Origin: Chlorokybus atmophyticus
Taxonomy: Eukaryota; Plantae; Mesostigma and Chlorokybus algae
Reading direction: 5' to 3'
DNA: 64,000 nt
Assembly (NCBI GenBank): GCA_009103225.1
Contig: RHPI01000260.1
Location: forward strand, 12,225-76,224
Part shown: positions 1-64,000 of the stretch, piece by piece
How the letters are laid out: every line of letters starts with the position of its first letter
Position numbering within the stretch: the first letter of the stretch is position 1
The notes under the pieces: model-generated
Database searches by the model: none
What the model saw: the letters and a program-made list of their open reading frames with translations, nothing else
What the model was told of the DNA's origin: nothing
Program-made: the position numbers and the translations under genes

Positions 1-214
1 GTGGGAAGGGCAGCCAGGGTGGGCGGGGTGGGCGCGGTGGGCGTGGTCGAGGCAGCAAGAAGTAGGTAGCAGAGATACATTGTAGACATCAGTGAATTTG
101 TTGTTCGAGTCAGCTGCCATTCAGCTGACATTGCTGTCCAGATTCACCGGCTGGACTGATTGCTATGTGCTATGTCACAGCTATGCTATGTCACAGCTGT
201 TGACGATAGCAAGA

Positions 215-700
215 TGCAGTGATTATTCAACCAAACTGTAAGTGAATAACCACTTATATGTAGGACTATGTGTGTGAGCAGAAGTGCTGTATGATTCAAT
301 TATCATTCGCGTGAAAAATCGACCAAAGGCAGCAGTGATTGTTCAACCATACTATGGGTGAATAACCACTCATATATAGGACTGTGTGAGAGCAGATATG
401 CTGTATTATTCAATCACAAATCATATGAATAATCACTTGCTAGTATGGTACATGTGCTGTTGAAACAGCTTTAGTATGTGTGAACATTAAGCCAATATGC
501 GTGTGAATAATTACTAATAAGGAGGACCTAGTGTGAGAGCAGGCGCTGTAAACATTCACGCACACAAAGTATGAATAATCACTTGGTGCCATGGTACAAG
601 TCTAGGACCATGTATACCTAAGAAGACTGAATATGCAGTTCTGTTGCGAGTGAATAACTACTCACATGTAGGAGGTTGTGTGCGAGATGGACAATTACTA
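215..700. repeat. Degenerate tandem/subterminal repeats with core (G/A)TGAATAA(C/T)(C/T)ACT
   Basis: The core recurs at about 243, 359, 424, 503, 571 and 651. Copies at ~218-300 and ~336-413 align over ~80 bp (gtgatt.ttcaacca.act...gtgaataaccact.atat.taggact.tgtg.gagcaga..tgctgtat.attcaat). Confidence 0.7.
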
Positions 701-883
701 TTCATGCCCAAAACGTGTGAATATCCATTGCTTGTATTCAGGGCATTTGGCCTGAATAATCAGCAACCGTAATAGCGACCTCTGCAGCCACGCAAGTGGC
801 GAGTTCACACATAAAACAGATGAGTATTCAGGGTAAATGCGCTGAATTTTCAGAAATTTGGGGGGTCCAGAATTACCGGTGTA

Positions 884-2772
884 TTGCGGATGTAGTTGGC
901 AGTGAATACCGCCTCCTTCCACAAACTGTCTTCCATCTTTGTGTCGTTGAGCATGGCTCGAACACGCTCCAAGAGTGTCCTGTTGAGGCGTTCAGCTGCT
1001 CCATCCTGCTGCGGGGTGTAGGGTACCGTTGTCTCGTGGCGTATGCCCTTGCTGGCGAAGAATCCCTTCAACTCCTTGTTGATGTACTCCCCTCCTGGAT
1101 CACTCCTCATTGCCTTCGTCTGATTGCCAGACTGGGTCTCCAACAAGGCCACAACTGTGCGCACAGCTCCAGCAACTTCTGACTTGAGCGTCAATGGAAA
1201 GATGATGGACAGCTTGCGGTAGTCGTCGAGGAATGTAGCAAAGTACCTGGCCCCTCCCTTCGCCACAATGCGCATAGGGCCACAGACATCCATGTGCACA
1301 AGCTCGCAAGGATGCTGACTGCTAGAAGAGGACGATGGGAATGGCATAGCATGCTGCTTTGCAACCAGGCATGGTTCACAAAGTGCGCCTGATGCATTCT
1401 TGAGTTCTTCTGTGCTAAGATGGATGCCCTTGACCATCTTCTCAGCGACAAGGCGAGTGAGGTTGACGTAGCTGAGATGCCCGAACCTTCGATGCCACAA
1501 TGTTGGCGACTCCTTGTCCTTCACCACCATGGCTTGAATGTCAATGTCTTTGGGGTGCTGCTCCACGTGGTAGAGCCCTCCCGGATCAGCGATTCCAACC
1601 ATGTGCACGACCCCATCAAGGATGACTGAGCAGCCACCCTTTCGAAATAGGATCTCCGCGCCTAAGCGCTCCGCAACCCTCACAGAGAATAGACTCGCAA
1701 TAGCCTTAGGAACATGCAGGACGTTGCGTAACAACACCTCGCGTAGTGTGTTACCAACCTTGCACTGGAGTCGTACGTTGCCAACTCCCTCAGCCACCAG
1801 TACTTCGCCACCGAAGCCCGCCACCTTGATTGTGGACGTCAGCTTCCTGTAGCCCTCCATCACCTCCTTGTTTGGTGTGAGATGACGATCGCAGCCAGAG
1901 TCCACCACCCAGAAAGCTGTGCCCGCCCTCGAACTGGATGCAGTAAAGGCGACATGTTTCTCCTTGTGTTGGTGCTCGTTGCCGCTGTTGCTGGTGCTTG
2001 CTCTAGGTTGCCCCTGTTGTTTCTTCCTACAGTCCTTCACAATGTGCCCCTTCCAACCACACCAGTGGCATGTGAGGTCTTTGTGACGAGGATTGCCTGG
2101 CTTGTTGCCCTTGTACTTCTCTTCATGGTTGCTCTTCTTTGCGTGCTTGCCGGTGTAGAAAACGACGGCATCCGCTTGCTCGTCCTTCTTCATCACCCTC
2201 TGCTCCACGGTGAGCAGCTTCGGTAGTACATCGTCCAGTGTCAGCTCCGATGACGATGTCTCCAGCAGTGTTGCAACCTCGTACTGTGCTGGTAGCCCTG
2301 CAACAACAGCCAGCACAACCTCCGTCTCCCCCATGTCGTGGCCGACGTTGATAAGGTCCGCCCACAGCTCTCTCGCACGTGCAACATACTTTGTGATGGG
2401 TTTTGCTGCCTCCTTCTTGAGTGCGCTCAGCTGCTTGCGTAGCTGCAACTTTCTGGCGTTGTTATTGGCTCTGAAAACGGCTGATAGCTTTTTTCAAGCT
2501 TGTCTACCATCTTCACATGCAGTGAGCATGGGAAAGTGATGCGGTTTGCAGTTCAACACAAGCAATGAGTGTGCTTCTGCTGAATGCTCTGACCACACAG
2601 TGTTCGCTCCTGGTAGTGGTGGTGGTGCCTTCGGATCCACATACTTCCACACCTTCTTATGGATGAGCAAGGCCTTCATCTCCACGCACCATGTGTTGTA
2701 GTTGTCGGTGTCCAGCTTTGCAATCTGCCCCTTGTTGTAGGTCGCCTCCATCTTTGTCGTGCCTGCCTTCAC
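884..2772 (-). pseudogene. Copia gag-pol polyprotein (gag, CCHC knuckle, aspartic protease, GAG-pre-integrase, rve integrase), truncated
   Basis: Motifs: KLDTDNYNTWCVEMKALL (gag N-terminus), CHWCGWKGHIVKDC (CX2CX4HX4C), WVVDSGCDRH (protease), LWHRRFGHLSY, CEPCLVAKQH, ELVHMDVCGP, MRSDPGGEY, TPQQDGAAERLNRTL. ORFs 2494-2772 and 850-2448 are in the same frame, separated by one TGA at 2494-2496. Confidence 0.93.
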
Positions 2773-2865
2773 TTGCAGTTGACACCCAAGGCTCTGCTAC
2801 CAACAAGCTACTGTAGTGTAGAACTACTATGCACACACGCTAGTCTCACACTCCTCAAGCGTAGT

Positions 2866-2879
2866 GTGGGCCCATAACC
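2866..2879 (-). promoter_or_regulatory. Primer-binding site GGTTATGGGCCCAC (half-tRNA-iMet type)
   Basis: Directly abuts the LTR CA end. Complementary to the anticodon arm of plant-type initiator tRNA (GUGGGCCCAUAACC). Confidence 0.85.
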
Positions 2880-3115
2880 TGTTGAAGGACTAGCATGCAC
2901 ATGTAGCTGAGGCAAGCATAGACAAATAGAGACAGAGCTACCGCCACCAGAGCATACACAAGACACATCACATTCATCTATTACAAGTTGTCCGCTGGTT
3001 CTTATACCAGCCAGTTACACACACGTCTACGTTTGCAAGCACTGCGTAAGCTTTACTCAGTCTTTTGACGCGCACTAAATTGTGTTGTCTTTCTTACAAC
3101 CGGAGCCTTTCAACA
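2880..3115 (-). repeat. Copia 5' LTR (236 bp)
   Basis: TG...CA termini with a 7-bp inverted repeat (tgttgaa/ttcaaca), adjacent to the PBS. Confidence 0.85.
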
Positions 3116-5980
3116 AGCTCTTACACGCTTAATATGAGTAAGTATACGCGGAGATACAAAGCAGTTAGTAAGGCTCCAGTCTGGAGTCCGGAGTCTGGTC
3201 CGACGACGCCATCTTGCTAAGTCCGGACCTAGTGCTCATCCTTACAACCTTCTACTCCTATGTGGAGGGTCGATGCTGATCGTATGTAGGAATGACTCTC
3301 AACAGTCCAGTGGCGAGGGCTCGAAGTCGATCTGTTGAGCGGGCATGGGTTGCCGCGTTTGACTGGGTGCGCCTTGCAATCGTGCGTGTAATGCCAAGAA
3401 CAACTGAATGGCCAGCTCTAATACTGCAGGTCGCCGGTAGGTGACCCCGAAGGGATGATCCCTCATCTCTGGTGCAGTGCCGGCGAATTTCATCCTCCAG
3501 CTGCTGTTGTGTGGGTTTCGGCAGCGTGTGGTACTCTGGAGGTGGTAGGGGCAAGATGCGATCATCGCGTGCCACGCGCGTGGTGCGTTGCCCCCCTGGT
3601 CCGTACGCAATGGTGGTGGGCTCCACGTTGCGTAGAACCGACGCCCAGGCGCGTTCGGCTTGTGGTCCGCGTGGCACTTGCTGTGTGACGTCAAGCGCTG
3701 GTGGCGGTGCCGTTCGAATCTCAGGAAGTGGTGCAGTGGGTGCGGCAGCACTACTGGAGGCGATGGTGGTGGCACCTGCAGCAGTCGTCGTTCCTGAGGT
3801 GGCGGCTGTGAGGGTGGCAGCAGTTGTGACCGATGAGGTCGCTTCAATAGAGGCAGGAGTGGTGGATTCACCACCCACGAATTCAACGACCACGGTTGTT
3901 GCGGCGTGGGTGCTTTCCATCACCGGGGACAGCGTGGTGCCAAGAGTGCTGGCACCTGCTGTTGTGGTCGGTGTGGACGCCGACGGTGTCGTCGACGGCG
4001 TCGTCCCAGCAGTGGTTGTGGCTGCCGAGGCAGCACCACTTGTGGCGTCCGATGATGCCGCTGTTGACGACGTGCCAGCTTCCCTACGCGCACGTCTTGA
4101 TGGTTGTACGCGTGACGGCGTGGGAGTGTCCCTATCCCGTTTTGGTGCCATCGACGCCCACCTAGCAGCATAGCAGGCTTGATAGTCCTGCTCCTTGTTC
4201 TCCTCCAGCTGTGCCACGCGCGCCATCAGGGCTGCCACTTGGTCAGCAGCTGGTGGATTGGTTGGTGCCTTTACAGCAGCAGCTTCAGCGCGAGGACGTC
4301 CCTTAGGTCCTTTGTGCTGTGGAGGGCGGCTTTTCCCTCTGTAGCCAGCTTCCTCCTTGCGGGCCCCGGCATTGTTGTTGCTGGGGTTGTGGCCACCAGC
4401 GTTGTTGCCAATGTTGCGACCACCAACGTTGTTGCTGTTGTTGTAGCCGCCAGCGTGGTTGCTGTTGTTGTAGCCCCCGTTGTTGTTGTTGTTGTTGTTG
4501 TTGTTGCCGCGGTAGCCAACAGCATTGTTGCCGTTGTTGTAGCCAATAGAGGGCCGCAGCTCTGGGAACTTGAGCTAGCATACTGTCTCCAAGAGTCCCG
4601 TCTTGTGCCAGTAGTCGCACACAAGGTTGCCGTAATCTTCGGTGCACTCCTTTTGGTAGTGGCCATGTCGACCACACCGGTGGCACAGCACTGGAGCCAC
4701 AAGGACAGCATGAGCTGACCGTTTGTCCTTGTTGTGAATGCCGTGCGGCTCTCGGCTGCGGTCCCGCCGAAGAGGCTCTGCACTTGTGCCTGCCATAGGC
4801 CGCGAGGCAATGCGGTTGGTGTCCAGCACCGCTTTCTCATACACTGCGCGCTTATAGATGGCTTGTGCAGTCTCGAAAGCTTCCTTGAGGGTGTAGCCGA
4901 GGGGCCTGCTGTAGTTCAGCGTTAGGCGTGTTTACTCACTCAGGGTGGGATCCAACTCGGCCACATACACCACTGCTGCCGCCTCCTCACTGACGATCTT
5001 GTAGTCAGTGTTTTTAACCAACCCCCTTCCAACCGCGAATACAGTCGGAGAGGGTCCTCGTTGGGCTTCCGTCGAAAACGCCTCAACTCCTCCACCTTGC
5101 TGTTGGTTTGAGGTGGGAAGGTGCGCCGGAGTGCGGCGTAGAGGTCCTTCAACGGGGAGTCCGACATGGCCGCGCCCACCGTAAGCGCGGGTGCACGCAA
5201 TGCCACTGAGCCAAGGGTGAAAAAACTGCCTCCCGCTGAAGCACGCGAGTTCGGTGTTGGTAGCAGGGGCGTACCCATCTCTAATGCTGCAGCTTGCTGC
5301 TCCTCTTGTTGCTCCCTGATGATGGCAGCGGTGCGGTTGAGTATCCTGATCCGGCGCTCGGCCTTCTTGCTTTCGATCTCTGCAGGAGTCAATGAGGCCA
5401 CTACCACCTCAACTTCTTCATTCTCTGCCTTCTCCATGGCTGCAGCTAGAGTGAGACCCGTGACTGAGGCTGGCGGGGTCGCTGCTACAGGGACAGTAAC
5501 CGATGAGCTATGCAGTACCGTGGAGGATATTGTGCTGGCCAATTCGCCATAGCCATCAATCTTATGCAACTCAGCGACGGACTTCCACACATCATGTGCT
5601 TCGTGATCAAGGTATTGAGCGGACACATGAAACGATACCTCATCTATCCAGTCCTTGCTCTTGAGAGCTTGCTGTCGCATCTTGGAGTGGAACTTAATGA
5701 TGATCTCGTCAAGTGAGGTGGTGCCAGGGCGTACGGAGAAGCGTAGGGAGTTGGTTGAGCTGGAAGGCTCCATCTCCTCGTCGTCACTGTCCGACGGTGG
5801 TGGAGATGCTCGTTGTCGAGGAGTGGAGTGAGAGGAGGTGAAGCCGGAGACGGGGCGTGAGCCTCTGCTGCTACGATAATCGCTCCCTTCACTTGCGCGC
5901 TCGTAGGTAAGGTTGGAGGCCGGGCTCCAGCTGTTGAGGTTCCCTTCTTCTATTGGCGAGAAAGGGGTGGGCCTGCTCAT
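3116..5980 (-). mobile_element. Gag-only LTR-retrotransposon-like element (decayed long gag ORF followed by a purine tract and LTR start)
   Basis: ORF pieces 5980-4940, 4844-4575 and 4238-3258; the last two share a frame with one TAG between them. Contains gag-like EELRRFRRKPNEDPLRLYSRL, CHRCGRHGHYQKEC plus a second degenerate knuckle, an Asn/Gly-rich and a Thr/Ala-rich tract. Right after the stop: AGGAGTAGAAGG then TGTAAGG (starting 3246). Confidence 0.55.
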
Positions 5981-6633
5981 ACAGCTGATGCGATGGTGAA
6001 AGTGGATGAAAGGTAGAGTGTTTGTGCTCTACAATGGGATCTCCAATGCTGCTATCACCCAACACACTAGCGCTTGTGCGCGCTATGCGATGACGGTGAC
6101 AACGATGCACTGCGATATGTACAACTACACATTGCGATGCTGATGTGCAGCCTGCAACTACACTCACTTGAGCAAAGAGGGTGACACTGTAAGTCAACAA
6201 GCCACTACTATAGGTAGTGCTGTTTACACAGTTCTTTGCATGAGTGGAAGAGAAATTACACTGTTAAGTGAGGTGAATGAGCACGCAACACGTGGATGCT
6301 ATGCCCTAACTGATGCCAACAAGCACACCGCGACCAAGTACACAAAGCTCACAGCAAAGACAAGCACAGTGCACAAGAACATGCACAGGCTCTCACACGG
6401 TGAGGGGATCCTTGGGAACCGGGACGGTGTGTTTCGTAGTTCAAGCCGCTTCACAAGCTCTTAGCTTTCTCACTTACAGTGTCACCAGCTGATCCGGTAA
6501 ACACTGTGCCTTTTTATACAAGTCAACTCATGACTGTCCAGAACATAAGCTAACGGTCATATCGAGGCTATTTCCACCGGAAATCCCCACTCGATATAGA
6601 ACCCAACTTATAACTGAACTCACAACTGAACAG

Positions 6634-9600
6634 CTACGCGCGGTGCCTATGTAGGCTATGGTCATGAGCTACTTTAAAGGCATGACCTAGCTTCTGGCCA
6701 GTGACGCGCGCGAGTCGCCATGCTGGTAAGCCGGGCGAGGGTCTCGCTGTAGGCATGCCCGATGACGACTGGCATGCCCAGGCGATAGGCATGACAAGAC
6801 TAACATAATGCCGGATGGTTTCCTCAATCACTTAATTGGCGTGTCCTCTCTGACCATCTATCTGTAAATGGTACGCTGTGCTCATGTTCTGTTGAATCTT
6901 TAAGAAGCTGCGTAGCGACTTCTAAAAACTGTCGTGCGACAAGGGACAATGTGAACCATTTTTGTTAAACAATCCACAAAAACTGCAACCGTAGTGTGAC
7001 TCAATGCTGTCTCTGGGAGCTCAGCAATTAAGTCCATACTCACATTTTTTCATTTGCCATAAAAGACCGGCAATGGTCGCAGCAACCCCGCGAGTATCTA
7101 ACGTAACGGCTTGTCACGCTGACATTTGTCAAACGTGTCCACATACCGCTTTACGTCAACAGGCAACGATGGCCACCAATACAACTGCTGCGCTGCCTTA
7201 AGAGTCTTGCGATTGATAAAGTGCCCAGCGTATGGTGGATCGTGTACATCAGCTATGCATTTTACACGCAACTCAGGCATGGTCTGGTATGACAAAACTG
7301 GTGCCCATACAATACATGTTGTCTCATATGTCAAGCTTTTGCATCTTGTCCCCTAACGAGAACCGTGGGTTCAAAGCATATCGTTGCACAGTAGCTTGCA
7401 CAACTCATCATTAGTTGACAATGTACCGCGCGTCGCGAGCAATTGCGCACTCATACCTGCCAGTAATGACGGACAGCGACTCGCTCTAAGTCGGACTCAA
7501 AGGATTAGCAACATAGGTTTTACCTAGCCAATATACCCACTTAAAGGTAAACCGGGACAGAAACTCATTCCAGCGAGCTTGCCTGCATGACAAGTTTTGC
7601 TGTGTTGAGGAATACACCAATGAATTACGATCAGTCACCACTTTGACTTAATCCCCCTCAACATAACATCGCCATGTTTCCGGAGCATGTACTATACCAA
7701 GCAACTGTTGCTTAGTGGTGGTGTAATTTACCTCTGCTGGGATGAACTTCCTACTCTCATAAGCACATGGTCTGCCATCTTGCAACAGTGCTGCACCACA
7801 CCCAAGGGTGGACGCATCGCTAACCACAATGAAATGCTTGTCCCTGTTTGGTAATGCCAACACTGGAGCTGAAGTCAAAGCTAGCTTAACATGTTGCATA
7901 GCAGCTTCTTGTTCAGCTGTCCACAAGTGTGCGGTGCATCTTTTCGCAACACTTTTGTCAAAGGCACCACTGTGGAGTACCTTATTATGACCTTGCAAAA
8001 GTAGTTTGCCTATACCAAGAATAATCGCAGCTGATGGATATTCTTGGGTTGAGGCCAACCCCTTACAACTTACACTTTGCGAGGGTCAGGTTTAACACCC
8101 GCATCGCTCACAATGTGCCCCACGGATGGCAACTCCGTCTTGCAGAAGTTACACTTTGCAAGATGAGTAAACAAGCGATGTGCACGCAGCAAGGCGAACA
8201 CCGCTTCCATGCTGCTCATGATCTTCATTGGTTTTACTGAAGACAATGATGTCATCCAAGTAAACCATATACTTGCAAAGTATGCCACCGAAAATCTTAT
8301 TCAATTTTTTCAAATACTGCGGGCGCATTAGTCAATCCAAAAGGTAACTCTTTGTATTAATAATGGCCTGAAAGTGTTTAAAATGCTGTCGTGTAAACAT
8401 GAGAAGGATGAACCCGGATTTGATGATACCCACTTGTTAGGTCCAGCGTGCTAAAGTACGCACTTTTCGACAATTTTTCAAACACATCATCAATCCGGGG
8501 CAACGGGTATGAATTCTTTACCATGATCTTGTTTAAAGCACATGAATCCACACATGCGCAGTTTTCAATGTGTTTCATCACAAACAAGGTCGGCGCGCCA
8601 AAAGGTGAAGAACTCGATTAATCAATCCCTTTTTTAGTAACACCTTTATTCAAGTTTCCATTTCCCCCCTTTCTTGGGGGCTTTGGCTATATATAGGCCG
8701 AAACGGAGGCTCACTATTAGGAATGAGTGGTATTACGTGTCCGACACCTTGATCAGGAGGTAAGCCTGGCAACTCATATGAGAACACATCTTGGTACTTC
8801 TCAATCATTGATGATGACTGCAACATGATGATGACTGCAACATGATCTGTACTGCCCGGCATAAAGTCGTTCGACCACGTCAAGTTTACCAGAATAGCCG
8901 GTGTATTTTTGCGCAACGCACGTTTCATTGCAGTGCAGTGAGTAGCGCAGCATCGGATTGCTTGTGCTCCAAGCTATGCGCCCCATTCACAAACAATGTT
9001 ACAAGCTTACAACCTTTCTTTACTATGCACAAGCGTGCGCCAGCAACCAATGTCTTTTGAACGTTTTCCTGCCATTTTTGCCCAAATACCACATTAACAC
9101 CTGACATGTTGATGGATACCATTATGAAAGTCAGAGTGGCATGATAACTACCAATTTTTACCTTCAGTTTTACTTGCCCTTTCGCTGGCAACGCACCCCC
9201 CGCACCGGTAGCTGAAAAAGAAAAGCAAATGCTGAGGGTTTACACGTTATCTTGTTGCGCACAACCATTGTTCTTAAACGAAATTCTGTGTTGCACCAAT
9301 GTCAATTAAGAACGAACTGTTTACATCCTGCATTGTGCCACTGAATGTCCACAACAGAGGTACCACTCGTCCATGAAATGTAGCAAGAGTCCATGACTAA
9401 TGCGAGGGGTTGATAAATGTTGCTAACAATCGGCATTATCCCTGTTTTACGCTTGCTAAAATGCTTCAACACAGATTCCCCCACCCCCCCCTTTAAGTAT
9501 GCTTTAACCATGAGCCATAATACTTTGGCATCATTTCCACTATACTCAAGGTTATGTGCTTATTTTAAAACTCAGTCAATGCAACACATCCGTAAGCATG

Positions 9601-10951
9601 CTGAATCCCACATGTACAAAAACACAAGCATTTTCTTCCACTTTTTCAACATCAGAGAGTGGCAACTTGTCATGTGCTTGCCATTCATGCGTCATTATAT
9701 GCACTTGGGAGAGATCATTCAACCAGCTTGCTGCTTGCATCTCAAGCAACTGGCTATCGACCGCACTTACATCACTCACGACGTAATCCTATTTAACCTT
9801 CTTAGCCTTGCCCTTCTAAGCGGGGCAGCTCTTCGCAGTGTGGCCCGGCTGGTGACAGACGTAACATGTGCGAGCCGCAGCGGGTGTAGCACCACCAGTA
9901 GATGTGCCACCGGTAGGAGGCGTGAATATCTTCATCTTTTTTGCCGTGTGTGCACTCGACTGTAACGCTTTCCTCCCACCCATTGCGGCTTGACCGCAGC
10001 TGCCACATGTGCCTTCTCTTGCACCGCTGTATCATGACTGTACAGATACACGCTTAACTTTTGCAGCTTGGCCAATTCTAGAACTCAAGGAAGCCCCGTT
10101 GCCGTGTTGTATTGCAAGTGATCGCGCACACGTGCATCCAAGCCGTGCTTATACAACTAAAACTGCTCAGCCTTGTCCATAAACATCAGGCCACTGTTCA
10201 CGCGACCCATCAATGCTTGAAGCTCCTGCAGATACACGGAAGCCGTCCCGCCATTCTATTGCAACTTGTTGAGCTTGTTGCAAGCTTGAGTAGCCGGATC
10301 CATGCCACTATAGCGCTCCACAAGGAACTTGAATAGTGCCTCCAGTGCCTTGACCGCACCATCCTCTGTCTGCCTCGCATACTCGGCGAGAGAGTCTGAT
10401 GGCATGAGCAACTCAGCAACAGCAATGTGCTCACCAACTGGGCGCTTCAGTGCTGTCAAGTAGTGCTCAACAGTGACCACCCAGTCATGGATGCTGACAC
10501 TGCCGTTGGGCTTGAACTTTTCAGGCTTGTTCAGCGCCGTAACCGGCAGCCCCGCTGATGCACAAGCTGCTGAAGTAGCACCCTCCACCAGTTGGCGCAG
10601 CGCCACCAACTCAGACTGCATAGCATCGAGGTGGGCCTTCAGCTTTACTCGGCCAGTCAACTTGTGATCCGCGTCAGGTCCCAAGTACTGGAACACATCC
10701 TTGCAATGTTGTGAGGTTCCCACCACCAAGTTGGCCAAGCCCTCAAACGCCATTCGCTTTCCTTGGTAAGGGAGAGGCTTATCATATACGATTATGAGAG
10801 CAGCCACTCTCGAATAACCTCGCACGAGTGGCGGGATGTTGTTCATCAACTCGTGCTCAAGCATGGGGATCACCATCTCCTTGCTTGCGCGGAGGAGTGT
10901 GGCAAAGTCTGTCTCATAGCCAATATGAACCTTGTGCGCCATGCATCCCAC
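6634..10951 (-). mobile_element. Decayed Ty3/gypsy retrotransposon (gag, PR region, RT, RNase H, integrase) with many stops and frameshifts
   Basis: Order gag (10951-10256, PEKFKPNGSVSIHDWV), RT (YPLPRIDDVF, FSTLDLTSGYHQIRV, 8587-8070), RNase H (VSDASTLGCGAALLQDGRPCAYESRK, 8058-7648), integrase zinc finger (HDPPYAGH...YWWPSL...KCQRDK, 7334-7098), integrase core remnant (EETIRHYVS). RT-RH-IN order is gypsy-type. LTRs not confidently located. Confidence 0.9.
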
Positions 10952-13657
10952 GTTTCCTAACGAAGCTGAGGGTGGGCAGCAAGTAGAGCTTTACGCTATG
11001 AGGCATACTTCTCAATGGCCCCGCCAATGACGCTTTGAGTGTCCAGTGGTCCACCTTGAGATGACTGGTTGAGAGAAGCATCGCTCTTCTGCATGGCCTC
11101 TTCTTCTCACTGCCAGTGTGACGCTGCTCGTGCCTTGTCACCTATAAGTTCCAATCAACACTCTCACCAAGACACGGTATGCACACCGGAACCTTGCCCC
11201 CTCTGCCAAGCATACACGCGCGCCCCGCCACTCGCGTACGCACGCGCATGCGCTCAAAGCTACACACCGACTTGTGTAGCGCCTTGGACCATCACACAAG
11301 CAAGCACACACCAGTGGACACACGCTAGCAACCCCTGCTAACCACCACCAAGCTTGCACACCAGAAACTAAGGAGCTAAAGGTTGTGTTGCACATTGTAG
11401 AATGTCGCTTTTATATCTACCAATCTGCACATGCTACTGTCTAGACGCTTCCCGTGCTACACAAAACTAGATGCTAAGATGTTAATACATAATCTTGTAG
11501 TATACTTCTAGACCCTTCTTACGCACCAAAGATCTCCTGATAAGGTGCTCATATGGTCAAGTTATACTACTTGGCGCCAGGCCCTTCCAGAAATCTGGTC
11601 GAGCCCTTCTCAACTGGCCCTCCGTTTTCTGGCACCTTCCGGACTGGTCCCGGGGCCCCAATCGATATCCGCGGTAGACTCATAACTCGCCGATATCTGC
11701 CACAAGTCATGAAAACGTGGTGCTCGATGTATGGGCCAAAAAAGGTCCTATAATCATTGAACTTGGCCTCGACTGTTATAGCCAGTAAGCTTATAACTTT
11801 CAGTCGTGTCCGATTCTTTCAGTTCCTCATCATGGCTCGTATGATGTTCACTTCTCACTTCAGGCATGGAAGAATGCTCCACATCTTCCTCTCCTTGGTC
11901 AGAAATCTACTCAAGGATATAAGCCGTCAGTAATGGAAGTTTGCAAGTGCATTAAAACACAAGTTGCGCACTTCATAAGTGTTGAATTTGTTGATTTTAT
12001 CTCGTCAAGTTTCAAGTGCTTACCGTGAAGTATTCAACTTAAAACAAGAGCTCTCCACACACCTCTAAACTAGACACTTGCATTAAAACACACCGCACAC
12101 GATTCCACTCGACGGTTCACAAGCTATGGCAACTCAAAGATTTCACTTTGTACAACTCAGCTCAACTCACAATTGCAATTGACACACAAGGTGCAAAAAT
12201 CTCGTTGAATCAGCCCTAAAGGCCGATATCCACAAGGTGAGTCGTGAGTGTGATATCGCCCGTTCAGAATGACTCTGACGTTCAGGTTCCCCGCCCTTAT
12301 TAAGGATCAGATGAAGGGCCCAACGGGTATATACATAGCCAATTAAGTCGTATTAGGGCCGTTGACTTCGTGTTAAGGCCCTAATGTAGTGTTACTTATC
12401 TGTACCACTGATATCGACATGAGCCTCATGTCGATATTAGCTGTACAACGACACTGCTAACGCCGCCGCCGCCGCCGCCATGGCCAGGGGATCTCCTTCG
12501 GCAGTTGCCCCTGGCGGCGGCGGCGACGTGGCTGGTGGCGGTGTTGGGGTAGGAGATTGAAGGAAGGAGGTAGTACCCCCTCTCCTTGCAAAAATTGTGA
12601 CAGCGTGATATATAGTGTACACGACATTCCTGTTGTCCGCATATAAATTGGTAAGGTGGTTTTGCCATTACTGCTTGCAACCGACTGGCCGCCCCGTTGT
12701 TTGTATATTGCATAGCACATATCAATAAAGTAGCAAGTTGGTGGTCGTAGGTGTTTTATAAACCGTTCTTGCATATTGTGCCTGTTTTGCTTGTCTTGCT
12801 ATGCATCTTGGCTTCTGTTCGCATGTTTGCCGCACACACATATTGTATAATTTGCATTATAACAAGCACGAACTTGTGCATGTCATATCAAAATGGATCT
12901 TATACATAATCATTTACATATATTCATGCATATGTACATGAGGTGCGGTAAATCATACTTGGCTTTCACGCCTTGCTCAATATCATCATGCTGTTTACTC
13001 AATAGCACAGTGATGTATCCATGATATGATAATATTTACTTTTGTATACACCCATTTAAAGTGGGTGTAATATGGAATTGTTCACAATATAATCAAAGTA
13101 AATGCCATGTTTTGCAATTAAATAATAGAACATACGAATTATGCCATGCTAATTTTTAACTTCTTTACCATCAACCCATTGTATGACCTTTGCCATTGCC
13201 TTGTAGCGAATGCAAGATACCTTTAGTGTAAGTTAATGAAAAAGCTATAGCCTTGCAATTATAGCTGCATAACGGCGCATACTGCGGATTATTTGCTATG
13301 TCAGTAAGAATGAAGTCCTCAACAAGACCTTTGTGCAAGCCTATGGTAAAAAAGATATAATTATCAATATCTTTGCAAACCCAAACCGTCAGCCACTGGA
13401 ATGATTGTGTTAATAACCTGTGCAAAAACCAATACATAAAGAAGTGCCATTAACATTTGCAATGGGTTTGCATGCTCCAAGGTGAAGTCCCAAGCCATGC
13501 CCTCTAACTAGGTTGATGCAAGGCCCCGATTTGGTACGATGTGTTTGTTTGTGAAGTGCGTAATGTGTATGCATCCCCGTTGCATGCACTCTTACCTAAC
13601 ACTTGCACCCAAGCTTGCAGCACTGATATTGGCACTTATAGACTAATACGTAATAGG

Positions 13658-15246
13658 CTACTTGGTCGAATCAGGGACAGCTGCAGAGTCTGTCCGCTCT
13701 AATTCGTACTGCTTAAAAGAGGCATACGCAGGCAGGTCACCCTCTATCAATTGGAAGGTAAATGAATCGGTGACGTCGCCTTTGCTTTTCGGGAACAAAA
13801 AGCCCACGCTGGGAAAAGGGAAGTGAAAAGCGTGCAGAAGCGACCCTTCCTCTGCAATGCTGGCGAGCAACTGCCAGCAGCAGCGCCACATTGAACAGGC
13901 AGGCGCAGCACATCATACGTGTCTGACTTGCAAACGTGCAGAGACCTGCATTATGCAATGGCTCAAGCAGCCAGGCAATACCTGTTGCCGTATTCTGCAG
14001 CTTTCTTTGGCATCAGACTCAGTCCTTTGCCATGAAGGGTTTGTAAGGTGCAATGGGTGAAGCGCTAGATCTCCTACGCATACCAGTGCTGGTGCTTTGC
14101 TTGATCTAAACTCAAAGCCTGTCAGCGACACAAGTTGAAAATTGGCACTCACTCAACAGCTTGCTACAGACATACACCCTTACCTGTGTGCCCAAGTGTG
14201 TGTCCGGGAAGCCGCAGTGCCCTGAAGCCAGGCACGATATCCATGTCTTTGTCGACCAATACCAAGCGGTTCTGCAAGTCACATCTGAACAATCAGAACC
14301 TAGGATCGCTGTGCCTCAGAGGCAGCTCTGCAACTTGCCTGCAGGGGTAGCAACTTTGCAGCGCAGTACTGCGCAAACAAGACTTGATGCTCTCGACTAT
14401 GGTTTGGACAGGTTTGCTGAGGAGAAGCTTCTGTCCAAAACTCCCACTGCAAGGCACAATCAGCCAGTATTACGACTCACTCAAGGCGTGCTTTGCTGCC
14501 ATGATCACGGATGAACCAGCATTTGGGACTTTGGGTTGTCAACGCACCTCAGCTTGAGACATAACATACTTGGCATTGGGGAATAGCAGCCTGCCTTGGT
14601 GTGCGACACCTCCAATGTGATCTGGATGCGCGTCTACGAGAGGAACAACCATTGTTGGTGCCACTACAGTTGTAGACCAGCGACATGCAAACCAACCCTA
14701 ACATACGCGTTATTGCAATAAAGGAAATGTCCTCTGGGCTGACACCAATGCAGTTCAGCCACGTTAGCAGTGTGCCCCCGCCCATCTGCAGGATGTCATT
14801 GCCTATCCCCGTGTCTACTAGAATCTGATAACATGTACATCGATAGCCACAGCGTTAGCCTGGAGTGCTGAAAGTATTAGATTGCGACACAGTTGTGTCA
14901 ACGCTTGCCTGATGTGTGCCGGTGTTCACATACAAACAACAAAAAGGAGACCTGAACTTGGTGCCGGGTAGCCACTGGAAGCACACAGCTCAGTTAACAC
15001 AATCGCAGACATTAAGCACAGCCTTGCATTAAGTGCAGAGCGTACATTTTGCTCTTGCAACGCTCGCGCCAGTTCATCTGCGACAGCACACGCATAGTTC
15101 AATGACAGGCAAAATCAACACCAGGCAGCACTTGTGAACCCACCTGGTGGCGCAATGCTAAACAAGTCTTCAGGCTCAAATTCAGCATACATGTCCGCAA
15201 TCGCAGCACACTCCAGCGCACCAGCCCTGTATGTCAGTGTCTCAGC
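13658..15246 (-). CDS. Metallo-beta-lactamase-fold hydrolase, AHL-lactonase / methyl-parathion-hydrolase / YtnP-like; 5' end unresolved (probably further exons up to ~15.8-16.1 kb)
   Basis: Nine hand-spliced exons (15246-15144, 15077-15046, 14974-14909, 14824-14707, 14633-14548, 14446-14339, 14271-14184, 14118-13982, 13870-13658) stay in frame. They give CLYVNTGTHQILVDTGIG, GVSPEDISFIAITHAHPDHIGG (HxHxDH), LLFPNAKYVMSQAEWEFWT, LPGHTLGHTG, VGDLALHP and AFHFPFPSVG. Confidence 0.88.
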
Positions 15247-16328
15247 CTGAGTTGAACCAACAAAATGGCTGACCCACCAAATGTCAAACGCATAAACACG
15301 AACCCCAATGCAACACGACGCTTTAGGGGGATGCTTGCGCTGACCTGGACATGCTTGTGGACATGCAACTTGCATCCAAAAATAGACCGTGGATTATATC
15401 GCACACAGCTCAATGCGTTGTCAAAGCGTGAAACAATCTGTGCATCAGTGTAGCTGCACAATTCTCTGCCAAGCTGCCTGCCGCACTTTCCACAGTGTGC
15501 AACTTCAGACGCAGGCATGAGAGCAAAATGCTACGCTCTTACAACGTCAAACCATTTGCATTTGACTGCAACTGCACCTGAACTTGAATATGTGCGACTT
15601 CTCATCTGGGTGAGAGCCCCAGCCTGGTGGCTTCTCCGGCGTGGCCATCCCCCAGGCCACCGGTAGGCCCACCACCAACTTTCACGGCGGATGGCTCCTC
15701 CGCCGCACTCAACTTCTACCTCCTCGACTGCGGCCGCCCCGGTCCCGCAGCGAGCCTCATCCTGGCCTTGCCCGGCCTGGGATGGCTCACCTCTCCTACA
15801 CGGAGCAGTAGACTGCACCTTCCTCTAATGCCGGTACACTGCACGCACCACCACCAGGCTTCGACCCGCATCCGCTCGACCACCTGCGAACGCGGTTCAC
15901 CGACCCTTAGTGCAACAATCTCGATCCTGTTCGGTTCGCACCGACCTGCAAGCAGCATGTGCGTCTGCTTGAAGCAGCAGCAGTGCTGGTGGGCAGGTTG
16001 GTGGTGGTGGTGGTGGCGGCGCCGTCCGGTGAGGCGGTGGGGGCGCACAGAGGCTTGCTGATTTTGCGTGTATGTGTGATTAGTCGATCTTGTTGTAAAC
16101 GAAGAGATATGTTGCCTAATAGTGGTGTGGATGCAGTGCATGTCAACTGGGTAACTGCCACGAGGGCAGGCAGGTAGGTGCCTGTAGGTGGCTTGCGGTT
16201 GTGCTGGCTTGAGCTGGCCCGCAAGTGGTAGCAGAACTGCTTGTTTAAGGGGTAGGAAGATTTATTGCAGATCGACCATTGTGGGGATTGGCGGTAGTTT
16301 CAGTCGGAATGCCAATGGACTGGTGACG

Positions 16329-19300
16329 ATGGCTTCTGCCCAGGCCCTGCGAGCCTGGGCATGCTTGGCGCAAGCTCTGTTGCTTGCTGTTTTATGCTTG
16401 ACGCGACCGGTTCAAGGAGCTTTTCCAGGTATGCATGTATGGTTTCCTTTCTCGTTGCCAAATCGCTTGCATGTTGTCACGAAGCATCGCGTACAGTGGT
16501 AGAAATGCATTGCGTAGGTGATGATGATTGTGAGGCACTTGCACACCGCTCATTGCATATGTATGTTGCAAGCTCAAGCTTGGGAAGAACACGGCTTGTT
16601 AGAGACATTTCTTGACGGTTTGTTGTGTGGAATACTGCGTGCAAACAGTCACCCTGGTTCGACAAGCCCATGCCAGGTTGGCTTGATGTGCTCGTCATAG
16701 GTTCCTGGAGTAGTAGCTGCGTGTGCACGCATGCTATACAATGTACATGGACAATCGAGTATGTTGCAACGACCAACCAGCTTTCCTTGTTGCTCAGATG
16801 ACGAGCCAATTCTGCATGCCACTTACTACTCAGCACAAAAGGGCTCCAGTTTGTATGTTAACGAACCTGTCATCATCGATGCCGAATGCAGCATGTTGTA
16901 TGGAAACTCCTCTTCCCAAAACAACTCTACCCTGGTTTTCTGCTTCAACACTGGAGGCCAACCGGCTAGTTCTGGTGATGCCGTTTGCAACAACGATGGC
17001 CGCAGGACCTGGACTTATGACACACCTGGTTGGAAGTCCGTGTGGGTGAGCTGTCGCAAAGTGTCCAACATGGCTTTGACACCAGATGACGCCATTTTTG
17101 GAGGTCCGTCCACAACTCTGCGACTTTACGTGCAGCCGAAGCAAGGTGATATGCACCCCATGTGCGATCAAACGCTAGGTGTTGTGAGACATGGTTACAG
17201 TTTGCACAATGCCAGACAGACTATGCGTGAACGCCGTAGCGGGCAAGAGTGTTCACGTTGACATACATGACTGGCAGGTTGTTTTCGTTATGGGGCAACT
17301 ACTGATCTGCAAACAACGTATTCAAGCGGCTTCAGCGTTTCCCTTCCTTCTTCTGCTCACACAACAATGTACCTGCGCGTGTACGACCCGCAAGACCCTA
17401 AAACCGACATTGAGCTGTTGAGCCAGCAGTTTGCACAGTCAGGAGACTACCCCAGTGTGAGATTGCTGCCTTTTGATGCTTACCTGCGGCGCGATTGGCC
17501 TGGAGGCATTAGTCACACCGGTATCCTTGAGGATCGGCCGGCAGGCTCAATCAACCTCGCTTCAAACCCGGCATGGGTGAGATGCAAGCAAGTGCACATT
17601 ACTCAATCTCGAGCGTCTTGGCAATGGCAAGGCACTCAGTTCTGTATTGGTTGGTGGCAGGACCCAGTCAGGAAGGCATGGGCAGTTGACATGGAAAGCG
17701 GAGCAGAGCCTAGCTCTGTGATTGCTGTGATGTACTCCTCTGGCGTGACCATCATGGGATGCAGCGTTGAACTCACTCGCATACTTGTCTACGTTCCTGC
17801 CTTTGCGTCCAGCATGCCACAACCAAAGGTTTGTAAGCGCTTTCTTGATTTGGAAGTCATTTATTGCTGTTGTTGACGATATGGCCAAACAGGAAAACAG
17901 AAACCTGCATTCTGTCAATGGTGCGTTGGTCATTCAAGGTCACAGCTCATACTTGCTTGCGTTAGTGACTTTGGATCAGTTTCAGAAGGACGTTCCATTG
18001 CTGTCAGGACCGATACACATTTCGTGCAGCACGTGCTCACCTGGTGCATCCGTGTTCGCACTCACCAAGACATCAACCATACTTGCAACCAATAATTCCT
18101 GGGGAGCCTCAACACAAGCAGTTGACGTGAATGCACTTTTTAGGGAAGCAGCAACAGACATGGTGGTACACGCTGCTGCCATGCTCTGCAGCGATGTTCT
18201 GTTGCTGACCAGTGGAGGTACACAAAACATCTTGTGCAGGACGTGGAGAGTGGATTGGGCTTGCTTTCAGCATGAGTCTGATGGCTGTGACACACCATGC
18301 CGCTTTTGTGTTGTGTCACAGGCCAACAGCATCAGCATATGTAGCGTACCCACTTCTGCTGAAGGCGTCACGCAACTGTCAGTTGTTGTTTGCAAGCATG
18401 AGCAGGCAACTTACCATCTGCTTGTGGGCAGGACTTGTCAGATGGACACCAAAGGCACAGACTGCAACACTGATTGATGGTCTCAGCCTGCACAATGTTG
18501 CCTCAGCTGCCATCTCCGTGCAACCCCCACCACTGGGAAGCGCGGATTCACACATTTATGTCTCAGCATCAAGCAGTGGTGCCATGCAAGTCTACTGGAG
18601 CAATCGCGATGATCTGAAGACGTGGACAAAGTCCAAAGTTGCAGATGCGGCCAGGGTAACCTCACTGCAGGACTACTACTACAACCGCACGTTACACCTG
18701 GTCTCTGCCTCAGATGGAACCCAAGCGCAGGTTTGTGCTTGCGCAGGATCACATACTCAATGTCCAGGCAGCAGTCTGCAAGGCCGCTCAATCATATGCT
18801 GTTGCAGATCTGGCAGGAGGATAACCACAATGAACCCACCCCCAAGCTGCTGTATACTTTTTATCTGGATGCGAAGATCGTGGGCATAAGCATGCCTTGT
18901 TCCGGTGCTGACCTGTAAGCAACTGTTGGCTTGTACACGTGGCAGCCCTCAACGAATGGCATGGTCTGATGACTTAAGGTCACCCATTGCCAACATGCCA
19001 GATGTCTTACGCTGCTTAATTACCTACACAGGTATGCGTTTGGCAGTGCTATTTGGCATGCGCCTGACACAAATAGCTCAATACGCCTGCTGCAATCGCT
19101 GCCAGCCCTAGCTGTGCACATTGCATGCAGTGCAGGTGGTGGCGTAGCGTTCCTGACAGGTACAGGCATACTGTCTACATGAAAATACCCTGAGGCCACT
19201 TAACAGCTGATGGTTGACCATGATGCCGAGCAGCATTGTAGCAGCACGCTGAAATAAGCGTGCATGCCAGATGCGGGGCAGGTATACTACAGCAGGCGTG

Positions 19301-22242
19301 GCTTCAACCAGCTGGCAACAATCTCGACTCCAACAGCATATGCGGCAGATAGCTCAACACCTGTGGCATTTGGCATCAACTTTGACTGGCAAGGCGAGCT
19401 TCAGTTTCTTGAGGTTCGGCTGTCGGTGTTTCTGCTGTAGTGGTAACTGTGGACACAGTAGTGTTGCTTCTGAGATGATGCTGGATGCACAGGTGCGAGC
19501 ATGCAACACAAGTGCTGCGGCAACTACCGATGAGAACGGACAGAAGGTTGTTGTTGCGAGTCTGCCTATGCTGCACAACACGTCATTGTGCCTTGCAGCG
19601 ACCACACTGCCGCTTGACTCAGAGCTGCGAGCATCTGATTCGTCAACTGCTGTTGCTCTTGCACCACGCGGCTTCCATGCCTCAGTGTTGTCGGCCATCG
19701 GTAATAGTTCACAGGTGAAACTGTCTGGCCTGCCTGGTTCAGCGATTTGACTGCCACTGGCAGTTGCCAGGGCCTGAGCTCTGTGCTGCAGGTGCCATTC
19801 GAGGCCAGCAGTCTCGGGCGCATAGTGGTAACGGACATGGTTGAGCCAAGCGGCGCACTGGTTGCTGACATACAGGAAGCAAGTGTTGTTGTGGAGCTGC
19901 CTGTGAACACAGTCTTCAAGGCTGCAACAGGTGCACAACGCTGCGTGACCCTTGATGATCACCGTTCAATTGATGATGACCCAGTGGTGTGCTGCAGTTG
20001 CGGACTCTCCAGCGCAGCAACAGGAATTGACCGTCTCTGCTGTTGAAGTTAATATTGGTAGCGCCTCCTGGCTCATATTGTCGCCATATGTGCCTACAAC
20101 TGTTGCACTCGCAACAGCAACAGGTCCCATCAATGTGAAGTCAACGGCTGTATCCAGTTCAGCAGGCTGGCTTTTCTCCGATGTTGGCAAGACAGCAGTG
20201 ACTGGGCAGAACAGCGCGACGGTCACTCAGTTTGTGAACAGCAGCCACGCACAGGCGATTATCTCTGCTCAACTGGACAGCAAGCACTTTTCTGTGGCCG
20301 CTGGGCAATGGCAGCTGCTGGACTTCCGTGCGTATCGAGAGGAAGCCAGGACAAGCTCTGAGCAGCAACTGCGGGTGTACGGCGATCCTGAGTCCAGCAA
20401 ATACTTCACTGCAAGCTTGTCTGATGGTTGGATGAGGTTCCGCAGCACCGACTACAGCAAGATCCTTGCTGTCGGCACCGGGTGGGGCTTCATTGCACGC
20501 GTCATGAACAGCTCAGCAGTGTCCGTATACATTCGGCAGAGTGTGGCGCCAGGCACTCACTCTGCCGGAAACTGGAGCATGTACTCAGGTGCTTTGATTG
20601 AAAAACTACAGCGCTGCATCAGCTCATCGCTGTCAGTCATAGATTGACTGCCTCAACTGTTGCAGATATCAGCCCTTCGCTCACCCTAAAACTCTTGTAT
20701 TGCAGTTGAGCCTGGGCAGCAGTGCAATGCGCTTCCACACACAACATGCAGGGCTCGAATTTGGCATCTGAAGCTGCCTCCTTGTGGCTTGGTGAGCTTT
20801 CTGGGGCCCCCTCTAACTGGTGCCGACACTATCTTCATGGATATGCAAGATGCCGCAACCGCAACAGTGATAATAGACCCACCAACCAGTCCCGTTGACA
20901 TAACCATGGCCAATCCGCAGCTTCTCATCTACTCCGCCAGGTACGCCTGTGCAGCAAGGCTCAACACAATATAGGTTGTTCTGCATCTTGCGTACATCCT
21001 ATGTATGCATAGTGAGTGGTTAGCGTATGCTTGCTCCCTATCGAGAGCATAAACACAGGCAGTCACTCAAGTTAATGTATGGTCCACGGCAGAGACAAGA
21101 TAGCCAGTGCAGATGGCATTATTGTTGCCAACAAGACGGTCACGATGCTGGCGAGGAGGGCTGCCGGACTTGGGTTCCTGTCAATACAACCACAAAGGAC
21201 CAGCTTGTTGTGCCAAGCGACACAGCTCGCAGTGCACGTCCTTGTTGGATGTCCCGAGACAAAATATATCACTCCGGTGGGCTCATTGAGACCATTTTCA
21301 AATCAGAACGGGACCGTTACACCGCCTGTCAAGTTGATGCCCATCCCCACCAACTACAGACCACCCTCGCGCTTCGGCAAAGGCGTGCCGACATCCGCGA
21401 ACATATACCATGCGGACCCTTCCCAATCCCTACACCTCACCAGGTTCAAAGTCTCACGTAACACGGGGCGCTTTCAGCAATGTGCCAGCAAAGCTAACAG
21501 GGCAGGTTGCGGATGCAATGCCACACAAGTAATATGCCAGTTACCAAGCGAGTCTGACTGCTGCACACAGGTTAGCATATGTCGCAGGTCACGTGCTGTC
21601 CATTATGAGAGTTGAGAAAACTGCAGGTGGACACCCCACCCAACTCAAAATCTGTGTGGCAGGCAATAGCATTTTACATGCAAGATGTGCTGGTGCCTCG
21701 TTTTCTTATCAAGCAGGCAAATAGGGCGGATCGAATCCTGCCACTGCCATACCAACTTGTGGAAGTGAATGGTCGTGTAGACTACTGCTTTATGAATGCC
21801 ACCGGCATAGACTGCAAAAACGCCAGCGAGGCAAGCGCTTTTACTGCATGTGCACATCAACGAGTGCAGTGTTCATGCTTTGTGCGCCGTTATCGTACCA
21901 GCTGCGTGCACATAGCAAGGTCAATGCGCTTTGCATGTCGATCAAGTGCTGACTCGCAACTCTCGAACCCAACTGCAACAGGTGCAGTCTGTCATCATGG
22001 ACGGTAGCAACCCATACGGCATCAAGTTTTTCGGGACGGAGCTGTACAATTTTGAGGTGACGGTGTTGCCAACGCATTCGTTCTGCAACCTTACCACGGG
22101 TTTTGCCGTTTGGGTCACGCATCCACCTTTGAAGATCACGCATTGGTACTTGACAGTTTCTCTGATCGTCACCGTGATGGCGCTCGGCATGCTTGCGGTA
22201 TATGTTCTGTTTGTGTACCACTATGGTACACAATTCCGATAA
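16329..22242 (+). CDS. CATSPERB: CatSper auxiliary subunit beta-like type-I membrane glycoprotein (multi-exon)
   Basis: Signal peptide MASAQALRAWACLAQALLLAVLCLTRPVQG, a large ectodomain rich in N-X-S/T sites, and one C-terminal TM helix (YLTVSLIVTVMALGMLAVYVLFVY). Motifs PTNYRPPSRFGKGVPTSANIYHADPSQ...FKVSRNTGRFQQCASKANRAGCGC...SDC (21337-21570), VPRF...LPYQLVEVNGR (~21690-21780) and GTELYNFEVTVLPTHSFCNLTTGFAVWVTHPPL (~22030-22135) match the CATSPERB C-terminal region as I recall it. Internal exon structure not fully resolved. Confidence 0.82.
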
Positions 22243-22690
22243 CAATGCTGGTACACATCCTTGTAGCTTGTTGTATATAACAGATATAGCAATTTTTATG
22301 TTATGAGCCAATGCACCGCGCAATTGGTGTACACTGTTGGCCAGGCACTGATTGTCAATTGAGTGGTATCACCCAACAGAAGTTGACGCGGGTATTGTGA
22401 GGATAAGCGTCAGCTGCCCGCGTTCATGTGGCACTGTCTGAGCCACCACATTATCGACTTCCAAGGTCAAGGGAGTAAACGTTGTTTATGTGCTTGGGTC
22501 TGTGCCTTAGTAGTGGATGGCGCATTCTGGGACAGATGCCCACAGAATGCACTGGTTTGCACATGTGAACACAGGACCGGCACACTGTAAAGCGTTGCAG
22601 ATATAGAATGACCAGGACCGTGCAACCAAGAATGCAATCAACCTACTGCAACCAAACCATAAAGGCACAATGCTGTAACAACTGCATACT

Positions 22691-24564
22691 TCACGTCCGA
22701 CCGTTGGTGCTAATTACTGGAAAAGGCGTGACGCCCATGCCCCTAACAACAGCTGGCCTTGAGCGCATGCGCTCCACCCATCTCATGACATAAACATAGC
22801 TGGTCAGTCTGAGCTCCTGCGTGGCGCCATAGGGCTCGTCCAGCGCGACTAGCCATGGGTATGTGGCCATGTCGGCGATGGTGTACTCGCCGACAATGTA
22901 GTCCCGCCCGTCCGACAGGCGGCGGTCCAGCACGCCTAACAGCCGCTGCACCTCCAGCGTCGCCTTCTCACGTGGGTACGTGTCCAACACGCTCCCACGC
23001 GCGTACTTGAAGTACACGCCGAACTGGCCAAAACAGGGGCCAACACCTCCCACCTGCATTTGATGTAAAGTTCAGCGCGCATACGTAATACTGTAGCCTA
23101 AGAGCAAGGTTGCGTGCATTTCTCATAAGGAAGATATGAACTGCACGAGCTCGTGGATACCTGCCAGAATAGCCACTGCATAGTATCAGAGCGTTTACGA
23201 GCGTCCTTTGGTAGAAACTTCCCGGCTTTGTCCGCAAGATACACCAAGATCGCACCAGACTCGAATATAGAAATCGGCTTACCACCTGGTGGAAAGCTTA
23301 TTGTTTGTCTATCATTGTCAAGTTGCATTCTTAGCTCCACAAGCCATTGGTGTTGGGCACATCAGCAATGTCTTGAATTACTGTCTTGCAATATAAATAC
23401 CCTCTTGCACGTATGGTTACAAACTTCCCCGTCGAGAGCAGTGTGCAAACTGCTCACCTGGCCCGTCAGGATCGGTGATTGCTGGTATCTTGTTGTTGGG
23501 TGATATTTTCAGAAAGTCAGGATGCCGCTGCTCACCTTTCGTTATCTGCACACGCGAAACGATGGCGGCCACATTATCTCAAGCATTGGATACTGCAACA
23601 GAATGGTATTCAACAGCACGCACAACAGGCAGCAAACAGTCAAGCACAGGAGCATTGCAGCAGTGTGTGCTTCTCACACTGCTGCAATGCAATGCAACGA
23701 AATTTAAGTAATCACGCAGACTTGCAACGCACACAGCACAGCTCGGGTGCCATTACACACACAAACAACAGCGCTCGTCTTTGACGCATGGCAATGAATC
23801 GGGTTTTGGTGGTGGTGGTAGGGGCGGAGGGGTAGTCTAACGCCCGGTGCTATNNNNNNNNNNNNNNNNNNNNNNNNNNNNNNNNNNNNNNNNNNNNNNN
23901 NNNNNNNNNNNNNNNNNNNNNNNNNNNNNNNNNNNNNNNNNNNNNNNNNNNNNNNNNNNNNNNNNNNNNNNNNNNNNNNNNNNNNNNNNNNNNNNNNNNN
24001 NNNNNNCAATGCTAGCAATTGTAGAAAAGTAGGAGAAGAAGTTTACCATACGTTGACCAAGTGCGGTTCGTAAGGGATGCCCATTTCCTCCAGCGCTATG
24101 GCAACCTGGCAACACGTAACGCACATAAATGTTGGGGCTCAGAAGCTGTCACAAGCATGCTTGCATGCACCATTGTGGCAAAACAACACACCAACAAGCA
24201 TGACTTGCAACCAGTCAGCTCAAACAGGCAGCAGACAGACAACTGTCCAGTCTGCTCAAACCACTTGTGCGCGTAATACAAGCGCACGACAATACTTTAC
24301 ACAACCAACCTTCTGTCCATTGGGTGTGGCAATGGAGAACAGCTGGATAGGTCGCTTGAAGCCTTTCTGCTGCTGCTGCACAGGGCTGGTGGCTATTGTG
24401 CTGCTGCTTGTCTGCACTTCTCTGCTGACTGCAGCAGTGGCGCCCCCCTCAGCCTGCTTGCTTGAAGTTGGAGGCGGAGGCGGACGCCTGTCGGAGCTGG
24501 CGCTAAAGCGGCCCAGCAGGTACGCAGCGGCGGCGGCCGCCGCCGCCAACGCGAATGCCGCCAT
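22691..24564 (-). CDS. Glutathione S-transferase, Nu/Ure2p-like class (YfcG/YghU-like)
   Basis: Spliced: [14 protein letters not shown]|[18 protein letters not shown]|[29 protein letters not shown]|[18 protein letters not shown]...QWLFWQ|[10 protein letters not shown]...[12 protein letters not shown]...RPAVVRG. One intron contains the N gap 23854-24006. Confidence 0.93.
23854..24006. other. Assembly gap (153 N) in a GST intron
   Basis: Run of N. Confidence 0.99.
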
Positions 24565-26092
24565 GCCCAACGACACCGACGACGACAGTGGCTGCCGCAG
24601 CATGAGGCTGACAGGCAGTGCGCTTCGTGCTGTCCCTCATGCAAGCCGAGGCGGGTCCCATTAAAGCTTGGGAGTGCAAGGATGACATGACACCTGACAT
24701 GACACCAATGTACTGACTAGATCACTATAGTTGGCCTAGGCAAGGGATATTGGCATTGGCAAGAGCAACAAAGATATCTTTTCCACACATAGAGAAGATG
24801 CAGTGCTTGTAGCAAATATGCACCTCTGATTATGCAGTTACATGATTTGTTGCTTGCTTGGGTTGGGTGTGCAAATGCATCCGCATGGTGGCGCATGTTT
24901 GGCACTGTTTACAAAGTGAATGCATTTTTTTTACCGTCTACAACACATGATGCCAATGTAAATATGGAAACAGTTTGTTTAACAATACATGTCGCGTGGC
25001 AATCTCATAAACGTTATAAGCCTTGTTTAGCAAGGTAGCATGTATTGAGTATGTGCGGTGTACATAATCCTAATGGATATAGCGGCGCTTTTCCACATAT
25101 ACCACCAACACATGCCGCGTAAGTGATATTATTTGACAATGTTACACATGTTAACGTTGATTCTGAAAGCACGTATCATATTGCATGGCGATCATATCGC
25201 AAGCAGTATTTCATGTACACTCATTGTTGAATTCAACTACTTTGCCAAATTGGGTAACTCTGAGATTATACACCCGAATTGCGCTAAACTTGACTGATGT
25301 GTAGGTTATTTGAAGTAGCGCACGCCATGTACAACAAACCAGTCACAGACGGGCGGTGGTAGCACTTAACCCACCCAATTAATGCCAACATGAATGCACG
25401 GTTATACAGTCAAGGCCCGCTAGGTGCAATGCAATTGGGGTGTAGAGGATAACGGGTGTGACCCACAAGTGTAGGAGAGAGCAGGAGAGTAGCCTAGAGA
25501 ACATAGGCAGCGCCAGCAGGCAACGTGGCAATGGATGTGAGTGTCTGTTTGCATATGTGCGACCTCGGCAAGACTGCTAGTGAGTCACATGTGCGCAACA
25601 AAGACACAATCAGTAGCATTACACAGTGGCCGAAGCAAGCAACGGCGATGGTAAACACATGGTGCAAGTTAGTGGTCAGCCAAGGCAAAGGCAATAGTGG
25701 CAATGCTTGTGCTGGCCCCCACACAGCAGCACAACAAGCAAGGGAAGGCAACAGCAACAGTAGCTATGTATTGCTAACTGAAGTGCCTGCTGAACTACAT
25801 GCCACTCGTCTTGCACTTTTATGTCGACTGTGTGGGGCCTAGCCACCCTAGTGGCAGACGCCACAATGTACTTGCTCAAGCCTCCACCATGCCTCATACA
25901 CACCGTACCATGCAATAGCCAATGTCAGAGCAAGCACTTCCCTCACCCCCCTGTGCAGGACGCATTGCACAAAAGCAGACCTCAGATAGACACGAGGACT
26001 CATTTGCGCACAACAACAGTCACGAGATAGCGCGCACTGTCATTCTGTTAACATGGCTTGTATAACATAGCTACGATATGTCCAGCGCTGCC

Positions 26093-27193
26093 CTACGACC
26101 ACAGCTCTTGCAGGGTCATGCCACGTTTCTTGGCAACCTCATCAAACGTTTGCATCTGTTCAAAGCCATTGATGACGGCGCGCGCATTGTTCAGAGGGTT
26201 ACCACTTCCCAACTGCTTGCCAAAAGCGTTCTCAACACCTGCGAGATCGAGCACCGCACGCACGGCACCACCAGCAATGACGCCGGTACCTTCAGCAGCT
26301 GGCCGCAGCATGACAGACGCGGAACCAGCAATGCCTGTCACTCTGTGCGGGAAAGTCTTATGCTTGTTGAGAGGAACCTGCATTAATCAATACATGATTA
26401 CACAATTCAACTCGACTGCTGAATAAGAGTGTCAGCTCTATCCAATGGGCTGACACTCTTACACAGCAGCACTGCAATGCAGTTGCTTATGATACCACCA
26501 ATGGGAGTACATGTTGCGAATGCTAGGGAGGAGTGCAGAATGTGGGCTGTACAGGCAGTTCAAGTCAATGCAACACTGTACAAACGCACCTTCAGCATGC
26601 CCTTGCGACCAGCAGTGGCCGCCTTTGTGACTGCGGTGATGACCTCCTTCGACTTCGCCACGCCAATGCCCACGCTGCCGTTCTTGTCACCCACGACAAC
26701 CACAGCGCGGAACGCCATCTGCTTGCCTCCCTTCACCACCTTGGTGACTCGTGAGATCTATGGAAAGAACCATACCCCATGCTGAGTGTACAGGTCAATG
26801 CGACAGCAAGTAGTCAAACCAAATACACGAGGTGCTGACCTGCACAATTTCCTCCGCAATGCCGTCATCAGCCTCAGGCTTCTTGCGGGCGCCATCATCG
26901 CCGCCAAACCTGCGATCCCGCTTGGGCCTGGCGTCAGCTGCTTCCTCGTCATCGTCTTCCTCCTCCTTAGCCATGGCCATCACGCGTGCGCAGGCCGCAG
27001 GGGCCCTCCTCTCCGCCCGCAGCGCCTGCGCCCCGGACCCAGACAAGGACCGGCTGTATCCCAGCCGCGCAGAGGGGCAGGCGGCGGCATTGGCAGAGCT
27101 AGCCCTGCAGATGGGCTCCCTCGCCACAGGTGCGGGTCCCACGCACACCACACCCAACGTCGACGCCGCCGACGCCGCCACCACCGCCGCCAT
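26093..27193 (-). CDS. PRPS5: Plastid 30S ribosomal protein S5 (uS5c) with transit peptide
   Basis: Ala/Ser/Arg-rich N-terminus, then EEIVQ|[27 protein letters not shown]...|[15 protein letters not shown]...[46 protein letters not shown]. Confidence 0.93.
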
Positions 27194-27229
27194 TGCGCCC
27201 GTCAGCACCGCCGCCCGCAACGCCGCCGA

Positions 27230-27238
27230 TTAGGGTTT
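27230..27238 (-). promoter_or_regulatory. Telo-box AAACCCTAA upstream of the RPS5 ATG
   Basis: Exact AAACCCTAA on the minus strand ~37 nt upstream of the ATG. Telo-boxes are typical of plant ribosomal-protein gene promoters. Confidence 0.55.
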
Positions 27239-27411
27239 GGCCACTAAACACCGGATAGCTCAAATCATCGAAACCGTCCATTATGGCATTCGCTAATTTA
27301 CGCTTCAAAGAACGCCACGTAGTCTAACGTAGCGGCACAACTAACACAGGCAAGCTTTGTCTAACGAACTATCGGCCTTGATTGCCAGCTGGCATAGTGA
27401 TTGGTGTCAGC

Positions 27412-28653
27412 ATGGCGGCGGCGGCGGTGGCGGTGGTGGCACTGCCCGTGGTTGCTGTCGGTGGATGTGGGGGATTGCAGGCTGTAGGTAGGCGGCAGGG
27501 CCGCAGGGGTGCAGCGCGGGTGCAGAGAATCGCAGATCATGGCAGGCGGTGGTGTGGCCGCCGCCGCCTGGCTGCCAGCTGCTCGGCTGCGACGGAGGAT
27601 ACCAGCAACGCAGCTAGCGATTTCGCCTCCCAAACTCTAGGCAAGAGTGTAGACTAATTTAATTGTAGAATTGCATGCGTGCACCTGTCTAGGCTGTACC
27701 ACAAGCTGATCAAGTTACACTTGTGCAGCTGAACAGGCGGAAGCATTGTCGTACTACAAGGTCCTGGGTGTATCGCCCAGCGCAGGGTTTGAGGAGGTAA
27801 GCCTGGTGCTCTCTCATGTTGTGTGTTGCTCGTTAGTTTGCGGGCATACGATTGTGCATATAAGCCATGCATGATGCATGGCTCGTGCTGGTATGCATGC
27901 TAGTAGCGCACTTGTCCGGGGTTGCAGCTGCTCCCTCTCGCACAATTACCTGTTGTCTCTGGCACTGTGTCAGCACATTTTAAAGTGCAAAAGGTGCCTT
28001 CTTGCTGACTGATTTTGCATGCAGATTCGATCTTCGTATCGTTCCATGAGCAAGTTGTACCACCCAGACTCGACAACCCTGCCTGCTGCAGAAGCCGCCA
28101 AGCGGTGGTCCGCAGTTCAGGTTAGGCAGAGTGTTGCGGACGTTATACATACATCAGCACTTAGTGGTTGCATGCAACAAGTGTTATTGCACCTCACAAC
28201 ATGAGCGCACTGCACTGCGCAGCAATTCCAAAGCTGCACTGTGCAGCTGTGGAATTGCACACACAGTGCAATAAAAAGCCAATCATGCTCAGTCTCCTCA
28301 TCAGAAGTCGCACACAACAGGAAGCGTACACGACGCTGAACACGCCGGAGAAGAAGCGACTGTACGACTGGGCGCTGGCAAGCTCGCGCAATGGAGGGCA
28401 GTACGTGTGGCCCTACGAGGCGATGTCTGCAAAGTCCTCACAGCCGCAAAGGCAGGACGAGATGGGGCTGTCTGCTGTGGACAGATTGCCGGTTGGTGAG
28501 AACCTCCCGCTGTCGGGGCAGGCGAGCACCGCTCTGCTGTTCGACTTGTTCGCCATCGTTGTTGCTGTTGCCGTCATCACCGCGCAGTCGCTCACGTCGG
28601 ACACCATGTTCGGATCCATTGCGAGCATTTGGGACCAGTTTGCTGCTCCTTGA
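27412..28653 (+). CDS. ndhT: Chloroplast NDH-complex J-domain protein, NdhT(CRRJ)/NdhU(CRRL)-like, 241 aa
   Basis: Exons 27412-27640, 27729-27796, 28025-28120 and 28321-28653 total 726 nt in frame. Transit peptide; YYKVLGVSPSAGFEE|IRSSYRSMSKLYHPDSTTLP (J domain, HPD); LYDWALA...YVWPYE; VDRLPVGENLPLSGQASTALLFD plus a TM helix. Confidence 0.8.
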
Positions 28654-29195
28654 GGAGTTGTGTGAGAGAACCCAGTTTGTCGTTGGAAGGAGTTGATAGT
28701 CAGCTGTCGTGAACATGGCAGCTGCGACAACATGGACTGTAACATATACTGCTGTTGTGTACCTGAGACGCTCATAGCGCTCGTTGCAGGCTGCATTAGT
28801 TACGTCAAGTTTGCGGTTGGTAGGCTGACTGGTGAACACACAAATAAGTATGTGGTTGGCTTTAGTGACATGAGGGACTGCAGATGCTTCCCACAGTTTT
28901 GTACATGTCATTCCATTGCTAGGCAGTTGCAGAAGTTGCTATTCATGAAGCCAACAGTGCATTAACGCAACACATGTTATCACAACTACCTGAGCAGCAA
29001 TGAACAAATTGATAAATATGGGATTAGTGCTCCAGCTCTAATCAGCTGGGACAATAGAGGCAGTTACTAGGTCTCCTCCCCCAAAATGCCCTTGTTTCTC
29101 TACACGCGGCTGAAAATGTAGCTAAGCAATATCGCGATTGACGTCATCAACACGCTGTGCAACAAGCGGTTGTCACGCGCGCGGGGAAGGGGGGG

Positions 29196-29345
29196 NNNNN
29201 NNNNNNNNNNNNNNNNNNNNNNNNNNNNNNNNNNNNNNNNNNNNNNNNNNNNNNNNNNNNNNNNNNNNNNNNNNNNNNNNNNNNNNNNNNNNNNNNNNNN
29301 NNNNNNNNNNNNNNNNNNNNNNNNNNNNNNNNNNNNNNNNNNNNN
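29196..29345. other. Assembly gap (150 N) flanked by G runs
   Basis: Run of N; ggggaaggggggg on the left and gggg on the right. Confidence 0.99.
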
Positions 29346-30646
29346 GGGGCAACGCTATAAGTTCAACCTTCAACCCCGCGACTCCCTTAGGCGGATTGAT
29401 ACGAACCCTAGCTGGTATGCAAAGTCTCGTTGTTGCTTGATTCGGACGTTCACAAACTCCTTGCGACCAACAACGCTTGCATTTTCATGCAGTGCAAATG
29501 TGGCTGTCTTCATGCATGTGAATAACGAAAACTCGTCAAAGCTGTCAAATCAATGTACATGCTCATATGCATATAATGTCATTCACAACAAGAGCCACTC
29601 TTGTGGCAACACTTCTTGCGACTGATATGCCACATTACGATCGCACACACATGAAGCTATATTGCAGTCAATGATATTTTTAAGCATTCGCCACATATAA
29701 CTTACAGCAGAGTCGATATCAACAAATACTAGTTGTTACGAGCACATTTTGTGGAATGCATGCAATGTTTATTTCGTGCAAGGCGCTGAGACTCTAACAC
29801 ATCACGTAATGATGTACAAATGCAACATGTTTTCAACACCGCATGGCCGTCCATGGGTAACCAATCATATGAGCGCAGTGTTTGATTTTTGGTGTAAGCA
29901 ACCAACTATGGAATGGTAAAAATACTATGGACAATACTGTGCCACATGGATGCTCAATGCTTTAGCAATGCCTTAAGTATCCGTATAATAACGTTAGTAG
30001 GAGCATATGACACGCAATGCACACATGTACTTTATGCTAACATTGCTTGCGTCAAGTCAAATGTTAGAGGTTAAGGCTTGATAGTCATTATCATTAAAAG
30101 AAGTAATGTAACATATGACGTAATTATTGCGCATTGACGCGTGGGCATCAACCGTCAGGAAAACATATTGTGCAGAAGATGACACTGACAGTGATGTATT
30201 AAATGATTACCGCAAAGACATGTACATTACAACCCATAAGTATTTACCAGCTGCCTCGGGTTGTAACTTCAATACAATCATACAAACCTTGTTAATAGCA
30301 ACATTAATGCACTCCGTTGACTTTATGATCATCAAAGCTAAAGGTTGAAATAAAATTAAACCCGTATCAGTAAGTTTTGGTTGTAATTTATGTGTCTTTA
30401 CGGTATTGATGGGTGGGCATCAAGTTGAGGCCATCAGCCCTTCCCAACTAGTGGGTTAGTTAACATTCTGCGCGGGCTGACCTCATTCAACCCCACTCAA
30501 CTGTGTGTATATCAGAGCAGCACGATATTGACATTGGCAGTGTCGTTGCCAACAGCACCAATTTAAACTCTGCGGCATTGTCAACGACGGCGGCGGCGGA
30601 GTTGTCACCTAACTAGAGATAGCTCAGCGCAGGAGGCTAGTAACAA

Positions 30647-33000
30647 GTGGTGGCAACGTCAGCTACATCACCTCAAGGTGTAGGAAGAGCGGCTTCCACG
30701 GCAGCAGGGAGCAAGATGAGGCCAGGAGCGCGCGGCTGTAACAAACCACTAGGCCACAAAAGCACGAAGTGTGTTTTGTGGCCATTGTGGCGTTATTATT
30801 TAGTCGTCCGTGACATTCCTCTCCACTTAGGCATTTAATGTCCTCATCAGAGGTGAGTTTTTACAGGGCTTCTCGTCACTGAGCAGTGGAAGCGATTTTT
30901 GCAATTATCACTGAGCAGTCGCAGCGCGCATTGCGCCGCAGAGTGACCGACTGTCAGTCGCCGTTAGGCAAGTCGCGCGGTACTACCCAGCGGCGGCTCC
31001 AGGTACGCGCGACGCGTCAGAATGTCCGACTGTTGTTACGCAAGTTGCGCACTGACGCGCGACCCATCATGGATCAATAACAACAACCTCAAAAATCCTT
31101 CTTCTGGTCTGCCGCCCCCAGGCGGTTTCGACCTCAGGACCTTTTCGGTCTCAAGCTCCGATGACCAATGTAACAAACCACCAGGCCGCAGAAGCACGAA
31201 GTGTGGTTTGTGGCCATTGTGGCGTTATTATATATATACTTGGTCGTCTGTGACAGCGGCGACGGCAGGAGGAGGAGGAGAGAGGTGGTGTCATGGATGT
31301 GCGGAGGCAGAGGATGTGCTGGTTGTGGAGAGGGCGGAGAGGGAGGCGGCGTGCTCCCGCGCGGACATGCTAAGGCGCGAGCTCATGGAGTACAAGCGAT
31401 GCATACGCATCCTCCACCAGAAACATGCCATTCTGGTAGTGGTTTGTTGGGAAGCGTGCGTCCGTGTGTGACTTTGTGTTTATGTGTATATGTGCACACG
31501 GGAGTAGGTGAACGTGTGTGCGTGCATGTGGGTATCCTGCATCCGCAACAACAACGCGCAATAGCCAAGGCAACCAACTCAAAGCGTATGTTGCATCCCG
31601 ACTGTCACGTCACTTGTGTCTTTTTTGTTGCTGGCAGATGGCTGATCTAGAGGCGGCGTGCAAAGCTCTGGAAGCCACTGAGGCCCAGCACACACGCACC
31701 AAGCAAGCCTTACAGAAAGAGCATGAGGTCGCATGATTGCAATTGATATTTTTGTTTGTTGTTGCTGTTGTAGTGGTCAGTTTTGTTGTTGGCGAGCTGA
31801 ATAAGTGTTGCAGCGGCTGAGCAGGCGTGCAAGGGGCTCGCGCAACAATACCATGAGCTGAGGCAGCAGCTGGCGGAAAACGAGAGCAAGAATTTGGCCG
31901 TAAGTGCATTTCGCTTTGTTGCACTTCTTTTTAAGGCATATCACGCTTCACACTATGCGCTGATGCCAAGGGTTGTGCTGTTCTAGCCAGAATGTCTGCC
32001 TTAACACACGTTGCTACTTAAGCACAGGATTTTGAAGTGGAGTGCAAGATTCAACTCGTAGAGCAAAAGGCCAACAAGTAGCTCGAGTGCGCCAAGCTGT
32101 GCCCATTCGATACACTTGTGTCGCAACATATCCTCAACGTACACAGATGCTGCTTGCCCACATATGCATAAATTGCAACGCGACATGTCTGGAAACATAA
32201 ATACAATGAGCTGTGGGCAAAGCTGAAGAGCGAAGCTGCAGGGTCTGAGAAAGAAAATGCTGGTGCAGCGAAGGCCGATAGAAGCCTGCGGGCCGAGCTC
32301 AAGGCATGCAAAGTGCACGTGCGTTCGCAAGTCAAGGAGTTGGCGAGTACACGCGCACATGCATGCATACACACACGACTATGAATAATTCGCCATTGGT
32401 TTGGTCTTTGTGAGTTTTGCAGCTTTTAAGGCAGGAGGAGGTGTTCCGTGCGCTTAAGCGCCAGGTAAAAGCGGGTCGCAGCTGCTTCCAGGGATTTTGA
32501 CAAGCACTGGCAGCTTTTCGATCTAGAGTTCGAGCTCCATTTCTCGAATGGCAAGAATCAGCTACTTGCTGAAAAAGTAAGGGGCAGCATCCTTGTTGTA
32601 CAATACGCATATAAATCAGCATATAAATCGCATGCGTTTGTAGAGGCATATGTCTTGCGCATAAGACATGGTCATGTGATGAGGTCTCTCCACCACAGGT
32701 GCAGGAACGTGAAGCGCAGCTTACGAAGCTTACGAAAACCACCAAGCGAGCTGCCGTGCAGTTTGTGCAGTCATTGCCATTGACGGCCGTGATCAACGTG
32801 CTGGTGGTGCCCAAGCTGTCCCCATCGCGTCCAAAGCAAGGTGCTGAGGCACTTGACACGCCTCCCCGTGACAAGCCATCCAAGATGAACAGTGCTGCAA
32901 CTAGCCGACACAGCCTGCATGCATGGAGCGAACAGTGCATCACTGCTACAAAGGCGAGAAAGAAACATGCAGATTTCAACTGTTTTCATGAGGTAGACAA
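30647..33000 (+). pseudogene. Decayed multi-exon coiled-coil protein gene interrupted by a TRIM
   Basis: AG/GT-bounded E/K/Q/A-rich pieces (ADMLRRELMEYKR; DLEAACKALEATEAQHTRTKQALQKEHE; QEREAQLTKLTKTTKR), an in-frame TAG near 32080 and frameshifts. No family recognised. Confidence 0.35.
30737..31255 (-). mobile_element. TRIM (terminal-repeat retrotransposon in miniature), 519 bp
   Basis: Direct repeats 30737-30815 and 31169-31255, both TG...CA. 5-bp TSD GCGGC at 30732-30736 and 31256-31260. PBS-like TGGTCATCGGAGC (31167-31155) and purine tract GTGGAGAGGAA (30826-30816) on the minus strand. No ORF. Confidence 0.88.
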
Positions 33001-34304
33001 TTGGTATCTATGGCATTTGTGCTGTGTGCGGTTGTTTGTAGTGGAAAATGTGGTATGCTAATTGTGTTGCTTCACACAAAAACACCATCAGTGCATCATG
33101 CAGTACGCAATCCCGTGCTTGCATTTGTGATAGACACTCTCACAATTGCAGCCCTTTTGCCAAATCTCAACGTCTTAGCTTGCGTCGCATACCCTTACAC
33201 AAGAGCACATGGCCGCAGCAACTCAGGGAGATTTTTGCCGTGCATGCCAAGGTCTACGGCCTTGGTACGGCTGACAAAACCCTAAGTATGCAGTGGCAAA
33301 GGCAGCTGCGACAGCAGTTGTCATGGTGGCGGAGGTTGGGAGCGGTGGCGGGGGGAGTCTGCTGGTCGTTGTGGTCATCAACGTGGTCCTCAAGGCTGAC
33401 TCTACTGGCTATGTGGCACGTAATGCATGCTTGTAGACTGACAGGGTTGGGCAGTAGAGTAGTGAAGTAAGTAGTAGGTAGTGTGCACCTAGCCCGGTGG
33501 TCGTGATAGAGGTAAATGTGGTTAAGTGTCTATGCATGTGTCGTGCATGTTGCATACATCACGTGCATATTCTGTACACTCTGCCGTTTCGCAGATTGCA
33601 CAAATTGTACCCATACCATACAAGCACAGTCGAGGGTAAAATGGCATGGCTGCTGTGCACTGTGAGCAGCAAGTTTCCGCAAGCAGCTCATGAAACCTCA
33701 CACCAAAGACAGGCAAACGCCTGCACAACTACTGCACTCCACCTGTCGCAACGGATTATTGACGCAATCAAAACAGTTCGGTACCTACATTGTGTCACAA
33801 AGTGCAGCGGCGATACATTAGACTACGCCTAACATGAACCACCCGCACGCGCATAATTGTTCACGCTGATGCTGCTCAACGAGGAGTAACAGTCAAGAGC
33901 AAAAGGTGTAACAGTTAAGACCCTGCGCCAGCTGCAGTGTTGATCAAGGTCTTTTGGGCAGCTTGAAAGCATCGGAGTCTCTAAGTCACGCTAATCTGCT
34001 TCCAGCGATTACACCCCATGCCCATGGCCAAGCGGCCCGCAAAACCTCACTGACTTGCAACCACCGACCTGCAAGCTGTCAGAGCCACCCAGCTGCTGCT
34101 TGCATGGATAATGTCGCATGTATATGCACGCGAAACTTTCGTCATCTTTAGTGCAGCTTGTTGCTTGAGGCCATGCAAGTCGTTCAGGCCCTCTGCTGTG
34201 GGTGACATCAAAATTCCTCAAGGGGCTTGTAGCCTTGCCTGATGAAGGTTGCCTTGTGTGACGTGCTGACTCTGCAACTCCCAATGACCCAAGCGACGAG
34301 ATGA

Positions 34305-37300
34305 TCAACTTCCCTTCGCACGGTAGAACGCCTGACCACGGGCAGGACCACCTCGACCACCACGAGCATTCGAGGCCTGGCCACCCCGAGTGTTTGGAAA
34401 AACAGCAGCCGGCACTGGGGGCTGTACCGCCTGGCGGAACGCGTTGAGGCTGAAATCCCCGCCGCGCCCACCTTTTGCAACTGGTCTGGTATTGGTGATG
34501 TGATTTGTGCCGCCTCGTGGCTGGGGTCTTTGTAGTATGGCTGCAGGTGGCGACGTGCGATGAGGTGGGAGGATTGGCGCGGGCTGCGGGCCCCTATGTG
34601 ATTCATTAAGCGAATCACTACCTCCTTCCAGAGACAATATCGCTGCAGCGGCCTGGACCGCAGCAATGTGGTCTGCAGGCATGAGACCTGCCGGGTCTTG
34701 AACCTGCAAAGGCAAATGTTGGTGCATGTTACAAGCAGACCATGCAACACATTTACAGAACAACAAAACTGCATGTGCAGCTGACTTTACTGCTCGACAG
34801 GTACCTTTCGTTCAAACACCTGTAGCAGCCGCTGCCGAAGGTAGCACAGCTGGTGTGCAACCGCGGTTGGCAGTGTAAAGTGCAGCCAGTCATCCACAGA
34901 GATGAGTGACATGGAAGCATCAGAGGCATCGGCTTCCATCATGGGCGTATCATGTCCGGTGTCAGGGCTGCTCGGTGTAATGGTGAGCTTGGCTGCGAAC
35001 AGTATGAAAGGGTGGGGCTGCACGAGCGTGCTGCTGCGGACATTAAGCATGGACTCCCCTCTTGTCAGCTCATCAAAGACGAGCAGGCTGGCTTGTTGGT
35101 CCGCTGCGCTGTTGGCTTCCAGCTTTATGTTCACGGAGTGCTGATGGATGCGCACCTTTTCGCCCTTCTTCGTGACCATGAACGTCCTCCCGCTGTTGCT
35201 CGTCACTTTGCCCACGAGTGGGTACGTGCCAGCCGCGAGAACGGCCCGCACCAGAGTGCGGTCCTGGCAGTTCTGGTTCACGGCCTGAAGGTAGCGAGGC
35301 ACGAGTTGGAGATGCTGCATCTCTTGAGTCAGCTGCTCCCTCGTGTCGCTGATCCACTGCATGCTGGCGCTTGATAAAAAGTTTTGGTTGCAAAACATCT
35401 GATGACAAAGCCTGTGTCAGTCCGCAACATAAACCACACAGTATCAAGTACATATGTACACAAGCATACCTGATCATGACCGCGACTTCTAGCATGCACC
35501 CATTGCTCAAACGCAGCAGATATTGCCAGCTGGTCACTGTTGCCACCATACATGTTGGACATCTTTTGCCTTGCTGCGATGGCCTGTCGCCTCTGATCAT
35601 TACTGATGGGCAGGACAAATGGGTCTTTTTGCGAGTGTGCGCAGGCTGCGGTCAGGAGGGGATCAAAGCACTGGAAGATGACCGCAAACAGCAGCATTTT
35701 GCCAATGCGCGGGTGTAGAGGAAGGGAGGCTAGGTGCCTGCCCAGATCTGTCAGTCGCTGCTTGCCGTCAATGGCACCAATGTCCTGCAGAGTGCTCACG
35801 GCGTTTTCTACAGCTTTGCTGATGGGCGGTTCGACCGCCTTTGCTAGGAACTCCTCAATGCGAGTGTGGGGTGCCAACAATTTCACCTGGTGGACAGAAA
35901 CACAGTCGTGGTATTCTGCGGCATGGCAGTGACAGCGACACAAGCAAGGTGCCCTGGTCAGCTCATGCAGTTATCATTTCTTGCTACTACAGGAGACAAG
36001 AAAGATTATCCTAATTGTACATAACCAGGGGCAGGAGGGTTGAGGTACCTGCAGGCACAGCTCTTCCAAAGGAGTTCGCTTCAACTCAGGTTGATTGAAT
36101 TCAGCGTGCGCTTTGCTTCGGGCTCTGGAGTACATATGGTAGCAAACACCTGGCCGTACTCGACCAGCACGCCCTCTGCGCTGACGCTCGTTAGCTTTGG
36201 AAGTCCACGTCATCTGCAGGGTGCTGACGTTGGTGTACGGGTCATAATTTTTCTCCTTCTGCTTGCCGCAATCGATCACAAACACCACGTCGTCTATGGT
36301 GATGGCTGTCTCCGCTATGTTAGTGGCAAGAACAATCTTGCGCACGCCGTGCGGCGGCCTCTCAAACACGCGCTTCTGCTCTGCTGTCGCCACTCTCGAA
36401 TGCATCAAGAGGATAGAGAATTTGCTGCTTTTGAAGGTTGAACTCGATGCCAAGTTGTCACGCAAGCGCGACATCTCATCCCAGCCAGGGAGGAAGACAA
36501 GAATTGCTCCATCTGGTGCTAAATTGGCACCTCCCTGTGCAGCCTGTGGAAACAACCACTGCTGAGCTCCTATGGCAACAGCTGGCATAATCATCCACTA
36601 ATTGCCAAACAGAGGACACACAGCAAGGCTAAATTGCATGCCATAGTTACACAATACGTGCATGCTGATTTGTGTGCACATCAATCCAGCATCAGAATCT
36701 TGCCCTAACCTGCCAGCCGCCACCGCATATGTACTCCAGCAACATCTCAATCAGATTCAGATCAACTTCGTCCATGTTAGTGGATGCCTGAGGCAATTGC
36801 AACGTGTGTCAGCAACGGTTGCAACCCTGCCCTTGCTGCATACCGAACTGTGTCACGCAGCAGCACCTGGTATTTGCTCAAGGCGTCAGCAACATTTGCG
36901 GCTCCATGCGATCGCTCAACCTCTGCAGCATGCTCCTTGACCATGATGTGCGCCTCTTCCTGCCCGAATATGTACGCCCAGTCTGTAGCGCTTGAACCTA
37001 CATGCATGCCGGTTGTTAGACACTGCGACGTCGAGAGGACTTGAACCCACCACAACTTTACGCCATATGCAGTGTAGATTCTCACCGTTGTAAGCCTTCA
37101 ACGATACATCAACTCCTTGACTGAGAAGCCAGGCAACCACCTCGCCCTTCCCCTTGCCAGCAGTAACCATCAACGCTGTAGCTCCAGTTTCGGTGTGCTG
37201 ATAGTCCAAAGGAGATCTCCCTCCAGCAAGACTGCCAGACTCCAGCCTGTCTTTAACGCCGGCGAGCAACTCATCAAAGTCAGCATCACGTGCCTGCACA

Positions 37301-39664
37301 CAAATGGCGGGCAAAGGCACGGATATCACTATAGATGCAGCATCGCCTTTGTTAGACGTAATAAGTGTGCGCGCGCGAGCATGTGCAAGTGGCCGTACCT
37401 TGAGCCAGGCATTCTCGAGGAGAGCATCCATAGCGGCATCGGACACAACCTCCGAGGTCCCCTCGCCTTGCAGGTACTCGCCACTGGCGGCTTGAGGGAC
37501 GCTGCCCACAAACCCTGTTCGCGCTAGCACATCTTCTAAGAAGTACGATCGTACCTGCATGCATTGTGACCTCGTACCCAACTCGGACAAGACAACACAA
37601 CAGTGCCTATGAGACACATGGCGACCATGAAAATGCCAAATAAGTACCAAAGGCACTTACCGGATGGGTAAAGCCTGGAACGCGCACTATGGGGCAACCT
37701 CCAAAGTAGGACGAAAACAACTCAGCATTGAGCGTGGCACTCATCAACACCAAACGCAGCGAGGGCCTCCTCTTAAGAAGGTCCCTAAGCACAATCAGCA
37801 TGAAGTCTGCAAACCTATCGCGCTCATGTATCTCATCAACGATGATGTGTGTGACACCCTCCAACGGGTCTCTTCGCACTGGCTTGACGCCGGGCAGCTG
37901 ATGGTCGTGCTGGCTTGTAATTGTTAACTTCCTCAACAGTATTCCGTTGGTACAGAAAGTAAGAACAGTGTTGGATGACACCTGCGTATCCAAGCGAACC
38001 TGCATCCAGCAGCATTGAGTCCTCTGCTGGGTAAGGTGACAATGATGCATTTCGACATGTGCCGGGTTGGGTAAGCTAACTGCATGTGGTGTTGACTTCT
38101 AGCAGCACCAATACAGCCCTACCTGATAGCCAATGCTGCTATCTGGTTTCCCAACAACTTCACCAAACTCCGTTGCCACCCGCTCAGCCACAGAAATGGC
38201 GGAGATGCGGCGAGGCTGTGTGCAGATTATTTTGGCTGGCATCTGTCGGCTCCACGAGTCTTCTAGGATGTACTGAGGAATTTGAGTAGTTTTGCCACAA
38301 CCCGTTTCGCCGGCAATCAGTATCACCTGATTGCTCTGCATAGCCGCGAGCACACTGTCACGCATGGCATAGATGGGGAGAGCTCTGCGCGCTTCGTCCA
38401 GCTGTAACAGATGCCGAGACCCCTGAATCTTGGCACGGTGTTTGTGCCACTTGAGGGCTATTCTGCCACGCTCCTCATCTGAAAGCGGAAGCGGGCCAGC
38501 CTCCGGCCCGCTGGATGAGTTCTGCTCCAGCAACCCATCTTCTTCACCGTCGGTGGCATCGCAGTCCATGTCATCGGTGGATGGTGAGATTGCAGCTGAA
38601 ACAGCTGCCAGCTCTGCAGGAGTGGGTGGGACACGCGAAAAGAGGTCGTCGAGCTCGCGCCTTGTTTGCGCTGAGACGCTCAACTCGGTGGCGTCGCGCG
38701 TATGCACTGCCTTATTCCGCTCTTTAAACACGACAACATGCCTGTCTTCTCCCTTGCTGCGGACATGTTCACACTGTTGTTACCAGCTGGTGCGTTGGGA
38801 TGCATGCATGTATGGTATGGGACAGCATGATCAATCAAGCAAGGCTTGTACCAACCCATAGCTCTTGGAGGAGAACCCATACTTCTTGCATTCAGAGTGC
38901 ACCACTGCTCGGTCGTCATTATTAAGACCAGGCTCGAAGCTCAATTCTGCCAAGCACAACACAGGCTCGGTAAACGCTCAATGCACACGACGCAACGCTT
39001 CCATAGTGTCATAGTTGTCACAACCTCAAGCTGGCAGCGAGCTAAGCACATATCAAGCAACAACATGCCAGCATGCAAACCGCTTGTTGCCAACAGTACA
39101 TAACGCATTCACCCTTCCAACGGTGGACTGGACTGCTACCTACTGCTTGCCTCGACTGGACTGCTGACACCTACTGCCATGAAGTAAACGCAGCAACAAA
39201 CAACTGAGTTCTTTATCCCCATTTCCGTTACTGCATGCAAGCGCCCTGAATCAACGCTGGTAGAACAAGCTGTTAAAGTGTCAAGTAAACGCCGTGATTC
39301 TTTATATATACTTGAGCAGTCGCAAAGCCCACAGCTTGACGAATGGCTGATCAGATTGGAATCTAGCGATCGCTAATCAATGTTTTTTCGTTCACCACAA
39401 TACTTGAGATGTGTGTCTACAACTGGTGGTAGTATTGCTGAGTATAAATATTGGTGAATTGCAATGACAGTGCAACGCTCATGTGCCTGTCTCATCGCTC
39501 TGCTGGAATCGCTCCAGACGTTCAGAGATAGAGATCCTCGCCGTCTCTGACACCGGCCTGAGGCCAGCAGGAAACATTCCGCCCGCAACGCCGCCCCCTC
39601 TATCTCCACGTACGCCCCGGCCACCGCCGCCGCCGCCCCGGCCGCCACGCGGGCCGCCGCCCAT
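34305..39664 (-). CDS. DExH6: DExH-box RNA helicase with ankyrin insertion (plant DExH6/HVT1/NIH, YTHDC2-like architecture)
   Basis: RGG N-terminus; [50 protein letters not shown]; ANK repeat [19 protein letters not shown]; [44 protein letters not shown]; HA2 [21 protein letters not shown]; OB-fold VRIHQHSVN...FDELTR. The 3' stop position is approximate. Confidence 0.92.
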
Positions 39665-40182
39665 GGCTGCCGCAAACACTGCCACGTGGCAGCACTCGTC
39701 ACCCCCCGCTCTAGCTATAAACAAAGCATGAAAAACTATTCACAACGAGTTTGCAATCCGATGACTTTGAACTAATGTTCAAATGTGCAAATGTACAATA
39801 TTGCACTTTTGGCGCTTTCAGCTGCGGTCGGATTGACGAGTTGGCAAAAATCAAACATACAGAGTGGTCAAAGTACCCGAAAGGACAGCTTGCTTGCTGT
39901 ATTTCAGCGTGTCTGTTCGTTGAGGAGCTTTCTGGGCAGGTGGCGGCAGGGGTGTGGGGCGGAGGTGTTTGTGGTGTTGTCGGCGTGGGCTGTGTGCGGT
40001 CTGGGGTTAGAGCAAGCCGTCTTGGGGTGGGACCACTGAAGGTTAGGGTCTTTTTGGCGCCAAGTTGACAGCTGGAGCTACAGGCTAGGACGGCGGCGGC
40101 GGCGGCGGCGGCGGGGGCCCACTAGCAGGCTGTCACTCCGCAGCGAGCCGCAGGCGAAGAAGCTGTCGCATCTCCAGCCAGG

Positions 40183-43100
40183 ATGAAGCGGCTGTTTTCC
40201 CGCACCAAGACGCGGCCCAAGGGCGCCGATCTGCCTGCAAGTCGCCCGTGCAATGGTGCTGAGTCGCTGCGGGAGGCACCTGCAGCTTCTTCAGCAGGTG
40301 GGTTGGCTTGCTGCGAATCAAACAGTTCTTGTTGCTTGCCAGCCTGAGCTGCCTGACGCATAGCACAAGCTTGGTTGTGGCGATGCTGCCTGGATCGGAC
40401 CTGCCGGTGGCCTGCAGTAGGTGTGACTTGTTTGTCGAATGGTTCACTCACCTTCCGAGACAAGCAACATGAATCAAACCTGCTGCCGTTCTACAGCTCT
40501 AAACTTGCTGAAAGGACGTGTAAAAATCATACATTTGCACGCATGCATTCGCTGACTCGCTGGTGTGAGAACCATGCATTGATGTTCACGCTTCGTCATT
40601 GCCGCAGTTTTCGGTTGCGAGTTATAGTTCATGGACCTGGTGTTGTTCAGTTACTGTGTACGTTCTCACTAAGAGAGGAGGGTGAAGGTTGCCTTTGCTT
40701 CGCATGTGCTTTTTGTCGCGCCGTGTATAGTTATGGCTGTTCAGAGCGCGAGCATGCAAATAGCGCTTTGCACTTAGCCCAAACTCCTGGTTTTATGATG
40801 TTGAGTCGGGGGACATTTTTTCCCCCCCCAAAACGCAACCAACTTGTGCATGGCGTCTTAGGTGTGAGCTTTTTGACATTGAGTTACATGTGCCATTGTT
40901 TCCTGATGTAGCCGTACGCGCTGCATACTTGCTGCAGGCGCAAAAGAGCGACTACGTCAGGTACACCCCGCGGACACGACGACACAGGGCACCACCTCAA
41001 CCAGCAGTGATGAGTACTACGACGCATGCAGTGACCTTTCAGAGTGCGACGTCAATTCCCCCACAGGTGAGCAGCTGTTTGTTCCTGTACCAGATGTTGT
41101 GATAGGCAGCGGGCTTAGTCGCATTGCAAGCACAGCACTTGCAGCTTGCAGTTTGTGCTTTGAATGCAACAACACATGATCCTTGCTGTTGCGGAAAGTT
41201 GATCATTGAGTCAGTTCAGATCAGAGAAACAAACTATAGTAACTGATATTTTTGTACAGCTGGCAGGGCGTCTAGCTCCCCCAATCCATTTGACCAGAGT
41301 TATCCAGCACACAGGTGAGTCCTGCTTGCCAGCTCATGCCTTGGTCAATTCGTACACTGGCAGAATCTCTGCTTGTTGCAAAGTATCAGAAATTATCTTG
41401 CATTATATCACCGCAGCCCAAACTCTACATGTTGTTTTCCCCAGGGCGGCATTCGCCGATGACATCAGTACATTGGAGCTGGTTTGGAAAAGAGTATCTC
41501 GTGAAGAGTGGGATGTGCGTGACCCTGCTGGCAACACGGTACGTGGTGTCACGACAATTGGCCGAATGTGCAGAGCTGACGCGGGCATCTGGTCTTGCGT
41601 GTTGCGACATCAGCTTATAAAGTGGAGTCACAGTGCAATTCTGTTGGATGATGACTTCTAGCTGCAAGCCTGCTGTCATGCATGTTGCACGGATGCATGC
41701 CACGGGCGCTACATGTCAAATGCACTGCTTGCTTGTCCTAAATGGCTCAGTTGCGTAGCCACAGCCTTCTTGCGATGTGATTTCGCAGAGTTCACTGTTT
41801 GTCATATCTTGTTTGTTAGTTATCAGCTGCCTTTGTTGGTTCACTGCTTGACATTTATGGTTTTTGTGCAGCCGCTGCACGTCGCTGTGCTGCTTGGGCA
41901 TCACAGGGCCTTGAACAAGCTTTTGGAGCTTGGGTACCCATGTGACAGGAAAAACGAGCGCGGGTGGTCTGCACTTGACGAGGCTGTAGCACTTGGCGAT
42001 GAGCAGATGGTGAAAATTCTGCTGTTGGCGTCCCATGCAAGGCGTAAGCAGAAGTTCAAGGAACAGAAACCTGTGTTGCTGCAGAGCCTCGCGCAGGTTA
42101 GTGCTCATGATGGCAACTGCATATCCTACCCTTTGTGTAGGCATTGGAATTAGCAGTGCTCAGCACTGTGGTGCCAAGTCTGACACAACATTGGACTGAA
42201 CTGACACTTGTTCATATCGGACAGATGCCAGATTTCAAGATGAGCGTGAAATGGGAATTTGGCAGCGCATTGTTTGGCAAGCTAATACAGAAGTTTGCAC
42301 CTCACGATGTTTACTCAATCACCAAACAAGGCACCTCCTTGAGGGTTGATGGGACTTTGATGGGTATCAATGAGAAAAGTGCAAGCTTGGTCCCCGAGTG
42401 GAAGAGAGGGCATTTTAGTCTGCTCTTCACTGGCAAACATGACAGTAAGTCGCATGCCATGCTGAGGCTGCATGCATCGTGAGTTGTCGTTACACATCCA
42501 TCTCACCGCAGGCTGCCGCCTTCTACATGTTTGTTATTGAGGTTCACTCTCTTCTTGTACTGTTCAGACTCTCAGTTGCTTTTGGTGGATCATACCAAGA
42601 AGACAGTCGTGGATGCCATCACTCGCGGTGGGAATGCCTTTGAGTCAGACCTAAACCATGAGGTGGCTATGCTCATGGCAGAAGGCGCCTCCAAGAGGCG
42701 GTTTGAAGCTAAAGACGTCCAGTTCAAACCTGCCAAATCTTGGCTTGGCTACGAGGTCACTGAGCAGGTATGGTGGATACAACTGCCTGTAGCGGTTGTG
42801 GCCTTTGGAGCTACAAGCAGACAGCAGCATTGATACCATATTTGTTTGGACAACACATGTATACATTTGTCTGTAAGTCGAAATGTGCTCGGTAGTATCT
42901 GTTGCTGCCAGGCTGCAAAAGTAACTACACAGTTCTTGCCAATTGGAGTGACCGTGTCGTATGCTGGGTAAACCTACTAATGTCTGTTTGGTGGTAGTTG
43001 GTCCTGACTGTTCATGTTTTCAGGTGGAGGGCTGGAAAACTCGAGTTTATGAAGGCTCCGGCACCTTTTCAACAGTCCACATTACGAAACCCAGTCTTAT

Positions 43101-43930
43101 GGGTAGATACACTGGCACATTTGAGTCCTATCTTAGTGATGTAGAAGCCGCTCGCGCTGCGGAGGAGAGGCTAGCTAGCTCCGCTGAAGCCTCTGCATCC
43201 GTAAGTGTTGCCAAGGTTTCAAGTAACAGATTTGCTTTACACAACCTACAAGTGCTTTTTCGTTTCCGAAACTTACATCTTGCTGTTGCCATGCACTCAC
43301 TGACAGGATCGGGTGGTTGGTGTTGACGACGCTTATATTGATGAAGACCTCTCCGAGCAGCATGTGCACCAGAACAACCAACAACTCTTATCCAACGAGT
43401 CTACTGTGCAAGATGTGAAGTCTCGGAGAATTAAAGCCAAGTGCTGGATGGCGCAAGGCTTCCCCTTAACTGTCGCACAATTATTGCCGTTGATGGAAGT
43501 TGTTGAGCACGCAAACAGGTAAGCACACCTTGCTTCACTGCATTGCATTCATCAGCATCTTGCGTGCTCGCCTCCATGGCTGAGTTAATGTTGATGGCCT
43601 TCCAGGCACTTGGGCAGGGTTACCAAGTACCTGCGGAAACACTCCCAAAAGGACATGTTTCCAGTTAAGCTGCAGGTCCCCTTGATCATGACCGTGTACG
43701 CGCTGGTGACCTTTAAGAACTTTGAGGTCCTTTCGCCCTCAAAACAACTGAGCAGCGCCTTTTTCTCCGTTCCTGCCGGCTACTCCATGCAGAGCTTGGA
43801 CCAGATATTGAAAAAGTTGTACGAGGAAGAGCAGGCTTGGCACATGTCTGACGACAACGCAGAAGAAGTGATAGGCTACCCGCTGCACTATGACCAGGTG
43901 TCACCAGGGCTAGTTCAGCGCCTATCGTAA
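40183..43930 (+). CDS. ANKRD13: Ankyrin repeat domain-containing protein 13-like (ANK + GPCR_chapero_1 domain)
   Basis: DVRDPAGNT|PLHVAVLLGH...KNERGWSALDEAVALG; MPDFKMSVKWEFGSALFGKLIQKFAPHDVYSITKQGTSLRVDGTLMG; WKRGHFSLLF; KAKCWMAQGFPLTVAQLLPLMEVVEHAN; FPVKLQVPL. Confidence 0.9.
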
Positions 43931-44988
43931 TCTGTTTATACGTATCGTATGTACAAGTATCATGCTGTAGTTGGTGCAGCGATGTGCTTGAGTTGGCTTT
44001 CCAATTGGCCTCTGGTTGTTGATTGCTCTCAGTAGTCAATTGGTCTGTGCGTGGCCGCTGCATTGATTGCGTGGCGATGTCTGCAAGTTTTGCATGGCAT
44101 GCTTTTTAGGTGTCATGTCGCATGTGCCATTGCATGTTTCATCGCTGTTGCCAAGTGTGCTGGTCATTGCTTGAAATATGGGAGTGTTGCAGTCGGCACA
44201 CAGTGTACAAAGGATGGCATATGGTGTACAACATATGCGACGCACGAATGTACTTGCGACACTCTCCACATCAAGCATAGAGTGGATGATACCTCTCGCA
44301 AGAGGAATATCATTGCATTGTTGTCACAGGCTGATCACTCAATCACACAATGTCATCCATGGTAATCGATTGAAACAAATACGCAAGGACAAGTTCTCTG
44401 TTGCACACATATGACATGACACACAAAGGTTGCAGTCCGCAAACCCCGTACATACGAATGCACTCAAATTGGCGAGGCCACTTGCGTTAAAAGTCTTATA
44501 CAGTCTACCCCCGTTATAAAAATCACATTTATCCTGGAGCTTTTCATGCCACTAACGGGGTTATTCTTTTAAAGTTGAAGAGAATATATATTCTGTTTAC
44601 GTTAAGAGAATATATATTCTTTTAGTGGGGGTCCCGCCAGAAAAGCGCATGAGCGTTTATAAGAATAAATATGCAATTAACGAAGTGTGTGCATTTCACA
44701 TGTATATGATCAGTATAGTGAGTTTTACGTACATCAAGCAAATGAACACACAATGTAACCTGGTGTTGTGTGACAACATGCATGCTTGAAGTGTTATAAT
44801 ACAACAAGTGTTTATGTGCATGTATAATGGCGCGCACACATGCGTAAAATATCTAATGAATCTGCTTGAATGTGTACATGAGCATGTTGCTTGGCGTGTG
44901 TGTGCAAGAGCAAGCAGCATGCATCTGCAAGGCCATCACCACCAATACAAGCATTGCAGACTGCACTCGTGCATGCATGGTATGCACG

Positions 44989-47029
44989 CTACTCTAACTC
45001 GACTGGCTCATCGACTGTGCCACAAGTGCTACTAGTGCTAGCATCATGTCCAGAAGCACCTGCAGTGACAAAGTCCTGTATGGTGGTCTGACGGCCAGCG
45101 TCAAACACCTGATGCTTGATGACCGCGTTGCGCAGCTGCCGTAAGGTGAGCTGATGATGCTCTGAGATGGGGCAGTCATTGGTGGCGATGAAGGCCTCCA
45201 CACCATCCAAGAACCTCATGCACTCTGCCACTGTGATGCGTGGGGGTGATTCCTCCTCCTCATCATCATCTACAACACAAGGCATTATAAGTGCCCACTC
45301 ATGCACATACACGCACACGTACTGCAATGAGATTCCTCACCGTCAGCCTCATCAGGCTCAGCGGTGGCCCCCTTAACGCCTCCGACGCTTTGAAGGATGT
45401 CATCATTGCTCTGCCCGGCTTCGGTTGGGAGGATGTCATCGACGTGAACGAACTCAGCTGGGGAGAACATCTCCGCACGTGGAATGGGGAGACGCTGCAT
45501 GATGTCCCCGATCTCCTGTACAACAGCCTGCTCGCGTGCGTCAGTGTCGAGAGTTGGCGCGTGCCAAGCAGAGGGGGTGATGCCGCTCTTCCTCCAGCAA
45601 TTCGAGATGGTGATTGCGGTGAGCTCCCTGTACGCCTCGCGACACCATATGATTGCCTCCCTCAACTGCACCTTTACCGTGCGCAAGTCGGTTGTTGGGT
45701 CGGCATCATGCTTCTGCAGCAAGTACGCAACAAGCTTGCGCTTGTACCTGCCACGACCACAGTGGGAAAGCATTACAAACTCTGTCGAACAAGGGGGGTC
45801 TGGGGGGTCCCCCCCCCCNNNNNNNNNNNNNNNNNNNNNNNNNNNNNNNNNNNNAGTTTGTAACCAGAGCAACGCAGCAGCATACCTGGCCTTGAACGCA
45901 GCAATAATGCCTGCGTCAAGAGGTTGAACCTTGCTGGTTGTATTGGGAGGCAGGAACAGACACTTCACAGTGTCCACCTGCAGCGTCTTGAACCCTTTCT
46001 CCATGCCCGCGACCCCGTACTTGCAGGCGTGGGTGGAAGAGTTGTCGAGCAACAACAACACATTGCGCTTCTGCAGCTTCAACTGAAAAGCGAAGTTGCA
46101 GAGCCAGCGACTGAAGATCTGCATGAGACAACGTCTGGTCATACACACGAACTTACAATCACACATATGGACTTGCAGTTTGCACTAACAGGCTTGCCAA
46201 CTAGCAATAGTGTCAAACACCTTACCTCCGCATTCATCCAAGCCTTCTTGTTGTTCGCGTACTCCACACCGATGCGGATGGGAGTCCATGTGCTCCCAAA
46301 AGACCTAAGTCTTTTGGACGTACCAATCAGCAAAAGGGGATACTTCCCGGAGCCGTCGGCATTCACACACAATGCTATTTTGAACCTATCCTTCTCTCTC
46401 TTCCCCCCTCTCGCTTCTTCACTTGCAGTGACCAATGTGCGGCGTGGACGAGCCCGGTAGAACACCCCGCTCTCATCCATGTTGAAGGTGTTGGTAGCGC
46501 CGTAGTCCTCAAGAATCTCTGGCAAGTCAGCTTGGGCCATGTCGACCCCTTCTTCATCTGCATCATTGGCTTCCCCATGCAATGGTTTAGCGGAGATGCC
46601 ATGACGCTTCTTGAACCGATTCACCCACCCGTGTGATGCATTGAAGTCCTCTATGTTCAACTTGCTAGCAAAAACCTTGCCCTTCTTTATCAATATCGCG
46701 TGTGTGATGGTGGCATTGCGAGCCCGAGCTTGTACAAACCATGCATACAATGCATCCTCCAACTTGGGATGTGCTGCAAGCCGCATGCGCTTGGTACTTG
46801 CAGCGAAATTACCACCCTGAGCTAGCGTCTCAACTATCTTATCACGGCCAGTCAGCAACTTGGACAATGCACTCTGTTTGATATCCAATTTCAACTTAGA
46901 TTTGACAATAGCAATGAAGTCCGCTTGCCTAATGTTGGTGTTCTCGCACAACTCATTATACAACTCTAATATGCGCTTCTTCTCCTTGAGAGTGATGTTG
47001 CTATGCTTAGCGGGCTGTGGTGCAGACAT
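44989..47029 (-). CDS. pogo transposase (HTH_psq-like + CENP-B HTH + DDE_1), 4 exons, 580 aa, no stops
   Basis: Exons 47029-46226, 46118-45886, 45747-45323 and 45269-44989 total 1743 nt. Motifs LEDALYAWF, FNASHGWVNRFKKRH, NMDESG, LLLDNSSTH, QPLDAGII (42 residues between the second and third D) and C-terminal PIP-box-like RQTTIQDF. Confidence 0.9.
45819..45854. other. Assembly gap (36 N) in intron 2 of the pogo transposase
   Basis: Run of N after ggggggtctggggggtcccccccccc. Confidence 0.99.
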
Positions 47030-47747
47030 GATGACCTACAAATCGCACAGAATAGCCTTAGTGTTCACGTGAACAGTCACAACAATGCACACATACACGC
47101 GCGCATGTGCACAACACACACCTTAGCACAAGCCCTCCAAAGCTTAAAGCAGCTGTTCCCACCGTTAAGGCGTCTACTGCTACCTATGTACACCTTTGCC
47201 CCCGCCGCCGCCGACCCTCGCGCCGGCGCCGCCGCCACCGCCGCATGGGGATAACCAGTGCCTCTGCAACTGACGTGGCGGCTTAAGGCACGGAAGCGCT
47301 TGCATGGGCACAAGGGCACAAGATCATGTGCTTGCTTGTGCCCTTGCGCACAGCACTGCTACTCCGATAAGAGCATATCACCACTAGGATTTTCATGCGG
47401 TAACATTAGTCTTAATACGTACAAGACTATTCCACTAAGTGAAGATATTTACCTGTAAAACCATTGGTCTTGCGACAATTTATGATCTTAGCGGGGTTAT
47501 TCCCTTAAAGCGAATTCCTTTAACGGGGGTAGACTGTCCACAGCAAGGTTGTAGTTTGGTACCATGTGTACATACACTCCATGGACTATGCGACCCACGT
47601 GTTAGGCATCCAGTGATCACTTGGGCACCCGTGCACTACAGGTACTATTTCAACCAGTCCTTGCAAACTCGCTTCACAACATTGCAGCTAGGCAAAATCG
47701 TGGTGTATACTCAGCACCGTGACAGTGAGTCATTGTTCCGCCTGGCG

Positions 47748-48910
47748 CTACCCCTTGTGCAGGTATCCCGGGATCTTGATCCGCAGAAACACGATGCACA
47801 CGCTGTATGCGCCCCAGATGGACACCGCCCCCGAGATGAGCAGCAGGATCCGGTTTCTTCTCGGCTGCGTCTTGTCGTTCGCCCAGTCCAGGAGCACATA
47901 ACCCAACCCGCCTAGCGTGAAAAGAAATCCGGCGCTCAAACCCTGCATAGCACGAAGGAGATTGCAATGTGGGTGACCGTGTGTTGGTTCACTGCAAGTG
48001 CGTGTGGAGACGCGGCTCGTGTGCTGGACATGCGTTTGGCACAGAACAGCTGCTACGAACCTCAATGATGTACTGCCCGTTGATGCGGTACGGCAAGAAG
48101 GCGACGGGCTTGACAGCACCAGTGATGGGATCCTGTTGCGCACAACAATTAGTTGCATCTCAGAGTTGGGCAACGCGGTCGTGGATTGACAGAGAGACTG
48201 AATCGGGTGTACAAAAAGAGTCTTCAAGCACACACATGCACACTCACACGCACCCCACCGCACATGTGCTTGCATGCACGGTTGCTGTTGCATCTGTTGG
48301 TATGCATGCATGCAGACATGCATGCAGACAGTATAAATCCCACGTCTGCATGCAAACATCCTGTCCAGAAGGCATTGCAACGAAATCATACAGCATGCAA
48401 TCAAAGAAGCCCAAATCATCCAACACCAAACCGATGTACTGCCCATTGCTTGAAGGGCTCATAGGGTTACATACAGCGCAAAAGGCACTCAGTGAACACA
48501 ATAGCACTTAATGTAAATTACCCCACGCAGTTCAATATACAGCGACAGCAACGGTCTCAGCACTATATCTCATTGCAATACAGCCACATTAATGGATGTA
48601 CACCAGTGCAGGGTGGTGATATCGTACTGCAAATCAACCTCCACGCATGCCTTGGAAATATGCCAGTCTCTACATCCTTTGATAATGTGTTCATCAAGTC
48701 CAGTATCATCTGTGGACTCACCTGCGTTGAACCGATGCCAGGCGGTTCCACAATGACGTCATACACGACGCCTGACAGCACGAGAAAGTAGCTGAGTAGC
48801 AGCAGTCCCAGCACCGTCTCGGACCGCGGAACGCTCACCAGCCTCGCCACAGGTCGAAGGAACCTAGGCAGCTTAAGACCCGAAGACACCTCCACAGCCG
48901 CAGGTGCCAT
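47748..48910 (-). CDS. OSTC: Oligosaccharyltransferase complex subunit OSTC/DC2
   Basis: Three exons: SYFLVLSGVVYDVIVEPPGIGSTQ|DPITGAVKPVAFLPYRINGQYIIE|GLSAGFLFTLGGLGYVLLD...FLRIKIPGYL. Confidence 0.95.
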
Positions 48911-51599
48911 GCTGCCGCTACGACTCCCCCTGACACCGCCCCCTCAACCCCACCTCTAACGCCGCCAACGACAACCAGGACCACAACGCCGCTGCGCCGA
49001 GCAACGAGCTGTAACGGAAGTCCCAAACCGTTCGGATAGTGCAAGCAGCTGTCCCAAACCCACTTCGTCATGCGCCGAGACCAGAGGTGCGAACTCACTG
49101 ACACTGTGTGATCCAGTGATCAAGTTGTCATCTCTTTACAGCAGATCAGAAATCTGCCTTACGGTGGTCACTGATCACCGATCAGTGATCAGACTCTACT
49201 GTGTTCGTCTAGATCATCACTGTCAGTAATGATCTAGACGAATTCCGCCCCCCGGTCATCAGTAAATTTCACCTGACCGGGGCCGGAACCCATTGTAGTT
49301 AGCGGCGACAGCGCAGCCGCGTACAGTAGATCAATGCCGCTGTGTGACGGTCGTACTTCGCCGCCTTGTTCGTAAATCTAGTATAGCGCCGCGTTGGCAG
49401 CGATGTACATTGTGATATTGTACAGTCTCCTGGCGGCGATGTAGTGGTGGTCGTGATTGTGACTGTGATTGTAAATGCGAGAGAGAGAGAGAGAGAGACT
49501 TGCCTTGAGTTGCGTAGCTGAGTGCATGAGACTGTGCGTTAACATTGTATGAGAGTTAGTGAGTGCGCGAGTGTCGCGAAAGAGTGAGCAAGTGAGCTGA
49601 TACAGGGTGCTTGGGTTAGCTATTCATTATGAGTGAATAGAATTATTACAGCTGTGACTTAGGGTGGGCTTAGCAAGGTTTTGCTTATGTGTTAAGGTTT
49701 CAAGTTGGGCGGCAAAGTCCGTGCACGCCGCCGAGGTGTAGGATGTCGCCATGCGGGACGTCACGGCGGTAGACGCTACAGTGGTACCGGCCGGGCCGCA
49801 ACAGGAGCCGGTGGCGCCGACATCTGACATTAGTGACATGCTGATTGTACAAGTATTAGCCGCGCCCGTGGCATCCTCGCAGGGCCTGGAAGCGGAACAG
49901 CAAGCAGCTGCATTGCTTTCACATCTGCATCTTCACCACGAAGGTATTGCTGGCAAGCATAGTAGAGCATTTTTCCATGCTATTGAATGCAAGCCAATTA
50001 TACAATGGTAGCTTTGTACTATATAATGCGTTGGGTCTGCTGCAACAAATCAGTTGGCATAACAATGTGCAGGCCAATCGCTGTGCTTGCTTGCAGAAAA
50101 CTTCGCACTTGGAGCGACCTGATTATGAAACGGTGGTTATGCGTGTGCGTGGTGTGGACAGCAACATGGCCGTCAAAGATTTTACGAAACTGATGCGACG
50201 TAATTCGTTATATCTTGTTGAGTCTTGAGTTAGACTCGATAAGGCACTGCCGCCGCGGGTGTGCGATCCAAATAGGATTGAAAACTCGATGATTGCGCAA
50301 AGTGCGTTTATAGTGTTTGCTGTTGATAGTGACGACAACCTGGACAGGCCTTTACAACTACAAACGTGATGGTAACGACCGATTTTCAAGCTCGGCGTCT
50401 TCCTGGTAAGTTAGGTGGTTTTTAAGTTGTAGCATAACGTAATTGTAGGCCCATGTAACTACTGCGATACAGGCTGTGTCTACCGTATCTCACTGATTCT
50501 CACATATATCGGTAAGCATAGTGATCATAAGTAAGTAATATCAGTGTGACTAACCTTTGTCTTCTATCACTAACAACCTTTTTACAGACGTCAACGAGTT
50601 TTGTTGTAATGTTGACATTGGATTGCCCGAGGGGCTTTTCCCTGCTAGGCATCAAGCAAGTCCCCATGGGGTCTTGCTTGATGGCTACGCGGGTTGCGCC
50701 CGGCTTGAAGAGTTGGCCAACCTTTCACGTCGGGCGCAACCCGCGTGCAGGTGTGCGGAGTTGCGTCGAAAGGGATGAACTTTGGCGTTCGCAAGTCCAG
50801 CTGTTCGCCGATCATAGGGGCCTGCTTTTGCGGGTTGGCGCCGTGGGTCCACATGGAGTGTCGGCGCTGAAGTATATATTCATATGCATAGCGTCGCGCG
50901 AATCGCCGACTGTCCACGAGAACGTCGGCGTTGCGCTTGAAAGTATCATAAGCTTTGTGTACAATGCTCGCTGATGGTCCACGCGGACTCCGCACTTATT
51001 TACTGTTATCAATGGCCCAGCAGACCAGATCATACACTATCAGGCCATCTGCCGCTGAGCTTGTTGCAAGGGTCAAGCCAGCAGGCGGCGACTTCTTTGT
51101 CGTCTTTGGAAGGTCACAGAGAACCTCCCAGCAGCGGTGCCGCCCCCCCTAGTGCCTCTGCTAAACCGAGCCAGACCGGCTGCGGCCTGAAGGCCAGTGC
51201 ACACAAACGGCGCTACCATGGCCGGCGCTGGTTGGCTCCAGCGTCATCACAATACTGCATTTATACTATATAAGTGTTGCCGCCGCTACTCCATGCGGCT
51301 CTCAATAACGCCGCCATCCCCACAAGGCTAGAGCTGACGGTGGCCCGGCTTGTCGGCATAAATATCCCAGCCTCTAGGACTTGAATGTCGAATCTATAAG
51401 TGATTGAGCACATGCCCGCGACGTGTGTCCGCGGTCGGCTCCCGATGTACGCCAACTATAGGTGTCACTGTTAGCCAACTCCAGTCGACAGTACGCGACT
51501 GCCGGTTATACCCAGCCGGTTCTTAATTGACAATACACGATTGGCAGTCCGACGACCGGTCGGATCCCAAGCAAAAACACATGACTGGGCGACTCGATT

Positions 51600-54500
51600 T
51601 TTAAGGGAGCGCCCTTGACGCACGCCGAGTCGCGCGCTATTATGGACCGTTTTCCTTGATGGGACCCTCTCGGGCGATCCGGCTGTTCATGAGGTCATTG
51701 ACAAGGCCTTAGTGCCGCCATGCGCACTACCGGCCACGCCGGTTTTGCTTGGATCGCTAGGAAGGTAGCAATGTGGTTCGCGATTATGTATGCAGCCAAA
51801 AATATGGACAAGAAACGGGTTCAGTTCCTTCACTGGTACCGTAACGAGATGATCCCCGAAGCATCTCGCCTAATAATTGTGTTTGCTAATTGCAAATCAA
51901 TCCAAAAATAGATACTGGGCATTACTTGTCAACTCCAACTGTAAGCCGGCGAGTTTCGTTTAGTAGATTGATAAGTAAGTGATTAATATGTATAGTTTAA
52001 ATATATGGATGGCTTATGTTTTTTGGACACACACGTGTCAAGCAACCAAGGCAATGGCGGCCGTCACCTCAGCGGCGGCGTTGCTGGCGATGGCCGACAG
52101 TTCGTCGACGCTTTACTAAAGTAGGGAGAGGAGAGAGAGATGCCGCCGAAGGGGCGGACTGCGGCTACCGGCGGGCAGCGCGGCCGAAAGAAGCCGGCTG
52201 TTGGAGCTGCACAGCTAGGCAAGCAGGCCTCATCACCGGTCGGTGATGAGGGGCAGACCAGCGCGGCCAAACAGCGGTGAGCAGCGCAAAAGGCCACGCA
52301 GCCTGCTGCGCCGGTAGGTAGGCGTACGGTTCAGCCTGGGTTGCTAAAGTCACATGCGGCCGGCGCAGAGACAGAGGCAGAGGTGACGCTAGAAGACGCT
52401 GCAGACTGTGACTCGGAGCCAGAGCCAACTGCTAAGCTAAAGCTGCCCAAACACAAAAACAAACAAAAAAAAGGCGTCGGCGCAGCAGAATGGAGTTGTT
52501 ATCCATCTTGGAGGGGGAGAAGGACAACAAAAAGAAGAGGTTAAAGAGGAAGAAGAAGGTGCACAAGAAAAGACGCATGTCATCAACGTCCTCGTCATCA
52601 TCGAGCTCGTGATGCGGACAGCTCCGACTTTGGAGACCGGCATACCAAGTACATTCAACGCCTGTCCAAGCAATCAGAGGCATATGCCTTGTGGGAGGAG
52701 TACCGCACGCGCAAGGTCTCGACTGGTGTGCAGGCTTGCTTCGAGGCAATTGGCCGTGCCCTCTTCACAGGTCCGCCCAGTTGCGCAGTTGGTGTCATAT
52801 CTGTATCAGTTGCTGCTCGCACACATGCACGGTAGCGTGGACTTTGCGGCAGCTTTTGCGATCGGGACTCGAGGTATTATTAACGACGCCTGCATCAACT
52901 GCAAACACAAGGAAGCCAAGGTGATTCGGCGCCTCACCAAGCTCGCCAACAGCTTCCAAAGCAAAGTAGCCATGCAAAAGGCAAAGGTTGCTGTCCCTCA
53001 GTAAGTCTGTTGCTTGTGAGAGATGTAACACCAAACATGCATGCAATGCGCCGACATGCACACACGCATATCTCTTACGTATAAGACGCACAATGTGTGC
53101 GTGCATTATGCTCAGCAACTGCTGTTTGTATCATGGTGCAATGCGCACCTGCTTATGAACATGCACAATGCATGCATATCATATGATAGCATGCTCAACA
53201 GCTGCTGTCTACTGTAATGGTACAATGCGCGCCTATCCTAAAATGGCACAATGTGTGCATATACACATGCAGTGTGCACCACAGCTGCTGTCACAGATGC
53301 ATAGCGCTATGCACACCCGTTTTATTTGACAAAACGCGCAATGTGTGCATACAGCATCAGTTGCAAAAACATGTCAATGGTGCCATGCACGCCTGTGTCC
53401 ACTCCCAGATATGCAAAACAGTGGGCAGCACTTGTTCATGTGTTGGTGCACAACACATGCCCTATTACTATTGCATTGAACAACTAGCTGCAATGAGCAC
53501 GATGCATACCTGTGAGTCTTACTTAGGTTCGCTTCACATCAGACCATTGATGCGATTATGCGCCTACAGGCGCTCTGTCACACAAAAGAGGGGAGCACCC
53601 AATCTCAGCGTGGACGCGGTCGTGGTTGCTACGGCCGCGGTGGTCGTGGTGGATACAGTCTCGGAGGCGGCTACAACAATCAGGCTGCGCCCGCTCAACA
53701 GGAAGCGCTAGCCTATCATGTCCCCGTGCAAGAGCCACGCCTAGCATTGCGGCAGTAAGTCTTGCCAGTACAGCTGCCAAGTAGCTACAGTGCAGTAGCA
53801 GTGCATATCGAGAGGTGCTGGTGTGTATCATAGCAATGCGCAAGCGCGCATGTACGCATGTATGCGCGCAACTGCGCGTGTGTGCATGTCTGGATGATGT
53901 GCTATAGTGTACTTAAAAAGTGCAGGTGTTCATTGCTGACAATAACATGTGTGTATGATACAAAGCTGCATGTTACTCGACAGGGTTACTTCGCATACGA
54001 AAGGCTAATAGGCAATTCTAGCATAGCTTAATTTGTTTGCATGTGCGCTGACATAGCACATCCAAAGAACTGGTCGATATTAGTGCCATTCTTGAGGATG
54101 ACTGCCTGCAAGCAGAGTGGGATCCTGCAATGCCAGCTTTGGCAGTGGACCTTTTATCCCCACCCGAGGAGCACACTGATGTTATGACACAAGTGCCACA
54201 CACTGTTGCAAGCGAGTACTGGTTGCACAGCAACAAGAGGACATTCGTTCGGTATATGCGGAGTTGTCACAAATGTCAAATGGCTTTTAAAGGCATCCCA
54301 GCTCAGCAACCCAATGGGAAGAACAGCTACGCACCGAAACTCTTGATACGGAGAATATTATGGCAGCCTCTTTGCAGCAGAAGCTCGCAGCTTGAACCAC
54401 TTGGTTTCAATTGACTATGCAAAGCAAGAAGACATTGGTGCTTGACTGGTTGCGTTACGGGTATTGCTTACCATGGGTCGGCACTCAAGCATCGGATAGA

Positions 54501-56273
54501 CGAAAATGGGAAGAAGTACATGCCTTGTTTTAGGCCGAAGGCTTTGCTGTCGAGGATATTACAACTATGCTGTCATGCAATTTCCCAACACCAGCTGTAT
54601 TTTGAAGTCGCAAGTCCGCTTCTATACATTGCGAATTCGCTGTCAGTAAGTTGGCAAATTTGGTGAAAACAGGAGCAATCTCTGTCGTTAATGCGCACAG
54701 CGTGGCAATGGTCACTGGCATAGGAGTAGCTATAGTGAAGTAGGAAAAACGTTTGCGACTGATTGTAGACCTGAGGTATATTAACCTCTTTTTGCGCCAC
54801 ATTCCTTCATTTATGAGAGGTTGCGCGACGTATTGCTGTACACAAAGCGCGATTATTGGCAAGTGATAGGGAATTTAAAGTCGGGTTATCATCTGTGCCC
54901 ATTCATGAGGACAGCAAGCCGGACTTCGCTTTGCGATTTACTGGAGTCTTATACAGATGGAATGTGCTGCCATTTGGCTTGAGTCAAGCTTACTGGCTGT
55001 TTACGAACGTGATGTCCACTATCTTCACACCTTTACGGCTATGGGTTTTCCCTGCCTTGCCTAAACTTATGACATGCACTTCAGCCATTCTAGTCGTTTC
55101 AGGTGCTTTGAATATATATTTTTGTGAAAAAAACAGAGTTATGGCCGGAGCAGGTGGTGCAGTTGTTGGGTTGGCTGGTGGACACTGTGACAGGCTCTTT
55201 TGCCATTCATGCAAGCAAGCTAACCAAGCTATTGCAGTTGATGAAGGAGTTGGTAGAGGCTCCTGTATTGACCAAGCGTCATCTGGCACGCATTGCTGGC
55301 ATATCAATTGCGCTAGCTTTTGCACCTGCAAGCATTATGCTCGGCATTGGCATTAGTTGCTAACGCATTGGACGATTTTAAGAGCGATATGAGCGCCTTC
55401 AGACACTTCTGTAAGTGGACTGCTGCTGGCTTGCAGACTTACAATGGCCACGCTTGGTGGAAGCCCCCCGTACTGCTTGAGCTGCATGTGGATGCTTCGG
55501 GTACAATTGTTTGGGGGGTGACAGGACCTTGGCTTAGATTGGCAGGCAACTTTGAGCCTAAGCATATTCCGATGCCTTTAGCCATCAAGGAGGCACTTGC
55601 TTATGTCCATGCATTGACTGAAGTAGCGCGCACGCATGATGTTCATTGTAAAGTGCGCATTATTAGCGATTGTCAACCAGCGATTCCAATGCTCAACAAG
55701 CTGTCTGCTTTTTAGCCTCATATTCTACAAGCGTTACATTGATTGTGATCTTTGTGCTGGGAGGGTGATATTGCGCTGACATACGTGTGGCGATCACATG
55801 AGCTGTGCAATGCGGATGCATTATCCCAAATTTACTGACAGAGGAGATTGGGCCCTGACCGCAGACACAACCGCACATGTACAGCGGCGTGTTGGACATT
55901 CAGCATTGGATTGTTTTGCAGCTGATTGGAACAGCAAAGCGCCTGCTTCTTTTTAAGTTACATACATATGCCTGGAAGTTTGGGCAATCTTACTCTTACT
56001 ACAGACTGGCGCAATGTTCTTCAACGCTTGGGGAGCTTTATTTGATGTCACCCGCCATTGGCCCTCCTGCATGAAGCCAAAGCATTATTCCAGTATTACC
56101 AGCTGCCAGCTGTGGTGTTGGTGCCTGAATGGCACTCTGCTGTGTGGTGGCCAGTGTTTCGTAACTGGCAATTTACTTATTATAAAAGATTAGGCCCACG
56201 GCGCGAATGGTTTAAGCGTGGTGCCCGAGTACCCGGAAACAGCATCTATCCTGGACTCTACCCATACATTTAG
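51600..56273 (+). mobile_element. Decayed DIRS-type (tyrosine-recombinase class) retrotransposon relic: gag-like region, RT, RNase H, Dam-like MT domain
   Basis: RT: RLIVDLRYINLF, YRWNVLPFGLSQAYWLFTNVM, with the YxDD codons mutated (~55055). DIRS-type RNase H: LHVDASG...IKEALA...RIISDCQ. MT-like tail: PPLALL...VVLVPEWHSAVWW. Many stops and frameshifts. No tyrosine recombinase ORF recognised; ends uncertain. Confidence 0.75.
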
Positions 56274-56654
56274 CAGTCAAGGTGGCCCGACTGTCGCGGT
56301 TGTGGAAGTGAGCGAGGGCATGACAGACTTCTGTAAAAGGGTACCCGCTTTGCAGGAGTTCCCATGCTTGGCCGTGCCCTTCAACCAGCGCAACAACCAG
56401 TACCAGGTGTGCATTGGATGCCAGTGTCTGGCTTGCGCTGTTGAGTCCTCGTCTGAAGAATAGCTGACACAACTCTGTGCAGGCTCTTGGTTGGCAGCCT
56501 GTTGTCTCCAAGCTTGCTGCTCAGCGCGGCATTGCATCAGTTGGCAGGCTGCTGGAACGCAGAGCGCTGGCACGATACGCACATGTATGTACAGTCAGTT
56601 GTTAAAGTTCAATTAGTGCCTGGCATGTTGCTCAGTCTGCTTGTGTGTATGTAG

Positions 56655-58900
56655 GTACCACTTGGCAACTTCGACGCTGACTGGATGCTGTATGTGGCGG
56701 ATGTGTTCTTCTCGCGTGCCCTGCGACATCACAACCATGTAAGTCTAAGCTTGCTCTGCCAGCTTGCAGTGCCGCCTCATTGTTAAAAACATACTTGACT
56801 GTGTCATGGCAATGTTGCGCAGGTGCTGTGGATATCAAACACTGGCACGCCAGACCTCGCGGTGTCTCCATGCAAGACGAGCTGTCCTTCACAGACGAGG
56901 TACTTCCTGCCACTATGCTTGCTGCACCAAAACCAGTATGAACTGTCAACAACAAGTGCAACTCCTCAAGTTGCAACTGTGTAACATTGTTAATCCGCTT
57001 TGCAGGTACAGCGACCCGACCTGTGCTACCCGGGAGCATACAGACAACTGACGGTAGAGCTCAAGGTATGCTGTTATTAACGAGGCGGGGCTGTCTATGA
57101 GCACAGACCTTATGGTGGTCCTTGTCTTCCCGAATCGTGTTCTTATGAGTTCATGAGAGCTCCCGCGTGCAGATCCAACACTTGGCAGTGAACGCCCTGC
57201 TGAAGAGTGCTCTGCTGGATGAACTGGAAGGCAACACCGCGCTGGGTATGAAAGAATCCGGCCCCACCATAAGTAGCGGCTTTCAGGCTGATGACAGCGT
57301 GTCCTGCGCCGCTTCGTTCAAGATCCTGCGGCAGGTACAAGCACAACCAAACAACCAACATATCAGCTCGTGGGCGTATGCGCCTGGTTTTGACTCAGAG
57401 AACCATGTTTGTGCGTGTGCTTTGCGCTGTCATGCAGATAGTGCAAAACTGGGCTGACTGATGCTGTGAATACGCGCAACGTCATGGCGGATGCCCTGCT
57501 TCAGCAAATGTACAGATGATTGTGCTGGCAAGTTAGCATTGCTGCACAGAGTGCATGCCGCTCAGCTGCAAGCTGGGCCACCCTTCCGCCATTCATAGTA
57601 TTAACATGCATTGCAGTCTGAATCACAAGATCCCAAGATTACCATCTGACTGTGTCATGAGCAACCGTGCTCACTGGTTATTTTCTGGCTTTTATGCACT
57701 CCCATCTCAAAGCTGCACGACCCTGCGCTTCACAGACTACTCAACAAGGTATGCACCGGGGGCTTGCAGATGTGATGCGCTTGTCTTAACTCGCATGCAT
57801 GCCTCTGACTCTCTTTGACGAAAGGCGATGCAAAAGATGTTTGCGCACCTGCTGGCCGAGTTGCGCAAGCTGGGTGCGGGGATAGTCTTTGCCGACTTTA
57901 CGTGTGATCATCACCATGGGCAAACGCACGAGAGCCACGGCTGTGGAGTATGCTAAGTCCGTGCAGCAAGCATTGCAAAGCAGGTAGGTACCAATGCTGT
58001 GTCATTTGTTGCACCGTGCAATGCGGCTATCACAGCAGTCAAGTGGCATTGGACGACAAGCATGCTCCTGCGCGCGAGAGGTGATGTATCGTCGTGTGTT
58101 GCAGGGAGCTGTTGGAGTACATATATCTTAAAGAGGAGCGCTTCAGGTACAGCCTGTTCTTCATGGACCAGGTGAGCTGTCCATGATCTCGTGCGTGCAA
58201 CGGTCACTGTTGATCAGCCTGCTTCAACTAGCAAACTGGTTAATCGTGTTTGTACAGTACAATCATGGAGGCATCGAAGTGAGCAGCTTTAACAACGACG
58301 ACATGGAGACCGAAAGGCCGGAGATCGTCTCGTGCTGGAACATAGCTGAGTACCTCCCAAAGGCCATTCAGGTATGCAGCTTCACCATCCAGTCACGTGC
58401 GTGACAACTGTTTGTACCAAACACGCTCCGTGCGCAAGACCGCTCGTGGTCATTATCTCAGAATACATCTTCAACCCATGGAAGCACATGCGCACAAAGC
58501 TACAAGCCGACATCCACGCTAACGCTGGAGATGACGGATGCACTCCATCGGTCACGCGGGCTGTCGCAGATGAGGCGGACGAGGAGGAAGCAGAGTGTTT
58601 GCGTGGACAGGTGTGCGCGAGTATCATGACATGGACGTGAGGTTGGCGTGTACTACTGGTAGTCCACTGGAGCCTTGTGTCACAAAGCACTTGTTGTGTG
58701 TGCAGGTGGCGGGATACTTCATCTTCAAGCTTCTGAAGTTCATGCGAGAGATACACCTGTACGCGGGCAGCACCAGAGCGCAGGCTGCTGAGTTTGACTT
58801 CCCGCAGCTGGCCGGCTCGCACCGCGCACACGACAGCGGTGCTTGAGTTCGCTAAGAGCATCTGCGCAGTGCTGGCCCTCGACAAATGCGCTGAACATGA
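56655..58900 (+). pseudogene. POLE: C-terminal fragment (DUF1744 region) of DNA polymerase epsilon catalytic subunit, frameshifted, introns retained
   Basis: VPLGNFDADWMLYVADVFFSRALRHHNH|VLWIS...PDL; CYPGAYRQLTVELK|IQHLAVNALLKS; SFKILRQ; KLHDPALHRLLNK|AMQKMFAHLLAELRKLGAGIVFADF; NHGGI; SCWNIAEYLP; FPQLAGSH; LEFAKSICAVLALD. Several frameshifts; no N-terminal polymerase domains upstream and no C-terminal zinc fingers downstream. Confidence 0.85.
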
Positions 58901-59209
58901 GCAGCACTTGCCAATGTAAACTACTTGCTGCTGACCAACAGCAAAGCATGGACAACGAGTGTGTAAACTCGCGTGTTGACTTAGGTGTTGAGAAGGATTA
59001 TCCTGGCGTCCATTTGAAGTTTGGGAGTACGCGGAGGAAGCACAGTTCGTGGATCCTTGCCACCGGGCTAACGCCTCCTGGCATCATCACCTGCAGATGA
59101 CACTGGGCTAAGAGATGCCACCGGGCTAACGCCTCCTGGCATCATCACCTGCAGATGACACTGGGCAATCAGAACGACAGGCAATGGGGTGTAAAGCCCA
59201 TCCCACTCA

Positions 59210-60546
59210 CCGCAGCAGCTGCCAGTCCCACTGTCAAGCTCTCTCCTGTGAGCATCTCTTCTGGGGCAGCAGGCTGCGTCTCAGCGATTGAAGCTGCATC
59301 GGATTGCATGTGTGCTTCCTTGGAGCGCCCATTGCCATCGCTATTGATGACGATGATAACAACGTTGGTTGCGGATGCGTCTTCCTAAACGTGTTTGTGG
59401 CGGGGCAGACAAACATACTGCCATAGCCACATTGTCTGTGGCCATCCCTGCTGCCAGCAGCGAGCCGGAAGACACGTCAAGCGCCTGGCACAGCGCTGTC
59501 AATACACAACACACGCACCACCTTAAACACATGTGTTGGCGCTCATGCCGCCTAACTCTGCAACAACACACTTGCCTCCCTGTACCTGTGCTGTGGCTGC
59601 GAAGTTGATGTTGCCTCCAATGTAACTTGCGCACGAGCACGCAGCAACCTGCATTACATTGTGGTGTGTCATCCTGCGGCACTCAGTTTACTTGCGGAGA
59701 TTCTACTACTACTACTTCTGGAGCTTCTAACAACACAACAAGTACCCCACTTTCTAGCCTTCCGGTCCAAGGTGCTTGCCCATGATGGTGAAAGAGACAA
59801 TTGTACCAAGAATCGTGCCAACAGCCCCGATGATGAACGCAATCAGCATTGAGCCTGCATCATGTGCACGCTGTCTGCTAACAGTCGTCACTCAAGTGCA
59901 CCTAAGAAAGAGGATTTCAACACTCATACCTGCGGCGTCACGGAGGTCGGTCTCGAGCAGCGCGAGCGCGGTTGCAGCCGGGACTACCCAAGCCCACACG
60001 AATGTGTACACGGGGCTGGATGATGGCAGGATGGACAACCAGGCCAGGAGCGAGGCGCAGCCCAATGTGGCCACTGTTGAGGATACCTGCCCTTTGGTCC
60101 ACCGCTCTGCAACCTGTGCATGCGACCATGAAGAGAGAATAAAGCTGCTCACAAACAAACCCCATGCTACACGCATGGAAGCTCACAAGTTGTTCGCGCA
60201 AGCAGTGAGCGCACTGCCAGTGTCACAAGCAGCAAAGGAGGAGCTGCTCGCCCAACACACGCAACGCAAAGTGTAAGTGGACACCAGCGGTGAAGTGGTG
60301 TCCGCTTGCAAGTACACAGGAAATGTCACAAGCAGCAGGCAGTAAGTTGACATGACCAAGGGCTGCGCAGGCAGTAAGAGCGGCCCATACAGCTGCATGG
60401 GATTGGAACGGAAGCGTTCCTGAGGCCGACAGCGCAGCAAAGCCGAGTGCAGCGTATGCTGGTGGTGGCACAGCTGGCGATGCCCGCGGTGTGCGGCAGC
60501 GGATGCTTGCTAGTAGACGTGAAGGGTTGTTAAGCACCCTGCCCAT
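59210..60546 (-). pseudogene. DUF819 (YjcL-like) membrane protein, N-terminal half, with a nonsense codon
   Basis: LPSSSPVYTFVWAWVVPAATALALLETDLR; AFIIGAVGTILGT; LGPEG*K (TAG at 59756-59754 where W is expected); CASYIGGNINFAA; AAGMATDNVAMA. No recognisable C-terminal half. Confidence 0.7.
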
Positions 60547-61629
60547 TCATGCCAGCAGGCAGGCAGGCTAGATTACAAGACCACATGCAAGCTGGCACAC
60601 ATGCGTGCGCACATGCACGCACGTGCACGCAGGAAGTTTGATGTAGTTGGCTGACTTGGGTGAAGTGGCGGGTGTAGTAGTAGTCAGTGTAGTAGCACTA
60701 TGGAACGGTACTGTTTATTACCTTGGTTGCGGTTGTGTCAAGCATGTAGTGGTACTGTGTGGTTCTTTGCTGTTATTGTGGCCTGGACACACACGCAGGA
60801 CAGGTGGGCATACATGCACTCCCACATGTACCATAGTGTGACAGACACATGCAACTTCAAAAGCACCCAACCCACATGTGTGTTGAATGCGCCACGACAC
60901 AACCTTCCACACGCACACACAATCACAGCATTACGTATACTTTGTACTTTACACACAAGCACATGTAAGAACAGGATGTATGCGCTATTTGACAGAATAC
61001 TTACGACTTTTGATGTTACGAAGTCCACTTTGATTGTTGCAAGAGTTTGACTGAAGTTGAAGTATTAAAAAGTTGTTAATGTTGATCAAGCAGGCACATT
61101 GACGGTCACATGCATTGCCAGGCGGCCATGGATGTCGCCGTGTCATTTGACGTGCAACATGCAACCACCGGTCGACGGACTGGTGCCACGGCGCACATCC
61201 GGCCTTCTCTTGCGTTGCCATTGGTATCCGTTACGTCGAGTATTTTCACTACGCCATATAAATAAAAGGCGCTTACATGTTGAGGTTTCCTTGGGGATTT
61301 ATAGTTATTCAAGCTCCTTTCCAAGCGCTATTATAACAGTACTAGCCGAATGCCGTCACTAGGCACCCGTGTTTGCACGCATCGCCACGACCTAGTGGGT
61401 GTCATGTTTACGAGGCTGGCTAAAGTCATTCTCTGTCCCTTACTTATGTGGTAAGTAAGAAGAGACCAAGTGGGGACCCACACTACGCAAGCGTGTGCTT
61501 GTGGGTACCACCTACGGTGTGCTCTCATGTAGATCTGTTCTTGAGCCTATGCGGCCTTGAGCAAGATAAACTACACAAGGCATGATGGCTTGCAAAGGGC
61601 CGTTCATAGCCAATGAGACATCATGAGAT

Positions 61630-61810
61630 GTACGGGGACATATGTGTGCATATGTCCGCATGTGTATGCATATGTGTGCACGTGTGCGCATATGAGTGCA
61701 TATGCCGCATATGCACGGTGCATATGAGGTATGTACTAGATGTATGCATATGCGCGCATACGTATGCACATATGTGCATATGTATGCATATGTGTGCATA
61801 TGTATGCATG
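61630..61810. repeat. Alternating purine-pyrimidine low-complexity tract (catatg/tgcata/gtgt)
   Basis: Near-continuous RY alternation, e.g. catatgtgtgcatatgtccgcatgtgtatgcatatgtgtgca. Confidence 0.7.
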
Positions 61811-61819
61811 AGTATGATG

Positions 61820-61990
61820 TCCTAAGCTGATGTGACCAGCCAAGGACGGTCACCATATTCAAAGTTGATGTGTATGATGTCCTAGGCTGATGTGACCAGC
61901 CAAGGACGTTCACAATGTCCCAGGCTGATGTGTGATCAGCTCAAGGACGTTTGCAATGTCCGAGGCTGATGTGTGACAGCCCGGAAGCAT
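61820..61990. repeat. Degenerate tandem repeat, 4 copies of gtcc(t/c/g)a(a/g)gctgatgtg(tg)a(c/t)cagc..aaggacg
   Basis: Copies begin near 61820, 61880, 61918 and 61958. Confidence 0.65.
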
Positions 61991-63404
61991 TACTGAGGTC
62001 CGAGGCCAATGTGTGGCAGCCGCGAGGCAAGTATGATGGTCAACGCAGCAATGCCAATGCATGTAGCCTTGGATATTGGTGTTCTAGATTGGAGAGCAGC
62101 AAGGGGGAGTATATAGTAGTGTCTCAACAAGTGTTGGGGCAGCTCTTGAGGTGCATACTTCACTCTTGTGTGTGGGGTGCCCAGTTTGGTTGTTCAACGG
62201 GCTCTCCGCTTCATCCCTAGTGGGGTGTTCGTGGCAGCTCTGCACGTGTGTGTGGGGTGTGCTTGACTGTGTGTGCTCCTGGAGCTGAGTGGAGATGTTG
62301 GCGAGATGTTGGCCATCCTCTCCTTCCTTGGTGCGGTGCTGTAGCTTCCTTGTCGAGTGCTGCACCGGTGGTGCTGGTAGGGCTTCCATCTGTAAATCCT
62401 TGTGCTTGTGCATAGGTTTGCCAAGCTAACCACCAAGTACGTGAGTAGTACTCACGGTCTTGGTGGTTAGCGACGTATGCTAGCAGTAAACGTCACATTG
62501 GTGTCGGAGCTTGTGTTTCAAGCCTTGCATGCTTGCTCATTAGCTTGAGCACTTGCTGAATGGTGCATGCGTTGCATTTCTTGCTGACATGCACTACACG
62601 GTAATGTTTCACTCTGATTGTGCATAGTAGCTGGTATAACCGGCTGCATGCACACTTGCATGCACGGTATGGGCCATATTGCACGCTCATCTGTGCACTA
62701 GTTGTGTGCTTTTGCTGCACGTGTGCGACCATGCACGCATAGTCGCTCGCGGCTGCACTAATTGCACGCATGTGCGCGTGTGCGCGTATGTGCATGCGTA
62801 TGCACGTACATGCATATGTTATGATGCTGTCTCAGCTGCACGCACGTTTGCATGTACATTGTGAACTGTTAGTGACACCGAATTATGCACTAGTAGTGTG
62901 CATTTGTTGCTTATGCGCGGCTTTGTACATGCACTTGCATGCTGAAGCAATTGCTGCACGTATGCGCGCATGTGCATGCATTTGCGCATGAGTGCATCCC
63001 GTGACACAAGAGTCTACAAACCGGACGTGCATGGGGCAAATCTCCCCCTGGGTAGGAGCTAGAGCGCCTGTTGTAAGAGCATTCAAAACCAATTGCTCTT
63101 CCAGCGAGGGCGGCAGCACTAGTTTGTTAGTCTATTGATATTGCGCAATACTCGCCGCTCCCGACTGTCGGTGGATAGTCCACCGACAGTCGGCCATTTT
63201 GGCTGGACCCTGGATGTAAAAGCAGAAAAAGCCTCGATGCTCTTATCTCGAAGCAAGCGCCCCTTGGTATAACAGGCGCTTTCCAAACGTGGCTCTTACA
63301 TCGAGGGCAGAGGCTGTATTGCTTCTCAGCTCTGGTCTAGTGGGAATCAGTGGCGAGGCTGCCACGTGGAGGCGGCGGTGGAGGCGGCAAGGGAGGTGGT
63401 GGCG

Positions 63405-64000
63405 ATGTGGGCGAGCTGGTGGGGGTGGTTTGCGCTCGACACCGCTGTTGCCACGTGGCTGGCGGTGGTGGTTGCAGCAGTGGTGTGGCTCTACCGCACA
63501 CTTGAGCTGCACCTGCTGGGCTATCTCTGGAACGGAGTCAGCGCACCCACCATCGCCTGCAACCCTCAGTCCAGATTGATCAACAAGCTGCTGGAAAGCT
63601 GCCCTTCCTTGTGTAAACGGTAGGTGCTAGCTGCTGTGCTGCTCAGTCGCAGTGGAGGACAACTGTGCAGTGCCATCAGTGGACAGCAGATTGCAGATTG
63701 CATGTTGGAGTGCAATTAATGTTCAGTAACTTACCGAAAGATTTGGGTGCGGCTTTGCCTAGCTATCAGTCTTACCGCCGGGCACTCATAATTGAACGCT
63801 TACGGTGCTTGCATGTTGTCGAATTGGTGCATGCGTAATCGCACCCGTGCATGTTGGCAGTTCACCATCCCCTTGCTACGTGCATGTCCATACGTATACT
63901 GGTAGTAATGCTACTCGTGTTCTGCATAACGCATACTGGGCAACGTGCTCGTGCACTCCAATCTGCACGTGTGTATGATTGTGCCCTGTGCACAGGTATT
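63405..64000 (+). CDS. Alpha/beta-hydrolase ABHD1/2/3 (EMB8-like) 5' part; continues beyond the window
   Basis: N-terminal TM segment, then PTIACNPQSRLINKLLESCPSLCKR|gtagg, with the next acceptor cacag|gtatt at the window end (Y codon). This fits the 'LLxxCPxLxxxYxPT' N-terminus of the family; no catalytic motif is inside the window. Confidence 0.5.

What the first reader, a model, noticed from the sequence alone, without database searches (positions are those of the whole stretch)
16329..22242. CatSper-beta-like subunit in a green-lineage genome: candidate CatSper-type flagellar Ca2+ channel complex in an alga
Seen: a ~5.9-kb multi-exon gene with signal peptide, large glycosylated ectodomain, a single C-terminal TM helix, and the strings PTNYRPPSRFGKGVPTSANIYHADPSQ...FKVSRNTGRFQQCA...R..C.C...SDC, VPRF...PYQLVEVNGR and GTELYNFEVTVL...SFCNL...F..WV..PPL. 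Established (recalled, not computed): mammalian CATSPERB has NYRPPS..G..IP...N.YHADPS...F..SK.TG.FKQCA...R..C.C...SDC and GSELFHFRVTV...FCNL..EF.IYV..APL in the same order just before its TM helix. CatSper is the sperm-flagellar Ca2+ channel; outside animals it has been reported in a few lineages (Thecamonas, Allomyces, a thraustochytrid, the glaucophyte Cyanophora) and is generally regarded as missing from model green algae and land plants. The neighbouring genes (nuclear plastid RPS5, NdhT/U) place this contig in Viridiplantae, and the gene has host-style introns, which argues against contamination. Inference: this alga retains a CatSper-like complex, possibly used in zoospore or gamete flagella.
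Basis: partly seen in the sequence, partly recalled or inferred. Interest (0 to 1): 0.9.

Follow-up and report, generated by a model that had tools for sequence, protein, structure and literature searches.

The report
CatSper beta subunit gene in Chlorokybus
A land-plant-related green alga (Chlorokybus) carries an intact, spliced and transcribed gene for the beta helper subunit of CatSper, the calcium channel that steers animal sperm tails, which extends this "sperm" channel family into the green plant lineage.

Summary
Window 16329-22242 (+) holds a 16-exon gene, and one 4327-nt spliced RNA contig covers all of it. It encodes a 1305-aa type I membrane protein: signal peptide, large ectodomain with 18 N-glycosylation sequons, one C-terminal TM helix and an 8-aa tail.

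- **Sequence match.** Pfam CATSPERB_C scores E 2e-31. Mouse CATSPERB of the cryo-EM CatSpermasome (7EEB chain E) scores E 8e-21, against about 0.1 for delta and epsilon.
- **Organism.** The gene is JGI model Chrsp12S02047 of Chlorokybus atmophyticus. That model mis-splices one GC-AG intron.
- **Distribution.** Only 148 of 1.84 billion representative proteins match. The labelled ones come from animals, chytrid fungi, several protists and the glaucophyte Cyanophora. None of the roughly 38 labelled is another green plant.
- **Placement.** Chlorokybus falls outside the animal and fungal clades. Its deeper position is unresolved.

I could not test for pore subunits here. Earlier notes of this scan report CATSPER2, a CatSper3-like gene, EFCAB9, epsilon, theta and tau on other DNA of the same genome; I treat these as leads only. 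No held paper links CatSper to Chlorokybus. Verdict: a new member of a known family, of moderate to high evolutionary interest.

The parts
16054..22376 (+). Transcribed region of the CATSPERB-like gene.
   Evidence: X1 contig of 4327 nt. Its positions 237-4240 lie on 16290-22289, so 236 nt lie upstream and 87 nt downstream if there is no further intron.
16329..22242 (+). CDS of 1305 aa plus stop, in 16 exons: 16329-16428, 16798-17145, 17278-17576, 17661-17828, 17986-18217, 18432-18730, 18808-18914, 19032-19159, 19271-19413, 19493-19714, 19792-19930, 19998-20588, 20706-20940, 21093-21570, 21663-21830, 21982-22242.
   Evidence: Joints, shifted to canonical GT/GC..AG; translation.
16329..16418 (+). 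Signal-peptide-like N-terminus (aa 1-30; hydrophobic core aa 6-24, then ...RPVQG|AF).
   Evidence: hydropathy 1.98 over aa 6-24. It is the first in-frame ATG of the mRNA ORF.
16419..18000 (+). N-terminal ectodomain region (aa 31-310), poorly conserved in sequence. Introns included.
   Evidence: The model has beta strands at mixed confidence. phmmer aligns aa 18-386 to Cyanophora P0039.
18001..19630 (+). Seven-bladed beta-propeller domain (about aa 311-654). Introns included.
19631..20827 (+). Middle or 'head' region of the ectodomain (about aa 655-966). Introns included.
   Evidence: Pfam CATSPERB_head E 0.00036-0.005, below the cut-off. The region is covered by the structural alignment to CATSPERB.
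20828..22134 (+). Ig-like plus stem region (about aa 967-1270), holding the family's best conserved block. Introns included.
   Evidence: Pfam CATSPERB_C E 2.2e-31. phmmer to 7eeb_E residues 865-974 and 1011-1081.
21352..21561 (+). Signature block NYRPPS...YHADPS...QCA...C.C...SDC (aa 1091-1160).
   Evidence: Invariant columns in 41 family members: N, Y, R, P, S of NYRPPS, P1103, Y1109, C1134, C1143, C1145, D1159, C1160 in RNA-model numbering (positions).
21831..21981 (+). Intron 15, with a GC-AG splice (donor GCAAGC). The public gene model mis-handles it.
   Evidence: The junction is supported by two runs from different studies (X1 and X3). P0001 lacks the 24 aa upstream of it.
22144..22215 (+). 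Single transmembrane helix (aa 1274-1297), followed by an 8-aa cytoplasmic tail (22216-22239).
   Evidence: hydropathy 2.51. The model has one long helix at residues 1166-1199. It aligns to the TM of mouse CATSPERB.

Best explanation
This is the Chlorokybus atmophyticus orthologue of CATSPERB, the beta auxiliary subunit of the CatSper cation channel. Shown here: it is an intact, spliced, transcribed nuclear gene for a secreted-type (type I) membrane glycoprotein. Its whole ectodomain (N-terminal domain, 7-bladed beta-propeller, head, Ig-like and stem) and its single TM helix are co-linear with mouse CATSPERB in sequence and in predicted fold. Inferred: as in sperm, the TM helix packs against a voltage-sensor domain of a CatSper-type pore subunit. 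The ectodomain then joins gamma/epsilon-type partners in an extracellular canopy over the pore that is needed to assemble and stabilise the channel. The channel would sit in the flagellar membrane of the alga's biflagellate zoospores (or as yet unknown gametes) and admit Ca2+ to change the flagellar beat. The gene most likely descends vertically from an early eukaryotic CatSper complex that nearly all other green plants have lost.
For: - **Gene and transcript.** One 4327-nt spliced contig with 15 canonical introns and no mismatches; fragments also occur in a run of a different study. The ORF is intact at 1305 aa.
- **Family assignment.** Pfam CATSPERB_C E 2.2e-31. phmmer to mouse CATSPERB 7eeb_E gives E 7.8e-21 and to 9ubw_E 6.8e-21, with delta and epsilon only about 0.1.
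- **Conserved residues.** All 15 invariant columns of the 41-member alignment hold the family residue in Chlorokybus. The RNA-based model also restores the conserved L.ELN.R.D.C block.
- **Host origin.** The gene is model Chrsp12S02047 of JGI Chlat1 / EukProt Chlorokybus. Its GC content matches its flanks. It lies outside the strongly supported animal clade (SH-aLRT 99) and the fungal clade (96 in the C-terminal tree, 89 in the full-length tree). Its best full-length match is the archaeplastid Cyanophora.
- **Shared intron.** One phase-0 intron position just after the SDC motif is shared with a chytrid orthologue.
- **Biology.** Chlorokybus forms biflagellate scaly zoospores (PMC7027972). The beta, gamma, delta and epsilon subunits form a canopy over the pore (PMC13674862). 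CatSper-beta is lost together with CatSper1-4 across animal lineages (PMC2572835).
- **Leads only.** Earlier scan notes report CATSPER2, a CatSper3-like gene, EFCAB9, epsilon, theta and tau in the same genome.
Against:
- Expression was seen as one deep contig in a single library and only as traces in others. The conditions are unknown, and the libraries' 'RNA' label is a guess by the tool.
- The sequence match is strong only in the C-terminal quarter. The N-terminal Pfam domains (CATSPERB_1st, Ig-like) are not detected and CATSPERB_2nd and head fall below their cut-offs.
- Model confidence is moderate, with several low-confidence loops.
- The deep phylogeny is unresolved, so vertical descent is not demonstrated.
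Confidence: 0.7

Rival explanations
1. A true CATSPERB homologue that no longer serves a CatSper pore. In this reading it is a repurposed single-pass ectodomain protein, for example an adhesion or receptor protein of the cell surface or scales, or a helper of another channel such as the four-domain voltage-gated channels noted in this genome.
For: No pore subunit was tested here. The ectodomain is built of generic modules (beta-propeller, Ig-like) that also match integrins, plexins and sortilin-type receptors at lower scores. Some relatives carry extra PKD domains, which shows that the architecture is plastic. Four-domain channels are noted in the genome (lead only).
Against: In animals, beta is lost whenever CatSper1-4 are lost (PMC2572835; PMC5362262), which argues that it has no independent role. 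The stem/TM block that contacts the channel in mouse is the best conserved part. Earlier notes report pore and sensor subunits in the same genome.
Confidence: 0.2
2. The gene is foreign to the alga: either a contaminant contig in the assembly or a recent horizontal transfer from a chytrid, protist or animal.
For: The family is otherwise unknown in green plants among the labelled hits. Its nearest neighbours in the trees are unnamed environmental sequences. AU tests could not exclude attachment to the animal or fungal stems.
Against: - The gene has fifteen spliceosomal introns and a GC content like its flanks.
- It is part of the Chlorokybus gene catalogue.
- Its transcript is present in runs of two studies under the same organism label.
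- Full-length identity to any known relative is at most 28%, and it is not nested in any sampled clade.
- Its best full-length match is another archaeplastid.
Confidence: 0.04
3. A decaying relic: a gene that is still transcribed but no longer functional.
For: Sexual reproduction is unknown in Chlorokybus and zoospores are formed only occasionally (PMC7027972). Expression is uneven between libraries.
Against: The 1305-codon ORF is intact across 16 exons with all splice sites canonical. Every invariant family residue is retained. The signal peptide and TM are intact.
Confidence: 0.04

Closest known systems
Mouse CATSPERB (CatSpermasome, PDB 7EEB chain E; CatSper dimer 9UBW chain E)
   Different: The structure-based identity is only about 14-18%. 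The algal protein is about 200 aa longer. Its N-terminal domains are not recognised by the Pfam CATSPERB_1st and Ig-like models, and the 2nd and head models fall below their cut-offs. The host is a streptophyte alga whose flagellate cells are zoospores, not sperm. No functional data exist.
Paralogous CatSper auxiliary subunits gamma, delta and epsilon (7EEB chains F, G, H)
   Same: They share the overall plan of propeller, Ig-like, stem and one TM. Foldseek E ranges from 1e-20 to 3e-15. There is a weak Pfam CATSPERD-E_C similarity in the last 80 residues.
   Different: These matches are 20 or more orders of magnitude weaker than beta in fold search, and about 0.1 against 1e-20 in sequence search. 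The beta-specific NYRPPS block is present here.
Non-animal CATSPERB_C proteins: Cyanophora paradoxa (P0039), chytrids (Podochytrium, Chytriomyces, Gonapodya, Rozella), Thecamonas, Diphylleia, Gefionella, Chromosphaera
   Same: They belong to the same family along the full length. phmmer gives E 1e-76 to Cyanophora, including N-terminal parts, and alignments span aa 145-1294 with Gefionella. All come from organisms with flagellate stages. One intron position is shared with a chytrid.
   Different: Identity is at most 28%. Some relatives carry PKD-domain extensions. None of the labelled relatives is a green plant.
Chlamydomonas CAV2, the four-domain flagellar voltage-gated Ca2+ channel
   Same: It is the flagellar Ca2+ entry route that green algae are known to use to switch beat pattern (PMC11621555, abstract). 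This is the same cellular task proposed here.
   Different: It is an unrelated architecture: one four-domain chain, with no CatSper-type canopy subunits. The similarity is in function only, not in family.

Membership tests
CATSPERB (CatSper auxiliary subunit beta) | Significant match to the family's curated profile (Pfam PF15149 CATSPERB_C) above the gathering score | tested here: met
   109.6 bits against a cut-off of 27, E 2.2e-31, on P0001. 81.1 bits on exon 14 alone.
CATSPERB (CatSper auxiliary subunit beta) | Closer to beta than to the paralogous gamma, delta and epsilon subunits | tested here: met
   PDB phmmer: beta E 7e-21, delta and epsilon about 0.1. Foldseek: beta 7e-44 and 2e-42, versus gamma 1e-20, epsilon 2e-20 and delta 3e-15. 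The Atlas feature search also ranks beta first.
CATSPERB (CatSper auxiliary subunit beta) | Full-length architecture: signal peptide, N-terminal domain, 7-bladed beta-propeller, head, Ig-like, stem, one TM helix and a short tail | tested here: met
CATSPERB (CatSper auxiliary subunit beta) | Family-invariant residues (NYRPPS, YHADPS tyrosine, five cysteines, SDC aspartate) | tested here: met
   15 columns are invariant across 41 members, Chlorokybus included. The conserved L.ELN.R.D.C block is present in the RNA-based model.
CatSper channel complex (CatSpermasome) | Four CatSper1-4-type six-TM pore subunits encoded in the same genome | not tested
   No tool here can search the rest of this genome with a pore query. 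Earlier scan notes report CATSPER2 and a CatSper3-like gene on other pieces, which I did not verify. No further CatSper-like gene was found in this window by Pfam scans of its large ORFs.
CatSper channel complex (CatSpermasome) | Partner canopy subunits (gamma, epsilon/delta) and cytoplasmic or other parts (EFCAB9, theta, tau) present | not tested
   Only unverified scan notes exist, for epsilon, theta, tau and EFCAB9.
CatSper channel complex (CatSpermasome) | Physical assembly with the pore, flagellar membrane location, and a pH- and voltage-dependent Ca2+ current | not testable with these tools
   This needs proteomics or localisation in zoospores and electrophysiology.

The most novel reading that the evidence does not exclude
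Chlorokybus keeps a complete, working CatSper-type machine in the flagella of its zoospores or undiscovered gametes: pore subunits plus the beta/gamma/epsilon canopy plus EFCAB9, theta and tau. If so, the multi-subunit CatSpermasome was already assembled in an ancestor shared by Archaeplastida and animals and fungi, close to the last eukaryotic common ancestor. It would then have been lost on the way to all other sampled green plants, leaving a plant-lineage organism in which this 'sperm' channel can be studied.
Probability: 0.5. Interest if true: 0.8.

Novelty: new member of a known kind. Interest (0 to 1): 0.6.

Why it matters
CatSper is usually treated as a sperm channel of animals, and held reviews state that plants lack it (PMC5406480; PMC6660944). 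A bona fide, expressed beta subunit in the earliest-branching streptophyte lineage, together with a full-length relative in the glaucophyte Cyanophora, has three consequences:
- It puts this auxiliary subunit in Archaeplastida.
- It supports an origin of the complex before the deep split of eukaryotes, followed by massive loss.
- It points to Chlorokybus zoospores as a place to test what the canopy subunits do outside animal fertilisation.

It also shows that flagellar-gene surveys using Chlamydomonas queries, as in the genome paper (PMC7027972), would miss this system.

Tried and rejected
- **Word-indexed homology search.** The search for homologous proteins with the conserved C-terminal region found only the protein itself. 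That index is too insensitive for this family, so I did not spend the other two searches.
- **Alignment and tree runs.** align_proteins with 80 long rows failed; 41 rows worked. MAFFT --auto on 60 full-length rows timed out; a faster MAFFT mode worked.
- **AU tests.** The test on the full-length alignment never finished. On the C-terminal alignment the tests were uninformative: Chlorokybus+Cyanophora p 0.32, +animals p 0.27, +fungi p 0.40. Neither vertical descent nor the deep position can be claimed from the tree.
- **Looking for a partner-subunit query.** I checked gene neighbours of the Thecamonas and chytrid orthologues; none was CatSper-related. The Cyanophora gene is not in the contig collection.
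- **A viral origin for the nearest environmental relative.** Contig L002 has tightly packed ORFs, but it is 61-74% GC with ankyrin and RNase H genes. It looks like a GC-rich, intron-poor eukaryote called with a prokaryotic gene finder.
- **Literature.** Cai, Wang and Clapham 2014 is not held. No held paper pairs CatSper with Chlorokybus. The only one that pairs it with Cyanophora makes no claim about the complex.
- **Other checks.** AFDB cluster hits were CatSper-family proteins, but organisms were masked. Intron comparison with Nematostella and Thecamonas gave no exact shared position.


Full report
**What is there**

I laid public runs on 16290-22289. One 4327-nt contig of run X1 matches without a single mismatch and skips 15 stretches. 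Fragments from runs X2 and X3 match as well, and X3 belongs to another study. After the small shifts allowed by repeated bases, 14 of the skipped stretches are GT-AG introns and the last is GC-AG, with donor GCAAGC.

The spliced mRNA has one long ORF. It encodes 1305 aa in 16 exons. The protein has:
- a hydrophobic signal-peptide-like start;
- 18 N-glycosylation sequons and 29 cysteines;
- a single strongly hydrophobic helix at aa 1274-1297;
- an 8-residue tail.

**Whose gene it is**

An exhaustive HMMER search with exon 14 returned a 1283-aa protein, P0001, that is 100% identical over the query. P0001 is EukProt EP00898 Chlorokybus atmophyticus P000425, which is JGI Chlat1 model Chrsp12S02047.

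The public model differs from the RNA in two places. It has two extra residues at intron 4. It also lacks 24 residues before the GC-AG intron, where it used a false upstream donor. The missing stretch carries the block LVEVNGRVDYC, which matches the family consensus L.ELN.R.D.C. The RNA-based model is therefore the better one.

The window's other recognisable content is typical of a eukaryotic nuclear scaffold and includes no further CatSper-like gene:
- copia-type and other retroelement pieces;
- a Tc5/pogo transposase;
- a convergent GST exon;
- a DEAH-type helicase;
- ankyrin-repeat pieces.

The GC content of the gene (0.51-0.53) is like that of its flanks.

**What it is**

Sequence evidence:
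- Pfam places the C-terminal 200 residues in CATSPERB_C, at 109.6 bits against a cut-off of 27, E 2.2e-31.
- CATSPERB_head and CATSPERB_2nd give sub-threshold hits in the right order along the protein.
- Among all PDB sequences, the only significant matches are mouse CATSPERB in the CatSpermasome (7eeb_E, E 7.8e-21) and in the CatSper dimer (9ubw_E, E 6.8e-21).
- Delta and epsilon reach only about 0.1.

Structure evidence:
- I aligned P0001 residues 84-1283 with 40 long relatives (A1) and folded it. The model has mean pLDDT 73.1 and pTM 0.62. It is almost all beta, with one terminal long helix.
- Foldseek against the PDB ranks the two mouse CATSPERB chains first, at E 7e-44 and 2e-42, TM 0.48/0.54, with about 1270 alignment columns covering essentially the whole chain. 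Gamma (1e-20), epsilon (2e-20) and delta (3e-15) follow, and unrelated propeller-containing receptors come after them.
- A language-model feature search also puts CATSPERB clusters first, at a score of 0.78, which the tool itself calls a lead only.

The protein is therefore a beta-type CatSper auxiliary subunit over its whole length, not merely a carrier of a shared C-terminal motif.

**Family and descent**

Only 148 of 1.84 billion representative proteins match exon 14 at E <= 0.001. The roughly 38 that I could label come from:
- animals (for example Nematostella);
- the ichthyosporean Chromosphaera;
- chytrid-grade fungi (Polyrhizophydium, Podochytrium, Chytriomyces, Gonapodya, Rozella);
- Thecamonas, Diphylleia, Gefionella and Aduncisulcus;
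- two unnamed 'Eukaryota sp.' isolates;
- the glaucophyte Cyanophora;
- metagenomes.

No other green plant was among them, but most hits carry no label, so this is not proof of absence.

With the full RNA-based protein, the best match is Cyanophora (E 1e-76, N-terminal parts included). Alignments to Gefionella and to one environmental protein span nearly the whole length.

Trees of the C-terminal region (57 rows) and of the full length (60 rows) agree on three points:
- There is a strongly supported animal clade (SH-aLRT 99) and a fungal clade (96 in the C-terminal tree, 89 and unstarred in the full-length tree). Chlorokybus falls outside both.
- Chlorokybus sits on a long branch of its own and is only weakly joined to environmental sequences.
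- Its highest full-length identity is 28%, to Cyanophora.

AU tests could not discriminate. A Chlorokybus+Cyanophora clade is not rejected (p 0.32), but neither is attachment to the animal stem (p 0.27) or the fungal stem (p 0.40). The full-length test did not finish.

One phase-0 intron lies at exactly the same alignment column in Chlorokybus (SDCCTQ|AIAF) and in a chytrid orthologue (SDCINR|VQRV), three residues after the invariant SDC. My rough estimate of the chance of one exact coincidence is 15 x 11 / (1100 x 3), or about 0.05. This is weak but independent support for common descent from an intron-bearing ancestor.

Taken together, four things make contamination or a recent transfer very unlikely, though the tree alone cannot prove vertical inheritance: the 15 introns, the composition like the flanks, the transcript in two studies' runs, and the absence of any close donor.

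**How it most likely works**

What is known of the family:
- Beta has the same pattern of lineage-specific loss as the pore subunits (PMC2572835; PMC5362262).
- From my own recollection of the 7EEB paper, not checked here, each auxiliary TM helix packs on one voltage-sensor domain, with beta on CATSPER4.

The best conserved part of the algal protein is precisely the stem plus TM, which sits next to the membrane and the channel. Chlorokybus makes biflagellate scaly zoospores. Sexual reproduction is unknown in it, although the core meiosis genes are present (PMC7027972).

I therefore propose that the protein is the beta canopy subunit of a CatSper-type Ca2+ channel in the zoospore (or gamete) flagellar membrane, with a probability of about 0.7. 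The gene, its transcript and its family membership are shown. Assembly with a pore, flagellar location and any current are inferred.

Earlier notes of this scan report CATSPER2, a CatSper3-like gene, EFCAB9, epsilon, theta and tau on other pieces of the same genome. If correct they would make the complex reading strong. They are unverified AI notes, I had no means to query the rest of the genome, and I do not count them as evidence.

**Novelty**

The family, the fold and the idea that CatSper predates animals are all known (PMC5362262; PMC5406480). New here is a documented, RNA-supported, structure-checked CATSPERB orthologue in Viridiplantae.
- No held paper contains both 'CatSper' and 'Chlorokybus'.
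- Held reviews state that plants lack CatSper.
- The genome paper surveyed flagellar genes only with Chlamydomonas queries.
- The gene model is public and already carries a precomputed PF15149 tag, so this is a new member of a known kind rather than a new kind.

The scan has already flagged other CatSper subunits of this genome on other DNA. This report adds the beta subunit and corrects its gene model.

Noticed in passing
window 21663-21982 (exon 15 / intron 15) and 17826-17986 (intron 4): The public gene model Chrsp12S02047 (P0001, 1283 aa) is mis-spliced. It misses the GC-AG intron 15 donor and so lacks 24 aa, including the family-conserved L.ELN.R.D.C block. It also has 2 extra aa at intron 4. 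The RNA contig gives 1305 aa.
   Followed up: yes
window 21570/21663 (intron 14) and L004 (chytrid orthologue P0006, intron after aa 1094): A phase-0 intron sits at the identical alignment column in Chlorokybus and in Chytridiales sp. JEL0842, three residues after the invariant SDC motif. A Nematostella intron lies 4 columns from Chlorokybus intron 6, in a poorly aligned part.
   Followed up: partly
L002 1688-5089 (JGI metagenome 3300060724): An intronless 1133-aa ORF is the most similar relative over the C-terminal domain (35% identity there, 47% over exon 14). It lies on a 61-74% GC contig with ankyrin and RNase H genes and tightly packed ORF calls. The contig looks like a GC-rich, intron-poor eukaryote rather than a virus. 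The organism is unknown.
   Followed up: partly
P0039 (EukProt Cyanophora paradoxa, 1426 aa): The glaucophyte Cyanophora has a full-length CATSPERB-family protein, which is the best full-length match to the Chlorokybus protein (phmmer E 1e-76, N-terminal region included). I found no held paper that describes it.
   Followed up: partly
L005 5109-9638 (P0027) and P0159 (Polyrhizophydium): Some non-animal CATSPERB_C proteins carry N-terminal PKD domains, an architecture not seen in the mouse subunit or in Chlorokybus.
   Followed up: no
window 850-2448 (-) and 7648-8058 (-): There is a copia-type LTR retrotransposon ORF (gag, pre-integrase, integrase core) and a separate reverse-transcriptase RNase H piece upstream of the gene.
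   Followed up: no
window 45285-47029 (-): A Tc5/pogo-type DDE transposase is split over two overlapping ORFs (HTH_Tnp_Tc5 + DDE_1, then DDE_1). The split may reflect a frameshift or an intron.
   Followed up: no
window 22691-23059 (-): An exon encoding a glutathione S-transferase C-terminal domain lies on the opposite strand. It converges on the 3' end of the CATSPERB-like transcript, with about 300 nt between them.
   Followed up: no
window 34787-38731 (-): ORF pieces of a DEAH-type helicase (Helicase_C, OB_NTP_bind) lie next to ankyrin-repeat and AAA-like pieces. They may be one large multi-exon gene.
   Followed up: no
runs X1, X2, X4 (one study) on window 16290-22289: The transcript is assembled full-length at word depth of about 79 in one library, but only as small fragments or not at all in sister libraries of the same study. 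This suggests condition- or stage-dependent expression. The conditions are unknown.
   Followed up: no
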